Part shown: one piece after another, positions 1 through 64,000 of the stretch | How positions within the stretch are numbered: the stretch's first letter is position 1 | Layout of the letters: every line of letters begins with the position of its first letter | Assembly (NCBI GenBank): GCA_965204035.1 | Contig: OZ241964.1 | Span: 1,905,251 to 1,969,250, forward strand | Direction of reading: 5' to 3' | DNA: 64,000 nucleotides | DNA from: Thermodesulfobacteriota bacterium | Lineage (GTDB): Bacteria > Desulfobacterota_D > UBA1144 > Nemesobacterales > Nemesobacteraceae | Program-made: the position numbers and the translations under genes | Notes under the pieces: model-generated | Databases searched by the model: none | What the model was told of the DNA's origin: nothing | What the model saw: only the letters and a program-made list of their open reading frames with translations

Positions 1-1007
1 TAACCGGGTCTGAAGCGCAGCGCTACAAGAAGATAGTCGCGGACTTCGGTGCTATGGAAAGGCTGCTTGTGGACCTGTTTTTGAGGTTCCACAAGCAGAA
101 TCCGAAGAAGATAGTGCTTGACATAGACGTAACGGACGATCCCGTGCACGGGAACCAGGAGGGGAAGTTCTATCACGGTTACTACAGAAAGTACTGTTAC
201 GCTCCTTCCTACGTATTCTGCGGGCGCCATCTGCTTGGATGCAGGCTCAGGAAGGCCAATCAGGACTCCGCGGCGGGAGCGGTGGAGGAAATCGAGAGGA
301 TTGTCTCTGGGATTCGGAGGAAGTGGAAAAGGACTCGCATTATAATAAGGGGTGACTCGGGGTTCTGCCGGGACGAGCTTATGAGCTGGTGCGAGGAGAA
401 CGGGGTTGACTATATCCTGGGGATGGCAAGAAACTCCCGGCTGATGAAAAGGGTGAAAAAGGAGGTGCGCAACGCCTGCGTGGAACACAGGGAAACCCGC
501 AAGGCTTCACGCCGCTTCAAAAGCTTCCGCTACTGCACCAAAAAAACCTGGTCTCGTGGACGGAGGGTGGTGTGCAAGGCCGAGCATCTTGAGAAGGGGA
601 GAAACACCCGGTTCGTGGTGACGTCGCTTAAGCACGAAGAGTATTGCGCGAAGACTCTTTACGAGAAGATATACTGCGCGAGGGGGGAGATGGAGAACCG
701 GATCAAGGCCCAGCAGCTTCAACTGTTCTCAGACCGCACTTCGACTCACTGGATGCGTTCAAACCAGTTGAGGATGTACTTCTCCGCCTTTGCCTACATA
801 CTGATGGAGTGCGTGAGGAGAGTGGGACTGAAGGGAACCCGCTACTCTATGGCGCAGTGCGATACCATAAGGCTTAAGCTGATAAAGATCGGCACTGTGG
901 TAAGGACAAGCGCTCGGAGGGTGGTGTTGTCGTTCTCGGAGAGTTATCCGTACACAAACCTGTTCAGACAGGTGTTGTGGAAGCTTCAGGCAGTGCCGTT
1001 GCGTTGA
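1..1007 (+). CDS. IS1380-family (ISEcp1-like) DDE transposase, 5'-partial (reading frame open to window start)
   Basis: Motif IVLDIDVTDDPVHGNQEGKFYHGYYRKYCYAP resembles the LDxDxTxDxVYGEQ..YHY..CY block of IS1380/ISEcp1 transposases. No stop between position 1 and the listed ATG at 54. Confidence 0.55.
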   Translation, partial: TGSEAQRYKKIVADFGAMERLLVDLFLRFHKQNPKKIVLDIDVTDDPVHGNQEGKFYHGYYRKYCYAPSYVFCGRHLLGCRLRKANQDSAAGAVEEIERIVSGIRRKWKRTRIIIRGDSGFCRDELMSWCEENGVDYILGMARNSRLMKRVKKEVRNACVEHRETRKASRRFKSFRYCTKKTWSRGRRVVCKAEHLEKGRNTRFVVTSLKHEEYCAKTLYEKIYCARGEMENRIKAQQLQLFSDRTSTHWMRSNQLRMYFSAFAYILMECVRRVGLKGTRYSMAQCDTIRLKLIKIGTVVRTSARRVVLSFSESYPYTNLFRQVLWKLQAVPLR

Positions 1008-1081
1008 GTCAGGGCTTATGAATCCGGCTGTCAGGTAAAGTCGGGGGACAGTTATGTCCGAATGCTGCTGAGAACTGTGAT

Positions 1082-1390
1082 TCAGGTAAAAATCCCCCGA
1101 ATTAACAGCGCTTTATCCGGAAAAATTCCTGCCCGGAGCGAATCCAGATGAAATACAGGAACTGATCCCTGAAATCCTTCCTCTCTTCTACCTTTGTGAG
1201 AAATGCGGGCTAGAGCATTGATCGAGTATCTCAACTCAGGAACCAATCGCCGAAAAGCAAAATTGCTTTTGGGAAACCATATTTCCACTTTTCGATTCCA
1301 CTCATAAAAACCGAAAAACGTCAGAATCACCGCCATCAAACCAAGGATGAAAGCGGTTGGGGGATCAATTATTACGTGAACTACCCCCAA
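1082..1390 (-). CDS. small hypothetical protein with one predicted TM helix
   Basis: ORF only; hydrophobic stretch AFILGLMAVILTFFGF. No recognisable family. Confidence 0.2.
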   Translation of the reverse strand: MGVVHVIIDPPTAFILGLMAVILTFFGFYEWNRKVEIWFPKSNFAFRRLVPELRYSINALARISHKGRREEGFQGSVPVFHLDSLRAGIFPDKALLIRGIFT

Positions 1391-1580
1391 AGCAAGTATG
1401 ATTAAAAAGCTAATTTTGCATGTTTTTGAAGATGACCCTGCATCTCGCGCCCGTCCCGTAAGTTCCCTCTATTGTTGACGAAAAGCCCCCTCGGAAAACT
1501 GACCGTGCCGATTTCGGCGGCCAGGAGGAATGAGCGGAATTAGCCTTTTCGTAGCTTTCTCAACATAAAACTGCACGCAA

Positions 1581-1612
1581 AAAACCCCGAAAAAACCCCG
1601 AAAAACAAGCGA
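1581..1612. repeat. direct repeat AAAAACCCCGA x2, followed by AAAAACAAGCG (which recurs at ~1703)
   Basis: Seen directly: aaaaaccccgaaaaaaccccgaaaaacaagcg. Confidence 0.8.
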
Positions 1613-1669
1613 TTTCAACGACTTAGCAGAGAGGCTAACAAAAAGCTAACTCTCTTCCACCCGCTTTTT

Positions 1670-1768
1670 CAGGTTTCAATCAGGTTTCAATCAGGTTTCA
1701 AGAAAAACAAGCGGTTTTAGGGACTTATAAATTTTCAGGTTTCAATCAGGTTTCAATCAGGTTTCAGC
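1670..1768. repeat. iteron-like array: six copies of 11-bp CAGGTTTCAAT in two triplets (1670-1702, 1736-1768) separated by a 33-bp spacer
   Basis: Seen directly: caggtttcaatcaggtttcaatcaggtttcaag ... caggtttcaatcaggtttcaatcaggtttcagc. The 11-bp period is about one helical turn. Confidence 0.85.
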
Positions 1769-1837
1769 TGGGTGCGGGACGTGATTCGACCGTGTTTAAG
1801 AGAGTTACTTAATTTTCGGGAAATTCGGGCGGAAAAC

Positions 1838-2152
1838 TCAGACCTTGCTCAGGATCCACCGGACGCGGCCCACGATGAAGCCCTCCGGGATCTCCCCCTG
1901 GTCCACGAAGTCACCCTCGATCTCGGGGTTGTCCGCGACGACCAGGTAGCCGCCCGCGCGGAAACGCAATCGCCTGACTGCGACTCCCAGGGTTCCGAAG
2001 CGGAGAACAAAGATGCCGTTGTCGACCGGGCCGCTGTCGCCGAGACCCACCCCGACCAGGTCTCCGTCGGTGATCGTCGGAGCCATGGAGTCTCCCTCCT
2101 GGCGGATCGCTACGGCCGTGTCCACCACGACCGCGGAGCTCCGGCCTTCCAT
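1838..2152 (-). CDS. S24-family (LexA/UmuD/CI C-terminal-like) peptidase domain protein, minimal (no DNA-binding domain)
   Basis: Nucleophile motif GDSMAPTITDGDLV matches S24 GDSM..P.I.DGDL. The downstream block VAVRRL aligns with the LexA/UmuD FTVK(K/R)L general-base region, but with Arg in place of the catalytic Lys. Confidence 0.55.
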   Translation of the reverse strand: MEGRSSAVVVDTAVAIRQEGDSMAPTITDGDLVGVGLGDSGPVDNGIFVLRFGTLGVAVRRLRFRAGGYLVVADNPEIEGDFVDQGEIPEGFIVGRVRWILSKV

Positions 2153-2234
2153 GGACGCCCCGACCTCCTGCGGACCCCCGAGCTCGGCCAGCGTCAGAAC
2201 CCGGACTTCAGCCAGGTCTTTGGCCCCTGCCTGC

Positions 2235-3974
2235 GTGTCGACCGCAAGGGTTAGCTCGGTCGGGGGGTCGCCGTATCCCGGTTATGCCTTTATCCGCCTG
2301 GCGCGGCAGTACGACGGGGAGATATCAGCCGACGCCCACGGATTCATTCTGACAGGAGTGTCGGATGTAGTCAGGGAGGTGTTCGACAATCCGGTATGGG
2401 GGGCCGGGCAGATCAGCAGGGTAACCGTGGAGAATCCGCCGACCGCCGCGTTGCGGGTCGAGGGCGCGATCAGCAGGCGTCAGTCCCTCTCGCAGTTCCT
2501 CGCGCAACTCGGAGAAATCAGCCCGTTCGAGATCCGTCAGCGTATCGGGGATACGCTCGTCAGGTTCCAGGCGGCTTCCGAGGTCGTGATTCTGCCCAGG
2601 GACGAGGCCGCGTACATCGAGGCTCCGGTTCTTACCTGGGCTGACTACGACTCCCGCGTAGGGACCCTGGAGGTACACTACAGGCCCGACCAGAAATCAG
2701 CGGAAATGCAACTCGACATATCCGAAGCCGTGGACTCGAACGGGCCGAGGCGGGAGGCGGACCTGCCCTACGTTTACGACTCGGAGACCGCCGACAGGGT
2801 TTTATATGCCGCCTCACAGAGGGAACTCAGCGGGCGGGAAACCGTGCGGTTTCGTATCGATCCCCGCCGCTCCGGATACCTGCCTCTCGGCCAGAGAATC
2901 AGGTTCCCCGCGGGGATAGTGAAGGGGGAGGATAGCGACTGGGTAATCCGCTCGCTTCGGCACTCGGCCGATAAATCGATCGTGGTGACCGCCACAAAAT
3001 ACCTGCCCGGACTGTTCGCCTATCCCGTGGACAGAACTTCGTTCTTTGACACGAACGCTGCTGTGTCGATTGAGACCGATTTTTCACAGACTCCGCCCGA
3101 ACCTCTGCGTAACCTGCGGGGTGAAACCCGGGAGACGTCCACGGGGTCCGGAGTGCATGAATGCGCTATCACGTACACGCCGCCGCGGGAGAATTACGGC
3201 GGGGCGGAGTTCTGGGCGGTTTACGGTACGGACGATCCTGTTCTCGTGACTCGGGAGGCTTCGCCGGGCAAGGCATTTTTCATCCTGCCGAAGCGGGTGC
3301 CGAGATACAAGGTCGTGGGATATTCCCTCTCGCCGGAACCGAACGTTCTCAGGGGCTACCCGGTGGAATTCGAAGTGAACCGGACGCCGGTTGCGAACGC
3401 CGGACCTGACAGAAGCGTATCGGCGGGCGCTTCGGTGACGCTCAACGGTTCGGGTTCCACCGACCCCGACAGCGACCCGCTTACGTATTCCTGGCGGCAG
3501 TTGTCAGGACCGGTGGTGACGCTCCAGAATTCGAATACCGTTACCCCGAGATTTACGGCGCCGTCGCGAAACTCATCATCACGCCTGGAGTTTGAATTGA
3601 CGGTATCGGACGGGTCGCAAAGCTCCACGGATTCCGTGATGATCAACGTGAGGGCGTATGTGTACGTTTCGCCGGTGCCGGGGCGTGTAACCGCGCGCTC
3701 ATGGTGGGTAGAGGCTCCGCTGCCCGGTGAGGACCCTGCCGCCGGCGGAGATCTTGGCTTCAGTGTCTGGGGATGGAGTTTCAGCCGCCCCCGGGCCGGT
3801 GCGCAACCGACACATTACGAGGCGCGGGATTCTGGGCGATTTCCGAATTGGTTGACCATCCCGGGCGAGGCACGGAGCGGGAAGAGGAGGGGATATGTAG
3901 AATGGGTCGAGTTCCGCGCCTGCAATTCCTCTGGCTGCGGTCCGGCGACGAGAATACGCAGGCCCTCGACTTAA
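2235..3974 (+). CDS. large hypothetical protein with PKD-like domain (ANAGPDRSVSAGASVTLNGSGSTDPDSDPLTYSW); possibly phage-tail / host-specificity-like
   Basis: Long ORF; PKD-type motif seen in the translation. The listed ORF start (2013) overlaps the convergent S24 gene, so the true start is probably a GTG/TTG downstream of 2152 (e.g. GTG at 2235). Tight coupling to the next gene. Confidence 0.4.
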   Translation: MSTARVSSVGGSPYPGYAFIRLARQYDGEISADAHGFILTGVSDVVREVFDNPVWGAGQISRVTVENPPTAALRVEGAISRRQSLSQFLAQLGEISPFEIRQRIGDTLVRFQAASEVVILPRDEAAYIEAPVLTWADYDSRVGTLEVHYRPDQKSAEMQLDISEAVDSNGPRREADLPYVYDSETADRVLYAASQRELSGRETVRFRIDPRRSGYLPLGQRIRFPAGIVKGEDSDWVIRSLRHSADKSIVVTATKYLPGLFAYPVDRTSFFDTNAAVSIETDFSQTPPEPLRNLRGETRETSTGSGVHECAITYTPPRENYGGAEFWAVYGTDDPVLVTREASPGKAFFILPKRVPRYKVVGYSLSPEPNVLRGYPVEFEVNRTPVANAGPDRSVSAGASVTLNGSGSTDPDSDPLTYSWRQLSGPVVTLQNSNTVTPRFTAPSRNSSSRLEFELTVSDGSQSSTDSVMINVRAYVYVSPVPGRVTARSWWVEAPLPGEDPAAGGDLGFSVWGWSFSRPRAGAQPTHYEARDSGRFPNWLTIPGEARSGKRRGYVEWVEFRACNSSGCGPATRIRRPST

Positions 3975-3990
3975 TAAGGAGGTATGAGAT

Positions 3991-6027
3991 ATGGCAGATA
4001 GAAAATTATCAGAACTGGACACGGCGACCCGGGAGCAACTGCGAGACGATAGATCCCGCCTGCTTCTCACCGCGATAGTCGACGGCGTACAGAAGTCGTT
4101 ACAGCTTCCGGCAAGCCTGCTTACAGACACCGAGCTGACTAACCTTGAGTACCTGCGCCGCCTCGGACTGCTTGAGTCACGCACGGAGGATCTGCGGTTA
4201 GTCGAGGAAGATGCCTGGGCGGACGAAACCAGCGCCACGGATGCGGCGGTAGCGATAGCCGCGGGACTGACCGGACCGACCACCGACGGGATTATCGCCC
4301 TGTCTTACGCCTTGTCCGTCACCCCGCCATCCGCGGGTAACTACGCTATCTTTCTGCGTCTTGCGGTGGGGCGCAACGCGAACAATTACGGCGTCCGGAT
4401 CGCGTCGTCTCCCACGGTTCAGCTTATCGGCGGCTGGGCTTACAGGGTTACCCAGGGGGGATATGCCTATTATCAATGGCATCAGGAAACCGACGCCGGG
4501 GACACCTGGCACAGCTATAGAGCGCTTGACGCCTCGGAACTTGTCGCGATTCGTCATTCCGAAACGCTGACTACCGAGTTCCTGGGCGACATTACGGCGG
4601 CGGCGATACTTCGCCTCCTCACCGGGGACGCGGCCGCGCTTGCCGACAAGTGGCTCAAAATCAACGCTGCCGGCACCGGGCTTGATATAGCGGACGCGCC
4701 GAGCGGTGGCGGGGGAGGTGCCGGTTCAGCGGTGAAAACATACCGCTTCGCCCACGCGACGAACATTCCAACGGTGACGGTAACGCCCAGCAGTACCACG
4801 CGGCCGCTCATGGCGATTTTGAAGTTCACCTGGGTTTACGATGTGAGCCTGTATTCTCGAATTCCTGACAATACTTTCTACATCCAGATGCATGCGGGTC
4901 CAGCGGGTCCGCTCTCCGACCCCATCATCCCCGGAACAAAATTTACGCCGAAGCAAGGGACGGACAATGTTACGCGTACACGGTCCGAGGAAGTTATCGG
5001 ATTCTACACGCCGGACAGCCTCGATTCTCTACAGATCAGCGTTCGGACGCAGGGAGAAGCCACAGGCAAGGACTTCAAGGATTTCGAACTGGTAGTAATA
5101 GACTTCGGCGCCGTGGCTGCGCCCGGTTCGGCTTCCCCCGGGTTTGCCTCGGCCTCGAACCAAAAGACCTTCTACACCTACCCCCTGGCTTCCGATGGCT
5201 CGCCGCCGATTTTCGGGACCAGCGTGGTTTACTCAAGCGGGGAGTTTTCAAATGTACCTCCGGGATGGGCGGAAGCACCCGTCGTTCCGAAACCCGCGGG
5301 AAGGGTGGAATACATCGCGTTTGCCACCGGACACGGCGACGGCACGGTTACCGCATCCGTGACGAGAGTGACGGACGGCTTCACGGTCAGATGGTACGCG
5401 ACCAACGATGTGCTTTCGAGCAATTCCTATACCTATGACCCGAACGTTCATAATTACTACCGGCTCCGCCAATCTGACGGCACCTGGGGTCCGCTCCTGC
5501 CGATCAACTCAAACCCTGCCCCCGCGGTGACGAATAACAATTATTACGGTCTCGATGACTGGGCGATTCTCTATAGCAGGGCAAGCACCTTTGTCTCCGC
5601 TCAGACAGCGACCTTGTCAACAACACACTTAGGCACAATAGACTTGGATGATTACGAAGAAATTGTAGTTCAGATTGATAACAGAGGATTTGGCTCCGGC
5701 AATCACATGAGAAGCATCACGGTACCGCTTCCCACCCGGTTTATCGGGCTGCTTGCGGCCCATGACGATATCACCGACGACGCCAACCGGGGGAATATAT
5801 TTCGGGTCAGCGTTGGAGGAGCTGAAAGGGCTTCGGCAATCGCCTTGGTTGGCGATCTGAAACAAGGATGGGAACGTTACGACGGCGCGGAGATCAAGTT
5901 CATGTTCCGGAGAGCAAACGGGGCGGACGTGGGTAGCCGGGTAGTGGACTCAATTTACTTCTTTCCCCGGGTCGGGGGTTATAACGGCGGGGGAGACATA
6001 ATCAGCGTTGAATTCTTAGGGAGGTAA
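3991..6027 (+). CDS. large hypothetical protein (678 aa), Thr/Gly/Asn-rich; possibly tail-fibre/receptor-binding-like
   Basis: ORF lies 17 bp after the previous gene with an upstream AGGAGG. No recognised catalytic motif. Confidence 0.4.
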   Translation: MADRKLSELDTATREQLRDDRSRLLLTAIVDGVQKSLQLPASLLTDTELTNLEYLRRLGLLESRTEDLRLVEEDAWADETSATDAAVAIAAGLTGPTTDGIIALSYALSVTPPSAGNYAIFLRLAVGRNANNYGVRIASSPTVQLIGGWAYRVTQGGYAYYQWHQETDAGDTWHSYRALDASELVAIRHSETLTTEFLGDITAAAILRLLTGDAAALADKWLKINAAGTGLDIADAPSGGGGGAGSAVKTYRFAHATNIPTVTVTPSSTTRPLMAILKFTWVYDVSLYSRIPDNTFYIQMHAGPAGPLSDPIIPGTKFTPKQGTDNVTRTRSEEVIGFYTPDSLDSLQISVRTQGEATGKDFKDFELVVIDFGAVAAPGSASPGFASASNQKTFYTYPLASDGSPPIFGTSVVYSSGEFSNVPPGWAEAPVVPKPAGRVEYIAFATGHGDGTVTASVTRVTDGFTVRWYATNDVLSSNSYTYDPNVHNYYRLRQSDGTWGPLLPINSNPAPAVTNNNYYGLDDWAILYSRASTFVSAQTATLSTTHLGTIDLDDYEEIVVQIDNRGFGSGNHMRSITVPLPTRFIGLLAAHDDITDDANRGNIFRVSVGGAERASAIALVGDLKQGWERYDGAEIKFMFRRANGADVGSRVVDSIYFFPRVGGYNGGGDIISVEFLGR

Positions 6028-6030
6028 GAA

Positions 6031-6786
6031 ATGGCAGGACCAAAAATTTACTATACTTATGACCGCAACACGTACCTCGTCAGAGGGGTTTTTTCCACGG
6101 CGGCGCTCGCCACTACCGCGGCGGCGGGAGACAGCGACCTTGTCGCGAACATCGCCGGACTGAACGAGGCGCAGGACGCCGCGGGCAACACGGTGGACGC
6201 CATGCTCGTCGAACCTGGTATCGACTGGTACCATTTTTCGGAGGCTCCTTATCTGCGTCAGCAATACCGGGATCTCCATCCGGTCAGGACCGGCGTACAG
6301 CAATTTCACGAGCGGATGCACGAGCTGTCCGCCATCGAGCGTCTGGTAGGCCCTGACTACCCGGAAATTACGGGTCTGATCGTCCGCTACACCCTCTACG
6401 GGCTGCATCAGGGCATGTACTTGATCAACCACCGCGCGGCGCTCTCTCCCGCCCAGATCGGGCAGATTCTAAGGTTTTCGGCACAGGGGCCTAACGATGT
6501 CAAGAGCGGCAGCCCAGCCTACGACCCGGACAATCCCCGGACGATAGTCCCGCTCATCGATGCCTGGCGTGAACCGCTCACTGATGAGGTAGCCATACAG
6601 AGAGCGAACCGTCCGCACGTGGTCCCACGAATTTACGCGAATATCACAGCCAATCCTCTCGTGGTGAACATAGCCCGCCGATCGTTTGCCGACATGATGA
6701 ACGAGGACATGCTCCTGGCCGGGGAGAGCGCTCCCAAGCCCGCACAGCTGCGGGAAGGAGAATGGGTCAATGAGATTAACAGGTGA
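6031..6786 (+). CDS. hypothetical protein (251 aa)
   Basis: ORF lies 4 bp after the previous stop with an upstream GGGAGG; same operon. Confidence 0.4.
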   Translation: MAGPKIYYTYDRNTYLVRGVFSTAALATTAAAGDSDLVANIAGLNEAQDAAGNTVDAMLVEPGIDWYHFSEAPYLRQQYRDLHPVRTGVQQFHERMHELSAIERLVGPDYPEITGLIVRYTLYGLHQGMYLINHRAALSPAQIGQILRFSAQGPNDVKSGSPAYDPDNPRTIVPLIDAWREPLTDEVAIQRANRPHVVPRIYANITANPLVVNIARRSFADMMNEDMLLAGESAPKPAQLREGEWVNEINR

Positions 6787-6840
6787 TTTTGACAGAAGCA
6801 GTTGAATTAACGCTATAAACTTTTAAGGAGGTATTTTCAG

Positions 6841-7614
6841 ATGACAGAAGCAGAAAAGCTTAAGAAGATTGCGATTTATGTCGGCGGCACGCTGACCCCT
6901 GAGCTCGCTGATGCGGCGACTCTCGTCCGCACGCTCGGCCTGCCCGGCGGAAAGCCCGAGGCATTCCGGCTCGCGGCCTGGAATGGGCATAATTTCGAGG
7001 TGGTGTCGGCGACCTCCCGCAGCGGATCGAGTTTTGTTCTCGACCATCGCGGTGGTGCGCACGAAATAGCCATGGTCATCTACTACCCGCTCGATCCGCG
7101 CATCACCGAGGCTGACGTGGCGGGGGCCGTAAGAGCGTATCCGAATGCCGATGGCTCGGGGTGGCTCTTCGCGCATACGGACGAGGGGACGCACCATGAC
7201 TACGAGCTCGTGCTGCTCGCGGCCTGCGACGGAGTTTTTCAGCCGCTTTTCCGGCAATACCAAGTAGACATGCTCAAGCCCGCTACGCGCACGCCCGCGG
7301 AAGAACGATTCAAGCTCCTGTCCGAGTTCTATGGCCAGGCCGTCATCAAGCTCCGCGATCTGGCACGCAGCAGGTTCCTCGGCGAGCGCGAGCAGCAGGC
7401 GCATCCGAAAGAAGGCTGGCTGGACCGCGACATCACGTCAGCGGTAGCGGCTGCGAAGGCTAAATGGAAGGAGAGCAGGCCAACTGATTTCGCTACGATC
7501 TCGTCGGCAGTCAGGTATTTGGAGCAGGCGCTTGCCATGCCCGCGGTTGAAACCCGCTGGGACCGGGATGCGAGGATCGCGGCCGAGCAGAAAGCCAAGG
7601 ACGAAGATGAGTAG
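6841..7614 (+). CDS. hypothetical protein (257 aa)
   Basis: Strong RBS aaggaggtattttcagATG. No recognisable family. Confidence 0.45.
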   Translation: MTEAEKLKKIAIYVGGTLTPELADAATLVRTLGLPGGKPEAFRLAAWNGHNFEVVSATSRSGSSFVLDHRGGAHEIAMVIYYPLDPRITEADVAGAVRAYPNADGSGWLFAHTDEGTHHDYELVLLAACDGVFQPLFRQYQVDMLKPATRTPAEERFKLLSEFYGQAVIKLRDLARSRFLGEREQQAHPKEGWLDRDITSAVAAAKAKWKESRPTDFATISSAVRYLEQALAMPAVETRWDRDARIAAEQKAKDEDE

Positions 7615-7647
7615 TTTGAAGTGGTTTTCAAGGGGCCTTTAGGAGCT

Positions 7648-7695
7648 CGTAAAAGGGTTTTTAAAGGCCTTTTTCCCGCCCCTTGATTTAAGTAG
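7648..7695 (+). terminator. putative rho-independent terminator at the GC-rich/lower-GC boundary
   Basis: Arms ggccttta / taaaggcc are exact reverse complements and are followed by ttttt. The loop is long (~24 nt), so weak. Confidence 0.3.
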
Positions 7696-8128
7696 GCCGC
7701 TTAATTTTTAGTGGGGTCCGAGCAAATAAGCGTGCTAGAGTTGATGCAGCTTTATCTTCACAAAGATGCAGTTTCATGTTGCGCGTTATAGCAAGGAAAC
7801 AAAGCAGCAGAAAAGCAACAACTACATAATACACACGATTGCCCCCAAGAACCCTTAAAAAGCCCAAGGAAGCCACAAAGGGAAGAAGAACCACAGCCAC
7901 CCTTGCGGTAATATATTCTGAAATAATCTTTTTCATGATTTCCATCTTTCTGAGCAACAGATAATACCTGAATTGTGGACAGAACTGCCACCCCATCTGG
8001 ATAGGAAAGTATATGAGCCCCTTTAGGATAAGGTTTTTGAGGAAATGTGATTTTTCGATATGATTCCCCATAGAATCTAGGGGAAAGCAGCGCCCAGAAA
8101 TAAAAAGCGGTGAAGAAAAACGATGCAA
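7688..8128 (-). CDS. hypothetical small membrane protein (AT-rich ORF)
   Basis: ORF only. TM-like segments AVVLLPFVASLGFL and YYVVVAFLLLCFLAI. Could be spurious in AT-rich DNA. Confidence 0.2.
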   Translation of the reverse strand: MHRFSSPLFISGRCFPLDSMGNHIEKSHFLKNLILKGLIYFPIQMGWQFCPQFRYYLLLRKMEIMKKIISEYITARVAVVLLPFVASLGFLRVLGGNRVYYVVVAFLLLCFLAITRNMKLHLCEDKAASTLARLFARTPLKIKRPT

Positions 8129-8600
8129 TAATAAGCGACTGCGGGAATTACAGGTACGCGCTTCGAAGAGAGATCAAAGGGGGCGGAAATAGAGCCCTGT
8201 GCTTCATCTGCCTCAATCCGTCAAGGCAGACGGGGACAGGAACGACTCGACCGTCCTCAGTTGCATGCGTTTCGCCCGCAGTCTCGGGTACGGAGATCTT
8301 TACATGGTCAACCTGTTCGCCTGGAGGGATACGGACAGGACGGTTCTGCCTGACGACCCCGAGATCAGGGTCGGTCCGCACTGCGATTATTACATAGACA
8401 AATACACGTCGTCTTGCGACATGACGATTGCCGCATGGGGCAATTTCGTTTCCAGGCGGAAACTTTTCCGGCGGGCGAAGGAAATCACCGACCGTTACGA
8501 AAACCTGAAGGCGCTTAGAATTACCAAGAAAGGACACCCTCACCACCCGTTGTTTCTGCCCTGCGATCTTGAACCGGTCGATTTTGCGGGATACGGATAA
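8110..8600 (+). pseudogene. DUF1643-family gene split by a -1 frameshift near 8225
   Basis: Frame A (8110-8397) gives CGNYRYALRREI...LCFICLNPS; frame B (8199-8600) continues ADGDRNDSTVLSCMRFARSLGYGDLYMVNLFAWRDTD...AWGN...KKGHPHHPLF. Together these reconstruct the DUF1643 pattern CGxYRY..LNPSxAD..D.T...C..FA...GYG...V.NLFA.R. The frames switch within ccgtcaAGgcagac. Confidence 0.55.
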
Positions 8601-8852
8601 GCGATACGCGCATATTTCGATTAATGAGGTAGAGAGAGGTGATTTGAGGTGATTTCTGGCTCCCGTGGTGAAAGCACTTGTGGCTCTTCATTGCTTGTGG
8701 AACTGGGGAACATAAGCCGTTTTGATTCTCCAAGGCGGTTGATGTCTTCCGTGGGTCTTGTGCCTTCTGAGTACAGCAGCGGAGCGAGAAGACGCTAAGG
8801 AGGAATCACCCAGACGGGAAACTCCCACACCCGCAGGATGCTCGCGGGCTGC

Positions 8853-9620
8853 TCAGGGTTCAAAATTCCGGATTTTCATATAAGTAGATTCCAGTTGCTC
8901 TTTGTTGCCTAAGCACCAGCCACGCCCCTTATGAGTAAGGGAACAATGGGGTTCTTCATATTCGAGAGTAGGAGTAATTTTTATCATATCCCAGAATTCC
9001 AGCCTCCCAAAAGCATCATCCCTGTCCTGTTGGCTATACTCCAACATTTTCATTATTTTTATCAGACTTGATACGCCTCCGTCGGAATTATTCATATCCG
9101 GGTTGCAATAAAGAAACGTAAGAATAGTCAGTTCGGCTCCTTCAAATTCATCCTCATCGCAACTGGTACCGGTTGCGACAGGTTTTTTTTCTTTCTTTGC
9201 AGGTTTTTCCCCGCTGACGGCCTTGCGGAGCCTTTTTTCAATTTCCTCCTGCAGTTCCTCCCAGTCGCCCTGAGAAGTAGTGCCGTAAGAATAAGCCTCC
9301 CTCTGGTTCACGTCAAAAGGCAGTTTGTCCCGCTTGTCCTTCTCGCATATCAGCACTACCGGGACGTCATGACCGTGCGCGAAGCCCAGCTCGTACCAGA
9401 CGTTCGGATTGTCTTCGCTTATTTCAGCCAGGCAGACGGCGGATTTTTCAATTTCCTCCATGATCACCTGAATCTTTAATCTCGTCGCGTCATAATCCTC
9501 ATCCACGCGATAAGGAACCAGACCCGCTTTCTCTATAGCCGGTTTGTAGGTCTCTTCGCACCGTTTTTTATATTTATTCGTAAGTGGCTGAATGATGAAG
9601 CATTTTCTTTTCTCAGACAT
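8853..9620 (-). CDS. nucleoside 2-deoxyribosyltransferase-like / SLOG-fold domain protein with unknown C-terminal domain
   Basis: N-terminus KCFIIQPL...AVCLAEISEDNPNVWYELGFAHGHDVPVVLI resembles the NDT-like Rossmann signature (hydrophobic strand ... D/E..wElGyA.g..KPVi). Start taken at MSEKRK. Confidence 0.45.
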   Translation of the reverse strand: MSEKRKCFIIQPLTNKYKKRCEETYKPAIEKAGLVPYRVDEDYDATRLKIQVIMEEIEKSAVCLAEISEDNPNVWYELGFAHGHDVPVVLICEKDKRDKLPFDVNQREAYSYGTTSQGDWEELQEEIEKRLRKAVSGEKPAKKEKKPVATGTSCDEDEFEGAELTILTFLYCNPDMNNSDGGVSSLIKIMKMLEYSQQDRDDAFGRLEFWDMIKITPTLEYEEPHCSLTHKGRGWCLGNKEQLESTYMKIRNFEP

Positions 9621-9718
9621 TCTTCTAACCCCCAAATTGATTTTTTATCGGTTTAACTTCCTGATATATTCCCCTGTCTCTTCCAGACTGATTCTGATTT
9701 CTGGAAGGATATTCCCGT

Positions 9719-12700
9719 CTATACTTTCAGAGTCTCAATCTCGTCGTCAATCCTTCTCAACATTTTTCCGGCCCAGCGTCGGACTGTTCCTTTTTCATGA
9801 TTTTCGATGCTCCGCAAAGGTTCCATATAGCGGGCGAGATGTTCCGCCTCCGAACCCCATCCGGAAAAAGTACGCATGTTTGCCGCCAAAACGTCCAATA
9901 CTTCCTCGCGTTTCCCGAACTCATCAAGAAGACGCTTAATCACCGGATGAAATTCTTCGGATGCGGTTTCCCGGTCACGCTCTTTGAGCAATGGGAAAGT
10001 CTCCGCAACAAATGCCGGCCCGGTTTCGGGACTTGAGTAACACCACCCGAAAAGCATGTTCTGCGGAAGACTCAGAATTGGCTTTGTACCGTCTCCGGAA
10101 GACAGTTCTCCTCTTAACATCTTTGAGAGTCGCCATGAGCGCATTTCGCTTTCCGATGAGAGATCATCCTCTTCCGTCAGGACTCCGCTTATCAGCGGCC
10201 ACACAATTTCCGCAAAATTTGACAAGAGGCCAGGCAGAACGTGTGCGATCATCTTCTGGTCATTATACGTAAGGTCTTCGGTAGCGAGCTGCTTGGCGAT
10301 AGTGATTGCCACTTTCCGGGCATCGGTATCGGTGCTTCCTTTTGATATTATCCAGTTCATCAGAGTCTCGTAGCAGTGTTCATGGGACGACTTGTCATAG
10401 ACTTCTTCCGTATTGATCATGGGATATCTGGCCACGAGCAACAACTGGGGTCGGAAGTATTCTAAACATTCCTCTCGTTTGTACGCATATGAGTATATGA
10501 AATCCAGCGCGAGGCCGAAACTTGAAGAATTCTCTTTTTTGAGCAGCAAATCAAACAGAGGAATCACTTCGTCCGGTCGCAGTTTGGACAGCACACTGGG
10601 GTTCCATGCGAACATTTCACGGTGCGATATAAATCCCGCTTCCAAAGCTTCAATTAACAGTTCCACATCATCGGGGCTGATGCCGACATATAAAGGTAAT
10701 CTCGGAAAAACAGAAGCGAAAACGGAAGATCTTACCGACTCCCGTTTGAACCTCTCAACCTCTTTGGGTTCCCGTTCTTTCAGCCCCGTCATATAGCCGA
10801 CCAGAAAGTCGCCGTCTCGCTCTTCTTCCGAGGCAGACTCGAACGCTTCCGTTATTTTCTTTTTCCAGTAAAGGGGGGCCTCGGCCTGTTCCGCCATAAA
10901 GTACCCGAAAAGTCGGGCGTTTCGGTGTCGGCCGACGCACAATTCAGGTATGAGTTTCGTAAGCTCAGTCTCACGGACAAGCAGTTCTCCAGCGAGTTCT
11001 CTGAGCTTTTTGCACTGAAGTTCAAACATCTTATCGTGATCAATGTTTTTTCTCTTGAGATAATTAAAGGGCATCTCCGTGATCAGGAACCGGATTCGGT
11101 CATCCAAATCCTCCGGTTCCAAGGTGCGGATAAGGGCTTCCACTCTTCGCTCAACGAGGGGATCAATATTGTCTAGGCTGTATTCCAGAAATTTTTCAAG
11201 AGAATCAAGCGCTTCAGGCCAACATGGATGTTTTTCTTTTATCTCACGCGTCCATCTCTCGACATCTTCTATCAATCCGTCCGATACATACTTGCGCCAT
11301 TTCAGACCCAGCTCAACTCTCGCTCTTTTACCTATGTCGTCTGACCGTCTTGCAAGTTTCACCAAGTGACTGACGCACCCCTTAACATAATCCCAGAACT
11401 CCGATTCAGTCTCTGGCAACCATGGTTCAAGGGAGGGGCGGCTTCCGTGGATTTCCGGTCCCGTATAACGACGGAAACGATCACCTGTTTTCGCACCTTC
11501 AAGCAAGGCGTCGACTAGAACAGGCAGGTAGGAATCTGAGTGGTCCCAGTAATCATCCACAAGTTCTCCAATGAGATCAAGGCGTTTCCCTGAACCTGCG
11601 GCTGTGTTTGCTAAATACACGGGGAAAAGAGATTTAAACCGATCCCTGGCATTATTTATGATGTTTTCGCTTTCACCGCACGCAAGTTCCAGTAAAAGCA
11701 CCGCGGCATCTTCAAATGTATTTTCCGCAAATGCAATCTTTGAGAGCGTAGCAGTCAGGTCGCGGCGCGCGGTTCCGGTTATCTCCCTAATTTGAACTCG
11801 TTTCAGCGGACCCAGAATATCTTTTAGTACATCGACTGTGCCCCGAGGGTCTATTTCCGCAAGCCAGACCAGTATTCTCAAATTGCTTTTCCATACTCCC
11901 GGCGAACGCGAAAACATCCTATTTCCTAACATATGGCGAACTACCCTAGTCGCTATGGACTCCATGTTGAGAGAGGCAAGCTGTTTGGCCACCCTCTCCC
12001 GTAACCGTTCGGAAAGAGTTCCTACCAGAACTTCTTCCCGCTGTTTATTGCCCCATTCCTCCCACTGCCACCGAGCAAGAATGAGCGCTGCGCACTCCGG
12101 TTTTAGAATTGCGAGGCCTCCCTGCTGACGGACAACCCCGCGTCTTTTCAATTTCCGTACAGCTCCACGAAAATCTTCAACAGAAATGGTGTTTGAAAAT
12201 TCCGCGATCTCCTCGAGTTCTGTCTTTTCATCGTAAACCGCTTCTGTTGCCACGCCGCCGAACGCGCTTACAATCATCGCGGCTTCGTAGACATATTCCT
12301 GAGAATCCCCGCCAAGTAATTTTCGGACAAGGAAATCTTCATTCTCCGAAGCGGTCAATCCTTTCTCCATCCATGACCCGGCGATTATCCGGGCGCAAGT
12401 AATATCGCCTTCCGAAAAGACAATTATGCGTCGGCGGTCCGTCTCGATTATGCCGGGATCAAGAGATTTAATTATGTTTTCGACAAGAGAATTTTCAGCG
12501 GCGCCCACAACGAGCGTGTTTTCCGATTCTTCCGCGTTAGGGGGAATCTCCCAGCTGATGGTCACCAGAGAGAGACTGCTGACTGAATGCTTAACAATGC
12601 TGACAAGGTCTATGCGGGTCTCCTCCGAGCAACGGTCAACAACCAGCACAACCCGTTTCCCGGAGTTCGCAAGATTCGTCGCGTATTCCTTTATTTTCTG

Positions 12701-13735
12701 GGAACCGGCTTCCGACTCAACCGCGTAAAGCACTAGGTCGCTTAACTTCGCTCCCGAAATTCTCTCAGTTTTGGTCGGGCCGAAAGCCTCCAGAGCGAGG
12801 CGCGATTTTCCGGCACCTGACAGTCCGACGACCCGAGCGACACCTTTCGGAGTTTCGACAATGGCACGCAGTCTTTCCCGGAAACCCGGCAGCCGCGGGT
12901 CGTCAATCCAGGGCGAGTCGCAGTGTTCCGGCCTGCCGGACCAATGCTTCCAGTCCTCGAAAAAAGAGTCTATAAGTCCCGGTCTCGTCTTCCGTAGAAG
13001 CCAGATGGCTACAGAAGGATGATAGTTCACCCATGAAGCTATCTGGCCCGAATCGCGAAACTGGACAGAAGGGTCTTTGAAACCGTGGTTTCCCAAGTTT
13101 TTTCTTATTTCGTCTAAACGCCTATCAATCAGGTTTTGGGTGTAAGGACTGGAACAGAGCATTATGTATGAAGCGCCTCTTTCAAGCGCTTCTCGAACCA
13201 TGGGCCTTAGCTTGTTCTCCGCGGTAAGAACTTCATCTCCAGCTTTTTTGGGAGAAACATACCCCGTCTTTAACTGAAACTGGCAGAACCGTCTCGGGAG
13301 GAAATGCGTGCGCGGCGGGCCGTCCCGCCATTCTATGCGCGCGTCCTCGCCGCCGTCGGGGGCAGCCGTTTCGAAAGCGACGTGAATTCCATCTAACGGA
13401 AGATTACACTGCAGGGCTTCGGCAACTAGCAGCTTTTCGACCAAGGTGCTGAATTCAGAAGGCTTTAATCTTGAAACATCCTCATCCGTAACATCAAACG
13501 GGGTTGTCGCCGGTTTTTTCTCCTCGACTTCCTGCCCGGTTATCTCCGGCAGCCTTTCCGGTTTTTTCTCCAATAATCTCAGTATCCTTACCAAAGCTGC
13601 GGAAGGTTTTACCGAACCTTTTTCGTATTTCGCAAAAGCACTGGAACCGCCACCTAGCAACTCTCCGGCTTCGGCTTGCGACAAACCCAACGATTGCCTT
13701 ATTTCTTTTATTTTCTGGGGATTCATTCTTTTCAA
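9719..13735 (-). CDS. Avs/AVAST-like STAND NTPase: N-terminal XRE-type HTH + Mrr-like PD-(D/E)xK nuclease + P-loop NTPase + long helical-repeat C-terminus
   Basis: HTH: IKEIRQSLGLSQAEAGELLGGGSSAFAKYEKG. Mrr_cat-like: PSEFSTLVEKLL...DGGEDARIEW...CQFQLKTGYVS. Walker A VVGLSGAGKSRLALEAF; Walker B RVVLVVDRCSEE. About 800 aa of helical repeats follow. The listed start is a TTG; an in-frame ATG lies 9 nt downstream. Confidence 0.55.
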   Translation of the reverse strand: MKRMNPQKIKEIRQSLGLSQAEAGELLGGGSSAFAKYEKGSVKPSAALVRILRLLEKKPERLPEITGQEVEEKKPATTPFDVTDEDVSRLKPSEFSTLVEKLLVAEALQCNLPLDGIHVAFETAAPDGGEDARIEWRDGPPRTHFLPRRFCQFQLKTGYVSPKKAGDEVLTAENKLRPMVREALERGASYIMLCSSPYTQNLIDRRLDEIRKNLGNHGFKDPSVQFRDSGQIASWVNYHPSVAIWLLRKTRPGLIDSFFEDWKHWSGRPEHCDSPWIDDPRLPGFRERLRAIVETPKGVARVVGLSGAGKSRLALEAFGPTKTERISGAKLSDLVLYAVESEAGSQKIKEYATNLANSGKRVVLVVDRCSEETRIDLVSIVKHSVSSLSLVTISWEIPPNAEESENTLVVGAAENSLVENIIKSLDPGIIETDRRRIIVFSEGDITCARIIAGSWMEKGLTASENEDFLVRKLLGGDSQEYVYEAAMIVSAFGGVATEAVYDEKTELEEIAEFSNTISVEDFRGAVRKLKRRGVVRQQGGLAILKPECAALILARWQWEEWGNKQREEVLVGTLSERLRERVAKQLASLNMESIATRVVRHMLGNRMFSRSPGVWKSNLRILVWLAEIDPRGTVDVLKDILGPLKRVQIREITGTARRDLTATLSKIAFAENTFEDAAVLLLELACGESENIINNARDRFKSLFPVYLANTAAGSGKRLDLIGELVDDYWDHSDSYLPVLVDALLEGAKTGDRFRRYTGPEIHGSRPSLEPWLPETESEFWDYVKGCVSHLVKLARRSDDIGKRARVELGLKWRKYVSDGLIEDVERWTREIKEKHPCWPEALDSLEKFLEYSLDNIDPLVERRVEALIRTLEPEDLDDRIRFLITEMPFNYLKRKNIDHDKMFELQCKKLRELAGELLVRETELTKLIPELCVGRHRNARLFGYFMAEQAEAPLYWKKKITEAFESASEEERDGDFLVGYMTGLKEREPKEVERFKRESVRSSVFASVFPRLPLYVGISPDDVELLIEALEAGFISHREMFAWNPSVLSKLRPDEVIPLFDLLLKKENSSSFGLALDFIYSYAYKREECLEYFRPQLLLVARYPMINTEEVYDKSSHEHCYETLMNWIISKGSTDTDARKVAITIAKQLATEDLTYNDQKMIAHVLPGLLSNFAEIVWPLISGVLTEEDDLSSESEMRSWRLSKMLRGELSSGDGTKPILSLPQNMLFGWCYSSPETGPAFVAETFPLLKERDRETASEEFHPVIKRLLDEFGKREEVLDVLAANMRTFSGWGSEAEHLARYMEPLRSIENHEKGTVRRWAGKMLRRIDDEIETLKV

Positions 13736-13856
13736 CCCTCTGCTTTGACATATAATATCACATTGGTATAATATATCAATATGGTAAATATTTTCTCAGA
13801 AAAAATTGTTGCCACGCTGATTTAAAAACACAGGAATATCATGGAGGAATCGTGTT

Positions 13857-14060
13857 ATGCCAAGCGAGACAGACCAGATTGGGATTATCCTGAGGATAGA
13901 CAGCGATAGGTTCTACTGCGAAAAAAAACCCAGTCAATTTACGGAGGATCAATCCGAGGCCGACATACTTACGGATGCAGAAGCGGAAAGAATTCGGAGA
14001 ATCCTTGTTCACAGGGGCTTAAGAAGGGTCACCAAAATATCGGTGTTGCCGGGATATTGA
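13857..14060 (+). CDS. small hypothetical protein (67 aa)
   Basis: Good RBS ggaggaatcgtgttATG. No family recognised. Confidence 0.3.
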   Translation: MPSETDQIGIILRIDSDRFYCEKKPSQFTEDQSEADILTDAEAERIRRILVHRGLRRVTKISVLPGY

Positions 14061-14127
14061 CCTGAAATTCTGAGCATGTACGCAGTAAATCTAGCTGGAC
14101 AATCCTAATTCTTGGGACAACACCAAC

Positions 14128-14982
14128 ATGAACGCACAACTCAAAGAAAAGTTTATCAAGCGGATTGATCAGCTTTTAGAAAAAGCCGAGGAGGTAAAAG
14201 CTACTGAGGAGCCACCACCGACTAGTAGTGGCGGAATTGCCTTTATCGGATTCCCGGCAACATTAGACAGTATGGCCTTTTTCGAATGGAAGAGCAGTGC
14301 AGAAAATTTAATTGCCCAAATCGTTAGCAAAGACAGTTCCGACTACAAAAATTTCCTAGACGAAGTAAAAGATGAGCACAGAAGTCACGTCGACCGCGGT
14401 ATCGGGATTTTAAATTCTTTAAAAGATAGATTGCAATCGGGATTTCTTGATTTAACTTCAATTGAAGGTTCCCAAACACTCGGGGTTGATAATAGCAAGA
14501 CAATAAAGACATCTCGAGAGGTGAAAACGAAGAAAAACAAGGTTTTCGTGGTTCACGGACACAATGAAGAAATCCTGTTGAAAACCAAAGACTTTCTTGA
14601 AAAACTCCAGCTGGAACCAATAATTCTTAGAGAGTTGCCCGATGAGGGTCGGACGATTATCGAAAAGTTTATGGAATATTCCGCTCAGGCTGGATTTGCC
14701 GTTGTTCTATTAACCCCGGACGACAAAGGTGGAAGCAGATCAGATTCGTATAAAAATCAAAGGTTCAGGGCTCGGCAGAACGTAATCCTTGAACTCGGTT
14801 TTTTTCTTGGTTCTCTTGGAAGAAAACTTGTATGCGTCCTTTATCAAAGAGATGTCGAAATCCCCTCAGATTATAAAGGCGTGCTGTTTGTGGAAGTTGG
14901 CGACACCGATGGGTGGCGAATAAAGCTGGCCCGAGAGATAAAAAAAGCAGGTCTTGAAGTTGATCTAAATCTGCTTGCTTGA
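14128..14982 (+). CDS. protein with C-terminal TIR-like (SLOG/'predicted nucleotide-binding protein containing TIR-like domain') domain
   Basis: KVFVVHGHNEE...GRTIIEKF...AGFAVVLLTPDDKG...NVILELGFF matches the FVvHGhd...g.tI..k.e....a.fAvvLlTpDD signature of bacterial TIR-like/SLOG domains. The N-terminal ~140 aa are unknown. Confidence 0.5.
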   Translation: MNAQLKEKFIKRIDQLLEKAEEVKATEEPPPTSSGGIAFIGFPATLDSMAFFEWKSSAENLIAQIVSKDSSDYKNFLDEVKDEHRSHVDRGIGILNSLKDRLQSGFLDLTSIEGSQTLGVDNSKTIKTSREVKTKKNKVFVVHGHNEEILLKTKDFLEKLQLEPIILRELPDEGRTIIEKFMEYSAQAGFAVVLLTPDDKGGSRSDSYKNQRFRARQNVILELGFFLGSLGRKLVCVLYQRDVEIPSDYKGVLFVEVGDTDGWRIKLAREIKKAGLEVDLNLLA

Positions 14983-15037
14983 TAGTGGTCGTGGTTTCAA
15001 GCTTGCCTTTCTTTGAGGTTTTGTCAGCAAAAAACCG

Positions 15038-15748
15038 ATGCCTGAAAAAAAACTCTTTCTAATACCATGCTGCGCTTCCAAAAAACATGACGGCCATTCC
15101 CGCTCCGCCGCGCCCGACCCTCTAAGCCGTTTAGTTTCGGAGGCGACTTACTCCGCCATTCTGGAAACCAGGAGGGAGGTGCTCTCGGGCATTCGCCAAG
15201 ACAGGAGATACCTGTCCGGAAAATACGAAAAAAACAGGAGACTTGAACCAGGACCGGACTTCGGCGGACAGAGCGCATCCGGACTTTACCTCCCAGCCGT
15301 ACAAAGATATAAAGGCACGCTTTACTCAAACGCCCCCGCCCTTTCATCAGGGAGCGACCGGGGCGGCCGGATTCTCATCCTGTCGGCACTCTACGGACCG
15401 CTTCACCCCCTGAGCCGCATTCAGGACTACAACCTGCAGATGAGCGATAAGCCCGCCTACGGAACATGGAAGAAGCGCCTTCCGGGTTTTCTTCGGAACT
15501 ACGCTCTTTCTAACGGGATTCGGGAGGTTCACCTCTTTTTCGGAAGCAGCACGTACTATCTGAAAGCGGCGCAAGCCGCCGTGGAACCCCTGTTAAAAGA
15601 GAAACTGATTAAAAAAGCGATCCAGTATCACGTCGTTGGCGGAAGCACGAGGCTGACATCCCAGACACACGGCGAACTGCTCGAAGACTTTCTGAATCGG
15701 GGAAGCACAGACGAACTTCCCGGGAACGTCGAGGAGCGCGCTTTATGA
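15038..15748 (+). CDS. YaaA/DUF328 (UPF0246)-like protein
   Basis: LFLIPCCASKK (cf. YaaA LILISPAKT), GLYLPAVQRYKGTLY and RILILSALYGPLHPLSRIQDYNLQM (cf. YaaA RILSGLYGLLRPLD.I.PYRLEM). Overlaps the next gene by 4 bp. Confidence 0.45.
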   Translation: MPEKKLFLIPCCASKKHDGHSRSAAPDPLSRLVSEATYSAILETRREVLSGIRQDRRYLSGKYEKNRRLEPGPDFGGQSASGLYLPAVQRYKGTLYSNAPALSSGSDRGGRILILSALYGPLHPLSRIQDYNLQMSDKPAYGTWKKRLPGFLRNYALSNGIREVHLFFGSSTYYLKAAQAAVEPLLKEKLIKKAIQYHVVGGSTRLTSQTHGELLEDFLNRGSTDELPGNVEERAL

Positions 15749-16518
15749 GTGAGGAGTGCCGGTTCATACATGATCTCGCGGGGAAGCTCGACAGGCATAA
15801 ATTTCCTTTCGAACCCCAACGAATTCCCGAAAGCGGAATATATCTGCTCTTTGAGGCGGGGGAAACCGCCCTTGGAACCGACCGAATCGTTCACGTCGGA
15901 ACGCACTCGGGAAAGCGGGGGCTCAGGTCAAGGCTCCGGGAGCACGACACTCCCAACAAGGACCGGAGCATACTGAGGAAGAACATCGGCCGGGCCCTTT
16001 TGCGCGAAAGCGGGAATCCCTTTCTTGAGAAATGGAACCTTGACCTCACCTCAAGGGAGGCGAGACGGAAACACGGCCCGTCCGTCGACTTCGAACGACA
16101 GAGGGCAATTGAGGAGGCCGTGACGGACCGGATCCGGAGAACCTTTTCCTTCGTCGCGTTCCCCGTGGAAGACAAGGATGCCCGGTTCAGACTCAAGTCG
16201 GGGATTATATCCACCTTGTCACGATGCGACTGCTGTCGACCGTCGGAGCAATGGCTGGGCGGATATTCTCCAAGAAGCAAAATTCGAGAAAGCGGCCTCT
16301 GGCTCACGCAGGGGTTGGGCAAGGAACCGCTGTCAGGAGATGAAATCAGCTACTTGCGGGCAATGGTGCCGCGAACGGATGGAACATTCCAGAGCACCGG
16401 AATCCTTTCGAAAAGCTCGATGACCGGAAAACAAATTCCTCCCCGGAGAGTCGGACTCAACCGAATCGCCTCTCCACCTGTCCGGAATTATTCGGGCCAA
16501 TCAGAAAAGCGGACCTGA
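15745..16518 (+). CDS. GIY-YIG nuclease-domain protein
   Basis: GIYLLFEAGETALGTDRIVHVGTHSGKRGLRSRLREH gives the GIY-(x10-11)-YVG ... R...H motif. C-terminal ~150 aa unknown. ATGA overlap with the upstream gene. Confidence 0.55.
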   Translation: MSEECRFIHDLAGKLDRHKFPFEPQRIPESGIYLLFEAGETALGTDRIVHVGTHSGKRGLRSRLREHDTPNKDRSILRKNIGRALLRESGNPFLEKWNLDLTSREARRKHGPSVDFERQRAIEEAVTDRIRRTFSFVAFPVEDKDARFRLKSGIISTLSRCDCCRPSEQWLGGYSPRSKIRESGLWLTQGLGKEPLSGDEISYLRAMVPRTDGTFQSTGILSKSSMTGKQIPPRRVGLNRIASPPVRNYSGQSEKRT

Positions 16519-16641
16519 CCGGACGCGTCCTTGTTTCTACTGAAACGCCCATCTTTTTTTTTCTTTCTCCTAGGTTTATTGGGAATAACGATGAAAAACC
16601 CTGGTTTCCGGTCCGGGAGAAAATCCCTCTCCACTATCAAA

Positions 16642-16692
16642 AGGGCAAAAAAAAAGCGGGCAACCTTTGTTAGGGAGCCCGCTTCGTTCAAG
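16642..16692 (-). terminator. rho-independent terminator for the minus-strand outer-membrane gene
   Basis: On the minus strand, stem agcgggc/gcccgct with a ~15-nt loop is followed by T9 (plus strand: aaaaaaaaagcgggcaacctttgttagggagcccgcttcg). Confidence 0.6.
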
Positions 16693-16719
16693 CTTTGTGA
16701 GCTTTGTTTTGTTTTGTTC

Positions 16720-18270
16720 TTATTTCATGAACTGATCGATGTAAACCATCAGCCTTGTCTGAAACGCCCAGATCGTATCATCGGCGCTGCTAGTGTCCCC
16801 GTTGGCAGCTCCATGAGCCTCAATCAGGTCAGTAAGACCGTCACCGGCGATTACCAAGCTTCCGATCAAGTCAAGGTTTACGCCCGGATGAAGCGTCCAG
16901 GTAAGCGTTCCCTCAACCTCGGTTCCGAGGTACTCGGCAACCTCTGCGGCACCAATACCCGACCCGAAGTTAGCTCCGTAAAAACTACTATCAAAAGCTG
17001 AAACCGCATGTGTCTCGTCGTTCCAGGCAATCAGAACCTGAGGAGTGAACCCTATGTTCTCGGCAATAGTCACGTTCGCGTAAGCCTTGGCGTAGATAGC
17101 GTTTATAACGCTTCCTTCTATATTATAAACAGTCGGAATGACATGCTTGAAGAGAAGGTTATCTACGTTATATGCAGGGCTGAACGGAAGGGCGTTACCT
17201 TCGATCGTGAGAGGCGTAGAAGCATCGTCACCTTGCGCCCAACCGGCTTCAATACCTATCGCGCTTACCTGAGCCATCATTGAAGGATAGACCTCAAGAC
17301 GGGCCGCCATGTCGAAAGCGTAGTCAAATTCAACATCAGTACCCGTAAAATCGACACCTCCAAGCGGCGTAGTATCACCGGCAGCTAACTCTCCCCCTCC
17401 GAACATCTGAACTTCGTAGGTGAAGCTCCAGTTAGCAGCTTTAAGTACTAGAAGACCTGCGTACAAGGAAGTGCGGTCAACATCCCAATTGTATCCCAAG
17501 CCGGGACTGAATATGTTTTGCTGATGCAGGTACGGGAATCCGTACGCTCCCACGGTCACGTTGACATCTCCCATCTGCTGGTTGTAGATACCCGCCGCGG
17601 CAAGTATGTCATAGCCTGTGCCTTCGGAACTGGCGAACAGGCTGGTACCCTGAGTGAATACGTCAGACACGAGAACCAAGGTGAAGGTTCCGGCGCCCGC
17701 TGGGAACGACTTTAACCAAAGCAACCTGTCAACCACGAAACCGAGGTCTGAATGCGGATCGTGTCCGCCGTTTGCGAGAATCCCGAGACCCCAGTCAAAA
17801 GGCTGGCGTCCTATCCTCACGAAACCAAGGTTGTTCGGAAGAACTATGTCCGCGTGAAGCATGCGAACGCTAAAATATCCGATATCGTCAAAAACACTGC
17901 TTGAACCGCCGGCTTTAGCGCCATGTAAAATAGCGCCCCTGAAGCGATCGTTTGGTCTGAGATCGGACAGAACCACGCTGTCACCACCTCCACCAAAGAA
18001 ACCGCTGGTAACGCCACCCCATACCATGTTGTTCGCAACATCGATCTGAGCCCTAACGGTAACCGCGTCGCTTAGGCCCATCTGCGGGGTGACCCTGAGC
18101 GTCGTATCAGTAACATTAATCCTCTCACCGCTAAAAGTGGCATTGTCAATGACACGAGTTCTCGTTCTCAAGTAACTCGGAAATCCGCCAAGCGACCAGT
18201 CTATCGCGAATGACGGGATCGACATGCCAAGAACGGCGAAAAATATTATAAGCCATCTGGCTTGAATCAT
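16720..18270 (-). CDS. outer-membrane beta-barrel protein (porin-like), signal peptide present
   Basis: N-terminal signal MIQARWLIIFFAVLGMSIPSFA. Alternating hydrophobic beta-strand pattern throughout and Gly/aromatic-rich. Family not identified. Confidence 0.4.
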   Translation of the reverse strand: MIQARWLIIFFAVLGMSIPSFAIDWSLGGFPSYLRTRTRVIDNATFSGERINVTDTTLRVTPQMGLSDAVTVRAQIDVANNMVWGGVTSGFFGGGGDSVVLSDLRPNDRFRGAILHGAKAGGSSSVFDDIGYFSVRMLHADIVLPNNLGFVRIGRQPFDWGLGILANGGHDPHSDLGFVVDRLLWLKSFPAGAGTFTLVLVSDVFTQGTSLFASSEGTGYDILAAAGIYNQQMGDVNVTVGAYGFPYLHQQNIFSPGLGYNWDVDRTSLYAGLLVLKAANWSFTYEVQMFGGGELAAGDTTPLGGVDFTGTDVEFDYAFDMAARLEVYPSMMAQVSAIGIEAGWAQGDDASTPLTIEGNALPFSPAYNVDNLLFKHVIPTVYNIEGSVINAIYAKAYANVTIAENIGFTPQVLIAWNDETHAVSAFDSSFYGANFGSGIGAAEVAEYLGTEVEGTLTWTLHPGVNLDLIGSLVIAGDGLTDLIEAHGAANGDTSSADDTIWAFQTRLMVYIDQFMK

Positions 18271-18609
18271 CTCTCCTTACCTCCTGTAAATTTATATTCC
18301 AAAATTAACAACCGCGCCCCAGTTTCCTAAACCGGACGCAGAATATAATCAAACTCTTTATAAGCTTACTACAAGAGCAAGCCTGATTTCAAGCGTTTTT
18401 TCCCTTAACGGAAAATTACACCATCTCTTAATACGCCTTTAACAATAAACTATGAAGGCGGCTGTGTCAAGAGTTTTTGACCGGAACCAGCCTCAACGGA
18501 CTTAAAAACAGTACCGATCTGTCAGCCCAGGCGATACCAAAACAGCCTCATTAATCCCGGCCGGCGCGTAAACGCGAGAAGTCCCGGCCAAGCCCCGCTT
18601 TCGCAATAA

Positions 18610-19278
18610 TCACCCCCTCCCGAAGAACCGAAGGGTGATAAACGGAATGAGGCTGAGCGCGGGCGAGAGCGCAAGCTGCGTCGCGGCGCTTTTGCGCAAA
18701 GGCTCCTTCATAGCCATTATCCCCGAGTAAAGCCAAGCCGGATCCCCGATGAATCCCCTTGCCGCCTCGCAGAAGAAAAAAACATTCCGCGGACTCAGGA
18801 GAAAAACGAGCAGGTTAAATACAAGGAACACAAGAACTCCCTTCGCGACCAGGCTAAGCGCCCTTCCCCACACAAGGGAGTTAACGGCCTTCCTCGTGAG
18901 GTTTCCCCCGTAGTACCCGGCAAGCATCCCCCCGAGAATTGCCGTCATCATGAGGCTTATCCCGAAACCGAAAAGAAAGACCAGGCATTTCCCCAAAAGA
19001 TCGGCCGTCGCGCCGAAAGCCGGAATCACATCCTCCCACACTCCCCAGGCAAGCGGAAGAAGCAGACCAAGAAACGCCCCCTCCCAGAAACCGCTTCGAG
19101 CTCCCACCATGAAAAAAGTAAGCATTCCCCTCACCGTCAGGAAATCAGAAGGTATGTCCTGCCCCGTGCGCTCTATTATATGGTACTGCTGTATCTCCGA
19201 TATCGCGTCTATAAGGTTGCGCGGGGACGCGTGGGGCGAAGACGATATGGGAGTGAACCCTCCCCTCCCGCCGCTCAC
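18610..19278 (-). CDS. polytopic inner-membrane protein (about 5 TM helices), unknown family
   Basis: Clear TM helices (LTFFMVGARSGFWEGAFLGLLLPLAWGVW; LVFLFGFGISLMMTAILGGMLAGYY; VLVFLVFNLLVFLL). Confidence 0.35.
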   Translation of the reverse strand: MSGGRGGFTPISSSPHASPRNLIDAISEIQQYHIIERTGQDIPSDFLTVRGMLTFFMVGARSGFWEGAFLGLLLPLAWGVWEDVIPAFGATADLLGKCLVFLFGFGISLMMTAILGGMLAGYYGGNLTRKAVNSLVWGRALSLVAKGVLVFLVFNLLVFLLSPRNVFFFCEAARGFIGDPAWLYSGIMAMKEPLRKSAATQLALSPALSLIPFITLRFFGRG

Positions 19279-19391
19279 GGCCCTTCTCCTCTACACATGG
19301 ATATAAGGCGTGAGAAAGCCTGGGTTTTCAACGCCCGAAGGCCCGGCAAATTTCCCGACGCGAAAAATTTTTTGAAAAAAGTAATGGACAT

Positions 19392-20840
19392 TTGATTCTA
19401 ATTGTCATACAGTGTATCTCAAATATCAAAAAATGGACAGAAAAAGATGCCGGTAAAAATAACCTCAAAAAGACCCGGGAGGAAAGCCCCTTGATAGGAC
19501 TCCGAGCAAAGAAGCTCTCCGATCCCCCACCCCCCGCGGGGGCGGCCGTAGGGGAGGGAGTAGCGCTTGACCGCGACCCCGGGACGGAGCCCGCGCCGAT
19601 AACGGTTCCCGACGCAGACCGCGAGGGACACATATTCACCATGGGCGCCACGCGAAGCGGAAAGACCCGCCTCGCCGAGGCCATGATAGAGCACGACATA
19701 AGGGCGGGGAGGAGCATCCTCTGGATAGACCCCAAGGGGGATAACGCCATTTTCTCAAAAATAGTGACGGTGGCCAGGGAGACGGGACGGGAGGACGATC
19801 TTCTTTTTTTCTCCCCCGTCCATCCCCGCTACTCGGTGAAGATAGACCCTCTCTCCCACTACTTCATGCCCGAGGAGGTCGTTAATCACGTGGTTTCGGG
19901 CGTGCGTGTGCGCGAGGAGTTCTACTTCAACATAGCCTACGAGGTGACGCTCGTCGTGGTGCAGGGACTCATGCTGATATCAAGATCCCTCGGGGAGCGG
20001 CCCGCGTTCACGTTCCGCAGGATAAAGGAGAACATAGGCTACAGGGAGCTTGAGGGCCTCCGCGCCCAGATAGCCGGGATAGAGGGCCCCGAAGCGGAGG
20101 AGGTCCTCGTGAACCTCGACCAGATTCTCTCCTCTCCCCAGGACTATTTCTCCAAGGTCTCCTCAAGTCTCAGGACCGTGATAACGTCGCTCAGCTCGGG
20201 TTCGGTGGGAGAAATCATCGGCAAGGACACCTCAAACCGGTTCATAGAGCGCCTCGAGGCGGGAAAGGGGGTGATACTGGTGGTGCAGACGGGTTCGCTC
20301 CTCACCAGGAAAACGGCCCACATAATGGCACGGGTGCTTCTCTCCATGGTGCAAAGCTTCGTGGGCAGGGTGCTTGCCTCGCAAAGGAAGATCGACCCTC
20401 CCCTCGCCGTATACGCCGACGAGGCGTCAAACGTTCTTTACTTCGGAATAGACGACCTTTTCAACAAGGCGGGCGGGGCCGGGGTGTGGCTTCACATGCT
20501 GACTCAGAGCAAGCAGGACCTCGTGGCCGAGCTCGGCCCGGCCTACACGGGAAAGATACTCGACAACACGAACACCAAGATAGTTTTCCGCGTCAACGAC
20601 CCCAACACCGCGGCCTACGCCTCCCGCATGGCCGGGACCGCGAAAAGGTTCTCCCCCATAATGAGCCTCGGCGGGGGTCTCAGCGTGAGGGAGATAGAGG
20701 AGAGCAGGGTGCCGCCCGAGAGTTTCCTCAGGCTCGGGCGAAGGGAGTTCTACGCCTTCACCTTCGACGGCATATACAGGGGCAGAACCCTTGATGTGCG
20801 CCCGTGCGAGGAAATACGGTTCCCGGAGATAAAGAACTGA
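19392..20840 (+). CDS. type IV coupling protein (VirD4/TraD/TraG-like) ATPase domain
   Basis: Walker A FTMGATRSGKT (cf. VirD4 xPTRSGKG), WIDPKGDNA (cf. conserved DPKGE), Walker B LAVYADEASN. No N-terminal TM helices in the ORF. The listed start is a TTG; true start uncertain. Confidence 0.55.
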   Translation: MILIVIQCISNIKKWTEKDAGKNNLKKTREESPLIGLRAKKLSDPPPPAGAAVGEGVALDRDPGTEPAPITVPDADREGHIFTMGATRSGKTRLAEAMIEHDIRAGRSILWIDPKGDNAIFSKIVTVARETGREDDLLFFSPVHPRYSVKIDPLSHYFMPEEVVNHVVSGVRVREEFYFNIAYEVTLVVVQGLMLISRSLGERPAFTFRRIKENIGYRELEGLRAQIAGIEGPEAEEVLVNLDQILSSPQDYFSKVSSSLRTVITSLSSGSVGEIIGKDTSNRFIERLEAGKGVILVVQTGSLLTRKTAHIMARVLLSMVQSFVGRVLASQRKIDPPLAVYADEASNVLYFGIDDLFNKAGGAGVWLHMLTQSKQDLVAELGPAYTGKILDNTNTKIVFRVNDPNTAAYASRMAGTAKRFSPIMSLGGGLSVREIEESRVPPESFLRLGRREFYAFTFDGIYRGRTLDVRPCEEIRFPEIKN

Positions 20841-22237
20841 TGAGGAGGAGAAAAAGAGCAGAAATGAAACACTTTCCCCAAGTGGCGATCAGCTGGGAGA
20901 CGGCGGTCGTTTTTTCGCTTTTCCTCTTCTCCCTGGGCGCGGCCCTCTGCGCGCTCGCCCTCAGGCAGAGAAAAGAAAAACGAAGCGGGCCCGAAACAAT
21001 AGAATTCACGACGGCTTCGGCAAAAAGGGCCCCGCGGGCGCAAAACGGCGCCGGGGCGGAAACCATAGGGACCCTCGCGGAGAGCCTGTGGCTCAGAACC
21101 GATCCCGAACCCGCGGTGCTCTCGGACCGAGAGCCCGCGGCGGGACCCGTCTTCAAAAACCCCGAGACCGGAGCCTTCTGGGCAGAGGAGATAGAACCCA
21201 ACCGCCGCCTCTTTGAGAAAAGGGGCGAACTCGCGGTAATAGAGAGGATCCTTGGGGAACTTGACCGCCACGGCATCTGCTCAAGCGTCGTCGCCGGGGA
21301 CGGGAAAAGCGCGTTTGCGCCGACCGCAAGGCGCTTCTCGCGCGTCACCCTGCTTGAGCACTCGCTTCGGGCGGCGCGGTGCATGAGGGAAATACACGAC
21401 TCGCTCTACACGGAGAGGGTTCTCTACGGAAAGCATCTCATCGCGGCCCTCGCCCACGACGTGGGAAAAATGGAGCACCTGCGTCCCGAAGACGGGCGCT
21501 ACGTGAAGGATGACCACGCGGCGGCGTCCGCAAGGGCGCTTAACGCGTGGATAATGGAGTGCGGGGGAGAGCGGGCCGCCCTTTCATTGCGCTCCGTGGT
21601 GGACGCCGTCAGGAACCATCACAGGAGCGTAAACGAACCCGACAGTATCCTTGAGAATCTTAAAAGGGCGGATATGGCGGCGCGGGAGGAGGAATTCTCG
21701 GGAGTGCGCAAAAGCCCGCGCGCCGCGGCAGCGTCCCCCGGCGAGGCGGATACCGGGCCGCCCGAGTGGCTGCTTCGCGACATGCCCCGGATACTTAACG
21801 ACCACGTGGGGCCCGCGATAAACGAGGCGGCGCTTGAGGAGGCGCCCTTCGCCCGGGCGATATCCTCCACAAACGGAATTGTCTACGTCTGTCCCCACTA
21901 CCTTCTTGACGGGGTCAGGGAGCATATGGAGCGGGAGGAGATAGCGGACATGAGGTTTTTCGAACCGTCCCGTCCCGCGGAACTTCGGGCAAAGCTCCTG
22001 GTCACAAACTCCCTCAAGGCCCGCAACTGGGTGGCAGATGGGGTTAGCGACGGCTACTACGCCGCCTTCTGGAACTACGAGCATGGGGGAAAAAAGGTAA
22101 AAAAAGGCGGCTTCTGGGTGCCCGTTTTCGCAGAAGCGTTCGACGTGGCGCTTTCCGAACTCGAAAAAAGAAAAACTTCGGAGCTTCGCCGGATCACTTC
22201 CGTTTCGCCGTGTCTTGCGCGGGGACGAAAAAAATAA
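20804..22237 (+). CDS. HD-domain phosphohydrolase-like protein with N-terminal TM helix (conjugation-associated; relaxase role not established)
   Basis: TM helix AVVFSLFLFSLGAALCALAL. HD pattern EHSLRAARCM...LAHDVGK...DDHAAA...NHH. Confidence 0.4.
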   Translation: MRGNTVPGDKELMRRRKRAEMKHFPQVAISWETAVVFSLFLFSLGAALCALALRQRKEKRSGPETIEFTTASAKRAPRAQNGAGAETIGTLAESLWLRTDPEPAVLSDREPAAGPVFKNPETGAFWAEEIEPNRRLFEKRGELAVIERILGELDRHGICSSVVAGDGKSAFAPTARRFSRVTLLEHSLRAARCMREIHDSLYTERVLYGKHLIAALAHDVGKMEHLRPEDGRYVKDDHAAASARALNAWIMECGGERAALSLRSVVDAVRNHHRSVNEPDSILENLKRADMAAREEEFSGVRKSPRAAAASPGEADTGPPEWLLRDMPRILNDHVGPAINEAALEEAPFARAISSTNGIVYVCPHYLLDGVREHMEREEIADMRFFEPSRPAELRAKLLVTNSLKARNWVADGVSDGYYAAFWNYEHGGKKVKKGGFWVPVFAEAFDVALSELEKRKTSELRRITSVSPCLARGRKK

Positions 22238-22300
22238 ACTAAACTCAAGCGGGCGGCGTCTGTCCGTCCGAAAAAAAAACATATTAATGGAGGTAAAAAA

Positions 22301-22714
22301 ATGAAAAACAACAAGACAGGTAATGTCACACTCGTCATTGGCCAGATATCGTACGGGCAGCTCGAGCAGGAAGCCCGCAAGAGAGCGCTCTCGCCGGGAG
22401 ACTATCTCGAAATGCTGATAGAGATGGATCAGATCTCCAACACGGGAAGCGACCCGGGGGATGTGGTGTCGGTGTCAATTTCGGAGAGACACTACTCCCT
22501 TCTCAGCCGGGAGGCGGAAGCGAGCGGACACGGGGCGGACACGTGCGCCGAGATGATAATAGGCGCCTCGGCCGAGATGTTCCCCGAGAGGCCGCTTTCA
22601 AGGGAGAAGTTCGACGCCGTGGTGGAAGCGTGGGGAGGTGTCGATTTTACGACCGAGAAAAAACAGGAGGGCGCGCGCAAGCGCGGAAACTCTCTTCACA
22701 AAGCCTCGTCCTAG
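22301..22714 (+). CDS. TraY-like relaxosome accessory protein (tandem ribbon-helix-helix-like repeats)
   Basis: Two RHH-like segments (NVTLVIGQISYGQLEQEARKRALSPGDYLEMLIEM; VVSVSISERHYSLLSREAEASGHGADTCAEMIIGA). The size (137 aa) and position before traA-traL match F traY. Confidence 0.35.
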   Translation: MKNNKTGNVTLVIGQISYGQLEQEARKRALSPGDYLEMLIEMDQISNTGSDPGDVVSVSISERHYSLLSREAEASGHGADTCAEMIIGASAEMFPERPLSREKFDAVVEAWGGVDFTTEKKQEGARKRGNSLHKASS

Positions 22715-22726
22715 GGACTGAAGAGA

Positions 22727-22747
22727 CGGGGGATTTCATTTCCCCCG
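22727..22747 (+). terminator. perfect 7-bp stem hairpin (cggggga-tttcatt-tcccccg) between the TraY-like and TraA-like genes; attenuator/terminator candidate
   Basis: Seen directly; no T-run follows (ggga). Confidence 0.3.
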
Positions 22748-22866
22748 GGAGGCTTGACGACAAACGGATATAAGACCATAAAAAAACGGGCATATGCCGC
22801 ATTCGCAATCAGGCAGACAGCAAGATCTCACGACACTCGAAAACCACTTATAAGGAGGAAGCTAAG

Positions 22867-23181
22867 ATGAAAATATCCGGAAATTTTCCCCGCACGGCCG
22901 CAGCGGCAGTGCTTCTTGTCGTTTTGGCGATGGCGTTTTTTTTCCCGGACACGGCACTTGGAGGGACCACGGGCACCGAGTTCCAGAGCATCTACAACAA
23001 GGTTAAGGGATGGTCAACCGGCTATCTCGGAAGGCTGCTAGCCCTCTGCACGTTCATAATAGGCCTGGGGGCTTCCATCATGCGCCAGACGCTTTTCCCC
23101 GCGCTCACGGGAATAGGGGTGGCGCTCGTGGTCTCCCTCGGCCCGTCGCTCATAGAGGGGATCGCCACCGGGACGTTCTAG
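22867..23181 (+). CDS. traA: TraA-like pilin precursor
   Basis: Small protein with a long leader then two hydrophobic segments (LLALCTFIIGLGASIM; LTGIGVALVVSLGPSLI). Position immediately upstream of traL as in F; RBS aaggagg. Confidence 0.4.
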   Translation: MKISGNFPRTAAAAVLLVVLAMAFFFPDTALGGTTGTEFQSIYNKVKGWSTGYLGRLLALCTFIIGLGASIMRQTLFPALTGIGVALVVSLGPSLIEGIATGTF

Positions 23182-23448
23182 ATGAAAACAAAAATACCGA
23201 GATACATAGACGACCCTCCCCAGATATTCTGGTGGGAGATCGACGAAGTGGCGCTTTTCAGCGGGGCGTTCGTGGTCGGGGCCCTGGGAGGCCAGGTGCT
23301 CGGAGGGCTGCTCGCGGGCCTGGTCCTCTCCTGGCTGCTTGAGCGTCTTAAGTCCGGGAGGGGAAGCGCCTTTCTCGTTCACCTCGCCTACTGGTACGGC
23401 CTCTCGGGGGTAAGGCCCGAGAGCCGAAGGGAGAGGTTCTTTGAGTGA
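23182..23448 (+). CDS. traL: F-type T4SS protein TraL
   Basis: KSGRGSAFLVHLAYWYG matches TraL KKGRGSSWLRDLIYWY. Size 88 aa. ATGA overlap with traA. Confidence 0.6.
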   Translation: MKTKIPRYIDDPPQIFWWEIDEVALFSGAFVVGALGGQVLGGLLAGLVLSWLLERLKSGRGSAFLVHLAYWYGLSGVRPESRRERFFE

Positions 23449-24032
23449 TGCTTATACGCACCTTCCGCGAGAGATGGCTTAACCTGGCCCGGGAAAACGG
23501 GCTGCTCCGCTTCGCCGTGGGCGCGCTCTGCGTAACGGTCGCGCTTTTGGGCTGCCACATGAAAAAGCTCTCCGAGCGCACGACCGTGCACGTTCACGTG
23601 CCCGAATACATGCAGAAGGACTTCACCATCGGCGCCGCGGGGGCGGCTTCCCTCGCCTACACCGAGCAGTGGGCGCTGAGCCTCCTTCCCTTCGTGGCGT
23701 CCTTCACCGCGGAAACCGTGGATTTTAACGTAAGGCAGTTCCTGCTCTACGTCCACCCCGAGAGCTACGCCCCCATTTCGGGATTCCTGCTTGAAAAATC
23801 AAAGGAGATAAAAACAAGCGGGGTCGCCCAGGCGTTTTTCCCGAAAACTGTGGCCACAGAGGAGGAAGGGGCGGTTGTGGCGGTGAGCGGACGGCGCACC
23901 AGGGTCGTTGGAAACGTGGTGACCGACCAGAGGGAGGTTGTCTACAGGGTGCGCTTCGAGCTCGGGGCCCGAAACCGCCCGCTCGTAACCGAACTTATCG
24001 AAGACGAAGGAGGAGACGCGGATGAATACTGA
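23445..24032 (+). CDS. traE: F-type T4SS protein TraE
   Basis: 195 aa with N-terminal TM (FAVGALCVTVALLG). Position between traL and traK; overlapping stops and starts. Confidence 0.5.
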   Translation: MMLIRTFRERWLNLARENGLLRFAVGALCVTVALLGCHMKKLSERTTVHVHVPEYMQKDFTIGAAGAASLAYTEQWALSLLPFVASFTAETVDFNVRQFLLYVHPESYAPISGFLLEKSKEIKTSGVAQAFFPKTVATEEEGAVVAVSGRRTRVVGNVVTDQREVVYRVRFELGARNRPLVTELIEDEGGDADEY

Positions 24033-24732
24033 TCTTCCCCCGCGCGCGCTCATCGTCTTCGCCGCGGCGCTCTTCGCGTTCGCCGCGGCCGCGGCCGCTA
24101 CAACGATAGATCTCGGCGAAACCCGCGAGGGGGAACCGGTATCGATCGGCATATCGCGCACCGACGCAAACAGGATCGAGCTTCCCGAAACCATAATAAA
24201 CGCCTTTTCCTCAAGCGGGTCGATGGACGTAAAGATAATCGGCCGCTCGGCGCTCGTGAGAACCGAAGACCCGGCGGAACTCATAATCCTGACTGAAAAA
24301 AGAAGGCTCACGCTGCTGCTCTCACCCGGGGAGGGACCCTCGCGCACCGTCATAATGAGGGACGGGGGCCCGCCCTCCCCCCACCCGGCCAGGGAGACAA
24401 CAGGAGGCACGGAACCCCTTCCCTACGAAAAAGCCATAACGGACCTCGTTCTGTCGCTCGCCTCGGAGAACCCCCCGGCCGGGGAAATTCCGGGAAAGGA
24501 GCAGAAGCTTGAGGGTTCGCTCCTTCTCTCACACCGAGCGGAGGCGGCGTCGCCACCTTTTTTCGCCACGCTCTACGTTGTAAGAAACTCAGGCTCAGAA
24601 ACCGCCGCGCTCACGGAGAGCATGTTCCTTGCCGGCCCCGAGACTGTGGCCGTCGGCATGGAGCGCGGCGAGCTTTCGCCGGGGGAGTCGGGAAGGGTTT
24701 TCGTGGTCACGAAGAAGGAGCATGAGCGATGA
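24022..24732 (+). CDS. traK: F-type T4SS protein TraK (secretin/VirB9-like)
   Basis: Signal peptide (ALIVFAAALFAFAAAAAATT). Position and size (236 aa). Confidence 0.5.
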   Translation: MNTDLPPRALIVFAAALFAFAAAAAATTIDLGETREGEPVSIGISRTDANRIELPETIINAFSSSGSMDVKIIGRSALVRTEDPAELIILTEKRRLTLLLSPGEGPSRTVIMRDGGPPSPHPARETTGGTEPLPYEKAITDLVLSLASENPPAGEIPGKEQKLEGSLLLSHRAEAASPPFFATLYVVRNSGSETAALTESMFLAGPETVAVGMERGELSPGESGRVFVVTKKEHER

Positions 24733-25886
24733 TCGGGAAGATCCGGAAAATCTACGCCCAAAGAAAACGCCAGACGCTTGCCGCGGCGGCCCTGCTGTCC
24801 GGCTTTGCCGTAGTGGCTCTCTTTCTTTTCCTGCTCGGCGGGGAGGACAAGGGGCTGCTTGGGGAGAAAAAGCCGCGGGGAAGCATAAAGATCCTGCGGG
24901 GAGTGGACCTCGCCCGGGAGAAATGGCGCATAGAGGGGGAGAAACGCCTCGGGATGATAGAGACCAAGCAAAGAGAGATAAAAAAGACGCTTGAGGCCCT
25001 CTCCGCGGCGCTTGGAGAGATCGAGAAAGAACCTTCCCAGGCGTACCCCTACCCGCCTCCGCCGACAGAAGCCGAGACCTCACCCGAGGCGGGATTCCCT
25101 CCCGCCCCGTCCCTGCCGGGCGCGGCGCAGGCGCCGCCCGAGCCCCCGAAGACGCGAAGCCCGATACGGGTTTTCTCCCCCCTCGAGGGCGCCCCGGCCG
25201 AGGGGCAGGCTACGGAGTCCGCCCTGATTAACTGGATTCCCTCGGGAAGTTTCGTTCCCGGGGTGCTGCTAAGCGGCCTTGACGCTCCCACCGCGACCGC
25301 CGCCGCGCGCAATCCCCACCCCGTGCTGATACATCTTGCGGAACCTTCCCGCCTGCCCGGCCTGCGACGCATGGACATAGCGCGCTGTCACGTCACGGGG
25401 GCCGGCTACGGGCAGCTTGCGAGCGAGAGGGCGTACGTAAGGCTTGAGAGAATAGCCTGCGTGCTTCGCTCGGGGGACGTGATAGACACCAGGATAAAGG
25501 GATACGTGGCCGGGGAGGACGGAAAGACGGGGATCCGAGGAAGGCTCGTTTCGAAACAGGGAAAGATGCTCTCGCGCGGAATCCTGGCCGGATTCGCCTC
25601 GGGGTTCGGCGGGGCCGTTGAGAGCTCTAACTCGACCGCCGGAGTGGTCGCAGGGGGAACGTTTACCGTGAGTTCAAGGAGTTCAGGGGACCTCGTGAAG
25701 ACCGGAATCGGCGGAGGAGCGGGGGAAGCCGGAAGGCTTCTCGCCGAATATTACCTGAAGCTCGCCGAGGAAGTGTTTCCGGTAATAGAGATAGACGCGG
25801 GGCGCCGCGTCGACGTGATCATAACCGAGGGAACGGAACTTGTTCCGAGAAAAACCGCTTACGCCGGGAGGGGGAAAGAGGGATGA
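24729..25886 (+). CDS. traB: F-type T4SS protein TraB (VirB10-like)
   Basis: N-terminal TM, Pro-rich linker (PYPPPPTEAETSPEAGFPPAPSLPGAAQAPPEPPK), C-terminal beta domain. Gene order. Confidence 0.55.
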   Translation: MIGKIRKIYAQRKRQTLAAAALLSGFAVVALFLFLLGGEDKGLLGEKKPRGSIKILRGVDLAREKWRIEGEKRLGMIETKQREIKKTLEALSAALGEIEKEPSQAYPYPPPPTEAETSPEAGFPPAPSLPGAAQAPPEPPKTRSPIRVFSPLEGAPAEGQATESALINWIPSGSFVPGVLLSGLDAPTATAAARNPHPVLIHLAEPSRLPGLRRMDIARCHVTGAGYGQLASERAYVRLERIACVLRSGDVIDTRIKGYVAGEDGKTGIRGRLVSKQGKMLSRGILAGFASGFGGAVESSNSTAGVVAGGTFTVSSRSSGDLVKTGIGGGAGEAGRLLAEYYLKLAEEVFPVIEIDAGRRVDVIITEGTELVPRKTAYAGRGKEG

Positions 25887-26392
25887 GAAAATTCGCCATG
25901 GCCCTTATGCTTCTCTCCCCGCTTCTTTCGGCCTGCGCCGGAGGGTCGTCTCGCTACGGCTGTCCGGCCGAATCGGGCTACTCGTGCAAAAGCGTCTCCG
26001 AGGTTTACGTCGATGCGGCTTCGGGGCAAAAAAGCGGGGAGCGGCCCTTCCCGAAATCTCTTAAGAAGAAAAAAAGCGTACGGGAGGACGCGGGGAGAAA
26101 GTTCCTGAAAGGAAGGATCATCCGCGCGGGAAAAAATCTGCGCAGGCGGGCAGTCAGCAAGGAAGCCGCGCGGGCAGAAAAAGCGATGCCCGTCTATGTT
26201 CCCCCGCCCACGATACGCCTCTGGATAGCCCCGTGGCAGGAGGCCCGGGGCGTCTTTCACTCGCACAAGTACGTGTACGTGATCTCGGGCAGGGGGCGGT
26301 GGATGATCGGGGGAAAGACTGTTCCGCTGGGTGAGTCCCCGGAGGACTATTCGGGGGAAATACGGCTTCTCGGAGCGGAGGGGGCTCCCTGA
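25883..26392 (+). CDS. traV: F-type T4SS lipoprotein TraV
   Basis: Lipobox LLSAC followed by SRYGCPAESGYSC (TraV Cys pair). 169 aa. Order traB-traV-traC. Confidence 0.5.
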   Translation: MRKFAMALMLLSPLLSACAGGSSRYGCPAESGYSCKSVSEVYVDAASGQKSGERPFPKSLKKKKSVREDAGRKFLKGRIIRAGKNLRRRAVSKEAARAEKAMPVYVPPPTIRLWIAPWQEARGVFHSHKYVYVISGRGRWMIGGKTVPLGESPEDYSGEIRLLGAEGAP

Positions 26393-28824
26393 TGGGCGTG
26401 GCCAAGGACCGATTGCGGGATCTTGCGGCGAGGGATTCGCTTTCCTGCTACCTTCCCTACGTGGCCTGGGAGGAGGGGATGTACGTATTGGCCGACGCGT
26501 CGTGCGGCTTCGTATGGGAGATAAACCCGCTTCTTTTCGCCGGGGAAGACACAAAAAGGATCCTGGGCGGAATGCTCGGCGACCGGGTGCTTCCGCCGGG
26601 GACCTCCGTAAAGTTCCACGTGTTTGCCTCCGAGGTCATATCCCCGTTTTTCCCCGGGGAAGGGGCGGCGCGAGGCGAGATCTGCGGGGAGATAGCCGCC
26701 GAGAGAAAACGGCTTTACACCCTCGGGATGCGGGAGAGGGCCGGGGTTCCCGCGAGGGACTTCCGCTTCCTGGTGTCGATCAGGATCCCTCCCGGCCCGG
26801 GGAAGAAAAAGGAGACGGAGACCGAGTGGGAGAAGCACACGGAGGCCGCCCGCAAGCTCGGGGCGAACGTGGCCGGGGTCCTCAGCTCCGCGCAGCTCTA
26901 CCCCCGCGACCTCCCCCCGGCGCAGCTGATCCTCATTCTCCGCGAGGCGCTTAACCCCGACGGGCGCTGGTACGACGATCCCTACTACCTCGGCCGCCCG
27001 GGAGGAGGGCCCTACGACCCGGACAGGGAGATAAGAAGCCAGGTAGTTGACCGCGAGACCGCGATAGAGGTGCGGGCGGGGGAGATTTCGCTCGGGGACG
27101 CGCGCCTTAGGGGATACTCCCCCGCGTCCATGCCCGAGTACTTCTCCCTCGATGAGTTCCATGAGCTGCTTGGAGACCCCCTGCGGGGACTCTCGCAGGT
27201 GCCCGCATACTTTTTCCTGCAGGCGGGCTTTGTAATCCCGGAGAGAAAAAAAGCCTCGGAAATAAGGACCAAGGCCGCCGTGGTGAAGCAGCAGAGCTTC
27301 GGCCTCGTGACGAGATTCATACCGAGGTTAAGGAGGAAGGCAGAGAACTTCGATTTTCTGGTTAACGCCCTTGAGGACGAGGGACTGGTCATGGGGTCGC
27401 TCAGCCTCTTTCTCCGGACCCGGAGCGGAGAGGAGGCGGAGCGGGTAAAGGAGATGGTGACGGGAATATGGAGGGCGCGGAACTTTGATCTTCGCGAGGA
27501 GAAATACGTGGTGCTTCCCCTTCTGCTCGATAGCCTCCCGCTCGGCGGGGAGCCCGCCCTCGCGAAGCTTCTTCGGCGAAACTCGACCATGCAGAGCTCA
27601 GCGGGGGCCTCAATCGTTCCCGTAATGTCAGACTGGAAGGGAAGCGGCTCCGGGCCGCTTACCTTCATATCGAGGAGAGGGCAGGTTATGAAGCTTGATC
27701 TTTTCAGCTCGGCTTCCAATTACAACTGCGCGGTGTTCGCCCAGTCGGGCTCGGGAAAATCCTTTCTCGTCTCGGACATGATCACCGGGTATCTCTCGGA
27801 GGGGGCGCGGGTGTTCGTGATAGACATAGGCCGCTCCTACGAGAAGCTCTGCGGCCTGGTGGGCGGGGAGTTCGTGGTGTTTGACGAGGGAAGCGGGATC
27901 TCGCTTAACCCCTTCTCCCGCATAACGGACATAGACGAGGACATGGAGCTGCTTAAGCCCCTTTTCGCCCAGATGGCCTCTCCGTCTGAGGAAATAGGGG
28001 ACCTCGGGAAATCGCTTCTCGAGGAGGCGATAAAGAAAGCGTGGGAGAAAAACGGCCCCGAGGCGCGGATAGACGACGTGGTGAGCGCTCTCTCGGGCAT
28101 CTCCGATCCGCAGCGGCGCTCTGAGGATCTGGCGCACATGCTCTACGCCTACTCATCCCGCGGGCAGTACGGGCGGTTTTTCGAGGGACCGTCAAACCTC
28201 TCGTTTGAGAGGGACCTCAACGTGCTTGAGCTTGAGGAACTCAAGTCAAAGCCCGAGCTTCAGACCGTCGTGGTGCTCATGATCATCTGGCACATAGAAA
28301 GGGAGATGTATCTCGGGAGCCGCGAGCGGCGAAAGCTCGCGATAATAGACGAGGCGTGGGACCTGCTCGGCGGGGGATTCTCGGGCGAGTTCATAGCGCA
28401 CGGCTACCGAAGGGCGAGGAAGTATAACGGCGCCTTCGTCTCCGTAACCCAGAGCCTGCTTGACTTCTACAGGGCGGGGGACCTCGGGGAATCGGTGCTT
28501 GAGAACTCGGCCTGGATGTTCATGCTCCGCCAGAAGGGCGAAAGCGTAGAGGAGATAAAAAGGGGAGGGAAGCTTCTCCTTGGGGATTACTTCGGGGAGC
28601 TTGTCTCGACGCTCTCTACGCGCCCCGGGGAGTTCTCGGAAGTGTTCATATACAACAGCGAGCGCGGCATGGGCCTCGGGCGGCTGGTCGTCGATCCTTT
28701 TTCCTACTGGACCTACACCACGAACCCCGATGACGTCTCCCTTCTTAACGGATTCATATCGGAAGGGATGGAAGTGCGCGAGGCTATAGAGCGGTGCGTC
28801 GAGATCTCAAGGGAGAGGAGATGA
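26392..28824 (+). CDS. traC: F-type T4SS ATPase TraC (VirB4 family)
   Basis: 810 aa. Walker A AVFAQSGSGKSFLVSDM; Walker B LAIIDEAWDL. Confidence 0.8.
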   Translation: MGVAKDRLRDLAARDSLSCYLPYVAWEEGMYVLADASCGFVWEINPLLFAGEDTKRILGGMLGDRVLPPGTSVKFHVFASEVISPFFPGEGAARGEICGEIAAERKRLYTLGMRERAGVPARDFRFLVSIRIPPGPGKKKETETEWEKHTEAARKLGANVAGVLSSAQLYPRDLPPAQLILILREALNPDGRWYDDPYYLGRPGGGPYDPDREIRSQVVDRETAIEVRAGEISLGDARLRGYSPASMPEYFSLDEFHELLGDPLRGLSQVPAYFFLQAGFVIPERKKASEIRTKAAVVKQQSFGLVTRFIPRLRRKAENFDFLVNALEDEGLVMGSLSLFLRTRSGEEAERVKEMVTGIWRARNFDLREEKYVVLPLLLDSLPLGGEPALAKLLRRNSTMQSSAGASIVPVMSDWKGSGSGPLTFISRRGQVMKLDLFSSASNYNCAVFAQSGSGKSFLVSDMITGYLSEGARVFVIDIGRSYEKLCGLVGGEFVVFDEGSGISLNPFSRITDIDEDMELLKPLFAQMASPSEEIGDLGKSLLEEAIKKAWEKNGPEARIDDVVSALSGISDPQRRSEDLAHMLYAYSSRGQYGRFFEGPSNLSFERDLNVLELEELKSKPELQTVVVLMIIWHIEREMYLGSRERRKLAIIDEAWDLLGGGFSGEFIAHGYRRARKYNGAFVSVTQSLLDFYRAGDLGESVLENSAWMFMLRQKGESVEEIKRGGKLLLGDYFGELVSTLSTRPGEFSEVFIYNSERGMGLGRLVVDPFSYWTYTTNPDDVSLLNGFISEGMEVREAIERCVEISRERR

Positions 28825-29174
28825 GAAAAACGGGGGTTTCGCTTGCGCTGGCCGCGCTTTCGGTCCTTGTTCTGCTCGGGGTCTTCTCCTGCGCGGCTGA
28901 CAAGAGGGATGAGAAGGTGGTCTTCATAGAGCTTGAGACCGTGATCTCCGAGGAGAAAAAAAGGATATTCTCAAGGGTGCTTCGCGGGGAGCTATCGCGC
29001 GAGGAGGCCGAGGAGCGGGTCGGGCGGTTTTTCATACGCTTCGGCGAAGTCCTTGCCGATTATGAAAAAGAGGGCTATCTCGTGCTTGACGGAAAGTCGG
29101 TCCTTGGAGGCGGGAGAGACATAACCGGGGAGATGCTCGAGGAGCTCTCCGCCCGGGGAGAGGAAAATGAGTGA
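28821..29174 (+). CDS. trbI: TrbI-like protein
   Basis: Single N-terminal TM; pattern VVFIELETVISEE...RDITGEMLEEL resembles F TrbI (..VAFNMKQTV...PDITREIQ). ATGA overlap with traC stop. Same position as F trbI. Confidence 0.4.
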   Translation: MRKTGVSLALAALSVLVLLGVFSCAADKRDEKVVFIELETVISEEKKRIFSRVLRGELSREEAEERVGRFFIRFGEVLADYEKEGYLVLDGKSVLGGGRDITGEMLEELSARGEENE

Positions 29175-29661
29175 GTTTCTGCGGGCATGCGCGGGAGCGC
29201 GTGCGGCCGCTTCGGTTTTTCTGGTCCTTATTCTGTTTTCGGGGGCATACCTCTTCGGGATTCGTATCTCGTTTAACGTATCGGGATCGCTTCCCCACAG
29301 GGCGTTTCTCACGGTGCGGGGCGGGGAGATTTCCTGCGGGCCCCGAAGCATAGGGCTTTTTCGCCTGAACGTCCGCAATCCCTACTGGGATTACGGGACG
29401 ATTTTCGCGAAGAGGTTCGTCGGCTGCCCGGGCGATGCGCTAAGGACGCAAGGAAGAGAGTTTTACCTAAACGGCGAGAGAGTGGCCGTCGCAAGCGGAC
29501 ATGATTCAAGAGGAGCGGCCGTCTCAAGCTTCCGGCACGACGGGGTGATTCCCGCCGACAGCTACTTCGTTCTGGGAGACGGCGAGAGAAGCTATGACTC
29601 AAGATACTGGGGGTTTGTAAGAAAATCATGGATAGTCGGGCGTGGGTTTCCCTTGTTTTAG
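29167..29661 (+). CDS. S26-family signal peptidase-like conjugative peptidase (TraF/TrhF-type)
   Basis: C-terminal SYDSRYWGFV matches the S26 SxDSRxxG box. N-terminal TM. Confidence 0.55.
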   Translation: MSEFLRACAGARAAASVFLVLILFSGAYLFGIRISFNVSGSLPHRAFLTVRGGEISCGPRSIGLFRLNVRNPYWDYGTIFAKRFVGCPGDALRTQGREFYLNGERVAVASGHDSRGAAVSSFRHDGVIPADSYFVLGDGERSYDSRYWGFVRKSWIVGRGFPLF

Positions 29662-30251
29662 CCTCGGTTTTTTTTATCCAGTTCTCCCCGGTGCCGACCC
29701 GGGCTTCGGGTAAGGACCTCGGGGTTCACGGGCGCCTCTACGAAATAAGGGAAGAGGACATGCTTTTATATGTGCGGAGAAAAGCGGGGGAAATCTCAAT
29801 GGCGGCGCTTCGGGAAAGCATGGAGAAAAAGCTCGAGGAATCCTACGCGCGGCACTCTTTTGTTTCTCTCGATGTCCCTTCGGCTACGGAAGAGCGGGTA
29901 CGTTATGTCGACCCCTCGGTGAATGTACGAAATCCGCTCTACGACCACACGGGGGCGATGATTTTTCCCGCGGGGGCCGTAAACCCGCTTGATCACGTAT
30001 CGCTTTCAAAAAGCATCCTGGTGCTGAGGGAGGACCAGGTGAAAAGGGCGCTTGAGGAGACGGGCAAAACAGGTGAAAAGGCAATTCTGCTGCTAACCGA
30101 CGGCGATATCCGAAGGGCTTCCTCGCTTGCGGGCCGGATGGTTTACAAGGCAAGTCCTTTCATGCTCAGAAGACTCCAGGTTGAAAAAGTGCCGTCGCTT
30201 GTGACGCAGGAAGGGAGAAGACTCAGGGTGAAAGAAATGGTTTTAAAATGA
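29628..30251 (+). CDS. traW: F-type T4SS protein TraW
   Basis: Signal peptide then DLGVHGRLYEIREEDML, resembling the TraW N-terminus (LGVxGxVYPIxExD). Position after the peptidase. Confidence 0.55.
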   Translation: MDSRAWVSLVLASVFFIQFSPVPTRASGKDLGVHGRLYEIREEDMLLYVRRKAGEISMAALRESMEKKLEESYARHSFVSLDVPSATEERVRYVDPSVNVRNPLYDHTGAMIFPAGAVNPLDHVSLSKSILVLREDQVKRALEETGKTGEKAILLLTDGDIRRASSLAGRMVYKASPFMLRRLQVEKVPSLVTQEGRRLRVKEMVLK

Positions 30252-30265
30252 TTCCGTGTCACTCT

Positions 30266-30661
30266 TTATAGATCGGGATTAGCGAAAAAACTGGCGTTTT
30301 TTGCTAGTTCCAAAGCAAGTGACTTTCTGGCATTTTTCTTATCTGGCCATTTGATAATATTTGCGTGGTTGGGATTGTCTGGGGTAGGATCAGGCACAAC
30401 GCTTAACGACTGCAGAACCACATTATAAACTTTGATATCCGCCCTGCCATGAAGATTCCGAGATTGACCAGCAGCGACCTTCCGCCCAATACCCCAGATT
30501 CTATCTTCGGAAAAATTTAAATGACGGGTAGTTGATAATTCCAAGGAGTCTTCCGGCGGAATGAAGGCATCTTGTTTGACAGTTTGGTCACTTTTACGAT
30601 ACCACTTTGAAGAAATAATATATCTGGCTAAAAGCTCATCATCTGAAATAGAATCCGTCAT
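30266..30661 (-). CDS. hypothetical protein (131 aa), last gene of a 3-gene minus-strand operon
   Basis: 4-bp overlap with the upstream gene. No family recognised. Confidence 0.35.
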   Translation of the reverse strand: MTDSISDDELLARYIISSKWYRKSDQTVKQDAFIPPEDSLELSTTRHLNFSEDRIWGIGRKVAAGQSRNLHGRADIKVYNVVLQSLSVVPDPTPDNPNHANIIKWPDKKNARKSLALELAKNASFFANPDL

Positions 30662-31155
30662 ATATTTTCACTCGTAACATCTTCGATCAATCTTACTAGG
30701 TCCTTTGAAACTTCAAATAAAGCAAAGCCATCTCCATGTCTTCGGTCTCCACCATTTATGGCTGCGAAATAAAGCCGGCCCCCAGGATTGATGCTAATTG
30801 AAATCACCCTGGTAGGAGACCGATACCATTCCAAAGTTATTGCCCCATCCGGTTCAGCACCTATTTCCGGTGATTCAAATCCTAAGGGAAAAGACCAAAG
30901 AAAAATTTTGGCGTGCCGCAAAACCTGTTTTGTTATCGGTTCCGCTCTCTCCCCATCCCAACCTTTCGACGAACATTCTTCAAAAGTGCTTTTCAACTCT
31001 TGGAAAGTTCCCCTACCAATAAGACCAAGGGTATTAGACCTGTGAAGATAATTAGATACTTCCTCCACTTCTTGGTCTATATAGCGTGCAGGGGAAACGC
31101 TCTGACTAGAAGAACCTTGGTCGGCATAACCAGAAATAGCAGGCATACTATTCAC
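30658..31155 (-). CDS. hypothetical protein, paralog A (165 aa)
   Basis: About 55% identical over ~125 aa to the protein encoded at 34717-35133 on the opposite strand (shared ECSS.GWDGERA.P..K.VLR....FL.SFP.G.E.PE.GAEPDGAI.LEWYRSP..VIS.S.NPGG..Y.AAI.G). RBS gaggag. Confidence 0.4.
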   Translation of the reverse strand: MNSMPAISGYADQGSSSQSVSPARYIDQEVEEVSNYLHRSNTLGLIGRGTFQELKSTFEECSSKGWDGERAEPITKQVLRHAKIFLWSFPLGFESPEIGAEPDGAITLEWYRSPTRVISISINPGGRLYFAAINGGDRRHGDGFALFEVSKDLVRLIEDVTSENI

Positions 31156-31915
31156 ACTCCTCTAAAGCTTTCTCTGTCAAACTGCTAAAGAAAACTTTGT
31201 TTTTAACCCAACGCATTTTGTTCATATGTTCAGAAATTCGTAATTCATTAAAACTGAGGCGTTTATCCATAAAGACATCGATATCCAGCAACAACCCAGC
31301 TTCTTGCTGAGTTGTTTGAACAGTTTTTGTAACATTAGCTGAATAGGGAGTTCCCGGAACTTGGAGCACATCTCGATGCAGGTAACCTGATAAAGGCCAG
31401 TTCAAACCTTCGATAGGTAGTGGTGGTCTTTTATAATAATCAGCCAATTCGACTTTCTGTTCCTGTTTGATCGCTAGACGGTTTATAAAGCGTAAATCAA
31501 TTCTCCCAATTTCAACTGGTTTTAATAGTTCGCAGTAAATTTTCCAAAGCCGTAACGCTTCTTGACTAAATTTCTCCCAGTTTTCGTAAGGTTTCAGCCG
31601 ACTAAAAACAAATGAGTCTTTATTAAACTGTACGACATAAAAACTATCTTCCGACTGGCACTTCAAGCCAATGTGGACAAAATCTTTAATTACATTGGTC
31701 CCAGTCTTAGGTGAAAACTGAACTTCGGTTTCCTGAACCGTGTCATGCTTCGGGTAATCAGGCAATCGTTCTTTCAACTGTTTTTGTAGACTCGACTCAT
31801 CCCATTCAGTAGAAGAAGCAACTCGAAGATCAAGAACGGCCTCAACAATTGGCGCTTGGGATAGATGACGAAATTTTTCTTCTAGGTCAATAGTATTTGC
31901 CATAATCTCTGTCAC
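31148..31915 (-). CDS. hypothetical protein (255 aa), first gene of the 3-gene operon
   Basis: 8-bp overlap with the paralog-A start. AT-rich promoter-like region upstream (31916-32320). Confidence 0.4.
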   Translation of the reverse strand: MTEIMANTIDLEEKFRHLSQAPIVEAVLDLRVASSTEWDESSLQKQLKERLPDYPKHDTVQETEVQFSPKTGTNVIKDFVHIGLKCQSEDSFYVVQFNKDSFVFSRLKPYENWEKFSQEALRLWKIYCELLKPVEIGRIDLRFINRLAIKQEQKVELADYYKRPPLPIEGLNWPLSGYLHRDVLQVPGTPYSANVTKTVQTTQQEAGLLLDIDVFMDKRLSFNELRISEHMNKMRWVKNKVFFSSLTEKALEECE

Positions 31916-32322
31916 TCATATGTCTTATTATTACTTTTAAGTTTTTCCCGAATCCCCTTTCCCACAGCATTTCCCGACAAAGCTTCTCCTAATTGATTTC
32001 ACCGTTTAAAATCAAATTCGGGATAAAAGTTGCAGGATGCTAGGCATTTTCGCTCGGTTTTGAGCAGATTCAACAGTAAGTGCAAGATTATTCCGGCCAT
32101 AATCTTATTTTCCCTCGACTCTGGTGGAGAAAGCTTTTTAAGAACCTTTTTTCGTCAGTGAGTCGCTTAGCATCAACTTAACAAGTCTTTTTTGCCTATT
32201 TCCTAGGAATTTCGGGAAAACTAAACTTAATCTTTGTTATATATAATAGTACTACAGTCCGTGGTTTCAAGTAAAAAGGCAAGGTTCCGATGCCGCGAAA
32301 AAATAAAACGGCGACGGAATAA

Positions 32323-33318
32323 TTATACAACAACCCGGTTTCGGTAATTCTCGAGCCATCCAAGAGCTTCCGTCAACAGTTCGTATCCTTCGATCATCGT
32401 GCCGGTATTCACCAAGTGCTCGGCCTCCGCAACTCGGATGGGAACACGGAGTCTGTGCAATAAGTTACCCATGACGCGCACGTCATCAATAAACTGGCTG
32501 CGCTCAATAGCAAACGGCACGATCATATAAGAAATAAAAACCGTCTCCGGTTGTTTTGCAAACCATCGACCTTTAAATGCGTCAATGTGACCTTTAAGCG
32601 ATTTCTCACGACTGTTCCGGCCGGTAGCAACCTGGGCCACCGCAAGCAGAAATCCAGGCAACTCATCCTTGTGAGAACGAACAGCAATTACGTCAAGCTT
32701 ATCGTCCTTTGGTTGCTCCGGAGCCCCCTCTTGCCGTCCGACGCGCCCGTCACTTATGTCTTCCCATATTTCTCTTAATTTATCAAAAAAAGAAGAACTG
32801 TCCGGCCTTGGAGACCCGAATGACCAAGCCTTGCCTCCTATTTCCGCCGCCAAGGCCGCCGTCGCAAAGTATTGGAAGTACTGCCGTAGTTTCCTTACCT
32901 CGGCAGCGTCAGGATGAAGATCAGAATCGGTAAGTATAGTAGATGCAGATTCAAGGTTAGACAAAATGAGACATAAGATATAAGCAGCTCGTCCGAGTGA
33001 ACCATTAACTGTAACCAAACGCAAGATGTGGCCGCCTTTGTCAAGTTGAAAGGGGTAAGAAGCGTTAAGGATTCGTTGACGTTCGTTTATCAGGTTGACA
33101 GTGTCTCCAACAAGCTCCTCTTCGTCTTGCGCTCTTTCAACCCCAGACTCCGTATTGCTTTCCTCCGCACCAATCGACACTCCGTTGGCCAAATTCGACG
33201 TTAGAACTACTCTATCCGGAGAAAAGAAAGCTGAAAGTTCCAGAAAATCAGCGGCCCGGTCCAAGTCAACTGCCGTACCGGTCACCTCATCAATCGGCAA
33301 ATAAACGGGGCTCGTCAT
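32323..33318 (-). CDS. hypothetical protein (331 aa), partner of the ParB-like gene; possible C-terminal HEPN-like R-x6-H (RVMGNLLHR)
   Basis: 4-bp overlap (33315-33318) with the upstream ParB-like gene. No Walker motif. The R-x6-H is seen but weak. Confidence 0.4.
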   Translation of the reverse strand: MTSPVYLPIDEVTGTAVDLDRAADFLELSAFFSPDRVVLTSNLANGVSIGAEESNTESGVERAQDEEELVGDTVNLINERQRILNASYPFQLDKGGHILRLVTVNGSLGRAAYILCLILSNLESASTILTDSDLHPDAAEVRKLRQYFQYFATAALAAEIGGKAWSFGSPRPDSSSFFDKLREIWEDISDGRVGRQEGAPEQPKDDKLDVIAVRSHKDELPGFLLAVAQVATGRNSREKSLKGHIDAFKGRWFAKQPETVFISYMIVPFAIERSQFIDDVRVMGNLLHRLRVPIRVAEAEHLVNTGTMIEGYELLTEALGWLENYRNRVVV

Positions 33319-34433
33319 TCCGCAGCAAGGGCCTCTCGGTTTTTTTTCTGCATTCGCTGATGAACGGTTTCCGCAGTTTCCTTGATATCCTCGGCGACCC
33401 CGAGAAGTGAGTCGTCCCGCCCGTCATAAGCTCTAAGCGACCCCGCCGCATCCTTTATCGCAGTCCGCGCTCGCAACAAAGAAGCAGTAAATCGGCTGTC
33501 CACGGGTTCGACAGCCGCATAAGCCTCATCAAGATTGCGCGACATTTTTAGAATGTGAAGCGCTTCAATATTTTCTAGAACTTCGCCAAGACGCTTGATG
33601 TCCGGATTCTGTGTCCGAATAACCGGCAATACATCGTCCGTACTTGATCCATAGATCCAGAGGAGCAACTCCTTGAGATTGTCCAGTTTTTTACTTTTCA
33701 CCGGATTGGGTTTGGGGTCATATCTTACCCATCTTGAACCGAGACCTAGATATTTCATATATTGGGATCGGCTGAGTGCAGTATAGAGATGCGAGAAGTT
33801 GAATTTGGGGGTGACTCGATCCTCAACATCAAAAAGTTCGTTTTTCTTTGCCTGATCAAGAACATAAATTGCCGATACCATTCGCTTGATCGTGTCATGC
33901 CCGTCGCCGACTGCTTTTGCTATTGTCTTCAGATTATCATCGGATTGTTTGTACCAATCGGCCGCAAACCGGGCCTTGGCGTAAGAATCCCACTTGGCCG
34001 GGCCGTTGACATGTTTGAATCCAATGAAAGACCTAGCAGTCTCCCTGCTGTCAACACAGTACACGGATACCTCATCTAAAGTACCCCGCAGAGATTTAGC
34101 GACGGTCGGAGGGTTGATTGCCAGTTTTTCCGTTTTGAGGATTTTCTTTGCCAGTTTCGGTTCGCGTAGCAGTCGTAGCGCAGCCAAGCGCCTGTTGCCC
34201 TCAAGCACAACCAGCTTATCGCTCCCGGCCTCTCGCATCGCAATCAACGGTTCAATATCAAGATATCCGTTAGAGGAAATTGATTGCAACAGTTCCCCCA
34301 GTTCCGCACTGCGGTACAACTCGGCAATTATCGCCTCATCAGTTGAATCAACCGACTGGCTAATCAGCCGCGGATTCTTATGGTCAAGCTTAAGCTTCTC
34401 GACCGGAATCTTTGAAACCTCGTTCAGTTCCAT
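33315..34433 (-). CDS. ParB/Srx-like N-terminal domain protein with central HTH (372 aa)
   Basis: LKLDHKNPRL...LVVLEGNRRLAALRLL resembles the ParB N-domain box (hhhaGERRwRAak). Putative HTH KTIAKAVGDGHDTIKRMVSAIYVL. No adjacent ParA. Confidence 0.5.
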   Translation of the reverse strand: MELNEVSKIPVEKLKLDHKNPRLISQSVDSTDEAIIAELYRSAELGELLQSISSNGYLDIEPLIAMREAGSDKLVVLEGNRRLAALRLLREPKLAKKILKTEKLAINPPTVAKSLRGTLDEVSVYCVDSRETARSFIGFKHVNGPAKWDSYAKARFAADWYKQSDDNLKTIAKAVGDGHDTIKRMVSAIYVLDQAKKNELFDVEDRVTPKFNFSHLYTALSRSQYMKYLGLGSRWVRYDPKPNPVKSKKLDNLKELLLWIYGSSTDDVLPVIRTQNPDIKRLGEVLENIEALHILKMSRNLDEAYAAVEPVDSRFTASLLRARTAIKDAAGSLRAYDGRDDSLLGVAEDIKETAETVHQRMQKKNREALAAE

Positions 34434-34716
34434 GATAATCCCCCCGAACTTCTGGAATCGGATAAAGAAAAAAGGTTGTTATGCCACCAATGGTTGGGGG
34501 GCGATCGGGATCTGGCAGAAATTCTCAGATCCCATCGCGAGGCCGAACCATGGCTTCGCCGTTACATTATGGACGTGATCAGCGACCTGGAAGAGCGGCC
34601 CGGGCTTGAGAAAGCCAGAAAACCGTCTTGACGCGGGATACTGCCCACGCAGGCGAAAAATGAAGGCTTCTCCAAAAATCAAACGGAAAAATCTGGAGGG
34701 GCAGGAGGTAAACGGC

Positions 34717-35133
34717 ATGACAAGTTTCACTGATAAAGACATCTTCCAGGAACTGGAAAAAGTTTTTCAAGAATGCTCGTCAGACGGCTGGGACGGAGAG
34801 AGAGCGAAACCGGTCTCAAAAGAGGTTCTGCGGAGCACCGTAGCCTTTCTCGAATCTTTTCCCTCCGGCATCGAGCCGCCGGAGACGGGGGCTGAACCCG
34901 ACGGAGCCATATCTCTTGAGTGGTACCGCTCCCCTGAAAAAGTGATTTCAGTCAGCGTCAATCCGGGAGGAGAAGTTTACTACGCGGCTATAATCGGCAC
35001 TCGGCGAAACCATGGAAAGGGTTCGGTTCGCTCCGGCGTCTCGGATAATCTGCCGGCGCTGGTAGAAAAGGTTACGCAAAAGAACGGAGGATCGAGAAAA
35101 ATACAAGAGGGTTTAAACCCAATTTCAAATTGA
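34717..35133 (+). CDS. hypothetical protein, paralog B (138 aa from the internal ATG)
   Basis: Paralog of 30658-31155 in inverted orientation. RBS caggaggtaaacggcATG at 34717; the longer listed ORF (34606) has no RBS. Confidence 0.4.
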   Translation: MTSFTDKDIFQELEKVFQECSSDGWDGERAKPVSKEVLRSTVAFLESFPSGIEPPETGAEPDGAISLEWYRSPEKVISVSVNPGGEVYYAAIIGTRRNHGKGSVRSGVSDNLPALVEKVTQKNGGSRKIQEGLNPISN

Positions 35134-35443
35134 TTTGGCGCCATTCCCTCCCGGCATCGCTCCATGTCATTGAAAGGCTAAACTGCCTGCGCCGTGTGCC
35201 CGGTATCAAACCGCCAAAGAAAGGGTTTTAAGATGATCCTCGATGGCTCGAGCAATGTCACCCGACAGCGGAAGATTTCCCTTCTCCACTCGCCGTAAAC
35301 CTCCCAGAGCTTGAAATATCCCTGCGTATGTGATTTCCAGTATGAGCGGGCAGGTCACATCCTACACTCGGACTGTAACGATCCTTCGGTGCGAATTCAG
35401 CTTTATTTTAAGATCGAATTCACTTATACTTATCATTGATATG

Positions 35444-35860
35444 AAAACGCTTCTGTTCATCGCTGCGCTTTTGATCTGCGCTTGGCCGACAGGTGTTTTG
35501 GCCGACAACCAGACTTCTGAGATTCCCGGGGAGCACTTAAGGCAAAAAGCGGCGGTTTCGCGACCCGCCGATGCGCCCGGCGCCAAATCAAAAGCCTTCA
35601 TACACCCGGATACGGGAGAAATCCTGACCCGCAAGCAGTGGCAGGCCCTCGGCCTCGAAAACGACGAAGCCGAGGCCGCGACGCGCCTCTCTTCCGACGC
35701 CCCCGAACCGGAGAGTGCCCCGACGGTGCTTGAGGGCAGGCAGATCGATCTTGGAAACGGAGACTACGTCATAGTGGTCGATGCCCCCGAATCCGATATG
35801 GTTGAAACCAAGGTGTGGTTTGACGAAGAGGGAAAAGCCCATATCAATTGCAATCACTGA
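35444..35860 (+). CDS. small secreted protein (signal peptide MKTLLFIAALLICAWPTGVLA)
   Basis: Signal peptide. Stop overlaps the start of the metalloprotease gene. Confidence 0.35.
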   Translation, partial: KTLLFIAALLICAWPTGVLADNQTSEIPGEHLRQKAAVSRPADAPGAKSKAFIHPDTGEILTRKQWQALGLENDEAEAATRLSSDAPEPESAPTVLEGRQIDLGNGDYVIVVDAPESDMVETKVWFDEEGKAHINCNH

Positions 35861-38205
35861 GCGCCGTGAAAAAACTTCTCCCCGGGATACTTTTTCTTCT
35901 GCTGGCCGCCATGGCCCCGCTTCGCCCTTGTGTTGCGGTCACGGTCGAGGAAATATACGACGATGACGCAGGTAAGGGGTTCAAGGACGGAACCAGCCTG
36001 ACGCAGACCGAAAAGAATCGTATCTCTCCGAGCGGAAACGACGCGCAGACCTTGGGGGAAGCGAGAACAAAGGCTTTTGAATACGCCACATCTCTTCTCG
36101 AGAGCACTCTGACTAACTCAAGCACGATCAGGATAAGCGCGAAATTCGTGATTTTTTCGGGCCAGGAGAATCCGAACAATCCCGATGAATGCCGACAGAC
36201 TCTAACAGGCCGCACAAGCCTAGCCTCCGCAGGACCGAGAGGCTACGCCTATCCCGGGAGAAGGCTTGACCAAGGAGACGTAAATCGTGTGGGGCTCGGA
36301 ACCGCTTATCCCCACGCGCTTCACGAAGCCATCGGGGGGAGGAACCTCAACTCGCAGGAGGCCGATCTCGCAATATTTTTCAGCGAGTGCGTTCCGTTTC
36401 ATTACGGGTTTACGGGACCGGTGCCGGCCCGTCATGTAGATTTCGTCAGGATTGCCCTGCATGAGATCATGCACGGGATAGGGTTCCTCTCTCAGGTCGG
36501 AAACGACGGAAGTTTTCCTGAACTATCCATTACTGCCTTCAGTACGGTAAACGGGGTAACCACCTCGCGGCAAATCAACATAAAATCGCGGACTATCTAC
36601 GATGAGCAGCTGTATTCGGAGAGCCACGACGATCTTCTGATAAATCTTGGAAACAGAGAGAGAGCGGCGGCGATCATTTCCGGCACCGGCCTTCTCTGGG
36701 AAGGAACCGACGGCGGCAGAAACAGCTGCAGTTACGGGCAGCGGATGACCGAACTCAAAGCAAGCTCCGCCAGGTCCCAAGACGGCAAACCTCGGCTCCA
36801 CGCTCCCTCGGCCTATAGGGACGGCGCATCCGTTTCACACACTCACGATAACGCAGAAGATATCATGGAAGCCCTTTACCCCTTCCCGCAAAACATGGAT
36901 CTCACCTTGGGCATGCTGAAGGACATTGGATGGAGCGTAAGCGCCGATGGTTTCCCGCCCGGCTGCGAGCCTACGGGAATCGGGGTTAGGGTGACAGATT
37001 CCGTAACCACCGAGGGAGGAAAGGAAGCGATGTTCGAGGTAAGGCTTGAATCGGAGCCCACAGAAAACATAGTGATCCCGTTAACGAACAGCGATCCGTC
37101 CGAGGGAACCCTCTCCACGCCCGAGCTCGTGTTCACTCCCCAGGACTGGGATATGCCCCGGGAAGTGACGGTAAGAGGCGTGGACGACGGTTTGAGAGAC
37201 GGGACCCAAGGCTACCTCATAACGCTTGAGGACGCGCGAAGCGGCGACAGGTTCTATAGCGGCTTCACTCCCTCGCCCCGGATCATTTCTCTTAGAAACG
37301 AAGATAACGAACCGCCGCCACCACAGCTACAGCCACCACAGCTACAGCCACCACAGCCACCGCCGCCACAGCCACCGCCGCCAACGGTAACGGTATCTTT
37401 TGATTCATCTTCCTACAGCGTCAGCGAAGGCGAAGCAGTGACTGTGGGGATAACGTTGAGTGCGGATCCTGAGCGTACCGTTACAATCCCGATTGCCGTC
37501 GATGAGGCAACCACTGCCGACTCAGGAGAATATTCCCTGTCTTCGACAAGCGTAACATTCGCAAGCGGCGAGATCTCGAAAAATATCACCCTGACCGCTG
37601 CTGATGATGATGCTGATGATGACGGCAAAACGGTGGTTCTTGCTTTCGGAACACTTCCCCCAAGAGTCTCCAGAGGCACGCAGGACTCCGCCACGGTAAC
37701 CATTTTGGACAATGACGACCCTGACGTATCGGTACAGTTCGCCTCGTCCGCTTACAGCGTCACAGAAGGCGAGACGGTTGCCGTGCAGATAACCCTTAGC
37801 GCGGACCCCGAGCGTACAGTGACAATCCCGATTGCCGTCGATCGGGCAACCACTGCCGCCACCGAGGACTACTCCCTGCAATCGGCAAGCGTCGCGTTTG
37901 AAAGCGGAGAAACTTCGAAGGACGTCACCCTGACCGCCGCGGATGATGACCTCGACGATGACGACGAGAGCGTGGAACTGGGTTTCGGGACACTTCCCGA
38001 AGGAGTCAGTGCGGGAGAAAGAGACCGGACCACGATAACCATCCTAGACAATGACGTGGCGGAAAGCGGAGGAGGCGGGTGCGCCATCGCAACGGAAACA
38101 GGCCATGGGGTTGCCGCGGTGAATCTGCTCCTGATCGTAACTGTCCTGTTTTCTGTCCTCTTGCGTAGCTCAGCAAACCAACCGTGTTACGGCGAAAGCC
38201 GCTAA
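35848..38205 (+). CDS. secreted M8 (leishmanolysin-like) zinc metalloprotease with Pro/Gln linker, two Calx-beta-like repeats and a C-terminal Gly-Cys + TM + basic sorting signal
   Basis: Signal peptide. HEIMHGIGF is the HExxHxxGF zinc motif typical of peptidase M8. PPPPQLQPPQLQPPQPPPPQPPPP linker. Two ~110-aa repeats (VTVSFDSSSYSVSEGEAVTV... / VSVQFASSAYSVTEGETVAV...). C-terminus GGGGCAIATETGHGVAAVNLLLIVTVLFSVLLRS. Confidence 0.5.
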   Translation: MQSLSAVKKLLPGILFLLLAAMAPLRPCVAVTVEEIYDDDAGKGFKDGTSLTQTEKNRISPSGNDAQTLGEARTKAFEYATSLLESTLTNSSTIRISAKFVIFSGQENPNNPDECRQTLTGRTSLASAGPRGYAYPGRRLDQGDVNRVGLGTAYPHALHEAIGGRNLNSQEADLAIFFSECVPFHYGFTGPVPARHVDFVRIALHEIMHGIGFLSQVGNDGSFPELSITAFSTVNGVTTSRQINIKSRTIYDEQLYSESHDDLLINLGNRERAAAIISGTGLLWEGTDGGRNSCSYGQRMTELKASSARSQDGKPRLHAPSAYRDGASVSHTHDNAEDIMEALYPFPQNMDLTLGMLKDIGWSVSADGFPPGCEPTGIGVRVTDSVTTEGGKEAMFEVRLESEPTENIVIPLTNSDPSEGTLSTPELVFTPQDWDMPREVTVRGVDDGLRDGTQGYLITLEDARSGDRFYSGFTPSPRIISLRNEDNEPPPPQLQPPQLQPPQPPPPQPPPPTVTVSFDSSSYSVSEGEAVTVGITLSADPERTVTIPIAVDEATTADSGEYSLSSTSVTFASGEISKNITLTAADDDADDDGKTVVLAFGTLPPRVSRGTQDSATVTILDNDDPDVSVQFASSAYSVTEGETVAVQITLSADPERTVTIPIAVDRATTAATEDYSLQSASVAFESGETSKDVTLTAADDDLDDDDESVELGFGTLPEGVSAGERDRTTITILDNDVAESGGGGCAIATETGHGVAAVNLLLIVTVLFSVLLRSSANQPCYGESR

Positions 38206-38274
38206 CTCAGCCGCGCACCACCCGAAATATCCCTTCTTGCCTTATTTCCTGTTTTGTATTACATTATAGTTATT

Positions 38275-39264
38275 ATGTCCAGGAAAAATATCTTCCTCGC
38301 CCTGCTCATCGGGACTTTTTTCCTGAGTGCCGCAAGGGACGCTGCCGCGTCGGCCAAATGCGGCGGGAGGTTCTTTAACCCGGTTTCGGACGTTGATTGG
38401 GGAGCGATGTTCCCGATAAAGATAGGGGGAGTAGCCATAACACCGGGTGAAAGGACCGACACGGTGAGTCATTTTCCGCTCTGTTTCTGCGGATCCCCCG
38501 TCCCCCGGGTCGGAATAAAGGTTTCGTTCTGGGAACCGGTGAAGCTGGTTGAGGTCGTAAGGCACCCCGGATGCTTCCCTTCGCTCGGGGGCAGAAAGCT
38601 TCCCCTTCCCTCCTTCGCCATGGCGGGGACATACGGGGAGGGAGGCGGGCAGCGTGGGGACAGGACCTCGTTTCTTCACGTCCACCACTTTCTCTACCCG
38701 GTGTTCTCCGTGCTTAACCTTTTTTCAAGTTTCGGGTGCATGACCCAGGGAGGATTCGACCTCGCATACCTCACGGCGTTTGATCCTCTCTGGAGCAACG
38801 ACGAGCTTTCGTTTCTGCTCCACCCCGAGATAGCGCTCGTGGCTAATCCCGCAGCCCAGGCATCGTGCGCCACGGACGCCGTGGCCGCCGCGGGGGGCTT
38901 TGGGATAAACGAGCTTTTCTGGTGCGCGGGATCCTGGGGAAGCGTCTACCCCCATACGGGGAACAACGGGGCCACGGGCGACCTCCCGGCCGTCTACGCG
39001 CTTTCGGCCGTAAAGCTGCTCGCGAAACTGCATAACGAACTTCTGGCGTTTAAGACCACGGGAGAAGGGTCTCTGTGCGCCGCGCAGCCTCACCGCGTAA
39101 TAGTGAAAGACCAGTACAAGCTTCAGCTCGCATTTCCGAAGAACACGCGGGCGTTCCCCATAGGGAGGGCGACGGCCCGCTGGGCTCCCGGCAAATGGTA
39201 CCCCGGGCAGGGAGAAGACTGGGTATGGGTGCTATGGAGAAAAAAAGATTGCTGCCTGCTCTGA
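38275..39264 (+). CDS. traU: F-type T4SS protein TraU
   Basis: Signal peptide then KCGGRFFNPVSDVDWGAMFPIKIGG, matching the TraU N-terminal C.G.F.NP..D..W signature. About 330 aa. Confidence 0.7.
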   Translation: MSRKNIFLALLIGTFFLSAARDAAASAKCGGRFFNPVSDVDWGAMFPIKIGGVAITPGERTDTVSHFPLCFCGSPVPRVGIKVSFWEPVKLVEVVRHPGCFPSLGGRKLPLPSFAMAGTYGEGGGQRGDRTSFLHVHHFLYPVFSVLNLFSSFGCMTQGGFDLAYLTAFDPLWSNDELSFLLHPEIALVANPAAQASCATDAVAAAGGFGINELFWCAGSWGSVYPHTGNNGATGDLPAVYALSAVKLLAKLHNELLAFKTTGEGSLCAAQPHRVIVKDQYKLQLAFPKNTRAFPIGRATARWAPGKWYPGQGEDWVWVLWRKKDCCLL

Positions 39265-39947
39265 TAGCGGTGGCGGTGGCCTTTACGGCAACGGCCTCCG
39301 CAACCGCAGAAAATCCCGCTTCGCTTAAGGGAGTAAGAACCAGCCCCGGCGAAGCAGAGCTCTCCCGCGTGAAAAAGCTTCTGGGGAACCTCAAGGAGCC
39401 CGATACGCAAGGGGCCGAGAAAACCCTCTCAGAGATAAGAAACAATTCCCCCGGGGAAAAAGAAACCGAAGAAATAATGGAACTGCTGTCGGCTAAACCC
39501 CAACCCGCGACGGCTCTTTCTGAAAAAAAGGCAGGAGCAGGAAGCGGGAACTCAAGGCTTTTTTACTTTTTCTCATTCTCGATGCCGCGCCTATCTCTGC
39601 GCGAAGCGGCGAGGGAAAGCGCGGCCGGCGGAGCGGTGATGGTTCTCCGGGGACTTTCGGGAGAAGACCTCGGGGGAACCGTCTCGCGGATATCCGAGGT
39701 CATAGGGAAAACCGGAGCGCAGGTATGGATAGACCCCCTTCTTTTCGAATGCTTCTCCGTAGGGGCCGTGCCGCAGACCGTACTTGCCCACGCCCACCTG
39801 CCGGGAGCGGACTGCGAGGGTCTGCGCCACGTAAAGGTTTCGGGGGACGTATCGCTTCCCTACGCTCTCGGGCTTATGGAAAAGGAGGATGCAAATGCCG
39901 GGATATTTATCGAACGGCTCAATAAAAACGGCTTTTACGGTGATTAG
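39225..39947 (+). CDS. trbC: F-type pilus assembly protein TrbC
   Basis: Starts within the end of traU (in-frame ATG at 39225 or 39234). Signal peptide (LLPALIAVAVAFTATASA). Position between traU and traN as in F. Confidence 0.45.
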   Translation: MGAMEKKRLLPALIAVAVAFTATASATAENPASLKGVRTSPGEAELSRVKKLLGNLKEPDTQGAEKTLSEIRNNSPGEKETEEIMELLSAKPQPATALSEKKAGAGSGNSRLFYFFSFSMPRLSLREAARESAAGGAVMVLRGLSGEDLGGTVSRISEVIGKTGAQVWIDPLLFECFSVGAVPQTVLAHAHLPGADCEGLRHVKVSGDVSLPYALGLMEKEDANAGIFIERLNKNGFYGD

Positions 39948-41628
39948 CCTCCTGCTCCTGCCGACTGTTGCGGCGCGTGCCGGGGAAGACTTCGAGGCGG
40001 GCCTCCGGGAGGGGCGCCTCCACGGAACTGAAATGCTGTCGCGCCACTCGCAAACCCTGAGTCCGTCAGAGATAGAGCCCGAAGCGCTTCCGGGCTACGA
40101 AACGCAGACCCGGCAGGAATTTCGCCAGGAGGGGTCCCGGTGGACCGGGGATCCCGAGGGGATGAAGACCGAAGCGGGAGGGAAGATACGGGGAGGGGAT
40201 CCTGCCACCTCCGACGCCGCCGGGTTTCTCAAGCGAAGCTCCGCGCAGAGGCCCGCGTTCACCATAGACCCCGAAACGGACCCCATGATCGCAGGCTCCA
40301 AGCGCGCAATCGAGGCCCCCTTGTCTTCTTCATGCGAGAAAAAGGAAGTATGCATCGAGTACGCGGAGAGCTTATGGAACGAACAAAAAGAGTGCTACGA
40401 GGAGGCGACGCTCAGCAGACATTACTGCAACGTGAAAAAGACCGTTACCGTGATCCCCCGGGACACCGAGTCCCGACGGAGAGCCGCACACACTGCCACC
40501 GAAACCACGCACGAAACGCGTATTGAGACCGACGACGGCTGCGCGGACCTCGCAGCGGCCGGAAACTGCGAAACCTTCAGGAACCGCTGCCTCGGGACCA
40601 CCCGGACTCCGGACGGAGAAACCGTCTGCCTAAACAGGGAATACACCTACCTCTGCGCAAGCCCCCTCACCGAAGGCCCCGACTGCGCGGAGCTGCGTGC
40701 CGAGGGCTGCCACCAGACCTGGGCGCGCTGCGTCATGAGGTTTCGCGAGCACCCCGAGTTCCCCGACCCGGCGGGGACGGATCTCGGGGTATGCCTTATC
40801 CAGGAAAACACCTATGACTGCCCGAAAAACATGAGCCTCTGCCGGAAAAAGAGCGTCGCGCTTGACTGCGGCGGGGAAATCCGCTGCGCCTCGGGAGAGG
40901 ACTGCTTCGATACCTCTACGGAGCAGAACACCGATTTTCCCAAGGTGGCGTCGCGCATGGCAATGCTCGCCGACATGGAGCGCTGCCTCGCGACGACCGC
41001 GGACGGCGAGAGTTCCGCCGAGGGATACGGACCCATCGAGGTCGACGGGACGACGGGAGCGACCGCGGGACCGATCGACTGCGCGGACACCTCGGGCGGG
41101 AGAGTGACGATATTCAAGGGAAAACGCTACCGCTGCGATCTCAATCTCGCGGGATTCATACAGAACTGCTGCAGGAAAAAGGGGCTTTTCTCGGGCGCGT
41201 GTCCCAAGAGCACAAAAGAGCTTCGCGCGAGAAGGGACGATGCGGGGGCCTGCCATTACGTCGGTATCCACAAGAAGAAGGTGCTGGGAGTGACGCTAAA
41301 GAAAAGAAAGGTTTACTGCTGCTTTAATTCCAGGATGGCAAGGGTGATCCACGAGCAGGCAAGGGGACAGCTCATGGAAAAAGGGCTCTGGGCAACGGCC
41401 AGAAACGGCGGCTGGGGCGGTGCCAAGAATCCTCTTTGCGGAGGGATGACCGCGGAGCAGCTCCAGGAAATAGACTTTGACGCGGTGGATTTCTCCGAGA
41501 TTTACGCGGACCTCCTTGACGCCGCCGATATCCCCGACCTTGCGGATGTGACCGAGAGCACAGAAGAGGATATCGAGGATCTCTGCCCGGACGGGTCGCC
41601 TGGCTGCAGCGGGGAGGTGGAACAGTGA
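39889..41628 (+). CDS. traN: F-type mating-pair stabilisation protein TraN (Cys-rich)
   Basis: Signal peptide. Over 25 Cys in characteristic clusters (CYEEATLSRHYC; CLNREYTYLCASPLTEGPDCAELRAEGCHQTWARC). Size and position. Confidence 0.6.
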   Translation: MQMPGYLSNGSIKTAFTVISLLLLPTVAARAGEDFEAGLREGRLHGTEMLSRHSQTLSPSEIEPEALPGYETQTRQEFRQEGSRWTGDPEGMKTEAGGKIRGGDPATSDAAGFLKRSSAQRPAFTIDPETDPMIAGSKRAIEAPLSSSCEKKEVCIEYAESLWNEQKECYEEATLSRHYCNVKKTVTVIPRDTESRRRAAHTATETTHETRIETDDGCADLAAAGNCETFRNRCLGTTRTPDGETVCLNREYTYLCASPLTEGPDCAELRAEGCHQTWARCVMRFREHPEFPDPAGTDLGVCLIQENTYDCPKNMSLCRKKSVALDCGGEIRCASGEDCFDTSTEQNTDFPKVASRMAMLADMERCLATTADGESSAEGYGPIEVDGTTGATAGPIDCADTSGGRVTIFKGKRYRCDLNLAGFIQNCCRKKGLFSGACPKSTKELRARRDDAGACHYVGIHKKKVLGVTLKKRKVYCCFNSRMARVIHEQARGQLMEKGLWATARNGGWGGAKNPLCGGMTAEQLQEIDFDAVDFSEIYADLLDAADIPDLADVTESTEEDIEDLCPDGSPGCSGEVEQ

Positions 41629-42425
41629 GAGCGATCCTCGCAACGCTGGCCGCCGCATTTTTTGTTCTCTCCCCGGAGCCCGCAGTGCCTGGAGAACCGT
41701 ATTTCGACCAGAAGGAGCGGGGCTGGTTCTGGTATGAACCTCTCCCTCCGCGCACGGAGGAGGCGCGGCCCGGAACCTCCGGGAGGAAGCTAACCGTAAA
41801 AGGGATAAGGGAAAGGGGAGAGAGGCTTTTTGAGGACGCCCTTCTCTCCCCGACCAAAGAGAACGTGAGGGAGTACATGGAGCACCAGAAACAGGTACTT
41901 GAGCGAAGCGAGGAATTCGCGCGTGTCTGGAAACGGGTCCTTTGGGAGAGCCCGGCGCTTGACTCGACGGTCGATAATCCCGTAAGCGCCGCGGGAGCCG
42001 AGATCTCAAGAAATCTCAGAAAAACCGCCCGCGACGGCGTGATCGAGAAAATATCCCGGGTCGGAAAGCTCGTTTTCTTTTTCCGTTCGGACTGCCCGTT
42101 TTGCCGCGGGCAGGCGGAGATCATAAAAACACTTGAGAGGAGGCATGGGATCGGGGTCCTGGCGGCGTCCCTTGACGGAAGGGGGCTTCACCCTCTCTAC
42201 CCGCATTTTGTAAACGGCGCGGCGCAGGCCGCGCGTCTTGGAGTCGAGCAGGTGCCGGCGCTTTTCCTGTTTGTCCCCTCGCAGAGAAAGATCGCCCGGA
42301 TAGGCACGGGCTACCTCACTCTCGGCGAAATAAGGCGAAGGCTCCACGTAGTTGGAGAGGAAGTGCTCGGAACGGGACGTGAGGAGGACAAAGAACTTTT
42401 CCTGCTCGGCGGGGAGGGAACATGA
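41625..42425 (+). CDS. traF: F-type T4SS thioredoxin-fold protein TraF (TrbB-like; CPFC motif present)
   Basis: Signal peptide. LVFFFRSDCPFCRGQAEIIKTLERRHG thioredoxin-like CxxC. Order traN-traF-traH. Confidence 0.55.
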   Translation: MRAILATLAAAFFVLSPEPAVPGEPYFDQKERGWFWYEPLPPRTEEARPGTSGRKLTVKGIRERGERLFEDALLSPTKENVREYMEHQKQVLERSEEFARVWKRVLWESPALDSTVDNPVSAAGAEISRNLRKTARDGVIEKISRVGKLVFFFRSDCPFCRGQAEIIKTLERRHGIGVLAASLDGRGLHPLYPHFVNGAAQAARLGVEQVPALFLFVPSQRKIARIGTGYLTLGEIRRRLHVVGEEVLGTGREEDKELFLLGGEGT

Positions 42426-43822
42426 GAAAAACATTCCTTGGGATAATATTTGTTTTCGCCCTCATTCTCCCGCCCCGTGTCTGCCTGGCCGATCTCGGGA
42501 GCGAGGTCCGCGGCATGTTCGACCGCCTCGGGCTCTCGGGGACCGCCACGTCGGCCGGGGTCTACGAGGGGCAGTCAAGGGGATTCGTCACGGGAGGCTC
42601 GGTCTCGGTAAGGCTTCCCAACGAAACCATACAGCCGCTTTCCGTGAGCCTCCCGCATCTTCGCTCGGGGTGCGGAGGGGTGGATCTTTTCCTGGGAGCG
42701 ATCTCCTACATAAGCGCGGACGACCTCATACGGAAGATGAAGGCCATAGGGACGTCGTTTTCAAGCTACGCGTTCATGATGGCGCTTAAGACGCTCTGCT
42801 CCCCGTGCGAGAACATAATGGAAAAGCTCGAGGCCGCCTCGCGCGCCGCAAACTCCCTCAGTGTCGACACGTGCAGGGCGGGGGAGAGCCTCGCCGAGGG
42901 AATATTCGGGCAAGGAGGAATAATCAGGGGAGAGCAGGCGGGGCGCTGCGCGTTCGTGGGAGTCAGGCAGTCACTTTTCACCGACCCGGCGGAGGGGCTC
43001 TCCGAATGCCGCACCCAAAGCGGGATAACAAACACCGTCGCGGACATAAACGCGGGCACCGTCGCGCAGGACAAGGAGCTGGTAAAGCCGACCAGAAACA
43101 CGGTGTGGGAGGCGCTTCGGACCATTCCTCCGGGAACCCTCTCAAAGGAGCAAAAAGAGCAGGTGATGAGCGTCACGGGAACTTTCATAATCACGCAGAC
43201 GCACTCTGAGTACAAGCCCCCGACCATAAGCCTCGAGTACCTCGCGGGCGGAGGCGGCGCGGGGAAGGTGTATGACTGCGGGTCGGACCCCGATTGCGCG
43301 GCGCCCGCAACAGCACCTGTCGGGGCGAGCTTCAAGCCGTTTTCAGAACTTGTCTCGGAGAAACTGCTTGAGGCCCACGCTTCCATAGTCGGAAACCGCC
43401 GCCCGCAGGACGATACCGTCAGGTTTCTCGACGCGCTGCCCTTTCCCGCGTGGAAGCTTCTCTCCTCGGCCGGGGCGGTGGATCCCGAGATAGGCGGAAC
43501 CTACGTCTCCGCGCTTGCGAGGCCGATAGCGGTGTTCTCCGTGGCGGCGTGGCTTGAGCGGGCGGAACGAAGCCTCTGGAGCGGCGTCGGGAGCTCCGAG
43601 AGAAAGGGAACGCTCTCCGCGATGGACAGAAAAAAGATCGCCGAGCGGATGAGGATGCTCCGCGAGGAGATCTCGCTCATGATGGAGCAGGAGAACACGA
43701 AGATAGAGGAGCTTGTCTACGCCCTCTCCATAATAGAGCACCTTGACTCCCGGTCCCCGGTGGTGTTCGAGAGAAAAAGCCGCCACAAGGCGGGCGACGA
43801 GGTGATACAGGGTGCCGACTGA
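42422..43822 (+). CDS. traH: F-type T4SS protein TraH
   Basis: Signal peptide. GGSVSVRLPNETIQPLSVSLPHLRSGCGGVDLFLGAISYI matches the TraH signature (SLP...aGCGGIDlF.G..S.I). Confidence 0.7.
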   Translation: MRKTFLGIIFVFALILPPRVCLADLGSEVRGMFDRLGLSGTATSAGVYEGQSRGFVTGGSVSVRLPNETIQPLSVSLPHLRSGCGGVDLFLGAISYISADDLIRKMKAIGTSFSSYAFMMALKTLCSPCENIMEKLEAASRAANSLSVDTCRAGESLAEGIFGQGGIIRGEQAGRCAFVGVRQSLFTDPAEGLSECRTQSGITNTVADINAGTVAQDKELVKPTRNTVWEALRTIPPGTLSKEQKEQVMSVTGTFIITQTHSEYKPPTISLEYLAGGGGAGKVYDCGSDPDCAAPATAPVGASFKPFSELVSEKLLEAHASIVGNRRPQDDTVRFLDALPFPAWKLLSSAGAVDPEIGGTYVSALARPIAVFSVAAWLERAERSLWSGVGSSERKGTLSAMDRKKIAERMRMLREEISLMMEQENTKIEELVYALSIIEHLDSRSPVVFERKSRHKAGDEVIQGAD

Positions 43823-46800
43823 GGGAACCATGGACGGGGAAAACACGCGCGCCGGGCGCCCGGGGACGGCTTTCGCGCTCGGGACCGCGGCGCTCGCGGG
43901 GGTCCTGCTTTTCCCGGAGACGGCGGGGGCCCAGGGGGGCTTCCAGATAGACACCTACGGAAACGGGCAGTTCATAGCCGAGGTGCTTAACTCCGTAGCG
44001 ATCCTGGCTGGCTCGGGCCTACTGGGTCTCATACGCCTGGGCCTGGTGGCGGGCATACTGCTCGCGGTCCTGTCCTCGTTTTTCGGCGGAAGGACGGCTC
44101 CCGGCCACCAGTTCGCGCTCTCCATACTCATCTACATGATGCTCTTCGGCGTGAAGGTCGACATGGCGGTCTACGACAGGGTGACCTCGTACACGAGGGT
44201 GATATCGTCGGTGCCGGCCGGGGTCGGGATTTTCGCCTGGGCGACCTCGGGGGTCGGAAGCGGTCTCACCAGGGTCATGGAGGGGGCGTTCTCGCTTCCG
44301 GGCGCGCTTCGCTACTCGGAAAACGGGCTGCTCCGCGGGGCCGAGCTAATAAAGCGCTCGACCTCGTTCGCGGTCGCGGAGCCCCATCTCGCCAACACCC
44401 TTGACTCCTTTGTGAGGGAGTGCGGCCTGAAAAGCATAACCTCGGGGCTCGTGAGCCCCGACAGCCTCGAGAAGTCGGCCGATCTTTTCTCCTCCATGGG
44501 AACGGCCAACTACCGTTTCGTGGAACTCCACACAAACGTCGCCCTGCCCGCGGGCGCCTACGCCTCCCCACAGAGCGCGGGGGACTGCTCCGCGGCCGCA
44601 AGGCCCATACTGGCCTACTGCGGGGAAGCGCACGCGGGCGTAAACGCCTGCCTCAACGCCTACTATCCCGGGTGGACGAAGGAGCTTGCCGAGGAATCCG
44701 GGTTCGTCGACCGCCAGACCAACGCAGTCGACACAGCCGGCTTCACGGCGGCCCTTCGTGAATCGTACAGGGAGCTTGCCGGGGTCTCGATGTCCGCAAA
44801 GGACATAATCATCCAGAACGCCCTTATAAACAGCTACTCCCGCTCGATCAAGTCGCTCGCGGTCGCCGGGGGGTCTGAGGCCTCGCTTCTCAGCCTCTCG
44901 ATCGCCGAGGCGCGCGCGAGGCAGAAAAACTCGTTTCTGGTGCTGGGAGAGATGGCCCGCCACACCCTCCCCTACATAAGGGGGCTCCTCCAGGGAATGC
45001 TCTACGGCATATTCCCGGCGGTGATCTTCCTGGCGATGACGCCGCTTGCGGCGCGGATAATCCCCGCCTACCTGATCGCGATGTTCTGGACCGAGCTCTG
45101 GAATCCCATATACGCCATAGTGAACCTGTTCTCAAGCCTGAAGCTCGCAAGGGCGCTCGGTCCCTACACAGACGGCGCCCTCACCGTGATATCGAGGGGC
45201 TCCGTCGTTCACGAGTCCGACATGGCCATGGCGGTCGCGGGGCTTGCGGCCACCATAGTCCCCATGATCGCCTACTACGTCGTCTCGGCAAGCCAGCACG
45301 CCGTGGTGGGGGCCGTGCAGCAGTTCATGGGCCCCACGCAGTCAATCTCGACCCAGACGGCCGGGGCCCACGCCGCGGGAAACATATCGCTTGGAAACGT
45401 GTCGGTCGCGACGGGGCGCTACGACACGGTGACGGCGAACAAGTCCGATGTCGCCCGCGAGTCGGTGACGGGGAGCCTCACCCGCCGCTACGACAATGTC
45501 CACGAGCAGCCGGCCTCAAGCGTGGGAGGGATGCGGATAACGGGAGAAGAGGGCGTCCGGTTCGCGGCAAGGGAGGAGCTTGCCGACACCATGCGGAACA
45601 TGGAGGCAAGCAGGGAGGCGGTAACGGATTCCGCGGCCGCGGCGTCCGTGCGGATGGTCGGGGCCTCGCGCGCGGCCACGGACGAGAGGGGCTACTCCGA
45701 GGCGCTCGGGCTCTCAAGCGCTACGGGCGAGAAGAAGGATCTCGCGACCGTGCTCGAGACGGCCGAGAACCTGCAGAGGCGGTTCGGCCTCTCCCGCCAG
45801 GAGTCGCTCAAGATGTCGTGGGATACCGCGATGGTCTACGAGACGGGGGCGCGGGCTGGAGCTTCCGCGGGGCTTGCGGGCGGAGGCCCCGGGAGAGCGT
45901 CGGTCGGCGCGGGGATAAAGGCGCGGGGAGCGCGCAAGACCGACACGAGCGCGGCCGAGAGGTACGAGGAGGCAAGGGAGTTCGCCTCTAGCTCAAACTC
46001 CCGGGTGAATTTCTCAACGGCTTTCTCCGAGCTTGAGAGCACGCTCACGTCAAGGGAGGCCCGCGAGAGCCTGCAGTTCACGGCCCGGGACTCGGAGGAG
46101 GCGAGGGCCGAGCTTCGCTCCGCGAGAAGCTCCCTTCAGGATTACTCCTCCCAGAGGGAGAGGGCAAGGGCCTACTCAGAAGTGCTCTCGGGGGAGAGCT
46201 CCTTCGGCGCGGGTCTTGAGAGGGAGTACACCCAGGCGGTGTTTGCCGACATGAGGGGGCAGGGCCACTCGGACAGCTACGTGGCCAGGGGACTTACCGA
46301 CCTTCGCGACGGAAGATACGACACCGGGGAAGCGGAAGCCGTCTCCGGATCGATACACAGGGTAACGGGCCTCTCGGAACTTGTCGGCGCGGGAAGGGGA
46401 ACCAGGGAATCGGTCGCCGCGATGCCCGCGGAGGGCTACGGCCTCGGCAACGTCCGCAGATTCGAGGTCGACGCGGAGCAGTCCTTCGGGGAATACAGGA
46501 AGTCTGCCGCGGGGGCCGGTGGCGCCGGGGTGACGCAGACGCAAAGTTCGATAGAGGAGGATTCCGCGGCGATAAGGGAGCAGGTGTCCCGCGCGCGGGA
46601 GCGGGCCCGGGGAAAAATCGAAACCGGCGGGACAAAAACCGCGGAGAATCTTGGGGCTGGGAGAGACGAGATATTCGAGGGCGGGGAGTCTCTTCAGCGT
46701 TCAACTGAAGGGGTGCGGAAGCGTCTTGATAACGCGAGATCGGAGAGCGTTTCCCGGGAACAGGGAATGTCTGAAATCAGAAAGTCTATCGAGAGCAGCA

Positions 46801-46835
46801 GGGCGCAGCAGGAAAAAGACGACGGGGCCGGATAA
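43812..46835 (+). CDS. traG: F-type T4SS protein TraG (VirB6-like membrane N-domain + long C-terminal domain)
   Basis: About 1000 aa. Multiple N-terminal TM helices, hydrophilic Ser/Arg/Glu-rich C-terminal half. Last gene of the order H-G. Confidence 0.6.
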   Translation: MPTEGTMDGENTRAGRPGTAFALGTAALAGVLLFPETAGAQGGFQIDTYGNGQFIAEVLNSVAILAGSGLLGLIRLGLVAGILLAVLSSFFGGRTAPGHQFALSILIYMMLFGVKVDMAVYDRVTSYTRVISSVPAGVGIFAWATSGVGSGLTRVMEGAFSLPGALRYSENGLLRGAELIKRSTSFAVAEPHLANTLDSFVRECGLKSITSGLVSPDSLEKSADLFSSMGTANYRFVELHTNVALPAGAYASPQSAGDCSAAARPILAYCGEAHAGVNACLNAYYPGWTKELAEESGFVDRQTNAVDTAGFTAALRESYRELAGVSMSAKDIIIQNALINSYSRSIKSLAVAGGSEASLLSLSIAEARARQKNSFLVLGEMARHTLPYIRGLLQGMLYGIFPAVIFLAMTPLAARIIPAYLIAMFWTELWNPIYAIVNLFSSLKLARALGPYTDGALTVISRGSVVHESDMAMAVAGLAATIVPMIAYYVVSASQHAVVGAVQQFMGPTQSISTQTAGAHAAGNISLGNVSVATGRYDTVTANKSDVARESVTGSLTRRYDNVHEQPASSVGGMRITGEEGVRFAAREELADTMRNMEASREAVTDSAAAASVRMVGASRAATDERGYSEALGLSSATGEKKDLATVLETAENLQRRFGLSRQESLKMSWDTAMVYETGARAGASAGLAGGGPGRASVGAGIKARGARKTDTSAAERYEEAREFASSSNSRVNFSTAFSELESTLTSREARESLQFTARDSEEARAELRSARSSLQDYSSQRERARAYSEVLSGESSFGAGLEREYTQAVFADMRGQGHSDSYVARGLTDLRDGRYDTGEAEAVSGSIHRVTGLSELVGAGRGTRESVAAMPAEGYGLGNVRRFEVDAEQSFGEYRKSAAGAGGAGVTQTQSSIEEDSAAIREQVSRARERARGKIETGGTKTAENLGAGRDEIFEGGESLQRSTEGVRKRLDNARSESVSREQGMSEIRKSIESSRAQQEKDDGAG

Positions 46836-46856
46836 TACGACTTGGGAACATTGTTT

Positions 46857-46925
46857 TCTATAAAAACGCGAGTATAATTTCTATAAAAACGCGGGTGCGA
46901 TTTTTGCAAAAACGCGGATACGGAA
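46857..46925. repeat. three imperfect ~23-bp direct repeats sharing AAAAACGCG (ttctataaaaacgcgagtataat / ttctataaaaacgcgggtgcgat / ttttgcaaaaacgcggatacgg)
   Basis: Seen directly, immediately after the traG stop. Confidence 0.6.
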
Positions 46926-46950
46926 ATAACAATACAGCGAGTTTAGGATC

Positions 46951-48189
46951 ATGTCACGTTCTTATGTCCGCTGGCAGCGGAACACTTTGGAAAAAGCTCT
47001 CGAAACGCGCCGCGTGCTGTTGCTCTGCGGAGCGCGGCAATGCGGCAAGACTACTCTTGCCAAGGAACTGGTTTCACATGATGTAGCCTACCGCACTTTA
47101 GATGATCCGGCCGTACGGCAGATTGCCGAAACCGACCCCCGAGGTTTTGTCAGGCACTCGGGAAAAACCCTCATTATCGACGAGATCCAGCGTGCTCCCG
47201 ATCTGCTTTCCGCGATCAAGATAAATGTAGATGAAGATACAAGGCCCGGACAATACCTGCTGACAGGTTCGGCCGACATACAGTCTTCCCCGGGGGTGCG
47301 GGAATCTCTCGCCGGACGTATAAGAAAGGTACGGCTGCGTCCGCTCACGCAGGGAGAGATTTTGGGGGTGGTTCCAGACTTCCTTGACCGGGCTTTCGGA
47401 CAGGACTTCGGGCATCCCGACCGCGCTTACGGTCGTGACGCCATGCTGGACATCTCTTTTGGGGGCGGCTTCCCGGAAGCTATTCTGCTTGGGGACGCAG
47501 AACGAAGACTATGGCATCGGGACTATGTGGACGCGATTCTTGAGCGCGACCTGAGGGATCTCGGGCGTATCCAGCGACGCGATGCCATGAGCGAACTGAT
47601 ATATGCCCTGGCAGCATGGTCGGGCAAATTCATGGACATCTCATCCATAGCCGCCGGACTTTCCATCGTCCGCTCCACGGTCGAGACATATATAAACGCC
47701 TTGGAAACCCTGTATGTGGTCGAGCGCATAAGGCCGTGGAAACGCACGGACTACGCGCGGGCGGGGAAACGCCCCAAGCTGTTTATGACCGATTCGGGAC
47801 TTATGTCTTCGATTCTCGACTGGGACAGGCAGCAGGTTCGCATGGACGCGGACCGCTCGGGCAAACTGATTGAAACCTTCATGTTCAACGAAATAGCCGC
47901 CCAGGCAGACGCCAATGCCGGAAAATACAGCCTGTTTCATTACCGTGACCGCGAAAAGCGCGAGATTGACTTCCTGATCGAAAGGGAGGACTCGGCGCTA
48001 CTCGGGATTGAGATCAAGGCGGGCTCGGCCATCGGAACGAGCGATTTCAGAAGCCTCAGCTGGTTTAAGAAAAACATCGCGCGCGACAGAAAATTTACCG
48101 GGGTCGTACTCTATTCGGGAGAACTCGCGGGTTCCATGGGTGACGGGCTGTGGGCCGTTCCTTTCGGAACGGTCTGGAACCGGTCGTAA
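46951..48189 (+). CDS. AAA+ ATPase of the DUF4143-containing (COG1373-like) family
   Basis: Walker A LLCGARQCGKTTLAKE; Walker B-like TLIIDEIQRAPD. About 410 aa, typical architecture. Confidence 0.55.
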   Translation: MSRSYVRWQRNTLEKALETRRVLLLCGARQCGKTTLAKELVSHDVAYRTLDDPAVRQIAETDPRGFVRHSGKTLIIDEIQRAPDLLSAIKINVDEDTRPGQYLLTGSADIQSSPGVRESLAGRIRKVRLRPLTQGEILGVVPDFLDRAFGQDFGHPDRAYGRDAMLDISFGGGFPEAILLGDAERRLWHRDYVDAILERDLRDLGRIQRRDAMSELIYALAAWSGKFMDISSIAAGLSIVRSTVETYINALETLYVVERIRPWKRTDYARAGKRPKLFMTDSGLMSSILDWDRQQVRMDADRSGKLIETFMFNEIAAQADANAGKYSLFHYRDREKREIDFLIEREDSALLGIEIKAGSAIGTSDFRSLSWFKKNIARDRKFTGVVLYSGELAGSMGDGLWAVPFGTVWNRS

Positions 48190-48625
48190 GCCGGCTGGCT
48201 CACCTTGAAAGAGTAAAATGCATGGCGGCCTGTCGTACAAAACTTCTCTTGCCGCTTGGTAAGAAACATGAAATTCCGTTATCCTTGCAAATTGTGCATA
48301 TGATTGCTTGATTTGCAAGGATAAGCCGCTTGAATCAATTGGGAATTATATACAATAGTGCCGAAAGTCCTTAATCCTCAGTCCTTCTTAAAGCGATGTG
48401 CCTTGTGCTCGGATACATCCTTCCTTTGAACATTTACAGGCTGGACTATCGCCTTAGCCAATTCCTCTGGGGTAGCATCAATAGAAAACTCTTCATTCAT
48501 TTCTGCCACCGTTGGTTCATAGTCGCTTGGCAGAATCTCTATATCGTCTTTCTCTGGCTCTTCGCTCAACTGATCACCCCTCGGACTTTTCGGATAGTGA
48601 ATACTACCCTATTTTGACGCTGAAA

Positions 48626-49205
48626 TCAACGCTGTTCCCTCCTGCAATAAGCTCGCTCCTCTCTAGGCACAGAATTTATAACCTCCCCATACTGATACAC
48701 CAATGAAGGTCTTGCTTCAATTGCATATTGACTATGGATTATGTCACGGAAAACATCATGGGGAAGGTCGAGAATTGTGTCATAAAGCCCTAATTCCTGT
48801 TGTATCTCCCTCCCACTGACAACAGTGGAACAGGTAACAATTCCAGGGTAGGTGTCAAGACGTAAGCACAGTCTCCCATGAGAAACTACCCAGTGTCCCG
48901 CAACATCAGGCGGCCGAGTCCCGACCTCACAAGCTTCCCAAACCGCTTCTGCTGCCTCTGCTATTTCTTCATGGTCAATTGTTCCTGTAAAAGTTCCATC
49001 GGGGTTGTAATCGTTGGTCTCTCCTTCACAAGACCAGTAGTCATCTCCTCTTGTAATGAGAAACTCGGGATGTTCCCCGGACGGTAACGGTTCAGTATGG
49101 GTCAATGTAGGGTCAGAACAGTCTGTCTCTAGATCACCTCCATCACCGCCCCCACAACCAGCAACAAAAATCAATACTACGAATAAAGACAGAATCGTCC
49201 TCATG
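48626..49205 (-). CDS. lipoprotein (passenger of the IS-bounded element)
   Basis: MRTILSLFVVLIFVAGCGGGDGG lipobox. The longer listed ORF upstream is probably not translated. Confidence 0.35.
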
Positions 49206-49458
49206 ACAAAACCTCCTAAGCTTGGTTTTAGCCTGGACGCAAGGCACCGGGCCTTGCTTACAACCAAAGAGACTTTGGACGTTCTGCTTCTTTGCCGGAT
49301 GGCTATTGTATCCACAGAGACCCGGCAGAGCGGGTTCTCTTCGGTTGTAAGCAATTCTGACTATATCACAACGAGGCGGGATAATCTATGAGAATTTCAA
49401 TCTTGAGAAACACTGACTGCCGGGTACAATTCCCGCCAACCAAAATTAGGAGAGTGCT

Positions 49459-50034
49459 ATGGCAAACGGGAATCTAGAAAAACCTAAATGCGTTTATGGA
49501 ATATTCACAGCAGAGATTGTGCCGAACACCGTGGAGAGTTTAATTCAGACGTTATCAAAAATAGCGCAAGAGAATATTCCTGAAGTATACCTTGCACTTT
49601 CAACGCCTGGCGGAAATGTTGCCCAAGGTATTACTCTCTACAATTTCCTTCTAGGAACACCTTTTAAGCTTACCATTCACAACATAGGCAATGTTGATTC
49701 GATCGGAAATGCAGTCTTCCTTGCAGCTGACGAAAGATTTGCATGCGCACGCTCAACCTTTATGTTTCACGGCGTAGGATTTGACCGGGAAGCGGGACGG
49801 TTTGAAGAAAAGCAGTTGCGGGAAATGTTAGACGGAATCAGCGCAGACCAAAGGCGTATCGGAGACATCATCACCGAACGCACCGGTATCCCTCAAAATG
49901 AAGTGGATGGATTCTTCCGAGAAGCTCAAACCAAAACGGCGGAATTCGCTTGCGATAGGGGCATAGTTAACGATATCCGAGAGTTTAATTTGCCCGGTGG
50001 CGTACCCGTATTCTCGTTTGTATTCAAGCGATAA
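49459..50034 (+). CDS. ClpP-like (S14 / 'SDH family Clp-fold') serine protease, 191 aa
   Basis: STPGGNVAQGITLYNFL (cf. ClpP INSPGG.V.AGLAIYD), NVDSIGNAVFLAAD (Ser nucleophile region), MFHGV (His). RBS aggagagtgctATG. Confidence 0.55.
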   Translation: MANGNLEKPKCVYGIFTAEIVPNTVESLIQTLSKIAQENIPEVYLALSTPGGNVAQGITLYNFLLGTPFKLTIHNIGNVDSIGNAVFLAADERFACARSTFMFHGVGFDREAGRFEEKQLREMLDGISADQRRIGDIITERTGIPQNEVDGFFREAQTKTAEFACDRGIVNDIREFNLPGGVPVFSFVFKR

Positions 50035-50197
50035 TGCATCAGGAATCGCTTTTCTTATAAAAACTAAATTCATTTTCGACCTCACCCAACTATGATTGTA
50101 CTGGCCTGTCAATACGATTGCAAGTTTTTGTCACTCTTGATTACCATTGTTCATCAAATCATCCACTCACTTTCGGGTGGCATTCCTCTAGAAACTA

Positions 50198-51172
50198 TCA
50201 AAGGGGATATTTGTTGTCAACTTTATCGTTTGTAATCAGATCCTTATACTTAAGCCTTTTCCCCACAATGCCCTTCGCAAGGAATGCCATCTGGTCTACC
50301 GTGTCCATCTCTCGGACATTGTGGCGACCTGCGAACTCCGTAACGTAACGCTCCAAGTGCTTCGGAGAGATGCGATGGTAGGTTCCGTAATAACCTCTCT
50401 TTAGTTGAGCCCAGAAGGACTCCACGCCGTTTGTGTGTGCCATATCACGGACATACTCTCCTACGCTGTGATTTACGCTTTCATGCTCGAAGGGAAGCCC
50501 GATATAGCTTCTGTGATCGTCCGTGTAAACCATCGCTTTCTGGGAGACATTCGCACTGATAAATCCTTGCAACTCTTCCTTTGTCCTTTCAGGAACAGGC
50601 TTGGCTACCACCTTGTTGGTTTTCCTGTCTTTCATTCCCACTACTACAGTCTTTCCCGAAGGACCCCGAGTGAAGCTACGCTTGTCCGCATGTTTGTTTT
50701 TCTCTTTGCCGCCTATGAAAGTTTCGTCTACTTCTACAGGACCGGTAAAGTCTTCTGACTCGCCTTTCCACGATTCCCTGATACGATGTGCTAAATGCCA
50801 AGCAGACTTCTGCGTGATCTCCAAGTCTCTGTGCAGCTTCATGCTGGATACTCCCTTGAGGGAAGTGGTAACAAGGTAAGTAGCTATCGCCCAAGTCTGG
50901 TATCCAAGATTGGACGCTTCCATGACAGTGCCAGTTCTGACGCTGAATCGTTTGGCGCATTCCTTTTCACGGCAACGATAGGGCATAGTCTTGTGCTTTG
51001 CTCCCGATTGAACATTCGTAGACCCGCAATGCGGGCAAGCGGGTTTTCCTTCCCATCTTTGCTCCGCAAACCATTTCTCCGCAGTCTTGTCGTCGGGGAA
51101 CATCCTGAACAGTTTTGGTAAACTGATTCCTTTTCTGAACGCCTTGCCTGGTGCTTTCTGTTTCTTGCTCAT
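50198..51172 (-). CDS. IS1595-family (ISXO2-like) DDE transposase
   Basis: N-terminal zinc-ribbon KPACPHCGSTN...YRCREKEC; DDE core (MVYTDDHRSY, ...GVESFWAQLKRGYYGTYH) typical of IS1595. Confidence 0.7.
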   Translation of the reverse strand: MSKKQKAPGKAFRKGISLPKLFRMFPDDKTAEKWFAEQRWEGKPACPHCGSTNVQSGAKHKTMPYRCREKECAKRFSVRTGTVMEASNLGYQTWAIATYLVTTSLKGVSSMKLHRDLEITQKSAWHLAHRIRESWKGESEDFTGPVEVDETFIGGKEKNKHADKRSFTRGPSGKTVVVGMKDRKTNKVVAKPVPERTKEELQGFISANVSQKAMVYTDDHRSYIGLPFEHESVNHSVGEYVRDMAHTNGVESFWAQLKRGYYGTYHRISPKHLERYVTEFAGRHNVREMDTVDQMAFLAKGIVGKRLKYKDLITNDKVDNKYPL

Positions 51173-51530
51173 TTTTAGTCTCCTCATTCTGAGTAAGAAT
51201 ATCAAGGGTTTAGAGTCACCTCATGGCAGTTTTTTGACATTCGACAATCAGTTCCGCAGCATAGCCGGAGGAAAAGTCACCCGTCAAGGCTTTTGCACTG
51301 TGTTTTGTGGGGGAAATGGAGGGAAGTTTGGCTAGTTAGATATAATCGGCACTATTGTATATAATTCCCAATCAATTACCTTGCCACCGTATCAAAGTCC
51401 GGCAAGACAAGAAAAACCGATTTGTCGGATTAGTGGCGCCTTAGAGGTTCGTCGGTTCCCCGAAATTTCGGCCTGCTAGCCTAATCTCTCACGCTCCACG
51501 AAGAGAAAGAAGCCTATTTGCTCCAGTCAT

Positions 51531-51596
51531 CTAGGCGTAACCAGCCGCACGCTTGAATTCCCGGGTGTTATTGGTGTCCAGCACGTACCTGAGCAT
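51531..51596 (-). pseudogene. vapC: vapC (PIN toxin) remnant: 21 codons MLRYVLDTNNTREFKRAAGYA then stop
   Basis: Start overlaps the vapB stop (TGATG). MLRYVLDTN is the canonical VapC N-terminus (MLKYMLDTN...); it ends about 150 bp before the IS-element inverted repeat. Confidence 0.45.
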
Positions 51597-51826
51597 CAGA
51601 AAGGTTCCCTCTCCTGATTCCCGGTCTGATCGCGCTCATTCATGAAGTCATCCGTAACACCCTCCCCCTCAAACCAACTGTCCCATGCCTCTCCTGCCGG
51701 AGTGATCAAGCGGGAACGTCCGAGACGGATAATATCCACTTCCTTTACGGTATCCGGCAAGGAAACCGGCTTGGGAAGCCGCACCGCTTGGCTTTTATTG
51801 TGCTTAAAGACTTTTACCCTTTCCAT
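51596..51826 (-). CDS. vapB: VapB-like antitoxin (SpoVT/AbrB fold)
   Basis: MERVKVFKHNKSQAVRLPKPVSLPDTVKEVDIIRLGRSRLITPAGEAWDSWFEG matches the VapB pattern (taKlFkng.SQAVRLPKefrf.g.eV.I.r.Gd.lil.P....W..f). Confidence 0.6.
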   Translation of the reverse strand: MERVKVFKHNKSQAVRLPKPVSLPDTVKEVDIIRLGRSRLITPAGEAWDSWFEGEGVTDDFMNERDQTGNQEREPF

Positions 51827-51990
51827 CTCTCTATCTCCAAACAAGAACATACTTAATATATGTACATCGTAGCCGACCGCAGTGATATGCCAAGGGCACA
51901 TGCGCGCCTTTCGCGCAACGAAACCATCGGAAATCCGGCGACTGTGAAAATTCTAAAAAGACGGTTATCCCTAGGCGGGGCGAAGGCCGC

Positions 51991-53451
51991 TCAGGAGCCG
52001 TGATATATCGAGAGAAAAGCGGTGTAGGTAAAACCGAACTGCATAAGCAGCAAAAAGGGAACCCAGATGAAAAATCCCATATAAAGAACGTACGCCACCT
52101 GGACCGTGAAGAAAACCGAGAGGATGACCTCTAAAAAGGTGGTAACCCCTTTTGAGGAAACGTATGCCGAGGTTCTCCACCGATCGTTGCTGCCCACGAC
52201 GGCGTACTTGGGCGTTCTCGCAAAACCCGATGTCCTGCCCAGAACCGCCTCAAGCACTGCCTTGGCGTTGTTGACGCCTATGCCGGCCCCGACGCTCAGC
52301 GCAACGGGGATGTACTTGTAGAACTCCCGCGCCCGGGGGCCGTGGGCCTCGCGGACGGCCAGTATGTAGAACCTTATTATGGCGAAAGTGCCTAGCGCCA
52401 CCCCCGTGACGCTCGCTATGAAAAGGTCGTTAAGCCAGATCCGCTCCCAGAGGAAATTCATGGGTATTATGAGAATTATCGTGGCGAGCAGGAACAGGTA
52501 GCTGAAATTGCCGAGGAGGTGAAACACGCTCTCGGCCTTGACCTTAAACGGAATCCGGGGGTCGCCAAGCACCGAGGGCAAAAGCTTCCCCGCCGTCTGG
52601 ATCCCTCCCTTAACCCACCTGTGCTGCTGTATCTTAAAGGCGTTCATGTCAACGGGAAGCTCGGCGTCCGATATGACGTCGGGCAGGTAGACCGCGCGCC
52701 ACCCGTTTATCTGCGCCCTGTAGCTCAGATCAAGATCCTCGGTCAGGGTATCGTGCTGCCACCCTCCGCTCTGCTCTATGCACTTCTTGCGGATCACCCC
52801 GGCGGTGCCGTTGAAGTTAAGAAAGAGTCCGTTTGAATGCCGGGCGGCCTGCTCCACGACGAAATGTCCGTCAAGAAGCACCGACTGGGCCCTGGTCAGA
52901 AGGGAGTAGTCGCGGTTAAGATGCCCCCATCTCGTCTGCACTATTCCGACCTCCGGGTCCTCGAAGCACGGCACGGTCTTTCGGAGAAAATCCCTCGGGG
53001 GAACGAAATCCGCGTCGAAAACCGCGATAAGCTCCCCGCTTGCGCGCGCGCAGCCCGCGGCAAGCGCCCCCGCCTTGTACCCCTCGCGGTCCCCCCTCCG
53101 GACGTGCTTTATATCAAACCCCGCGCCGCGGAGTTCCTCGGTGCAGCGCGCCGCTATGCGGCTCGTGTCGTCCGTTGAGTCGTCAAGAACCTGCACCTCG
53201 AGCAGACCCCTCGGGTAGTCAATCGCGCAGACCGCGCGGATAAGCCTCTCGGTGACGTACATCTCGTTATAGACGGGAAGCTGCACCGTGACGGGCGGAA
53301 GGGGGCCCTGTCCCCGCGGGGCCGAGGCGCGGCGCGCCTTCGTCCTCGAGTAAAGATGCACTAGGTAGTAACGGTGAAGCCCGAATATGCAGAGAAAAAC
53401 GGAGGAGATGACGTAAAGCAGGGTGCAGAAGTACTTTATAAGCTCAAACAA
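51991..53451 (-). CDS. family-2 glycosyltransferase, processive cellulose-synthase-like (QxxRW)
   Basis: LPVYNE...VLDDSTDDT...FDADF...TEDLDL...QQHRWVKG plus N- and C-terminal TM helices. Confidence 0.6.
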   Translation of the reverse strand: MFELIKYFCTLLYVISSVFLCIFGLHRYYLVHLYSRTKARRASAPRGQGPLPPVTVQLPVYNEMYVTERLIRAVCAIDYPRGLLEVQVLDDSTDDTSRIAARCTEELRGAGFDIKHVRRGDREGYKAGALAAGCARASGELIAVFDADFVPPRDFLRKTVPCFEDPEVGIVQTRWGHLNRDYSLLTRAQSVLLDGHFVVEQAARHSNGLFLNFNGTAGVIRKKCIEQSGGWQHDTLTEDLDLSYRAQINGWRAVYLPDVISDAELPVDMNAFKIQQHRWVKGGIQTAGKLLPSVLGDPRIPFKVKAESVFHLLGNFSYLFLLATIILIIPMNFLWERIWLNDLFIASVTGVALGTFAIIRFYILAVREAHGPRAREFYKYIPVALSVGAGIGVNNAKAVLEAVLGRTSGFARTPKYAVVGSNDRWRTSAYVSSKGVTTFLEVILSVFFTVQVAYVLYMGFFIWVPFLLLMQFGFTYTAFLSIYHGS

Positions 53452-53488
53452 CTATCAAAACCTCTTGTCTCTGAAGACCCTGTCGTCC

Positions 53489-54655
53489 CTACGGCTTGAA
53501 CTTCGCTATCCTCTCGGCCGCCTGCTCTATCCTCTGCGTGTCAAACGTCACCGACACCCTGGCGTACCCCTCTCCGCAGTCCCCGAAACCGTTTCCGGGA
53601 GTGACCACCACTCCGGCTTCAGAAAGCATCCTCGCGCAGAACTCTGAAGAGCTTATCCCCTCGGGAACCTCGAACCACACGTAGAAGGTGGCGTCGGGCT
53701 GCGTATAACTTATGCCGGCTTCTTCGAGGCCGCGGCAGAATATCTCGAGGCGCTCCCTGTAGACCTCTTTTCTCTCCTCAAGTCCGACGGAGCTGTTGCG
53801 AAGGGCCGTTATGCCCGCCTCCTGGACCGCCTGGAAAACCCCCGAGTCTATGTTCGTCTTTATCTTCCCGAGACCCGCTATCGCCCTCTCGTTTCCCGCG
53901 GCGAACGCCAGGCGCCACCCGGTCATGCTGAAGGTCTTTGAAAGCGAGTGAAACTCGATTCCCACGTCCATCGCTCCCGGTATCTCGAGGAAGCTAAGGG
54001 GGTTTTTTCCGTAAAACGCTATCTCCGTGTAGGCGGCGTCGTGGCAGATGAGTATCTCGTTTTCCCGGGCGAAATCGACCACTTCCCTGAAGAACCCCTC
54101 GTTGGCGAGAACCGTCGTCGGATTGTTCGGATAGTTAAGAAACATCATGACGGCCCGCCCGGCCACCTCCGCGGGAATGGCGTCAAGGTCCGGAAGAAAA
54201 TCGTTTTCCTTAAGAAGCGGCATCGCGTAGGGAACCCCTCCGGCAAACGTGACCGAAACCGGGTACACGGGGTATCCGGGGTCCGGCACGAGCGCCACGT
54301 CCCCCGGGTCAACAAACGCTAAAGGAGCGTGGGCCACACCTTCCTTTGAGCCTATGAGGGTCACTACCTGTTTTGCGGGGTCGAGGCTTACCCCGAAGCG
54401 CTCTGCGTACCACTCGGCAGCCGCTTCCCGAAAAGACGGCATGCCCACGTAGGAGGGGTAGCGGTGGTGCTCCGGATTCCCGGCCGCCTCGCGAAGCGAC
54501 TCCACTATGTGGTCCGGCGTCGGTATGTCCGGGTCGCCCACCCCGAGGTCGATCACGTCGACCCCCTTGTCGATCAGCTCGTTTTTTTTCCTGTCGATCT
54601 CGGCGAAAAGGTATGGAGGAAGCTGCTCGATTCTCTCCGCCCACTTGATTTTCAT
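53489..54655 (-). CDS. class-I/II PLP aminotransferase, LL-diaminopimelate aminotransferase (DapL)-like
   Basis: N-terminus RIEQLPPYLFAEIDRKKNELIDKGVDVIDLGVGDPDIPTP resembles DapL. PLP-lysine region SLSKTFSMTGWRLAF. Confidence 0.55.
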   Translation of the reverse strand: MKIKWAERIEQLPPYLFAEIDRKKNELIDKGVDVIDLGVGDPDIPTPDHIVESLREAAGNPEHHRYPSYVGMPSFREAAAEWYAERFGVSLDPAKQVVTLIGSKEGVAHAPLAFVDPGDVALVPDPGYPVYPVSVTFAGGVPYAMPLLKENDFLPDLDAIPAEVAGRAVMMFLNYPNNPTTVLANEGFFREVVDFARENEILICHDAAYTEIAFYGKNPLSFLEIPGAMDVGIEFHSLSKTFSMTGWRLAFAAGNERAIAGLGKIKTNIDSGVFQAVQEAGITALRNSSVGLEERKEVYRERLEIFCRGLEEAGISYTQPDATFYVWFEVPEGISSSEFCARMLSEAGVVVTPGNGFGDCGEGYARVSVTFDTQRIEQAAERIAKFKP

Positions 54656-54822
54656 TTGAAGTCCTCCCGAGGTTAGATGGGTCCAACGAAGGGTTTAGGT
54701 TAACTTGAAGAAACCATCTATTCAAGCTCGGAAGCTGCCGGTTATCCATACAGTCCCGCAAGCGCGGGGTTTGAGTGAGTTCCTAGGAAAGAACTATTGA
54801 AGCGCAGACCGCCGCAACCTGG

Positions 54823-56193
54823 TTATGTCGTTTGGATGAGAGGCAGTTCACTCTGTGTTGATATGCTGGACCGATATCTTGCCGGCTTGTCGAGTTTTTC
54901 CAGCTTGTTCTCGGATACGGCCTGCCTGAGCCAGGAGTTCAGCCGGGACCTGCTTACCGGAATCAACTCGCCGAGTTCTGCAGGCCTGCGCGCTTCATTG
55001 CCGCAAAACTCCCGGACCGCGTCAAGGAAGCTTTCATAGCTGGAGAAATCCTGGTTTATCCATTGGTATCTTACCGGCTTGCTGAGTTTTTCCAGCTTGT
55101 TCTCGGATACGGCCTGCCTGAGCCAGGAGTTCAGCCGGGACCTGCTTACCGGAATCAGTTCCCCTAGCTCCGCTGGTCTGCGTGCCACTTCGCCGCAAAA
55201 CTCCCGGACCGCGTCAAGAAACGTTTCATAGGAGTAGGAATCCGTCTCCGGTTCCCGCGTTTCGTCTCTCGCCAACAGACCCGCAAAGTCAAGTTCACTG
55301 ACCAACCTCGGAGCGCGTAACGCTCCCCGTTCTTCCAAGGCCGCGTTTCCCCCCGACTGGTCACCGTCTTCCCTCACCCAAAGCTTGACCCAGCGTCCGT
55401 TTAAGTTCTCCACAGCCCCACCCCAGGTTCCCCCTTTTCCCTTGACTGAATGAACCACGAACGCGGCATCTGACATGCAGTAGATGTACCTATTGCGCCG
55501 CATCGCGTTGCCTGCATTGAACCTCGCCTCGGGATTGTAAGGTGATACCAGAGCCAGCCTCCCGTCCATGATGTGACTGCGGTATTTTTCCTTCAGGCAA
55601 GTCCCCATCAGGTTGTCAGACAGTACTCCAACAGCTTTCCCGCCCTCAAGCAGGCTTCCGAACATCGCCGCTTCGTCCACTCCCGCAGCCCCGCCCGACA
55701 CCACGGAACAGTCCTCCCGCGCGGCCGCGCCTCCCAGAAGCGCGCTGTACGCCAATCCCTCCGCCTCGACCTTGCGGGAACCCACCACGGCCAGAGATCT
55801 GCCGCTCAGCAGGGACCTGTCTCCGCATCCGAAAAACGTCGCGGGCGAGTTCTGTTTCAGACGACCTTTAAGCCGGGAGGGGTAGTCAGGGTCGGAGCGT
55901 GTCATAACCCATATCCCGGCTCTCTCCCACTTCTCCAGAGACAGGGCAAGCGCCGCCCCCCTGGCCAGCAGCGATTCCACGCGCTTGGCTGTGACCGACC
56001 TGTCGTCAAACTCCCGCATCAGTTCCCCGACCGATCCTTTAATCAGGCACCCCGGAGTCAGGTTTTTCGATTTGAGCCACCTTGCGAAGCGTCCCCACTC
56101 GGCAACGGTCAGGGGCCTAACTTCCCTGTTTCCGCCGCGGGAGAACCAAGCGGTCATCAGAAGCACCGCTTCTGTTTCATTGGAACTGTTCAT
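54823..56193 (-). CDS. DprA/Smf-like (SLOG Rossmann) protein with a tandemly duplicated ~60-aa C-terminal segment
   Basis: SGGAAGVDEAAMFGSLLEGGKAVGVLSDNL...RNRYIYCMSDAAFVVHSVKGKGGTWGGA matches the DprA core (SGgA.GID.aAH.gaL..gg.TiaVlg.Gld..YP..N...RNRiI.gLs...vVVEA...SGsL.TA). C-terminal repeats YETFLDAVREFCGEVARRPAELGELIPVSRSRLNSWLRQAVSENKLEKL x2. Confidence 0.55.
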   Translation of the reverse strand: MNSSNETEAVLLMTAWFSRGGNREVRPLTVAEWGRFARWLKSKNLTPGCLIKGSVGELMREFDDRSVTAKRVESLLARGAALALSLEKWERAGIWVMTRSDPDYPSRLKGRLKQNSPATFFGCGDRSLLSGRSLAVVGSRKVEAEGLAYSALLGGAAAREDCSVVSGGAAGVDEAAMFGSLLEGGKAVGVLSDNLMGTCLKEKYRSHIMDGRLALVSPYNPEARFNAGNAMRRNRYIYCMSDAAFVVHSVKGKGGTWGGAVENLNGRWVKLWVREDGDQSGGNAALEERGALRAPRLVSELDFAGLLARDETREPETDSYSYETFLDAVREFCGEVARRPAELGELIPVSRSRLNSWLRQAVSENKLEKLSKPVRYQWINQDFSSYESFLDAVREFCGNEARRPAELGELIPVSRSRLNSWLRQAVSENKLEKLDKPARYRSSISTQSELPLIQTT

Positions 56194-56196
56194 CAG

Positions 56197-58275
56197 TCAA
56201 GCGGAACCGGCTGACGCAAGCGCCAAGGGGTAAACCGGACCGCTTCCCCCTTGTCTTAAAATCACCGCGATTACGGTCATCGTCCATCTCGAATCGGTAA
56301 TGTCGTCCACGAGCAGAACGGGAGTCTGCGGTATGCTGCCGTACACTTCGAAGACGCCGTCAAGATTTCTGCATTGATGCAAAGAATTCTGCTGCTCTTT
56401 TTGAGGCTCGTTTCTCCGTTTTTTTCTGACCGCATTCTTAATAAACCTTATTCCCAGCCTCCGTGCAAGTCTTTCGGCGAATTCCGGTACCAAGTCAGGA
56501 TGTTCATGCGACGGCACGCACGCTACCCATTCGGGCCGGGGTTCCGGCTTCCATCGTTTCTGTAGCATCCCGGCCACGGCTTCCACCAGTTCGTCCGCAA
56601 AAAAACCCTCCTTCTTTCCGGCAGTCACTGCCTCCGCCAAGCCGCCGTCGCCCCATCTGCAAAGGATGCGGCCCTCGGACGCGGCGAATTTCTTCAGCTT
56701 CCCGGAGTCGAGGCCGTATTGCGGAAAGGCGTTCGCCGGAACCTGCAATCTCGGCTTAAGTACCATCTCGCCCGTGCGCCCCAAGTAGTTTCTGGCTTCC
56801 GTTAGCATTTCCCGCGGAACACGCGGGTCAATGAGGGGCTTGCCCCGGCAGACGGCGCAGCGGCCACAGTCTTCTGTGTCCGGATCGTCGAGGGCGCTGC
56901 ACAGGCGGGACATGAGGCAGGTTCCACTGTCGATGTATCGTTGTATTTCCTCCCACTCAGCTTCCCGCTGGCGCGTCAGGCGCCCGATGAGTTCACGGTT
57001 CATTTCATATTTGACCGGCGTGCGCCTCCATTTGGGCCCATCCTTGATTACCGGCGCGGGATTTTCGACGCTGAGAAACTTGAGCGTCTTATCGATCTGG
57101 CCCCGGCGCAGATTAAGATTCGCCTCCATTTCAGGGATGCTCATGCCGTCGGCCGACCCTAGCAGCGAGAGAATCTCCCCTACATGCTCCTCATCGGGAA
57201 ATGCACTACGGCGAAAATACTCCATTATGTCGGCGTCTTCCTTACCGGCGATCAGAACGCCGTACGCTTGGGCAACGGCTCTTCCCGCCCGCCCTACCTG
57301 CTGGTAGTAGCTGATTATCGATCCCGGAGCCTGATAATGGATGACGAAGCTTATGTCCGGTTTGTCGTAACCCATTCCCAAGGCCGTCGTAGCAACCAGG
57401 GCCTTGATCCTGTTGTCCTGAAGCAGTTCTTCAAGGTGCGGGCGGTCCTCCGAATCGCTGTGGTAGGCGCGCGCGTTGATTCCCTGTTCTCTGAGCCACG
57501 CAGCCGTTCTCTCAGCGTCTCTTTTGGTAAGAACATAGATGATACCCGTTCCCGGCAGCTCCGGGATTCGTTGCGCGAGCCACGCCAGTCTTGACGCCAT
57601 GTCCGGCATGCGCAGGGTTTGGAGACTGAGGCTTTTCCGCCTTAACGGCCCCCGCTGAATCTCGAGGCGGCCCAACTGTTCCCTAGCGTCGTTGATGACC
57701 CTGTCGTTGGCCGTGGCGGTGGTGGCCAGAACGGGCATGTTCGAGGGCACGCGCCTCAGTATGTTTACTATGCGCTTGTAGTCCGGCCGGAAATCGTGTC
57801 CCCAGTCCGATATGCAGTGAGCCTCGTCCACGACCAGCATGCCTATGCGGTCCGCTATCCGAAGAAGCGTGTCTTCCACGAAAGACTGGTTTGCGAGACG
57901 CTCAGGAGATATAAGCAGGACATCGATTCCGTCCGAATCCATCGATCGCCTGATTTCCTGCCAGTCGGACCGATTCGTGGAGTTTATCGTCGCGGCGTTG
58001 AGTCCGAGCCGGTCTGCTTGGCGAAGCTGATTGCGCATGAGGGCCAGCAGCGGCGAAACGATCAGAGTCGGCCCCCCTCCACGGTCCCGCAGAATGCGCG
58101 TGGTTATGAAGTAGACGGAACTTTTGCCCCATCCGGTCCGCTTTACAAGCATTATCCTGCCGCTACGATTCGAGAGTGCGTCGATCGCTTCCCACTGACC
58201 GTTGCGGAAGCGGGCGGAACTGTCGTTTACGGCAGTTTTGAGAAGGGATTCGGCGTGAGCGAGATTCGTCGTCAT
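56197..58275 (-). CDS. RecQ-family helicase fused to a C-terminal PRTase-like (ComF-type) domain
   Basis: Walker A KRTGWGKSS; DEAH box LVVDEAHCISDWGHDFRPDY; Zn-binding CGRCAVC. C-terminal VLLVDDITDSRWTMTV resembles the PRTase PRPP-binding loop (hhhhDDhhTTGxT). 4-bp gap to the downstream DprA-like gene. Confidence 0.55.
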   Translation of the reverse strand: MTTNLAHAESLLKTAVNDSSARFRNGQWEAIDALSNRSGRIMLVKRTGWGKSSVYFITTRILRDRGGGPTLIVSPLLALMRNQLRQADRLGLNAATINSTNRSDWQEIRRSMDSDGIDVLLISPERLANQSFVEDTLLRIADRIGMLVVDEAHCISDWGHDFRPDYKRIVNILRRVPSNMPVLATTATANDRVINDAREQLGRLEIQRGPLRRKSLSLQTLRMPDMASRLAWLAQRIPELPGTGIIYVLTKRDAERTAAWLREQGINARAYHSDSEDRPHLEELLQDNRIKALVATTALGMGYDKPDISFVIHYQAPGSIISYYQQVGRAGRAVAQAYGVLIAGKEDADIMEYFRRSAFPDEEHVGEILSLLGSADGMSIPEMEANLNLRRGQIDKTLKFLSVENPAPVIKDGPKWRRTPVKYEMNRELIGRLTRQREAEWEEIQRYIDSGTCLMSRLCSALDDPDTEDCGRCAVCRGKPLIDPRVPREMLTEARNYLGRTGEMVLKPRLQVPANAFPQYGLDSGKLKKFAASEGRILCRWGDGGLAEAVTAGKKEGFFADELVEAVAGMLQKRWKPEPRPEWVACVPSHEHPDLVPEFAERLARRLGIRFIKNAVRKKRRNEPQKEQQNSLHQCRNLDGVFEVYGSIPQTPVLLVDDITDSRWTMTVIAVILRQGGSGPVYPLALASAGSA

Positions 58276-58797
58276 ATCATGCCCTGCGGCAGTTCGCCGA
58301 TGCTCCTCACCAGCGAATCGTATTGTTTCCGATCTTTTCTTCGGGTCGTCACAAGCACGAACTTTACCGTGTCGGCAAGCTCGAGAATATCAACCGGTTT
58401 TATTCTCCTGTCGAAAATTTCCTCAAGATGCGAAAGCTCGTTGCCTATATAAAAAGTTTGCGGTACAACCCATCCAAGGTTGAGGCTTCAGTTGCTAATC
58501 CCGGTACAGGAGTTTTTGAAATCCACCATACCTTTGCCTCATCATCCCAGTTTGCCTCAAAAACAAAAGTTTGCATGTTTAATTTCTCCCTTGTTTTCTG
58601 GACGTACCTTAGGCTTTTCGGAACAGATGCAGGTTATCCAATTTCACGCTAGATTCAAGGTCTTAGGACACCAGCGGCAAGGTGATGAACATTGCTAAAA
58701 TTTTTCCGGCAACAGGGCACAGGAAACCGTTAACCGCCCCTTAACGGACACTTTGCGCCGCTTTGACGAAGACCGGGAATAATCAGCGCCCGGGGGC

Positions 58798-59934
58798 ATG
58801 TTTAACAACGCCCGCAAAAAGGTTTACACTTACGTTACGCGCGAGGAGAAGAGATTGAAGATACTCTACGCCATACAGGGAACCGGAAACGGCCACATAA
58901 GCCGCTCAAAAGACGTGATAGCCGAGCTTCGCAAGTCGGTCGAGGTCGACATAATGGTAAGCGAGCGCCAGCACGAGATAGACCTCGGCTTCGAGGTCAA
59001 GTACAACCTGCGGGGACTCGGGTTTGTTTTCGGGAAAAACGGCGGAATAGATTACTACGCCTCCATAAAGAAGGCCCGCTTCGACAAGCTGCTCGGAGAC
59101 GTAAACGACCTTCCCGTGGCCGATTACGACATGGTGGTAAGCGACTTCGAGCCCATATCCTCCTGGGCGTGCCGCCTCAAGAAAAGGCCCTGCATTTCTC
59201 TCTCCCACCAGACATCGTTCGCCTCACCCAAGACTCCGAGGCCCGAGAAACCGAACAAGATAATGGAATTCATAATAAAGTGGTACGCTCCGGTGTGCAT
59301 ACCGCTCGGGCTTCATTTCCGCGAGTACGACAACTTCATAAAAACCCCCATAATAAGAAAGGAGCTTCGCCGCTACGAAGTGCGCCGAAACGGCCACTAC
59401 ACGGTCTACCTCCCGAGCTTCGACGAGCGGAAGCTGGTCGGGCACCTCGGGAAAATCGACGTGCGCTGGGAGCTTTTCTCAAAACACTACAAGGGAGAGC
59501 CCTACACCGAGGGAAACGTCACCGTGTACCCGGTAAGCTACGAGAAGTTCATAGAAAGCTTCACCGGAAGCGAGGGCATACTCACAAACGCCGGGTTCGA
59601 GACGCCGTCCGAGGCGCTTTTCCTGGGCAAGAAGCTGCTCGCGGTGCCGATGAAGGGGCAGTACGAGCAGGAGTGCAACGCGGTGGCGCTTGAGCAGATG
59701 GGATTCGAGGTGCTCCACAGGGTGGGCAGTGATTTCGAAAGCACGCTTGAGAGATGGGTATCCCTTCCCAGGGCGCAGCCCGAACCCTACAGGGACGTCG
59801 TTCCCGACATATCGGAAACCATAATCGCCCTTGCCGAGCGCTACGGGGGGGAAGAGGAATACGGACACCCGACCGGCTCCCCTATCGAGGACGCCGAGCG
59901 AAAGGGACTCCTTGAGCTTTTTCTCCGAGAATAA
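58798..59934 (+). CDS. GT-B fold glycosyltransferase (MurG/MGT-like; N-terminal ILYAIQGTGNGHISRS)
   Basis: Gly-rich N-terminal loop after the first strand, typical of GT28/GT1-like enzymes. About 380 aa. Confidence 0.45.
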   Translation: MFNNARKKVYTYVTREEKRLKILYAIQGTGNGHISRSKDVIAELRKSVEVDIMVSERQHEIDLGFEVKYNLRGLGFVFGKNGGIDYYASIKKARFDKLLGDVNDLPVADYDMVVSDFEPISSWACRLKKRPCISLSHQTSFASPKTPRPEKPNKIMEFIIKWYAPVCIPLGLHFREYDNFIKTPIIRKELRRYEVRRNGHYTVYLPSFDERKLVGHLGKIDVRWELFSKHYKGEPYTEGNVTVYPVSYEKFIESFTGSEGILTNAGFETPSEALFLGKKLLAVPMKGQYEQECNAVALEQMGFEVLHRVGSDFESTLERWVSLPRAQPEPYRDVVPDISETIIALAERYGGEEEYGHPTGSPIEDAERKGLLELFLRE

Positions 59935-59951
59935 AACCGCGGCGGGGGAAA

Positions 59952-60578
59952 TCAGGAAAGAAAGAACCAGAAGACCGCGGAACCGAGAACCAGTCCCACA
60001 AGTGTCTGGGCCGGGCTGTGGCACCCGAGCCTCACCCTCGACCACGCGACCAGCAGGGCAAGGGGCGGAACAACGAAAACCAGCGCCTCGTGGGGATGGG
60101 CAAACACCACCGCCCCGAGCGCTCCCATCGCGGCGCAGTGACCGCTTATCTTCCAGTAAAGCGAAACCAGTATCCACAGGCCCGTAAGCGCAAGGCACAG
60201 GTAGCCGAGCGTGACCAGGGCGCCCGGGCCGCCGACGAAGCCGTAGAGAACGAGCAGCAGTACCGAGTAGACGAAAACGACGCTGAGGGGCCTTATACGC
60301 TCCTCTCTCACGCTCATATGAAAATCCGTCACCTTGCCCTTGCCCATGAGATAGAATATGTAGGCCGTCGGGACGATCACGAAAAGGAGCATAAAAAGAG
60401 AAGTCCAGAGAAACTTGGCGGAGTGATCAAGCGAGTAGGAGCAGAGAATCACCGCGTAGAAAACCACAAGCGGGGGTGAGAAAACGGTGGAGACAAAGTT
60501 CGCCGCGCCCACGGCCCTGCCGCCCTCGGCTGGGCGCGGAAACGTGATCTTCTGGGCTACGTTGTCGTTGTTAATCAT
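59952..60578 (-). CDS. PAP2-superfamily membrane phosphatase-like protein
   Basis: Multiple TM helices. SGHCAAMGA and SRVRLGCHSP resemble PAP2 motifs 2 and 3; the terminal Asp of motif 3 is not evident. Confidence 0.4.
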   Translation of the reverse strand: MINNDNVAQKITFPRPAEGGRAVGAANFVSTVFSPPLVVFYAVILCSYSLDHSAKFLWTSLFMLLFVIVPTAYIFYLMGKGKVTDFHMSVREERIRPLSVVFVYSVLLLVLYGFVGGPGALVTLGYLCLALTGLWILVSLYWKISGHCAAMGALGAVVFAHPHEALVFVVPPLALLVAWSRVRLGCHSPAQTLVGLVLGSAVFWFFLS

Positions 60579-60750
60579 CTATCTCTCGACCCTGTATAGA
60601 ATAAAAACCGCATGGAGCGCAAAAAACAAGGGGGAAACCGAAGGTTTTGCGTTTTTTAATCACCCTTTTAAAAATCGTTAACACAGCCTTAAACTTGGGA
60701 GGCGGGAGTTTTTCTAAAACCCGCGAATAATCTGTATAATACCCGACGGG

Positions 60751-61572
60751 ATGACTGTGAAATGGAAAAAGAGCTTCCTTGGCGGCCATGCGGGAGCGGC
60801 ATTCGTTCTTTGCGTGCTCGGAACGCTCGTATCGGGATACCTGCTTGTGGCTGATTTCGTGCTCGGGGGCGCGGAGCTCTGCCTCACGGGCAAGGGCTGC
60901 GACGTGGTGAGGGAGAGCCGGTACTCGAGCATCGGAGGCATCCCGGTCTCGCTGCTCGGAGTTTTGGGATACGCGGCCATGGCCGCGGTTTCCGTCTCGC
61001 GCCTCGGGCGGCGGACAAGGTGGAACCTTCTTTTCTGGCTGTCGGCCGCAGCCGTCGGTTTTTCGGCCTACCTGACCTACCTTGAACTTTTCATAATAGA
61101 GGCGCTTTGCTCATGGTGCGTCGCCTCGGCCGCAATCGCGGTGGCGCTGTTTCTGCTCGCAGCCTCCCAGACAACCGGCAACGCCTTAAAGTCCTTCGGC
61201 GCAGCGGCGGCGCTGTTTGTCCTGGTGTTTGCCATATCTTACTCCATTCATTCCCCCGCCCCGCAGGAGAACCCGCCGTCGGCAGCCACCTTTTACCAGG
61301 CGAGCCTCGCGAAATACCTCTCGGAGCGCGGAGCGACCATGTACGGCTCGCACACCTGCGTTCACTGCGAGAACCAGAAGGAGCTTTTCGGGGGGGCCTT
61401 CGGCTACATAACCTACATAGAGTGCAGCCGAAGCGGTCCCGACCCCAACCCCGCACTCTGCGCGTCCAAGAAGATAAAAAGCTACCCCACCTGGGAAATC
61501 GGCGGAGAGTTCCACGAGGGGGTAAAGACCCTCGAGCAACTCGGGAGAATCTCGGGTTATTCGGGCAAGTGA
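60751..61572 (+). CDS. VKOR (vitamin-K epoxide reductase)-thioredoxin-like fusion protein
   Basis: Membrane domain with the CLTGKGCD and CSWC cysteine pairs. C-terminal periplasmic Trx-like domain with TCVHC. Confidence 0.55.
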   Translation: MTVKWKKSFLGGHAGAAFVLCVLGTLVSGYLLVADFVLGGAELCLTGKGCDVVRESRYSSIGGIPVSLLGVLGYAAMAAVSVSRLGRRTRWNLLFWLSAAAVGFSAYLTYLELFIIEALCSWCVASAAIAVALFLLAASQTTGNALKSFGAAAALFVLVFAISYSIHSPAPQENPPSAATFYQASLAKYLSERGATMYGSHTCVHCENQKELFGGAFGYITYIECSRSGPDPNPALCASKKIKSYPTWEIGGEFHEGVKTLEQLGRISGYSGK

Positions 61573-61872
61573 AGGCTCCCCTGCAAGGCCTTGCGATCAC
61601 TTGAGGCGTTTGCGATGTTGAATACGCCTTATGGGACAAGGGGTTTGGTGCGAGGCAAAAACTTTTTACCCCACAATCTCCATCAAAACCCTTAAAAACC
61701 GCCTGATTTCCACCAAAGACCAGGAATTCCACCCCAAGACTGAATCAGTTGCAGTGCGCTGAAGGGGGGGGGTCAGAGAAGCAAGTAACTTGCTGATATC
61801 ACTTGATTTAATGTCGCCATGGGTTAGAATACTTCTATCCAAGAATGTATCTCCTGAAGGAGGAGCAAACCC

Positions 61873-63339
61873 ATGGCGACACAAACTAACTTACCATTTT
61901 CCTGGGAACAAGTCGACAGTCTCTCCGACCTCAACCGTCTTTGTCTCGTACTTGACGCCCTGCCCGACGCAGACATTATCAACGCTCTTGAGCAGACGCG
62001 GGCTAACGGTCGCAACGAATACCCCGTGGCGGCGATGTGGAGAGCCTTGATAGCGGGGATAGTCTTCGGGCACCCCTCCATCGAGTCACTCATACGGGAG
62101 CTTCACCGCAACTCCTCGCTGCTTGAGCTTTGCGGATTCAGTTCCGTGCCCCTGCAAAGACGAGCCAGGTACAGAACTGTAACTGCCGCCGACGGTATCA
62201 GGGTTGTGGTTATAGACCCCCCTCCCCGCAGTCCCGCTCCCGGAAGTCACAACTTCTCCCGCTTCCTCTCAAACGTGGTCAGGATTGAGAAGCGCCATGG
62301 TCTTGTATCAAGGATGATCGACAACCTGCGGGGAGAGCTTATGGAACTGCTGCCCGACTTCGGAGAGAACCTAGGTTATGACGGCAAGGCGATAAAGAGC
62401 AACTCCACGGGACGCAAGAACTGCAAGGGAGGCGAGACGTCGGACCCCGAAGCCGATTGGGGAAAGCATGAATACTCCGGGGTTGACTCAAACGGCAAAA
62501 CGTGGAGGAAGATAAAGACATGGTTCGGCTACCGCCTGCATATGATTGCGGACACCAAGTACGAGCTACCGGTTGCCTTCAGTCTGACCAGGGCTTCTGT
62601 TTCCGAGGTGAAGGAGCTTGACCGCGTGACGGACGCATTGTTCGGCAAAGACCCCGGGCTTGCGAAGCGGTGCAGGCACCTGAGCGCGGACAAGGGGCTT
62701 GACAGCGGTTCTCTGAAGAAGAAGTTGTGGGACAGGTGGCGGACTCGTCCGATTATAGACAACAGGGATCTTTGGAGAGAAGAGAAGGAGGGTCAGAGCT
62801 ATGTCGAGGGACAGAAGATCATGAGACCTCTTGGCAGCGTGCACGACAACATCTTCTACACCGAGCGCGCTGAGGTCTGGTGTCGGTGTCCTGTAAGCGG
62901 GACGGAACGCAAGATGGCGTTCTGTGGTTTTGAATCCAACAGATGCGGTTTGAAGTTCCATTGTCCCGCGGCGGCGTACGGTCTCAGGTGCGAGGGGTGG
63001 AAGAAGTGTCACGATGACGCGGGCTGTGTGACCAGCGGTTACGGCAGGGTTGTGCGCGTCCCTCTTGAGCGTGACCGTCGTATTTTTACTCCCACCCCCC
63101 GCAGCAGCGTGTCGTGGCATCGCACTTACAGGCGCCGCAACGCCATAGAGCGCATCAACTCCAGGATAGACAACAGCTTCGGATTCGAAAGGCACTTCAT
63201 CAGGGGCAAGGCGAAGATGACGGCGCGGGCGGGTTTGGCGCTTGCGGTGATGATGGCGCTTGCGGTCGGTCACATAAAGGCAGGGAGGCCCGAGTGTATG
63301 AGGTCGCTTGTTTCGGGGTGCTGGGCCGATACCGGGTAG
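61873..63339 (+). CDS. IS5/IS1182-like DDE transposase
   Basis: HLSADKGLDSGSL (aDkGYds box) and C-terminal RNAIERINSRIDNSFGFERHFIRGKAKMTARAGLALAVMMALAV, typical of IS5-superfamily transposases. RBS gaaggaggagcaaacccATG. Confidence 0.55.
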   Translation: MATQTNLPFSWEQVDSLSDLNRLCLVLDALPDADIINALEQTRANGRNEYPVAAMWRALIAGIVFGHPSIESLIRELHRNSSLLELCGFSSVPLQRRARYRTVTAADGIRVVVIDPPPRSPAPGSHNFSRFLSNVVRIEKRHGLVSRMIDNLRGELMELLPDFGENLGYDGKAIKSNSTGRKNCKGGETSDPEADWGKHEYSGVDSNGKTWRKIKTWFGYRLHMIADTKYELPVAFSLTRASVSEVKELDRVTDALFGKDPGLAKRCRHLSADKGLDSGSLKKKLWDRWRTRPIIDNRDLWREEKEGQSYVEGQKIMRPLGSVHDNIFYTERAEVWCRCPVSGTERKMAFCGFESNRCGLKFHCPAAAYGLRCEGWKKCHDDAGCVTSGYGRVVRVPLERDRRIFTPTPRSSVSWHRTYRRRNAIERINSRIDNSFGFERHFIRGKAKMTARAGLALAVMMALAVGHIKAGRPECMRSLVSGCWADTG

Positions 63340-63659
63340 CGTTTCCCTTCTTGTTCACAAAAAATTTAAACAGAAGTTAAACCCGAAGAGATTGCTGCGT
63401 GCGCGGCTGGTCGGGATGGGTGATTCTTCGGGAAATCGGCATCGCGTTCCGTCTGAATCGGGCAATATGGCTTTGGGATTGCCGGAATACGAACCGCCGC
63501 CGCTCTCGTTCCGTAAATCTCAACCCCGAAAATCGTTACAGCGCAAATCCCTCCACTTGCTGTTTCTTTGACAAGGGGCTTTTATCAATTATCTTTATCT
63601 GAGCATCCACATTACATTCAGTCGCTACTGGGCGGCAGTGGGGTGAAGGGTGGAGAAAA

Positions 63660-64000
63660 AAAACGACGGATTATCGTTCATAGTATGCTGTAACAAGTTC
63701 GGCTGGACCAAGACCTGGGACATAAGCAGGCAACGGTTCCACCTCGTGCTGGGCACCTTGGGAATTTTCGTGCTGGGCGCGCTTTTCTCTTTTTTCCTGT
63801 CATACAAGTTCCACGGGGAAACTGAAGACCTGCGGGCGCAGAAGCAGGCCGAGATAGACGAACTGCTCGACGCCGTCGAGGGGATGTCGCACGATATAAT
63901 CGTGGACAAGAAGCTTGAGGAAAAATTCATAAAGAGGGTTCTTCGCCTTGAGAAAAAGCTTGTCTCAATGGAAAGGATACTCTCGACAAAGAAACAGAGA
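63660..64000 (+). CDS. 3'-partial gene: membrane-anchored coiled-coil protein (runs off the window)
   Basis: Open frame from a GTG at 63660 (aaggg RBS-like) to the window end. TM helix LVLGTLGIFVLGALFSFFL followed by charged heptad-like sequence. Not in the ORF track because no stop occurs within the window. Confidence 0.3.

What the first reader, a model, noticed from the sequence alone, without database searches (positions are those of the whole stretch)
7690..19300. About 11.6-kb lower-GC island between the GC-rich 5' block and the GC-rich T4SS
Base composition drops sharply at about 7.65 kb and rises again at about 19.4 kb. The island is bounded on the left by a hairpin/T-run and ends in an AT-rich promoter-like stretch before the coupling-protein gene. 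Its content (DUF1643 pseudogene, SLOG/NDT-like, Avs-like STAND, TIR-like, GIY-YIG, OMP) suggests a horizontally acquired defense island inserted into the conjugative element backbone.
Basis: seen in the sequence. Interest (0 to 1): 0.5.

Follow-up and report, generated by a model that had tools for sequence, protein, structure and literature searches.

The report
Mosaic phage-defence region beside conserved T4SS
The low-GC stretch is real, but it is not one inserted island: about 9 kb of it is a patchwork of separate anti-phage gene cassettes sitting in a variable hot spot next to a conserved conjugation-type secretion gene cluster of Dadabacteria, and the last 2.8 kb are conserved core genes that simply have lower GC.

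Summary
GC is 0.50 over 7591-19470, against 0.60 and 0.61 on the flanks. The hairpin at 7630-7674 and the AT-rich stretch before traD are both present.

In 22 related Candidatus Dadabacteria/Thermodesulfobacteriota chromosomes, the putative OMP gene (16720-18270), the membrane-protein gene (18610-19278) and the AT-rich traD promoter region are syntenic core. Homology to all relatives starts at the OMP gene's terminator, about 16575-16650. OMP orthologues have low GC3 in every relative, so their low GC is a property of the gene.

The variable part therefore ends at about 16.65 kb. It is a mosaic of independently distributed cassettes:
- frameshifted DUF1643, an NDT-fold protein and an HTH-Avs8 (PD-lambda-4A-like) STAND nuclease;
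- a TIR protein (PDC-S35);
- a DUF6884/YaaA-like protein plus PDC-M57B.

The GC-rich left block is not backbone. It is ORFan, absent from the relatives, and has the least host-like tetranucleotide usage in the window.

Relatives carry other defence genes at the same site, or a TolC-like gene directly after the terminator, which looks like the empty state. I found no integrase, att repeats or target duplication.

This is a defence hot spot of a known kind. The one mildly new feature is the recurrent HTH-Avs8 + NDT-like gene pair.

The parts
7630..7674 (+). Terminator-like hairpin after the last gene of the GC-rich ORFan block. It marks the compositional left edge.
   Evidence: The fold is -30.5 kcal/mol with z = -3.98. 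The sequence is shown, and the GC change point falls at 7590/7591.
7688..7942 (-). Small 84-aa hydrophobic ORF in a spacer (7615-8072) that has no match in any related locus. Whether it is a real gene is uncertain.
   Evidence: ORF list. There are only insignificant Pfam matches. No blastn match to any locus.
8110..8600 (+). DUF1643 gene disrupted by one frameshift near 8215-8225. It is either a pseudogene or an assembly error.
   Evidence: Pfam PF07799 positions 24-134 match 8199-8600 (E 3e-25), and positions 1-22 match frame 8110-8220. An intact 173-aa DUF1643 occupies the same place in L046. The window is 89.7% identical in nucleotides to L046 over 8073-9961.
8853..9620 (-). 255-aa protein with an N-terminal NDT/TIR-fold domain (putative N-glycosidase) and a C-terminal helical, winged-helix-like domain. 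It lies 98 nt downstream of the Avs8-like gene.
   Evidence: It has 1262 homologues, some annotated PF05014. The AF2 model has pLDDT 84. Foldseek matches nucleoside 2'-deoxyribosyltransferases, DNPH1, MilB/BcmB and TIR domains at E about 1e-4. Invariant residues include the NPNVWYELG motif. The same 97-98-nt spacing after Avs8-like genes is seen in L046, L047 and L048, and L041 keeps a 79-nt remnant.
9719..13726 (-). HTH-Avs8-like gene, 1335 aa. Domain order: MqsA-type HTH (1-66), PD-(D/E)xK nuclease (about 80-290), STAND P-loop NTPase (about 291-470), helical sensor (about 471-1338).
13736..14127 (.). AT-rich divergent intergenic region between the Avs8-like and TIR genes. It contains a perfect extended sigma-70 consensus at 13745-13772 on the + strand.
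   Evidence: Promoter scan, 12 of 12 matches with a TG. GC is 0.42.
14128..14982 (+). 284-aa protein with an N-terminal helical domain and a C-terminal CAP12/Pycsar-type TIR domain. It corresponds to the single-gene defence candidate PDC-S35.
   Evidence: Pfam PF10137 at E 4e-37. PADLOC PDC-S35 at E 3e-69, nearly full length. It matches Cap12 structures. GC3 is 0.40, the lowest in the tract.
15038..15748 (+). 236-aa DUF6884/YaaA-like protein, the first gene of a two-gene cassette. Its stop codon overlaps the next gene's start.
   Evidence: Pfam YaaA at E 3.7e-8 and DUF6884 at E 1.9e-4. Orthologues of 89-92% identity occur in L006, L008, L009, L016 and L021 (full length in L008 and L009, partial or split in the others), with nucleotide homology starting exactly at 15023-15025.
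15745..16518 (+). PDC-M57B-family protein. The conserved domain spans 15745-16377, and the ORF here reads on for about 45 further codons. It is possibly GIY-YIG-like.
   Evidence: PADLOC PDC-M57B at E 2.8e-78, covering model positions 1-209 of 211. Relatives end at 215 aa. The family has 1250 representatives. Of 42 sampled members, 20 match DUF6884 and 8 match YaaA; the sample deliberately included long proteins in which the M57B domain is internal. GIY_YIG_2 appears only in 2 members at E 5e-4.
16647..16682 (-). Intrinsic terminator of the OMP gene: stem 16656-16661/16677-16682 followed by U9. This is the point where conserved backbone begins in all relatives.
   Evidence: Alignment of 22 loci shows identity right of the A-run and divergence left of it. 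Sequence. The fold is -23.9 kcal/mol, z = -3.2. Group II introns sit directly after it in L011 and L017.
16720..18270 (-). 516-aa putative outer-membrane protein. It is a conserved core neighbour of the T4SS cluster and not part of the acquired region.
   Evidence: Orthologues of 68-92% identity are syntenic in 20 relatives. Their GC3 is 0.49-0.57 against 0.68-0.82 for traD/traC in most of the 20 relatives compared. The TIGR04551 match is sub-threshold.
18610..19278 (-). 222-aa polytopic membrane protein, conserved next to traD. Core gene.
   Evidence: It is 44-93% identical and adjacent to traD in 23 Dadabacteria-type loci. It also occurs next to traD at 30-49% identity in Desulfobacterales-type elements, including the Desulfosarcina BuS5 plasmid.
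19279..19391 (.). AT-rich divergent promoter region between the membrane-protein gene and traD. It is conserved backbone, not an island border.
   Evidence: Nucleotide homology to L002 (89.7%) and other relatives runs unbroken from 16638 to 20000. Promoter-like sites are listed.

Best explanation
The low-GC tract is a composite of two different things.

(A) 7.6-16.65 kb is the proximal part of a hypervariable cargo region. In Candidatus Dadabacteria chromosomes this region sits immediately downstream of the terminator of a conserved OMP gene, which flanks an F-type T4SS cluster (OMP, membrane protein, traD, HD protein, traK, traB, traC and onwards). In this genome that part holds three or four independently mobile anti-phage modules.

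1. DUF1643 (frameshifted), an NDT-fold protein and an HTH-Avs8-like STAND protein. By homology to E. coli Avs8/PD-lambda-4A, the C-terminal helical sensor binds a conserved phage protein (the HK97-fold major capsid protein in the E. coli case). Binding triggers NTPase-dependent oligomerisation, which switches on the N-terminal PD-(D/E)xK nuclease and aborts the infection. The extra N-terminal MqsA-type HTH probably autoregulates the operon. The co-transcribed NDT-fold protein is probably an accessory N-glycosidase effector or modulator.
2. A TIR protein of the PDC-S35 type, presumably an NAD+-consuming abortive-infection effector with its own N-terminal sensor.
3. A DUF6884/YaaA-like protein plus a PDC-M57B protein. 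This is a two-gene candidate system whose components are matched within single proteins in other organisms. Its mechanism is unknown; it may be a DNA-binding sensor paired with a GIY-YIG-like nuclease.

(B) 16.65-19.39 kb is conserved core (OMP gene, membrane-protein gene, divergent traD promoter). Its lower GC is an intrinsic property shared by all orthologues.

Shown here: the composition, the borders, the synteny, the domain architectures, the motif conservation and the gene linkage. Inferred: all biochemical activities, the triggers and anti-phage function.
For: Composition:
- Segmentation and GC values.
- Per-gene GC3: 0.40-0.52 for the TIR, NDT and Avs8-like genes, 0.61-0.64 for the M57 pair, 0.68-0.82 for T4SS and chromosomal genes.

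Borders and synteny:
- tblastn and blastn against 22 related chromosomes place OMP, the membrane protein and traD in every one.
- Homology starts at about 16575-16650, or exactly at 15023-15025 in the loci that carry the M57 cassette.
- The junction alignment ends at the OMP terminator.
- Low GC3 of OMP is conserved across the relatives.

Variability of the site:
- 81 upstream ORFs from the relatives fall mostly into locus-specific clusters.
- They include DRT UG5-nitrilase, PDC-S11, PDC-S01, PDC-S15, a type II methyltransferase, ApeA and AAA_15/AAA_21 proteins.
- In L002, L004, L018 and L019 a TolC-like OEP gene lies directly after the terminator. L005 and L007 have one to several genes inserted between them.
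- In two other Dadabacteria chromosomes, Avs8-like homologues lie 16-21 kb upstream of OMP on the same side, among Gabija-like, Fic, PIN, RT, SEFIR/TIR and KAP genes.

Module identities:
- PADLOC hits.
- Invariant Avs8-like motifs.
- Nuclease fold and HTH.
- NDT fold.
- Avs8-like to NDT linkage with a constant 97-98-nt spacer in L046, L047 and L048, plus a remnant in L041.
- No terminator-like fold in the spacer.
- DUF6884/YaaA matches in 20 of 42 sampled M57B-family members.

Literature:
- PD-lambda-4 = Avs8. Avs8A is an Mrr nuclease plus P-loop protein, binds major capsid proteins and suffices for defence; Avs8B is dispensable (bioRxiv 10.1101/2025.07.02.662641; bioRxiv 10.64898/2026.01.04.697583).
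Against: - The left limit of the cargo region is not defined. No relative carries the GC-rich block, and no TolC-like or purH gene lies in the window. The 7.6-kb edge is therefore supported only by composition and by a hairpin.
- GC-normalised tetranucleotide usage of 7601-16640 is as host-like as true host chunks (r = 0.84 against 0.80-0.92). Foreign origin outside the lineage is thus not shown. The cassettes may circulate within Dadabacteria.
- The window protein is only 22-27% identical to HTH-less homologues on plasmids. The sensor target could differ from the capsid protein.
- The NDT gene also occurs without an Avs8-like neighbour (L011, L042-L045).
- The YaaA-like protein did not match PADLOC's PDC-M57A model.
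- PDC-S35 and PDC-M57 are computational candidates. No experimental paper was found.
Confidence: 0.8

Rival explanations
1. A single ~11.6-kb horizontally acquired defence island (7690-19300), including the OMP and membrane-protein genes, was inserted as one unit into the backbone of a conjugative element, between a GC-rich backbone block and the coupling-protein gene.
For: There is one contiguous low-GC segment by segmentation. It contains defence genes. A hairpin lies at the left edge and an AT-rich stretch at the right edge.
Against: - The OMP gene, the membrane-protein gene and the AT-rich stretch are conserved in 22 relatives.
- Low GC3 of OMP is seen in all orthologues.
- The left block is ORFan and absent from the relatives.
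- The sub-modules have different distributions: M57 in 6-7 relatives, NDT in L011, and the Avs8-like/NDT/DUF1643 set in L046.
- No integrase and no border repeats were found.
Confidence: 0.05
2. The low-GC cassettes are not foreign. They belong to a lineage-internal flexible gene pool of Dadabacteria that is shuffled by recombination at a fixed chromosomal hot spot. Their low GC reflects selection or the mutational regime of these genes (for example AT-rich regulation or silencing of toxic immunity genes), not import from low-GC donors. The T4SS itself is an old, vertically inherited chromosomal cluster and not a recently arrived ICE.
For: - Tetranucleotide signature of 7601-16640 against the host-like pool is r = 0.84, within the host range. 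T4SS against the chromosomal right end gives r = 0.84-0.89.
- The closest homologues of the M57 pair, and homologues of the Avs8-like (63-64%) and NDT (75%) proteins (contigs identified), are in other Dadabacteria chromosomes, mostly on the same side of the OMP gene.
- OEP, OMP and T4SS synteny is shared by the most divergent relatives, L018 and L019.
- Upstream regions are GC-poorer than the T4SS in all relatives.
Against: - GC3 of the TIR gene (0.40) and of the NDT and Avs8-like genes (about 0.51) is far below host genes at 0.68-0.82.
- Avs8-like and M57B families are spread across many phyla: Bradyrhizobium at 41% identity, plasmids of many genera, and 1250 M57B representatives. Inter-phylum transfer has therefore occurred at some point.
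- This rival overlaps with the best explanation and differs mainly on the origin of the cassettes.
Confidence: 0.12
3. The composition steps are assembly artefacts. The window would be a chimeric MAG contig joining sequences from different organisms at 7.6 kb and/or 16.6-19.4 kb.
For: - The source is evidently a metagenome-assembled genome: all relatives are MAGs.
- No independent assembly confirms the join of the left block to the island.
- The frameshift in DUF1643 could be a sequencing error.
Against: - The junction at the OMP terminator, and the M57 cassette joined to OMP, are reproduced in many independent assemblies, several of them closed chromosomes.
- The DUF1643/NDT/Avs8-like order is reproduced in L046.
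- Proteins from the left block, NDT and Avs8-like genes are all recorded from one 2,009,148-bp contig.
Confidence: 0.03

Closest known systems
Defence-system hot spots in integrative conjugative elements and genomic islands (for example the variable hot spots of SXT/R391 ICEs that carry anti-phage systems; cited from my own knowledge, not tested here)
   Same: There is a fixed site next to conserved conjugation genes. Different genomes carry different defence cassettes at that site, and some genomes show an empty state.
   Different: - The conserved cluster behaves like a long-resident chromosomal feature of a candidate phylum. Its signature matches the chromosome, and TolC-like and purH neighbours occur in some genomes.
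- Only one conserved flank is defined here.
- No integrase or att site was seen in the tract.
- A truly intra-operon hot spot does exist, but it is at 30.26-35.3 kb.
Avs8 / PD-lambda-4 (AVAST-type STAND NTPase that senses the HK97-fold major capsid protein)
   Same: The protein matches the PD-Lambda-4_A model over its full length. It has a PD-(D/E)xK (Mrr-like) nuclease followed by a P-loop NTPase and a long helical C-terminal region. It sits in a two-gene layout with a small downstream gene (papers).
   Different: - It has an extra N-terminal MqsA-type HTH, present in most of the 120 listed homologues.
- It is only 22-27% identical to HTH-less plasmid homologues.
- The downstream gene is an NDT/TIR-fold protein and does not match the PD-Lambda-4_B model.
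- The sensor region is strongly diverged even among close relatives, at 43-50% identity. The trigger is therefore unknown.
CAP12/Pycsar-type TIR effectors (Cap12 TIR-STING, PycTIR)
   Same: The TIR domain belongs to the same Pfam family (PF10137) and matches Cap12 structures in sequence.
   Different: There is no STING or cyclic-nucleotide-binding domain and no cyclase gene nearby. The N-terminal ~130 residues are an uncharacterised helical domain. The best match is to the stand-alone candidate PDC-S35.
Nucleoside 2'-deoxyribosyltransferase / DNPH1 / MilB-BcmB N-glycosidases and TIR domains
   Same: The predicted fold of residues 1-137 matches these structures. An invariant acidic residue sits in the motif NPNVWYELG.
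   Different: Sequence similarity is sub-threshold (PF05014 at E 0.049). The protein has an additional C-terminal helical domain. It occurs in defence-island and restriction-modification contexts.

Membership tests
Avs8 / PD-lambda-4 | Full-length similarity to the PD-Lambda-4_A profile | tested here: met
   PADLOC PDLC03991 matches at E 3.9e-70, covering protein residues 80-1334 against model positions 4-1269 of 1283.
Avs8 / PD-lambda-4 | [quoted passage not shown] | tested here: met
   G304, G309 and K310 are invariant and S311 nearly so (Walker A). D367 is invariant after V365 and V366 (Walker B). This is from 55 aligned homologues.
Avs8 / PD-lambda-4 | N-terminal Mrr-like PD-(D/E)xK nuclease effector | tested here: met
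Avs8 / PD-lambda-4 | C-terminal sensor that binds the HK97-fold major capsid protein | not testable with these tools
   Only profile coverage of the C-terminal region is available. That region is the most diverged part, at 43-50% identity.
Avs8 / PD-lambda-4 | Downstream partner gene Avs8B (PD-Lambda-4_B) | tested here: not met
   The downstream 255-aa gene gives no PD-Lambda-4_B hit at E <= 0.01 and has an NDT/TIR fold. In E. coli the B gene is dispensable, so this feature is weak for membership.
PDC-S35 / CAP12-Pycsar TIR | TIR domain of family PF10137 and a full-length PDC-S35 profile match | tested here: met
   PF10137 at E 4.1e-37. PDLC05005 at E 3.1e-69, covering residues 26-283 against model positions 20-262 of 264.
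CBASS / Pycsar effector | Adjacent cyclase gene and a nucleotide-sensing domain | tested here: not met
   The neighbours are the Avs8-like and YaaA-like genes, and no cyclase hit was found. NCBIfam Cap12 scores 45 bits against a cut-off of 450.
PDC-M57 (two-gene candidate system) | M57B component | tested here: met
   PDLC04713 at E 2.8e-78, covering residues 1-208 against model positions 1-209 of 211.
PDC-M57 (two-gene candidate system) | M57A component adjacent | tested here: inconclusive
   The upstream 236-aa protein has no PADLOC hit at E <= 0.01. However, 20 of 42 sampled M57B-family members also match DUF6884 and 8 match YaaA (the sample included long proteins with an internal M57B domain). 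The gene pair is conserved with overlapping stop and start codons in at least 5 relatives.
GIY-YIG nuclease superfamily | Significant match to a GIY-YIG profile or structure | tested here: inconclusive
   The window protein has no Pfam hit even at E <= 10. Neither sequence nor profile search finds a PDB match. Two of 42 family members hit GIY_YIG_2 at E 4.6e-4. A GIY...RVG...R...H pattern is visible in the consensus, but this is a reading by eye.
NDT / DNPH1-like N-glycosidase fold (TIR-related) | Fold match plus a conserved catalytic-type acidic residue | tested here: met
   Foldseek gives E 4.5e-5 to 1e-3 against NDT, DNPH1 and MilB/BcmB, and equally against TIR domains. E77 is invariant. 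Several homologues carry PF05014.
SLOG superfamily | Fold or profile match to SLOG/LOG families | tested here: not met
   The 255-aa protein has no SLOG Pfam hit. No LOG/SLOG structure is named among the 50 listed fold matches.
Discrete genomic island inserted into an ICE backbone | Conserved backbone on both sides and absence of the island in related elements | tested here: not met
   The right flank is conserved from about 16.6 kb, not from 19.4 kb. The left flank (2013-7614) is absent from all relatives and is ORFan.
Discrete genomic island inserted into an ICE backbone | Integrase or recombinase, and flanking direct repeats or a target duplication | tested here: not met
   No recombinase domain was found in 7.6-19.4 kb. 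Only chance-level 10-mers are shared between border zones.
Discrete genomic island inserted into an ICE backbone | Atypical composition | tested here: met
   GC is 0.496 against 0.60-0.61 on the flanks, and GC3 is 0.40-0.64 against 0.68-0.82. GC-normalised tetranucleotide usage, however, is host-like at r = 0.84.

The most novel reading that the evidence does not exclude
Two linked claims that the evidence does not exclude.

(1) HTH-Avs8 plus the NDT-fold protein is a distinct two-gene Avs8 subtype. In it, a nucleotide N-glycosidase is a second, co-regulated effector or a checkpoint of a capsid-sensing STAND nuclease. The MqsA-type HTH would give toxin-antitoxin-like autoregulation of the operon.

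(2) The terminator of the OMP gene next to a phylum-wide chromosomal F-type T4SS cluster acts as the anchor of the main defence island of Dadabacteria. Together with a second hot spot inside the T4SS cluster, this would tie immune-gene turnover to a conjugation-type machine in these small-genome bacteria (1.5-2.4-Mb chromosomes).
Probability: 0.3. Interest if true: 0.5.

Novelty: new member of a known kind. Interest (0 to 1): 0.33.

Why it matters
Composition alone misplaced both borders of this island. A conserved core gene with intrinsically low GC was counted as foreign, and a GC-rich ORFan block that is compositionally the oddest part of the window was taken for backbone.

Biologically, the region documents a recurrent defence hot spot next to, and inside, a conserved T4SS cluster in an uncultured candidate phylum. 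It also provides a natural, intact example of an Avs8-type sensor with two add-ons: an HTH and an NDT-fold partner. These could be tested to learn how STAND immune receptors are regulated or paired with nucleotide-targeting effectors.

None of this overturns current understanding.

Tried and rejected
- Exact-protein look-ups for window genes found nothing on record. The source contig could not be extended to the left.
- Megablast of 2-25 kb against plasmids gave no match.
- The 678-aa left-block protein gave no match in phages, plasmids or JGI metagenome contigs, and only a self-match in the 5.8-billion-protein search. No empty-site comparison was therefore possible for the left border.
- PHROGs and PADLOC gave nothing for the left block. 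A prophage-tail reading, based on a weak Phage-tail_3/PKD hit, was dropped.
- I searched for shared direct or inverted repeats at module borders and found only single 10-mers. There is no evidence of att sites or a target duplication.
- tRNA and Rfam scans of the window were empty, so there is no tRNA integration site.
- GIY-YIG assignment of M57B failed with Pfam at E <= 10, with PDB phmmer and with a PDB profile search.
- PDB sequence searches for the OMP and YaaA-like proteins gave nothing significant.
- I first judged the NDT gene unlinked to the Avs8-like gene, on the basis of L011, L040 and L041. That was revised after L046-L048 and the remnant in L041.
- A literature search for PDC-S35 and PDC-M57 found no papers.

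Full report
**1. Observation**

A 1-kb sliding GC profile drops from 0.59 to 0.49 at about 7.5 kb and returns to 0.60 by about 19.5 kb. An unsupervised likelihood segmentation of the whole 64-kb window puts change points at 7590/7591 and 19470/19471. Segment GC is 0.496, against 0.602 and 0.610 on either side.

The tract is one of four low-GC segments in the window. The others are 1-1840, 30141-35460 and 46611-52160. It is also heterogeneous inside: 0.42 around the TIR gene and 0.55 around 15-16.5 kb.

The left hairpin is real. A 19-bp stem lies right after the stop codon at 7614, at -30.5 kcal/mol and z = -4.0. The AT-rich promoter-like stretch before traD is also real, with GC 0.405 at 19300-19499 and sigma-70-like sites on both strands.

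**2. Genes in the tract**

| Coordinates | Strand | Product | Evidence (calls) |
|---|---|---|---|
| 8110-8600 | + | DUF1643, split over two frames by one frameshift | 4, 53, 72 |
| 8853-9620 | - | 255-aa NDT/TIR-fold protein | 57, 58, 67, 70 |
| 9719-13726 | - | 1335-aa HTH-Avs8-like STAND protein | 4, 5, 56, 82, 89 |
| 14128-14982 | + | 284-aa TIR protein (PDC-S35) | 4, 5 |
| 15038-15748 | + | 236-aa YaaA/DUF6884-like protein | 4 |
| 15745-16518 | + | PDC-M57B-family protein | 5 |
| 16720-18270 | - | 516-aa secreted protein, sub-threshold TIGR04551 match | 31 |
| 18610-19278 | - | 222-aa membrane protein | 3 |
| 19392-20840 | + | TraD/TraG-type coupling protein | 4 |

Details on individual genes:
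- *NDT-fold protein.* The AF2 model (pLDDT 84) matches nucleoside 2'-deoxyribosyltransferases, DNPH1, MilB/BcmB N-glycosidases and TIR domains about equally. Some homologues carry PF05014.
- *TIR protein.* PF10137 at E 4e-37 and PDC-S35 at E 3e-69.
- *PDC-M57B.* E 2.8e-78. Its start codon overlaps the stop codon of the YaaA/DUF6884-like gene.

Downstream of traD lies an F-type T4SS set: TraK, TraB, TraC, TraU, TraN, TraH and TraG.

**3. Comparison with relatives**

The TraD protein retrieved about 23 loci from Candidatus Dadabacteria/Thermodesulfobacteriota MAG chromosomes of 1.5-2.4 Mb, at 72-93% identity, plus more distant Desulfobacterales-type elements. The closest plasmid is that of Desulfosarcina sp. 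BuS5, at 56% identity with the same traD-HD gene order.

*The right-hand part is conserved core.* In every Dadabacteria-type locus, the membrane-protein gene lies directly upstream of traD in the same orientation as in the window. In 20 of them the OMP gene does too. Nucleotide homology to the window begins at 16575-16650 in most loci. A multiple alignment shows the shared sequence ending at the OMP gene's intrinsic terminator. That terminator has a stem at 16656-16661/16677-16682 followed by U9, and folds at -23.9 kcal/mol. To the left of it, the loci diverge completely.

The 2.8 kb from 16.65 to 19.39 kb, including the AT-rich traD upstream region, is therefore conserved core. Its lower GC is a conserved property of the genes. 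OMP orthologues have GC3 of 0.49-0.57 in most relatives, while their traD and traC have 0.68-0.82.

*The site left of the terminator is hypervariable.* Eighty-one ORFs of at least 180 aa from the relatives fall mostly into locus-specific clusters. They include DRT UG5-nitrilase reverse transcriptases, PDC-S11, PDC-S01 and PDC-S15, a type II methyltransferase, ApeA, AAA_15/AAA_21 ATPases and transposases.

In L002, L004, L018 and L019, which span the full divergence range, a TolC-like OEP gene follows the terminator directly. In L002 and L004, purH comes next. L005 has one gene inserted between OEP and OMP, and L007 has several. That arrangement looks like the ancestral empty site.

In two further chromosomes, Avs8-like homologues (63-64% identical) lie 16-21 kb from the OMP gene on the same side. 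They sit among Gabija-like, Fic, PIN, reverse transcriptase, SEFIR/TIR, HEPN and KAP genes (coordinates compared with L013 and L011). The site is a recurrent defence island.

**4. The variable part of the window is itself a mosaic**

- *M57 cassette (15023-16646).* L008, L009, L016 and L021 match from exactly 15023 through to the core. L006 matches only 15025-15612 (a remnant), and L007 and L023 carry partial copies starting at 15416 and 16103.
- *NDT gene alone.* It is shared with L011 at 81% nucleotide identity over 8852-9644, with different neighbours there.
- *DUF1643, NDT and the 3' end of the Avs8-like gene (8073-9961).* This stretch is 89.7% identical to a 64-kb metagenome contig, L046. 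The 5' third of the Avs8-like gene (12558-13716) is 83.8% identical to the same contig. The sensor-encoding middle is too diverged for blastn. At protein level the HTH and nuclease domains are about 80% identical and the sensor 43%.
- *Avs8-like/NDT pairing.* The NDT gene follows the Avs8-like gene with the same 97-98-nt spacer in L046, L047 and L048. L041 keeps a 79-nt remnant. The spacer shows no terminator-like fold. The NDT gene also occurs without an Avs8-like neighbour, in defence islands and inside a restriction-modification-like operon.
- *TIR gene, the 13736-14127 spacer and 7615-8072.* None of these has a counterpart in any fetched locus.

No recombinase and no border repeats were found.

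**5. The left flank**

The GC-rich block at 2013-7614 comprises a PKD-domain protein and three proteins with no family hit. None of them appears in any relative's upstream 7-10 kb. They have no PHROGs or PADLOC hits. The 678-aa protein has no match in phages, plasmids or JGI metagenomes, and matches only itself among 5.8 billion proteins.

GC-normalised tetranucleotide usage of this block correlates only 0.52 with the pooled T4SS and chromosomal sequence. Host-like 5.6-kb chunks give 0.80-0.92, and the defence tract 7601-16640 gives 0.84. No OEP or purH homologue lies in the window.

The 7.6-kb composition step is therefore a boundary between two different cargo modules, not between island and backbone. 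The true left end of the variable region lies outside the window, or has been lost.

**6. Mechanism**

According to two preprints, PD-lambda-4 has been renamed Avs8. Avs8A is an Mrr-nuclease plus P-loop STAND protein that binds HK97-fold major capsid proteins and is sufficient for defence. Avs8B is dispensable (bioRxiv 10.1101/2025.07.02.662641; bioRxiv 10.64898/2026.01.04.697583).

The window protein has every sequence feature of Avs8A that can be tested here, plus an N-terminal MqsA-type HTH that most of its 120 listed homologues share. I infer the following sequence:
- the sensor recognises a conserved phage protein;
- the NTPase drives oligomerisation;
- the nuclease is activated and the infection aborts;
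- the HTH mediates autoregulation;
- the NDT-fold partner acts as an accessory nucleotide N-glycosidase.

The TIR protein is inferred to be an NAD+-depleting effector. The DUF6884/YaaA + M57B pair is functionally linked, as shown by co-occurrence of the two domains in single proteins and by conserved gene adjacency, but its chemistry is unknown. None of these activities was or could be tested here.

**7. Verdict**

The composition anomaly is real and the region does contain defence genes. The single-island-in-backbone model is wrong on both borders and on unity. The finding is an ordinary example of a known phenomenon: a defence hot spot adjacent to conserved conjugation genes. It occurs in a little-studied lineage, and its one modestly new feature is the recurrent HTH-Avs8 + NDT-fold gene pair.

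Noticed in passing
window 30256-35300: The second low-GC tract (GC 0.46) is a clean ~5-kb insertion inside the T4SS gene cluster. L004, L005 and L023 pass from window position 30255 to 35282-35401 with only about 100-220 nt between. The tract carries a PD-Lambda-5_A / PDC-M38A-like ATPase (33315-34433) and two proteins with no family hit. This is the kind of island-in-backbone that the finding claimed for 7.7-19.3 kb.
   Followed up: partly
window 46611-52160: The third low-GC tract lies just after traG. It contains a PDC-S01 protein (AAA_14 + DUF4143; 46951-48189; PADLOC E 2e-137) and an IS1595-family transposase (50198-51205). PDC-S01-like genes also occur between OEP and OMP in L005 and L007.
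   Followed up: partly
window 2013-7614: A GC-rich four-gene block: a PKD-domain protein plus three proteins with no family hit. The 678-aa protein matches only itself among 5.8 billion proteins. The block's tetranucleotide usage is the least host-like in the window (r = 0.52). Its function and origin are unknown.
   Followed up: partly
L011 6944-7113, L017 6893-7178 (minus strand); probably also L003: Group II intron RNA domains (Rfam RF02001 and RF01998) sit immediately after the OMP terminator in related genomes. The position fits terminator-targeting group II introns, and the site is a general landing pad.
   Followed up: partly
window 9961-12558 compared with L046, L047 and L048: The sensor-encoding middle of the Avs8-like gene is too diverged for blastn, while its 5' third and its 3' end plus the NDT gene are 84-90% identical to L046. 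This points to domain-wise mosaicism or rapid sensor evolution.
   Followed up: partly
L040, L046, L048 (upstream of Avs8-like homologues): A 457-aa Fic-domain gene is divergently oriented upstream of the Avs8-like gene in three loci. In the window the TIR gene occupies that position.
   Followed up: no
window 13745-13772 (+): A perfect extended sigma-70 consensus (TTGACA, 16 nt, TG-n-TATAAT) lies in the AT-rich spacer upstream of the TIR gene. Promoter-like sites are about 2.6 times commoner in 7-20 kb than in shuffled sequence (23 found against 8.7 expected).
   Followed up: no
window 54-1007 and 61873-63339: Transposase genes of the DDE_Tnp_1_4 and DDE_Tnp_1/DUF772 types have 80% identical copies in the variable regions of L021 and L006. 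The same IS families move within this lineage.
   Followed up: no
window 15745-16518: The M57B ORF is about 45 codons longer here than in the relatives (215 aa). Nucleotide homology continues, so a changed stop codon or a frameshift at about 16378 is likely.
   Followed up: no

What the first reader, a model, noticed from the sequence alone, without database searches (positions are those of the whole stretch)
8853..13735. STAND NTPase with an unusual HTH + Mrr-like nuclease N-terminus (Avs-like), next to a SLOG/NDT-like gene
The 1338-aa protein combines an XRE-type HTH, an Mrr-catalytic-like PD-(D/E)xK segment (DGGEDARIEW...QFQLKTG), a P-loop NTPase (GAGKS / VVLVVDRCSEE) and about 800 aa of helical repeats. 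Nuclease-STAND-repeat is the architecture of Avs (AVAST) anti-phage sensors. The extra N-terminal DNA-binding HTH is not part of the described Avs types and may indicate autoregulation or a distinct subtype. It is co-oriented with a nucleoside-2-deoxyribosyltransferase-like (SLOG) gene 84 bp downstream.
Basis: partly seen in the sequence, partly recalled or inferred. Interest (0 to 1): 0.7.

Follow-up and report, generated by a model that had tools for sequence, protein, structure and literature searches.

The report
Self-regulated Avs8-like anti-phage nuclease sensor
This gene encodes a distant relative of the known bacterial anti-phage sensor Avs8 (PD-lambda-4) that carries an extra antitoxin-type DNA-binding domain, and matching DNA sites in its own promoter suggest it switches itself off. 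It is a new variant of a known system rather than a new kind.

Summary
Window 9719-13726 (- strand) encodes a 1335-aa protein with four parts: an MqsA-type HTH, a nuclease domain with an Mrr-type D-GG-x-D...QxK motif, a STAND NTPase and a ~730-aa helical sensor.

It is a full-length but distant (~21% identity) homolog of Avs8A/PD-lambda-4_A. The literature shows that protein binds phage HK97-fold major capsid protein and then degrades DNA.

The HTH is not a one-off. It defines a large clade spread across many phyla. It co-occurs with a conserved palindromic operator, ACCW-N3-WGGT, usually two copies about 29 bp apart in the gene's own promoter: 51 of 56 HTH-bearing loci against 2 of 19 HTH-less loci. 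The geometry matches the E. coli MqsA operator AACCT-N3-AGGTT. The window has two one-mismatch sites overlapping its predicted promoter. Autorepression is therefore the best reading of the HTH.

The downstream 255-aa gene does have an NDT/DNPH1/TIR-like fold. It is not a conserved partner: it is adjacent in only 2 of about 85 loci, and those two share one recombined DNA block.

The locus lies in the defence cargo of a conjugative element.

Verdict: new variant of a known kind, moderate interest.

The parts
9719..13726 (-). Avs8-like STAND nuclease gene (1335 aa from ATG 13726; stop at 9719-9721)
   Evidence: ORF list and translation. PADLOC PD-Lambda-4_A E 3.9e-70, residues 77-1331 against profile positions 4-1269 of 1283. 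hhalign against Enterobacter Avs8A: probability 100%, E 4e-40.
13538..13726 (-). N-terminal MqsA-type XRE helix-turn-helix domain (residues 1-63), followed by a flexible linker (residues 64-76, 13499-13537)
12941..13498 (-). PD-(D/E)xK-type nuclease effector domain (residues 77-262) with the Mrr-like signature PD124-G-G-E-D128 ... Q151-L-K153
   Evidence: D124, G126, D128, Q151 and K153 are invariant across HTH-bearing and HTH-less homologs. The motif aligns with PDGGVDV...FQAK of bona fide Avs8A. The AF2 model shows alpha-beta-beta-beta-alpha-beta topology. A direct Mrr_cat profile match is weak.
11927..12859 (-). STAND NTPase module (residues ~290-600): Walker A G301-LSGAGKS308, Walker B VVLVVD364-R-C366, helical and winged-helix subdomains
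9722..11926 (-). C-terminal alpha-helical repeat sensor (residues ~601-1335), homologous to the Avs8A sensor
   Evidence: The PADLOC profile and the hhalign alignment run to the C-terminus: query 87-1337 against Avs8A 3-1267. The ligand is inferred from the literature, not tested.
13775..13785 (-). Operator-like site 1, ACCATATTGAT (one mismatch to ACCW-N3-WGGT). It overlaps the predicted -35 hexamer.
13757..13767 (-). Operator-like site 2, ACCAATGTGAT (one mismatch). It lies in the spacer and extended -10 of the predicted promoter.
   Evidence: TACCAWNKTGATAT occurs twice here and nowhere else in the window (expected 0.07).
13752..13779 (-). Predicted sigma-70 promoter of the gene: TTGATA, 16 nt, TATTAT with an upstream TG
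   Evidence: Consensus scan, 10 of 12 matches. This is a prediction only.
8853..9620 (-). Co-oriented 255-aa gene: an N-terminal NDT/DNPH1/TIR-like domain plus a C-terminal winged-helix-like domain. It is a neighbour, probably an independent defence-island cassette.
   Evidence: AF2 model with pLDDT 82.8. Foldseek hits to NDT, DNPH1 and TIR. PADLOC TIR effector E 6.9e-9. Not adjacent to the STAND gene in any of 76 genome loci; adjacent only in the window and L078.

Best explanation
The gene encodes a single-protein anti-phage pattern-recognition receptor of the Avs8 (PD-lambda-4) superfamily, carried in the defence cargo of a conjugative element.

Proposed mechanism:
1. Resting state (inferred here). 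The flexibly tethered N-terminal MqsA-type HTH binds two palindrome-like operators that overlap the gene's own promoter. This keeps expression of a dangerous nuclease low.
2. Infection (inferred by homology). The C-terminal helical-repeat sensor binds a conserved phage protein, most likely monomeric HK97-fold major capsid protein as for Avs8. Binding drives ATP-dependent oligomerisation through the STAND module.
3. Effector step (inferred by homology). Oligomerisation brings the Mrr-like PD-(D/E)xK domains together. They degrade double-stranded DNA and abort the infection.

The downstream NDT/TIR-like gene is a separate defence-island cassette, not a required partner.
For: Shown here:
- Full-length homology to Avs8A. 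PADLOC PD-Lambda-4_A gives E 3.9e-70. BLASTP gives 21% identity and E 5e-27. hhalign gives probability 100% and E 4e-40 over 1198 columns against a protein that scores 1777 bits on the PD-Lambda-4_A model.
- Nuclease residues D124, D128, Q151 and K153 and Walker residues K307 and D364 are invariant.
- A STAND fold for the NTPase module.
- The HTH is nearly superimposable on the DNA-binding domain of MqsA and is joined by a low-confidence linker.
- Operator enrichment. Exact ACCA-N3-TGGT occurs 44 times in 11,256 nt upstream of HTH-bearing homologs, against 23 times in 1.07 Mb of the same loci.
- Operator and HTH co-occur. The relaxed motif is present in 51 of 56 HTH loci and 2 of 19 HTH-less loci, Fisher p 1.3e-10.
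- Operator spacing is 27-30 bp in 27 of 35 site pairs.
- In 9 of 51 loci the distal site contains CATAAT with a -35 hexamer matching TTGACA at 5 or more of 6 positions 16-18 nt upstream. The out-of-register control rate is 3.7%.
- An HTH-less subclade nested within the HTH clade lacks the site.
- The window has two one-mismatch sites that overlap its predicted promoter.
- Neighbours in the window and in homologous loci are defence genes: PDC-S35, PDC-M57B, TIR/SEFIR, SIR2, Fic, MmeI, ApeA and Hachiman.

From the literature:
- EcAvs8A binds lambda gpE and other HK97 capsid proteins with Kd 14-127 nM. It then degrades dsDNA with Mg2+ and ATP and needs its nuclease active site. Avs8B is dispensable (bioRxiv 10.1101/2025.07.02.662641).
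- Avs8 sensing of major capsid protein was confirmed independently (bioRxiv 10.64898/2026.01.04.697583).
- MqsA binds AACCT-N3-AGGTT (PMC4894380).
Against: - Identity to experimentally studied Avs8A is only about 21%, so the trigger could differ.
- Pfam Mrr_cat matched only 1 of 13 nuclease-domain sequences (E 0.0018). hhalign against E. coli Mrr aligned only the 13-residue DGGxD motif, probability 2.5%. The nuclease fold was not tested on its own, because the fold searches were dominated by the NTPase and HTH domains.
- The window's own operators are off-consensus: TGAT instead of TGGT, and 18 bp apart instead of about 29 bp.
- No binding, expression or phage data exist for this clade.
- The loci are phylogenetically related, so the Fisher p-value overstates independence.
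- Five of 56 HTH loci show no site within 180 nt.
Confidence: 0.62

Rival explanations
1. The protein is the same Avs8-like nuclease sensor, but its sensor recognises a phage protein other than the major capsid protein. The clade would then be a separate Avs family with its own trigger.
For: Identity to enterobacterial Avs8A is only 20-21%, and BLASTP alignment fades after about residue 1009. Lee et al. define Avs families by sensor structural cluster and find that different families sense different core phage proteins.
Against: The profile-profile alignment covers the sensor to the C-terminus (query 87-1337 against 3-1267, probability 100%). The PADLOC Avs8A model is matched end to end.
Confidence: 0.3
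2. The HTH is not mainly a transcriptional autorepressor. It tethers or targets the nuclease on DNA, provides constitutive dimerisation, or holds the effector inactive. The promoter sites would be incidental or secondary.
For: The HTH sits directly next to the nuclease on a flexible linker. MqsA's C-terminal domain is also its dimerisation domain (my own knowledge of PDB 3GN5 and 3O9X, not tested here). The window's sites are degenerate.
Against: The sites are concentrated in the 25-105 nt before the start codon, about 180-fold above the rest of the same loci. They come as pairs with fixed spacing and often overlap -10 or -35 elements. They disappear when the HTH is absent. That is the signature of an operator.
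Confidence: 0.15
3. The STAND protein and the downstream NDT/TIR-like protein form an obligate two-gene system, in which the 255-aa protein is a second effector or a modulator analogous to Avs8B.
For: The two genes are co-oriented, 83-98 nt apart, with no terminator predicted between them. The same pair is found in L078. EcAvs8 is also a two-gene operon.
Against: None of 76 genome loci, and none of the three closest metagenomic relatives (80%, 67% and 67% identity), has this gene next to the STAND gene. In MAG OY763921 the homolog sits alone about 14 kb away. The window and L078 pairs share one recombined DNA block, with the breakpoint inside the last ~35 codons of the STAND gene, so they count as a single event. 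No PD-Lambda-4_B model was matched. Avs8B is dispensable in E. coli.
Confidence: 0.08
4. It is a ligand-responsive transcription factor of the STAND class, like MalT or AfsR, whose nuclease-like domain is inactive.
For: It combines an N-terminal DNA-binding domain, a STAND NTPase and helical repeats, and it has conserved operators.
Against: The catalytic D...D...QxK residues are invariant across 18-80% identity. The protein is a full-length homolog of a proven DNase. The HTH is XRE/MqsA-type, not LuxR or SARP. The exact motif is rare elsewhere in the fetched loci and the window's site variant occurs only at this promoter. The context is a defence island.
Confidence: 0.03

Closest known systems
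Avs8 / PD-lambda-4 (Avs8A), E. coli ECOR07 and other Enterobacteriaceae
   Same: The domain order is the same: Mrr-like nuclease, P-loop STAND NTPase, long helical sensor. The two are homologous over about 1200 aligned columns. The DGGxD...QxK and Walker motifs are shared. Both occur in defence islands.
   Different: Identity is only about 21%. This protein has an extra 63-residue MqsA-type HTH plus a linker at the N-terminus, and cognate operators in its promoter. There is no Avs8B-like second gene. It comes from a Thermodesulfobacteriota-type conjugative element rather than an enterobacterial island. Its trigger and activity are untested.
MqsA (YgiT) antitoxin of the MqsR/MqsA type II toxin-antitoxin system
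   Same: The HTH domain is 44-45% identical to MqsA's and superimposes at 0.8 A. The operator has the same geometry: a 4-5 bp inverted half-site with a 3-nt spacer, ACCW-N3-WGGT against AACCT-N3-AGGTT. Sites typically lie in the gene's own promoter, which implies autorepression.
   Different: There is no N-terminal zinc-ribbon toxin-binding domain and no MqsR toxin gene. The residues at MqsA's base-contacting positions N97 and R101 (from my own knowledge of the MqsA-DNA structure 3O9X) are S or R, and K, in this clade. The HTH is fused in cis to the toxic effector rather than neutralising a separate toxin.
Avs1-4 (AVAST) and other Avs families with Mrr/Cap4-type nuclease effectors
   Same: They share the tripartite effector-STAND-TPR-like logic. 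A phage protein is bound directly, the protein oligomerises, and a nuclease is activated (literature).
   Different: The sensor family is different. In the papers I could search I found no Avs described with a fused autoregulatory HTH.
Separately encoded regulators of defence systems (CapH/CapP, BrxR-type)
   Same: An XRE-type HTH is used to keep a toxic defence system repressed. The HTH gives a weak hit to the PADLOC capH model, E 3.5e-5.
   Different: Here the repressor domain is part of the sensor-effector polypeptide itself. The amount of repressor and the amount of effector are therefore the same molecule.

Membership tests
Avs8 / PD-lambda-4_A | Full-length match to the family profile | tested here: met
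   PADLOC PDLC03991: E 3.9e-70, residues 77-1331 against profile 4-1269 of 1283. For scale, a true enterobacterial member scores 1777 bits, so this is a distant member.
Avs8 / PD-lambda-4_A | Homology to a bona fide Avs8A across nuclease, NTPase and sensor | tested here: met
   hhalign: probability 100%, E 4e-40, 1198 columns. BLASTP: 21% identity, E 5e-27.
Avs8 / PD-lambda-4_A | N-terminal Mrr-family PD-(D/E)xK nuclease with intact catalytic residues | tested here: inconclusive
   The DGGxD...QxK motif is invariant and the model has alpha-beta-beta-beta-alpha-beta topology. However, Pfam Mrr_cat matched only 1 of 13 members at E 0.0018, and hhalign against E. coli Mrr covered the motif only. 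The domain could not be fold-searched on its own.
Avs8 / PD-lambda-4_A | STAND P-loop NTPase | tested here: met
Avs8 / PD-lambda-4_A | Activation by HK97-fold major capsid protein, and phage defence | not testable with these tools
   Known only for EcAvs8.
Avs8 / PD-lambda-4 system | Second gene Avs8B (PD-Lambda-4_B) in the operon | tested here: not met
   The downstream protein gives no PD-Lambda-4_B hit and has an NDT/TIR-like fold. Avs8B is reported to be dispensable.
MqsA antitoxin (type II TA) | C-terminal XRE-HTH DNA-binding domain | tested here: met
MqsA antitoxin (type II TA) | N-terminal CxxC...CxxC zinc domain that binds the MqsR toxin | tested here: not met
   Only profile positions 70-130 of 131 are matched, and the protein starts at the HTH.
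MqsA antitoxin (type II TA) | Adjacent MqsR-type toxin gene | tested here: not met
   The neighbours are a small ORF followed by the PDC-S35 TIR gene, and an NDT/TIR-like gene.
MqsA antitoxin (type II TA) | Palindromic operator in the gene's own promoter | tested here: met
   ACCW-N3-WGGT is present in 51 of 56 clade members. The window has two one-mismatch sites. Binding itself was not tested.
STAND transcription factors (MalT / AfsR-SARP / GutR) | LuxR- or SARP-type DNA-binding domain and no enzymatic effector | tested here: not met
   The HTH is XRE/MqsA-type. A nuclease domain with invariant catalytic residues is present.
Nucleoside 2-deoxyribosyltransferase / TIR-like (downstream gene) | Flavodoxin-like NDT/DNPH1/TIR fold with a conserved Glu after beta-3 | tested here: met
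   Foldseek hits to NDT 9emx (6e-5), DNPH1 and TIR domains. The N73-V-W-Y-E77-x-G79 motif is invariant. Pfam NDT is below threshold for the window copy (E 0.048).

The most novel reading that the evidence does not exclude
The fused HTH may be more than a brake. It could couple phage sensing to transcription. When the sensor binds its phage ligand and the protein oligomerises, the HTH would leave the operators. That would give a positive-feedback burst of receptor expression. In loci such as this window it would also de-repress a divergent defence operon whose perfect-consensus promoter overlaps the same operators: TTGACA-16-TATAAT at 13745-13772 on the + strand, facing a small ORF and the PDC-S35 TIR gene. 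An Avs receptor would then act as an infection-responsive regulator of neighbouring immunity genes as well as an effector.
Probability: 0.15. Interest if true: 0.75.

Novelty: new variant of a known kind. Interest (0 to 1): 0.5.

Why it matters
Avs receptors are lethal once activated, yet little is known about how their expression is kept safe. This clade suggests one solution. An antitoxin-type repressor domain is built into the receptor itself, with a recognisable operator conserved across many phyla. That makes the hypothesis directly testable by gel shift, reporter fusion and a delta-HTH mutant.

It also extends the capsid-sensing Avs8 superfamily far beyond Enterobacteriaceae. Members occur in Thermodesulfobacteriota, Chloroflexota, Nitrospinota, Alpha- and Gammaproteobacteria, Legionella and Bradyrhizobium.

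There is a practical annotation point as well. Some of these ~1340-aa proteins are named 'MqsA family antitoxin' or 'transcriptional regulator YiaG' in public databases, because the HTH is the only domain that standard profiles recognise.

Tried and rejected
1. Conserved partner gene. All-against-all clustering of ORFs within 1.5 kb of 76 homologous loci found no conserved neighbour. The recurrent divergent upstream ORFs turned out to be a mix of Fic, TIR/SEFIR, SIR2, AAA_21 and restriction genes.
2. A separately encoded HTH in the HTH-less subclade. I looked for a split gene in L084. None is present and the HTH is simply absent.
3. Assigning the nuclease domain to Mrr_cat by sequence gave marginal or no significance. 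The tests were Pfam on 13 domain sequences, a profile against PDB sequences, and hhalign against E. coli Mrr.
4. Fold searches with the 620-residue model returned only NTPase and HTH matches in the rows shown, so the nuclease fold could not be tested separately.
5. Looking up the exact protein's contig returned no record, although a 100%-identical protein is listed on a 2.0-Mb contig. The source organism is therefore inferred only from its nearest relatives, which are Thermodesulfobacteriota MAGs.
6. Phage records: the only hit was to the HTH. Plasmid records contain only HTH-less relatives.
7. The exact consensus ACCW-N3-WGGT occurs in the window at chance level and not at this promoter. The window uses a one-mismatch variant.
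8. Literature searches for a fused HTH in Avs proteins found nothing. The library lacks many subscription-journal papers, so this is not proof that no such description exists.
Full report
**1. Observation**

The - strand ORF 9719..13735 is the longest in the region. The probable start is the ATG at 13726, with GAGGG 9-13 nt upstream, giving 1335 aa. The region from 8 to 15 kb has about 47-50% G+C, against 55-64% on either side.

**2. Domain identities**

- Standard profiles recognise only the N-terminus. Pfam MqsA_antitoxin gives E 1.9e-16, matching profile positions 70-130 of 131, which is the DNA-binding half of MqsA. NCBIfam TIGR03830 scores above its cut-off.
- A profile built from 26 homologs hits the MqsA C-terminal domain structures 3fmy, 2kz8 and 3gn5/3o9x at E 4e-16.
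- The model shows a disordered linker at residues 65-73. An alpha-beta-beta-beta-alpha-beta domain follows at about residues 89-224. A P-loop NTPase with helical and winged-helix subdomains comes next.
- The best Foldseek matches to the NTPase part are STAND proteins: PH0952, SAMD9, CED-4, Apaf-1/Dark and plant NLR resistosomes.

**3. What family it belongs to**

The PADLOC library gives a full-length match to PD-Lambda-4_A: E 3.9e-70, residues 77-1331 against profile positions 4-1269 of 1283.

PD-lambda-4 has been renamed Avs8. EcAvs8A is described as an Mrr nuclease plus a P-loop STAND plus repeats. The published findings (10.1101/2025.07.02.662641) are:
- It then degrades dsDNA in the presence of Mg2+ and ATP.
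- It needs its nuclease active site for defence.
- It does not need the second gene, Avs8B.

Lee et al. confirm that Avs8 senses the capsid protein (10.64898/2026.01.04.697583).

I obtained a bona fide enterobacterial Avs8A from a plasmid, L077:4004-7855. It scores 1777 bits on the PADLOC model. Against it, the window protein gives BLASTP 21% identity and E 5e-27. A profile of the window clade gives hhalign probability 100% and E 4e-40 over 1198 columns, reaching both C-termini. The catalytic stretch aligns as PDGGEDARIEW...FQLK against PDGGVDVHVQL...FQAK.

**4. Nuclease domain**

In an alignment of nuclease domains from HTH-bearing and HTH-less relatives (18-61% identity), D124, G126, D128, Q151, K153 and Y187 are invariant. 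This is the DGGxD...QxK signature also seen in E. coli Mrr (tgDGGIDG).

Statistically the link to Pfam Mrr_cat is weak. One of 13 sequences matched, at E 0.0018. There was no PDB sequence hit. hhalign against Mrr covered only the motif.

I therefore treat 'PD-(D/E)xK nuclease' as well supported by motif, topology and homology to a proven DNase. 'Mrr family' is the literature's assignment, and I could not confirm it independently.

**5. The HTH is a clade character with a cognate operator**

How common the HTH is:
- Of the 120 best homologs, 104 carry the HTH motif.
- In an exhaustive search of 1.84 billion cluster representatives, 934 clusters match at E <= 1e-30. Among the top 150, about 59 begin at the HTH (28-59% identity). 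About 55 are HTH-less proteins of ~1260 aa that begin at query residue 72-83 (24-29% identity).
- Genome loci with the HTH form come from many lineages: Thermodesulfobacteriota, Bradyrhizobium, Reyranella, Methylocystis, Luteibacter, Legionella feeleii, Dehalococcoidia, Dadabacteria, Nitrospinota, Binatia, a Synechococcus MAG and Spirochaetia.

The operator:
- Reading the 120 nt upstream of these genes revealed a palindrome, typically (G/C)ACCATAATGGT(G/C), usually in two copies.
- Exact ACCA-N3-TGGT occurs 44 times in 11,256 nt upstream, in 36 of 56 loci. In the remaining 1.07 Mb of the same loci it occurs 23 times.
- With the relaxed motif ACCW-N3-WGGT and one mismatch allowed, 51 of 56 HTH loci have a site and 30 have two or more. 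The spacing is 27-30 bp in 27 of 35 site pairs.
- Only 2 of 19 HTH-less loci have a site, both chance-like. This set includes the true Avs8A locus and an HTH-less subclade nested within the HTH clade. Fisher p is 1.3e-10.
- In at least 9 of 51 loci the distal site supplies a CATAAT -10 box, with a -35 hexamer matching TTGACA at 5 or more of 6 positions 16-18 nt upstream (7 of the 9 are exact). The out-of-register control rate is 3.7%.

Comparison with MqsA:
- The geometry equals the MqsA operator AACCT-N3-AGGTT (PMC4894380).
- The residue at MqsA's R101 position is K in 104 of 104 sequences. The residue at N97 is R in 60, S in 43 and K in 1.
- R-type proteins go with G/C-flanked, stricter sites. 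S-type proteins, which include the window clade, go with T/A-flanked, looser sites. This is suggestive, but it is confounded by base composition.

**6. The window's own promoter**

Two 14-mers, TACCATATTGATAT (13786-13773) and TACCAATGTGATAT (13768-13755), occur only here in the 64 kb, against an expectation of 0.07. Each has one mismatch to the core motif (TGAT instead of TGGT). They are 18 bp apart, not about 29 bp.

They overlap the predicted - strand promoter: TTGATA at 13779-13774, a 16-nt spacer, and TATTAT at 13757-13752 with an extended TG. They also overlap a perfect 12-of-12 + strand promoter at 13745-13772. That promoter faces a 67-aa ORF (13857-14060, RBS GGAGGA) and the TIR gene at 14128-14982.

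**7. The neighbour**

What the downstream protein is:
- The 255-aa protein (8853-9620) belongs to a family with more than 1200 members.
- Its N-terminal domain has invariant residues including N73-V-W-Y-E77-x-G79.
- An AF2 model (pLDDT 82.8) matches nucleoside 2'-deoxyribosyltransferase, DNPH1 and TIR domains.
- PADLOC gives a TIR-effector hit at E 6.9e-9.

Whether it is a partner:
- It is not next to the STAND gene in any of 76 genome loci.
- It is also absent from the neighbourhoods of the three closest metagenomic relatives, whose neighbours include a radical-SAM gene, a SEFIR/TIR gene, a PIN_4 gene and MmeI.
- In MAG OY763921 it sits alone next to ApeA and Hachiman genes, about 14 kb from that genome's STAND gene.
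- The only other adjacent pair is L078. There the STAND protein is about 45% identical to the window's over the sensor but 83% identical over the last ~35 residues. The 3' end, the intergenic region and the downstream gene are near-identical at the DNA level.
- The two pairs are therefore one recombined cassette, not two independent associations.

**8. Context**

The window carries several mobile-element and defence features:
- An IS transposase at 54-1007.
- Type IV secretion and conjugation genes: coupling protein 19392-20840, HD protein 20804-22237, TrbI 24729-25886 and TraC 26392-28824. This resembles the arrangement in L079.
- PADLOC candidate systems PDC-S35 (14128-14982) and PDC-M57B (15745-16518).

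The locus is therefore the defence cargo of a conjugative element.

**9. Conclusion**

The family is the already characterised Avs8/PD-lambda-4, at large evolutionary distance.

What is new is a large HTH-fused clade with a conserved operator of MqsA geometry in its own promoter. This argues for built-in autorepression. I found no description of it in the searchable literature.

Homology, motifs, folds and operator statistics are shown here. DNA binding, repression, capsid sensing and DNase activity are inferred.

Noticed in passing
window 8853-9620 (-), alignment A3: Many distant members of the downstream NDT/TIR-like family (33-36% identity, for example from Bacteroidota) end in an acidic (D/E)DD(I/L)PF tail. 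This resembles the C-terminal tip of bacterial SSB, from my own knowledge. The window copy lacks it and ends in NFEP.
   Followed up: partly
window 13745-13772 (+) and 13857-14060 (+): A perfect sigma-70 consensus promoter (TTGACA-16-TATAAT with TG) overlaps the two operator-like sites. It faces a 67-aa ORF with a strong RBS that precedes the TIR gene, so the divergent operon may share the HTH's operators.
   Followed up: partly
window 14128-14982 (+), 15038-16518 (+): The 284-aa protein has a CAP12/Pycsar-type TIR domain (PF10137, 4e-37) and matches PADLOC candidate system PDC-S35 (3e-69). ORF 15745-16518 matches PDC-M57B (3e-78). The ORF before it (15038-15748) has weak YaaA/DUF6884 similarity.
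   Followed up: partly
window 19392-28824 and 54-1007: Conjugative-transfer genes (T4SS coupling protein, HD-domain protein, TrbI, TraC) and a DDE transposase indicate an integrative conjugative element that carries the defence island. The same gene set flanks the homologous island in L079.
   Followed up: partly
L078:6620-7526 versus window 8853-9760: The window and L078 share near-identical DNA for the last ~100 nt of the STAND gene, the intergenic region and the downstream gene. The rest of the two STAND genes is only about 45-60% identical at the protein level. This points to a recombination breakpoint inside the 3' end of the gene.
   Followed up: yes
homologs P0020, P0118, P0012 and others: Source databases name some of these ~1340-aa proteins 'type II TA system antitoxin MqsA family protein' or 'DNA-binding transcriptional regulator YiaG'. 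This is a misleading annotation driven by the only domain that standard profiles detect.
   Followed up: no
L084:4001-8083 and P0047/50/53/69/72/76: A subclade at 44-50% identity starts at 'MTGRENAAGK', exactly where the HTH linker ends. It has neither an HTH nor an operator upstream, which indicates secondary loss of the whole regulatory module.
   Followed up: yes
L001-L059 upstream regions: The residue at MqsA's N97 position (R or S) tracks with the operator flank (G/C or T/A) and with how strict the site is. This could be co-evolution of protein and site, or it could reflect genome G+C content.
   Followed up: partly
L080:9477-10765: In the closest relative (80% identity), the STAND gene overlaps by 4 nt a downstream radical-SAM gene (302 aa) followed by a DUF6375 gene. 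This is a different candidate accessory pair.
   Followed up: no
window 30000-34500 and 48000-52000: Two further low-G+C stretches (40-49%) contain ORFs with no Pfam match, for example 31148-31915, 32323-33318 and 33315-34433. They may be additional cargo islands.
   Followed up: no
window 2013-3974 (+): A 653-aa protein has a PKD/K319L-like Ig domain (E 1e-17) and a below-threshold Phage-tail_3 hit (E 1.7e-4, 21.9 bits against a 23-bit cut-off). It is followed by large ORFs with no family match (3991-6027, 6031-6786, 6841-7614).
   Followed up: no

What the first reader, a model, noticed from the sequence alone, without database searches (positions are those of the whole stretch)
13857..16518. 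Cluster of TIR-like (SLOG) protein, YaaA/DUF328-like protein and GIY-YIG nuclease in a lower-GC island
Three co-oriented genes follow the divergent STAND gene. The first is a 284-aa protein whose C-terminal half has the bacterial TIR-like/SLOG signature (FVVHGH...AVVLLTPDD). Then a YaaA(DUF328)-like protein and a GIY-YIG nuclease whose ORFs overlap by 4 bp (ATGA), implying translational coupling. I am not aware of an established defense role for a YaaA-family plus GIY-YIG pair. The setting (TIR-like, STAND, SLOG and DUF1643 neighbours) is that of a defense island.
Basis: partly seen in the sequence, partly recalled or inferred. Interest (0 to 1): 0.65.

Follow-up and report, generated by a model that had tools for sequence, protein, structure and literature searches.

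The report
YaaA-like reader plus GIY-YIG nuclease pair
Two overlapping genes encode a DNA-binding YaaA-fold protein and a GIY-YIG DNA-cutting enzyme that nearly always travel together, often fused, across bacteria and archaea; they are a catalogued but untested candidate anti-phage system, while the TIR-like gene beside them is a separate neighbour.

Summary
The + strand carries a 67-aa ORF, then a 284-aa CAP12/Pycsar-type TIR protein (14128-14982). Next come a 236-aa YaaA-fold protein, "A" (15038-15748), and a GIY-YIG nuclease, "B" (15745-16518), joined by an ATGA overlap.

They are not one three-gene unit. The TIR protein matches PADLOC single-gene candidate PDC-S35. Homology to related conjugative elements starts at 15023, just before A, and those elements carry different defence cargo to the left.

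A+B is an autonomous module.
- In 80 loci from other species, about 90% have a DUF6884/YaaA-type gene directly upstream of B, usually overlapping it by 4 or 8 nt.
- 51 of the top 150 B-family cluster representatives are A-B fusion proteins.
- No third gene is conserved.

B matches PADLOC PDC-M57B (2.8e-78). A is a long, YaaA-like variant that the PDC-M57A model barely detects (E 0.015).

Most likely mechanism (inferred): A flips out a non-canonical base and B then cuts, as in modification-dependent restriction. A lesion-repair role is the main rival. I found no experimental test of this system. I rate it a new variant of a catalogued but uncharacterised candidate, of moderate interest.

The parts
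13745..13772 (+). Promoter-like site (TTGACA, 16-nt spacer, TATAAT, with TG extension) in the divergent intergenic region. It is a possible start of a + strand transcript through the 67-aa ORF, the TIR gene, A and B.
   Evidence: 12 of 12 consensus match. Nine sites were found against 2.0 expected. No terminator-like site lies between 14982 and 15038. Function is not shown.
13857..14060 (+). 67-aa ORF of unknown status. It marks the finding's start coordinate.
   Evidence: The ORF is listed. It has no hit in Pfam, PADLOC, NCBIfam or PHROGs. It was not shown to be a gene.
14128..14982 (+). 284-aa TIR-domain protein with a helical N-terminal half and a CAP12/Pycsar-type TIR C-terminal half. It is a member of PADLOC single-gene candidate PDC-S35, is an independent neighbour, and is not part of the A-B module.
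   Evidence: PF10137 E 4.1e-37. PDC-S35 E 3.1e-69 over residues 26-283. phrog_16442 E 3.8e-46. It is absent upstream of A-B in L001-L006 and L096.
15023..15037 (.). Left boundary of DNA homology with related conjugative elements. Sequence to the left of this point is variable cargo.
   Evidence: blastn gives about 82% identity over window 15023-22575 to L001-L003, with nothing upstream.
15038..15748 (+). Subunit A, 236 aa: a long-form YaaA/DUF6884-superfamily protein. It carries C11xxxK15 and L115-S-A-x-x-G120, and is the predicted DNA-binding, base-reading component.
15745..15748 (+). ATGA start/stop overlap between A and B.
   Evidence: Read directly from the sequence. Overlaps of 4 nt (18 loci) or 8 nt (27 loci) dominate in other species.
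15745..16383 (+). Subunit B conserved region (~213 aa): a GIY-YIG nuclease of family PF26468 GIY_YIG_3, equal to PADLOC PDC-M57B. Y33, R63, H67 and E123 are invariant, as are C5, H9 and C161; C164 is nearly invariant.
16384..16518 (+). Non-native C-terminal tail of B. It is read-through of former intergenic DNA after loss of the usual stop codon.
   Evidence: Relatives end at ...PRTARGD* and their downstream DNA translates to similar residues. pLDDT is below 50 for residues 225-255.

Best explanation
Window 15038-16518 encodes a self-contained two-subunit DNA endonuclease. It is PADLOC candidate PDC-M57, here with a long, YaaA-like form of subunit A.

Shown:
- A has the YaaA fold and the CxxxK and LSAxxG motifs of DUF6884.
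- B has a GIY-YIG nuclease fold with an intact Tyr/Arg/His/Glu catalytic set.
- The two genes are start/stop-coupled neighbours in about 90% of loci examined across bacteria and archaea.
- They are frequently fused into one polypeptide.
- No third gene, and no methyltransferase, is conserved with them.

Inferred:
- A binds duplex DNA and flips a non-canonical (modified or otherwise abnormal) base into the Cys/Lys pocket.
- That recognition positions or licenses B to cut nearby.
- Host DNA is spared because it lacks the recognised base, so the pair works like a modification-dependent (type IV-like) restriction enzyme against phages or other invading DNA.
- In this window the pair sits at the inner edge of a variable defence-cargo hotspot of a conjugative element.

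The upstream TIR gene (PDC-S35) is a separate single-gene candidate that merely shares the hotspot.
For: Identity of the parts:
- A.
- B.

Linkage of A and B:
- 70 of 76 ORFs directly upstream of B (window plus 75 other loci) hit DUF6884.
- 64-67 of 80 loci carry both motifs; there are also 2 fusions and 3 frameshifted copies.
- 51 of 150 top B-family representatives are A-B fusions. Some add Pif1 helicase, TPR or a zinc ribbon.
- Clustering of 800 neighbouring ORFs found no conserved third gene.

Function of the superfamily:
- DpdC (DUF328) hydrolyses dPreQ0 to dADG within DNA, in the Dpd restriction-modification-like system (bioRxiv 10.1101/2025.10.09.681413; PMC5699537).
- Short-form A hits PADLOC DpdC models at E 1.6e-6.
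- DUF6884 is described with CxxxK and LSAxxG motifs, a DNA cleft and a predicted base flip (PMC11701544).

Defence context:
- PADLOC lists the pair as PDC-M57.
- The window island holds PD-Lambda-4_A-like, TIR and PDC-S35 genes.
- The closest relative has SIR2 and SNF2 cargo at the same site.
- A sister clade of long-form A pairs instead with a different 279-aa protein plus a DUF1156/N6_N4 methyltransferase.
- Toxin-antitoxin genes, transposases, type I restriction-modification, GmrSD and GajB occur among the neighbours.

Precedent and distribution:
- The pair is a cellular module, not a viral one: no match in phage records, one weak plasmid hit, and 3 of 2.9 million viral contigs, against 368 species genomes.
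Against: - I found no experiment on this pair and no published mention of PDC-M57.
- No DNA substrate, base flip, A-B contact or zinc site was tested here. All of these are inference.
- Many copies lie among housekeeping genes rather than in defence islands. L006 sits between the pdh genes and holA; see also L089, L090 and L092.
- The aggregate neighbour scan is heterogeneous and has no background control.
- Sequence conservation is unusually high for a defence gene: about 50% identity between archaea and bacteria, with 34 invariant columns.
- Characterised relatives point to DNA damage. YaaA is needed for UV, mitomycin C and H2O2 survival (PMC10055390). YfjM is enriched on abasic and ribonucleotide DNA (PMC10220248).
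- Two loci adjoin base-excision-repair glycosylases.
Confidence: 0.45

Rival explanations
1. Accessory DNA-repair endonuclease. A recognises a lesion such as an abasic site, a ribonucleotide, or an oxidised or cross-linked base. B nicks next to it, like the GIY-YIG domain of UvrC or Cho, and so starts an alternative excision-repair route. The molecular mechanism is the same as in the best explanation; only the biological role differs.
For: - YaaA deletion sensitises Caulobacter to UV, mitomycin C and H2O2 (PMC10055390).
- The DUF6884 protein YfjM is enriched on abasic and ribonucleotide baits (PMC10220248, PMC11701544).
- The pair sits next to mutY-yggX in L082 and next to an HhH-GPD glycosylase in L024.
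- Many loci lie in housekeeping neighbourhoods.
- Very strong sequence conservation across domains of life fits an invariant substrate.
- Some fusions carry a Pif1 helicase.
Against: - The distribution is sporadic (368 of 185,579 species genomes) with cross-domain horizontal transfer.
- PADLOC lists the pair as a defence candidate.
- In the window and in L096 it sits in the cargo hotspot of a conjugative element, among defence genes.
- Fusions to TPR and LRR sensor-like repeats exist.
- A sister clade partners with a methyltransferase-containing system.
Confidence: 0.28
2. Two-gene restriction-modification system of a new chemistry. A is an enzyme that marks host DNA, as DpdC does in the Dpd system. 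B is an Eco29kI-like GIY-YIG restriction enzyme that cuts unmarked DNA.
For: - The best structural match of B is the type II enzyme R.Eco29kI.
- A has conserved Cys and Lys residues that look catalytic.
- DpdC is a DNA-modifying member of the same superfamily (bioRxiv 10.1101/2025.10.09.681413).
- Overlapping gene pairs and fused forms are typical of restriction-modification systems.
Against: - The short form of A is only ~139 aa, with no recognisable cofactor or donor-binding domain.
- DpdC only converts a base that other enzymes have already installed, and no such enzymes are conserved here.
Confidence: 0.08
3. Toxin-antitoxin or abortive-infection pair. B is a nuclease toxin that is held inactive by A until infection.
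For: - A smaller upstream gene overlaps a downstream nuclease gene.
- Toxin-antitoxin modules occur nearby in some loci.
Against: - A third of the top family representatives are covalent A-B fusions, which is unusual for toxin-antitoxin pairs.
- A has a conserved enzyme-like pocket and a DNA-binding fold rather than antitoxin features.
Confidence: 0.08
4. Selfish homing-endonuclease cassette that spreads by cutting empty sites.
For: - The bare two-gene cassette is found inserted between core genes, as in L006.
Against: - B is absent from 50,697 phage records and nearly absent from viral contigs.
- Insertion sites are unrelated to one another.
- Conservation is far higher than is usual for homing enzymes.
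Confidence: 0.04
5. One three-gene system in which the TIR protein signals to, or is an effector alongside, A and B. This is the cluster.
For: - The genes are co-oriented with 55 nt between TIR and A.
- No terminator-like site lies between them.
- A single strong promoter-like site lies upstream.
Against: - The TIR gene is absent next to A-B in all 80 other loci and in the closest relatives.
- The homology break falls at 15023.
- The TIR protein matches a stand-alone PADLOC candidate over its full length.
Confidence: 0.03

Closest known systems
PADLOC-DB candidate system PDC-M57 (M57A + M57B)
   Same: - B matches PDC-M57B at E 2.8e-78.
- Canonical loci such as L009 match M57A at 8e-62 and M57B at 9e-103.
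- The window has the same overlapping two-gene layout.
   Different: - The window's A is a 236-aa long form with a ~70-residue helical insertion.
- It scores only E 0.015 against the 138-position M57A model, so a two-gene rule would probably miss it.
- PDC-M57 itself is a prediction from genomic context only. I found no experiment and no published description.
E. coli YaaA (DUF328/UPF0246, PDB 5CAJ)
   Same: - Shared RYxGxxY and ILSxLYGxLxP...YxLxM motifs.
- YaaA is reported to bind DNA (cited in PMC11701544 and PMC8632793).
   Different: - Only 17% identity.
- A carries the DUF6884-type CxxxK motif.
- A is encoded with a nuclease partner and is sporadically distributed.
- YaaA is a stand-alone, widely conserved stress protein. 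Its lack of a CxxxK motif is recalled from memory and was not tested here.
DpdC of the Dpd 7-deazaguanine DNA modification/restriction system
   Same: - It belongs to the same superfamily (DUF328).
- It acts on a single modified base inside DNA within a defence system.
- Short-form A hits PADLOC DpdC models at E 1.6e-6.
   Different: - The window's A does not reach DpdC models at E 0.1 or better.
- No dpdA, dpdB or preQ0 synthesis genes accompany it.
- Its partner is a GIY-YIG nuclease.
DUF6884 (PF21818), e.g. B. subtilis YfjM
   Same: - Shares the CxxxK and LSAxxG motifs and the small cantaloupe-fold core.
- 70 of 76 partners of B are DUF6884 hits.
- YfjM is enriched on abasic and ribonucleotide DNA (PMC10220248, PMC11701544).
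   Different: - The window's A scores below the Pfam cutoff for DUF6884 (22 bits against 30) and above the cutoff for YaaA.
- YfjM is not known to pair with a nuclease.
GIY-YIG nucleases: R.Eco29kI, UvrC N-terminal domain, T4 EndoII, I-TevI, PD-T4-3
   Same: - A GIY strand, an R-x3-H helix and a metal-binding Glu are all present and invariant.
- PD-T4-3 shows that a GIY-YIG enzyme can be a restriction enzyme specific for modified cytosine (PMC12923530).
   Different: - No sequence-level match to any solved structure or to Pfam PF01541.
- The second Tyr of the YIG motif is Arg or His.
- The usual Asn is Thr in the window.
- B has an extra probable Cys/His metal site and ~80 further C-terminal residues.
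- B needs, or is fused to, a YaaA-fold partner.

Membership tests
GIY-YIG nuclease superfamily | The alpha/beta GIY-YIG fold | tested here: met
   [not shown]
GIY-YIG nuclease superfamily | Catalytic residues: Tyr of the GIY motif, a conserved Arg, His or Tyr four residues later, and a metal-binding Glu | tested here: met
   Y33, R63, H67 and E123 are invariant in 68 sequences. Their equivalence to the residues of I-TevI and Eco29kI is by motif position. It was not checked by a residue-level structural alignment.
GIY-YIG nuclease superfamily | Second Tyr (YIG motif) and the conserved Asn | tested here: not met
   The YIG position reads (R/H)-V-G. The consensus Asn at ~133 is Thr in the window and varies within its clade. 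These residues are not universal across the superfamily (from general knowledge).
GIY-YIG nuclease superfamily | Match to Pfam PF01541 or another sequence-level link | tested here: not met
   No hit at E 0.1 or better in Pfam, NCBIfam or PHROGs. The profile against PDB sequences found nothing significant.
PF26468 GIY_YIG_3 | Sequence membership in the family | tested here: met
   All 120 listed homologues carry PF26468, which is named GIY_YIG_3. The window protein aligns with 34 invariant columns. The model itself is absent from the local Pfam copy, so the window protein was not scored directly.
YaaA / DUF328 (PF03883) | Pfam score above the gathering threshold | tested here: met
   33.6 bits against a cutoff of 29.6, E 3.7e-8. 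The match is partial, covering residues 83-154.
YaaA / DUF328 (PF03883) | Cantaloupe fold as in PDB 5CAJ | tested here: met
   [not shown]
YaaA / DUF328 (PF03883) | Orthology to the stress protein YaaA (NCBIfam equivalog) | tested here: not met
   The best NCBIfam YaaA equivalog scores 20.7 bits against a cutoff of 278. A is a superfamily relative, not a YaaA orthologue.
DUF6884 (PF21818) | CxxxK and LSAxxG motifs | tested here: met
   C11-C-A-S-K15 and L115-S-A-L-Y-G120 are both at least 90% conserved across long and short forms. The motifs are defined in PMC11701544.
DUF6884 (PF21818) | Pfam score above the gathering threshold | tested here: not met
   22 bits against a cutoff of 30.
PADLOC PDC-M57 | Both components detected and adjacent | tested here: inconclusive
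   M57B scores 2.8e-78, but M57A only E 0.015 at 13.7 bits. Homology of the window's A to M57A-type proteins is nevertheless clear from shared motifs, Pfam families and position. PADLOC's own calling rules were not run.
PADLOC PDC-M57 | Demonstrated anti-phage activity | not testable with these tools
   No paper in the searchable library mentions PDC-M57. Reviews state that most PDCs await validation (PMC12988326).
PADLOC PDC-S35 / CAP12-Pycsar TIR (the 284-aa neighbour) | Full-length model match and a TIR domain | tested here: met
   PDC-S35 E 3.1e-69 over residues 26-283. PF10137 E 4.1e-37. It falls far below the NCBIfam Cap12 equivalog cutoff (45 bits against 450), so it is not Cap12 itself. 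NADase activity was not tested.
Type IV (modification-dependent) restriction | A nuclease with no cognate methyltransferase | tested here: met
   No conserved third gene was found among 800 neighbouring ORFs from 80 loci.
Type IV (modification-dependent) restriction | Cleavage that depends on a modified base | not testable with these tools
   This needs biochemistry or phage assays.
Toxin-antitoxin module | Separable toxin and neutralising antitoxin | tested here: inconclusive
   51 of 150 top representatives are covalent A-B fusions, which argues against this reading. Toxicity was not testable.

The most novel reading that the evidence does not exclude
The YaaA-fold subunit may be a base-flipping reader of non-canonical bases that directs a dedicated GIY-YIG nuclease. 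That would define a widespread class of two-part or fused endonucleases directed at modified or damaged bases, present in both bacteria and archaea. It would also give the first direct biochemical handle on what the large YaaA/DUF328/DUF6884 superfamily does on DNA.
Probability: 0.35. Interest if true: 0.7.

Novelty: new variant of a known kind. Interest (0 to 1): 0.5.

Why it matters
YaaA/DUF328 is a large, widely conserved family whose biochemical activity is still unclear, despite a crystal structure and stress phenotypes. Here a YaaA-fold protein is obligately coupled to a nuclease with an intact active site, and is often fused to it. That predicts a concrete, testable activity: recognition of a particular base state in DNA, followed by cleavage.

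If the pair restricts modified phage DNA, it adds a compact new reader domain to the modification-dependent restriction repertoire, with possible use as a reagent for mapping modified bases. If it instead repairs lesions, it is a new excision pathway that is common in small-genome archaea and candidate-phyla-radiation bacteria.

The window also shows a conjugative-element hotspot where defence cargo is exchanged while A-B stays fixed.

Tried and rejected
- **TIR as a third component.** Rejected. It is not a neighbour of A-B in any other locus, and the synteny break falls at 15023.
- **Any conserved third gene.** All-against-all clustering of 800 neighbouring ORFs found none beyond the closely related conjugative elements.
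- **Sequence-level identification of B.** Pfam, NCBIfam and PHROGs gave nothing. A profile against PDB sequences gave nothing significant. Only the fold search worked.
- **Defence enrichment of neighbours.** Aggregate Pfam and PADLOC scans of 130 flanking proteins gave a mixed picture of restriction-modification, GmrSD, GajB and mad hits beside ABC transporters and aminotransferases. There is no background control, so I treat this as inconclusive.
- **Phage or plasmid carriage of B.** Essentially none, which weakens the homing-endonuclease idea.
- **Literature.** 'PDC-M57' appears nowhere. 'YaaA' together with 'GIY-YIG' gave only an irrelevant paper. The primary YaaA structure paper (PMC7549036) is not held, so its content is cited second-hand.
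- **The 279-aa partner in L081/L083.** hhalign shows it is not a B homologue. It has no Pfam or PADLOC hit, and all 720 homologues are 'hypothetical'. My reading of a PD...E-x-K motif is by eye only.
- **Monophyly of B proteins paired with long-form A.** A rough neighbour-joining tree splits them into about three groups. The tree is too crude to interpret further.
- **RNA elements.** The tRNA and Rfam scans of the window found nothing.
- **Source of the window.** The exact A protein is not on record.


Full report
**What is in the sequence**

The + strand downstream of the divergent 1338-aa gene carries four ORFs:
- a 67-aa ORF at 13857-14060;
- a 284-aa ORF at 14128-14982;
- a 236-aa ORF at 15038-15748, called A below;
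- a 257-aa ORF at 15745-16518, called B below.

The A/B junction is TTTATGAGT, so the ATG of B overlaps the TGA of A by 4 nt. A perfect sigma-70-type promoter match lies at 13745-13772, and no terminator-like site separates the TIR gene from A. GC content is low from about 8 to 15 kb, with 42.5% over the TIR gene. It returns to 53-55% over A and B, against a 55-64% backbone.

**The TIR-like gene**

Residues 138-257 of the 284-aa protein match Pfam PF10137, the CAP12/Pycsar effector TIR domain (E 4e-37). The whole protein matches PADLOC single-gene candidate PDC-S35 (E 3e-69 over residues 26-283). It scores far below the NCBIfam Cap12 equivalog cutoff. It is therefore a TIR-domain protein of a catalogued, unvalidated single-gene candidate family.

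**Subunit A**

- Pfam gives YaaA PF03883 at E 3.7e-8 (33.6 bits, above the 29.6 cutoff) and DUF6884 at E 1.9e-4.
- The 69-sequence alignment shows conserved IPCCAxK, RYxGxLY and ILILSALYGPLHP...IQDYNLxM.
- The AF2 model is confident (pLDDT 94.7).
- A profile search of PDB sequences also finds 5CAJ (E 3.2e-5).
- The NCBIfam YaaA equivalogs are missed by a wide margin. A is a superfamily member, not a YaaA orthologue.
- A carries the CxxxK and LSAxxG motifs that the Pfam curators describe for DUF6884. They propose these as a pocket next to a DNA-binding cleft (PMC11701544).

**Subunit B**

- No local Pfam, NCBIfam or PHROG model hits B, and no solved structure is similar in sequence.
- B has more than 1000 homologues, all labelled PF26468, which is named GIY_YIG_3.
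- The AF2 model has pLDDT above 90 for residues 1-210.
- Y33 (GIY strand), R63-x3-H67 and E123 are invariant in 68 sequences, as are C5, H9 and C161. C164 is nearly invariant.
- I infer an active nuclease with an extra Cys/His metal site. The metal site is inference only.
- The last ~45 residues in the window are an artefact of a lost stop codon. Relatives end at ...PRTARGD*, and the tail is disordered in the model.

**Is the pair conserved?**

A scan of one genome per species found 368 species with B, and I examined the 80 best loci. They span Thermodesulfobacteriota, Chloroflexota, Bacteroidota, Patescibacteria, Methanosarcinales, Woesearchaeota, Nanoarchaeota and others. B is about 50% identical between archaea and bacteria.

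- In 64-67 loci, a same-strand ORF with both the CxxxK and LSAxxG motifs lies directly upstream of B.
- Two further loci are A-B fusions.
- Three more have frameshifted A genes.
- The overlap with B is most often 8 nt (27 loci) or 4 nt (18 loci).
- 70 of 76 upstream ORFs hit DUF6884, and 35 also hit YaaA.
- Most partners are a short form of ~139 aa that matches PADLOC PDC-M57A (E 8e-62 for L009).
- The long ~236-250-aa form seen in the window occurs in the window's own clade and a few others.
- An exhaustive profile search finds 1851 B-family cluster representatives at E 0.001 or better.
- Of the top 150 representatives, 51 are covalent A-B fusions, and 32 of those carry a C-terminal extension of 80 aa or more. 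In the five such fusions scanned with Pfam, the extension held a DUF7662 domain. Single fusion proteins add an N-terminal Pif1 helicase, TPR repeats or a topoisomerase-type zinc ribbon. One B-family protein carries LRR repeats but has no detected DUF6884 domain.
- Clustering of 800 neighbouring ORFs found no conserved third gene.

So A+B is an autonomous functional unit.

**Relation to the TIR gene and the island**

DNA homology with related elements (L001-L004, ~82% identity) starts at window 15023, 15 nt before A. It runs through B, a 516-aa protein, a 222-aa protein, a type IV secretion coupling protein and an HD protein to 22575. Further right lie TrbI and TraC/VirB4 homologues.

In L096, where A is 94% identical, the same conjugation backbone follows A-B. 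The left side instead carries SNF2-helicase, HTH and SIR2 genes. In the window, the left side holds four genes:
- the PDC-S35 TIR gene;
- a 1338-aa MqsA-HTH plus P-loop protein matching PD-Lambda-4_A (3.9e-70);
- a 260-aa TIR/nucleoside-deoxyribosyltransferase-like protein;
- DUF1643.

The TIR gene is therefore variable cargo in a hotspot of a conjugative element. A-B sits at the fixed inner edge of that hotspot. The three genes are not one system.

**Context elsewhere**

Context outside the window is mixed.
- Some loci have toxin-antitoxin genes, transposases, type I restriction-modification, GmrSD, GajB-like helicases, SIR2 or ThsB-TIR nearby.
- Others are bare two-gene insertions among core genes. 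L006 lies between the pyruvate dehydrogenase genes and holA. L089, L090 and L092 are similar.
- Two loci adjoin base-excision glycosylases: mutY-yggX in L082 and an HhH-GPD gene in L024.
- B is absent from 50,697 phage records. It has one weak plasmid hit and occurs on only 3 of 2.9 million viral contigs.

**What it most likely does**

Three branches of the YaaA superfamily have functional information.
- YaaA is reported to bind DNA (cited in PMC11701544 and PMC8632793), and its loss sensitises Caulobacter to UV, mitomycin C and H2O2 (PMC10055390).
- DpdC (DUF328) hydrolyses the modified base dPreQ0 to dADG inside DNA, in the Dpd restriction-modification-like system (bioRxiv 10.1101/2025.10.09.681413; PMC5699537). 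Short-form A hits PADLOC DpdC models at E 1.6e-6.
- The DUF6884 protein YfjM is enriched on abasic and ribonucleotide DNA baits (PMC10220248) and is predicted to flip a base (PMC11701544).

Combined with an intact GIY-YIG active site, obligate coupling or fusion, and the absence of a methyltransferase, the simplest model runs as follows. A reads a non-canonical base by flipping it into its Cys/Lys pocket. B then cuts nearby.

I favour a defence role, working like modification-dependent restriction as PD-T4-3 does (PMC12923530). The reasons are the PADLOC candidate listing, the hotspot setting here and in L096, the sporadic cross-domain distribution, and the TPR fusion. A sister clade also has long-form A followed by a different 279-aa protein and a DUF1156/N6_N4 methyltransferase. 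I give this reading confidence 0.45.

The main rival is a lesion-directed repair nuclease with the same molecular logic (0.28). It is supported by the YaaA and YfjM data, the housekeeping contexts, the glycosylase neighbours and the very high conservation. The minor rivals are:
- a new-chemistry restriction-modification pair (0.08);
- a toxin-antitoxin pair, weakened by the frequent fusions (0.08);
- a homing cassette, weakened by absence from phages (0.04);
- a three-gene TIR-A-B system, contradicted by the comparative data (0.03).

None of the mechanistic steps was tested here. This applies to DNA binding by A, base flipping, the A-B contact, cleavage specificity and zinc binding.

**Novelty and verdict**

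The pair is already catalogued as PADLOC candidate PDC-M57. I found no paper that names it and no experiment on it. Reviews note that most PDCs await validation (PMC12988326).

The window's copy differs in having the long YaaA-like form of A. The PDC-M57A model barely detects it (E 0.015), so a standard PADLOC run might miss it. I therefore rate it a new variant of a known, uncharacterised candidate kind.

Interest is moderate (0.5). However, the system is not newly discovered, and its biological role remains open.

Noticed in passing
window 8110-8600 (+): The DUF1643 gene appears to be split by a frameshift. The ORF at 8110-8397 encodes an N-terminus that looks like DUF1643 (judged by eye). 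The ORF at 8199-8600, in another frame, matches Pfam DUF1643 only from profile position 24 (E 3e-25). This is a possible pseudogene or a sequencing error.
   Followed up: partly
window 8853-13735 (-): A 1338-aa protein with an MqsA-type HTH N-terminus and a GxxGxGKS P-loop (read by eye) matches PD-Lambda-4_A (3.9e-70). It is followed by a 260-aa TIR/nucleoside-deoxyribosyltransferase-like protein (PADLOC 'Effector TIR' 7e-9; phrog_3634 1e-18) rather than by a detectable PD-Lambda-4_B. This may be a PD-Lambda-4 variant with a swapped effector.
   Followed up: partly
window 15023-28824 with L001-L005 and L096: A conjugative-element backbone lies to the right of A-B. It includes a type IV secretion coupling protein (19392-20840), an HD protein, TrbI (24729-25886) and TraC/VirB4 (26392-28824). 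The first ~7.5 kb of this backbone (to 22575), and the A-B pair, are conserved in Thermodesulfobacteriota and Dadabacteria MAGs. The DNA to the left of 15023 is a variable defence-cargo hotspot: TIR and PD-Lambda-4-like genes here, SNF2/HTH/SIR2 in L096, and a NucS-like nuclease in L002.
   Followed up: partly
L081 6001-9791 and L083 6001-9781: A sister clade of long-form A (52-54% identical to the window's A) is not followed by B. Instead it is followed by a 279-aa protein with no Pfam or PADLOC hit. That protein has 720 well-conserved homologues, all annotated 'hypothetical', and a PD...E-V-K motif seen by eye. Next comes a 721-724-aa DUF1156/N6_N4 DNA methyltransferase. This may be an undescribed restriction-modification-like system that uses a YaaA-fold protein.
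   Followed up: partly
P0037 and P0084 (418 aa); P0344, P0347, P0340 (462-482 aa); P0397, P0402, P0423: B occurs fused to an MqsA-type HTH, the same kind of N-terminal domain as on the window's PD-Lambda-4_A-like protein. Many A-B fusion proteins end in a DUF7662 domain of unknown function. Single fusion proteins add a Pif1 helicase, TPR repeats or a topoisomerase-type zinc ribbon.
   Followed up: partly
L082 4207-7375: In one ~2.9-Mb MAG genome, the long-form A-B pair lies immediately downstream of mutY (HhH-GPD plus NUDIX_4) and yggX (an iron-trafficking protein). This is an oxidative-damage context that echoes the reported role of YaaA. L024 has an HhH-GPD glycosylase directly upstream of an A-B fusion.
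   Followed up: no
window 16384-16518 and L001-L005 ~6650-6790: The DNA just downstream of B's normal stop codon is conserved among the related elements. In the window it is translated as a 45-residue tail after loss of the stop codon. Several of the long-read MAG relatives (L001, L004, L005) also have frameshifted A or B genes. These could be assembly errors or real decay.
   Followed up: partly
window 54-1007 and 2013-3974 (+): A DDE transposase (PF13701, E 3e-114) begins at profile position 121, so it is probably truncated. A 653-aa protein with PKD/Ig and weak phage-tail-like domains lies to the left of the island.
   Followed up: no
window 30001-33000 and 48001-51000: Two further low-GC stretches (40-47% against ~58-64% in the flanks) may be additional acquired islands. 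They were not examined.
   Followed up: no
window 13745-13779: Two promoter-like sites lie back to back in the divergent intergenic region. One is a 12/12 consensus match on the + strand at 13745-13772. The other is a 10/12 match on the - strand at 13779-13752. This suggests that the PD-Lambda-4-like gene and the TIR gene share a control region.
   Followed up: no
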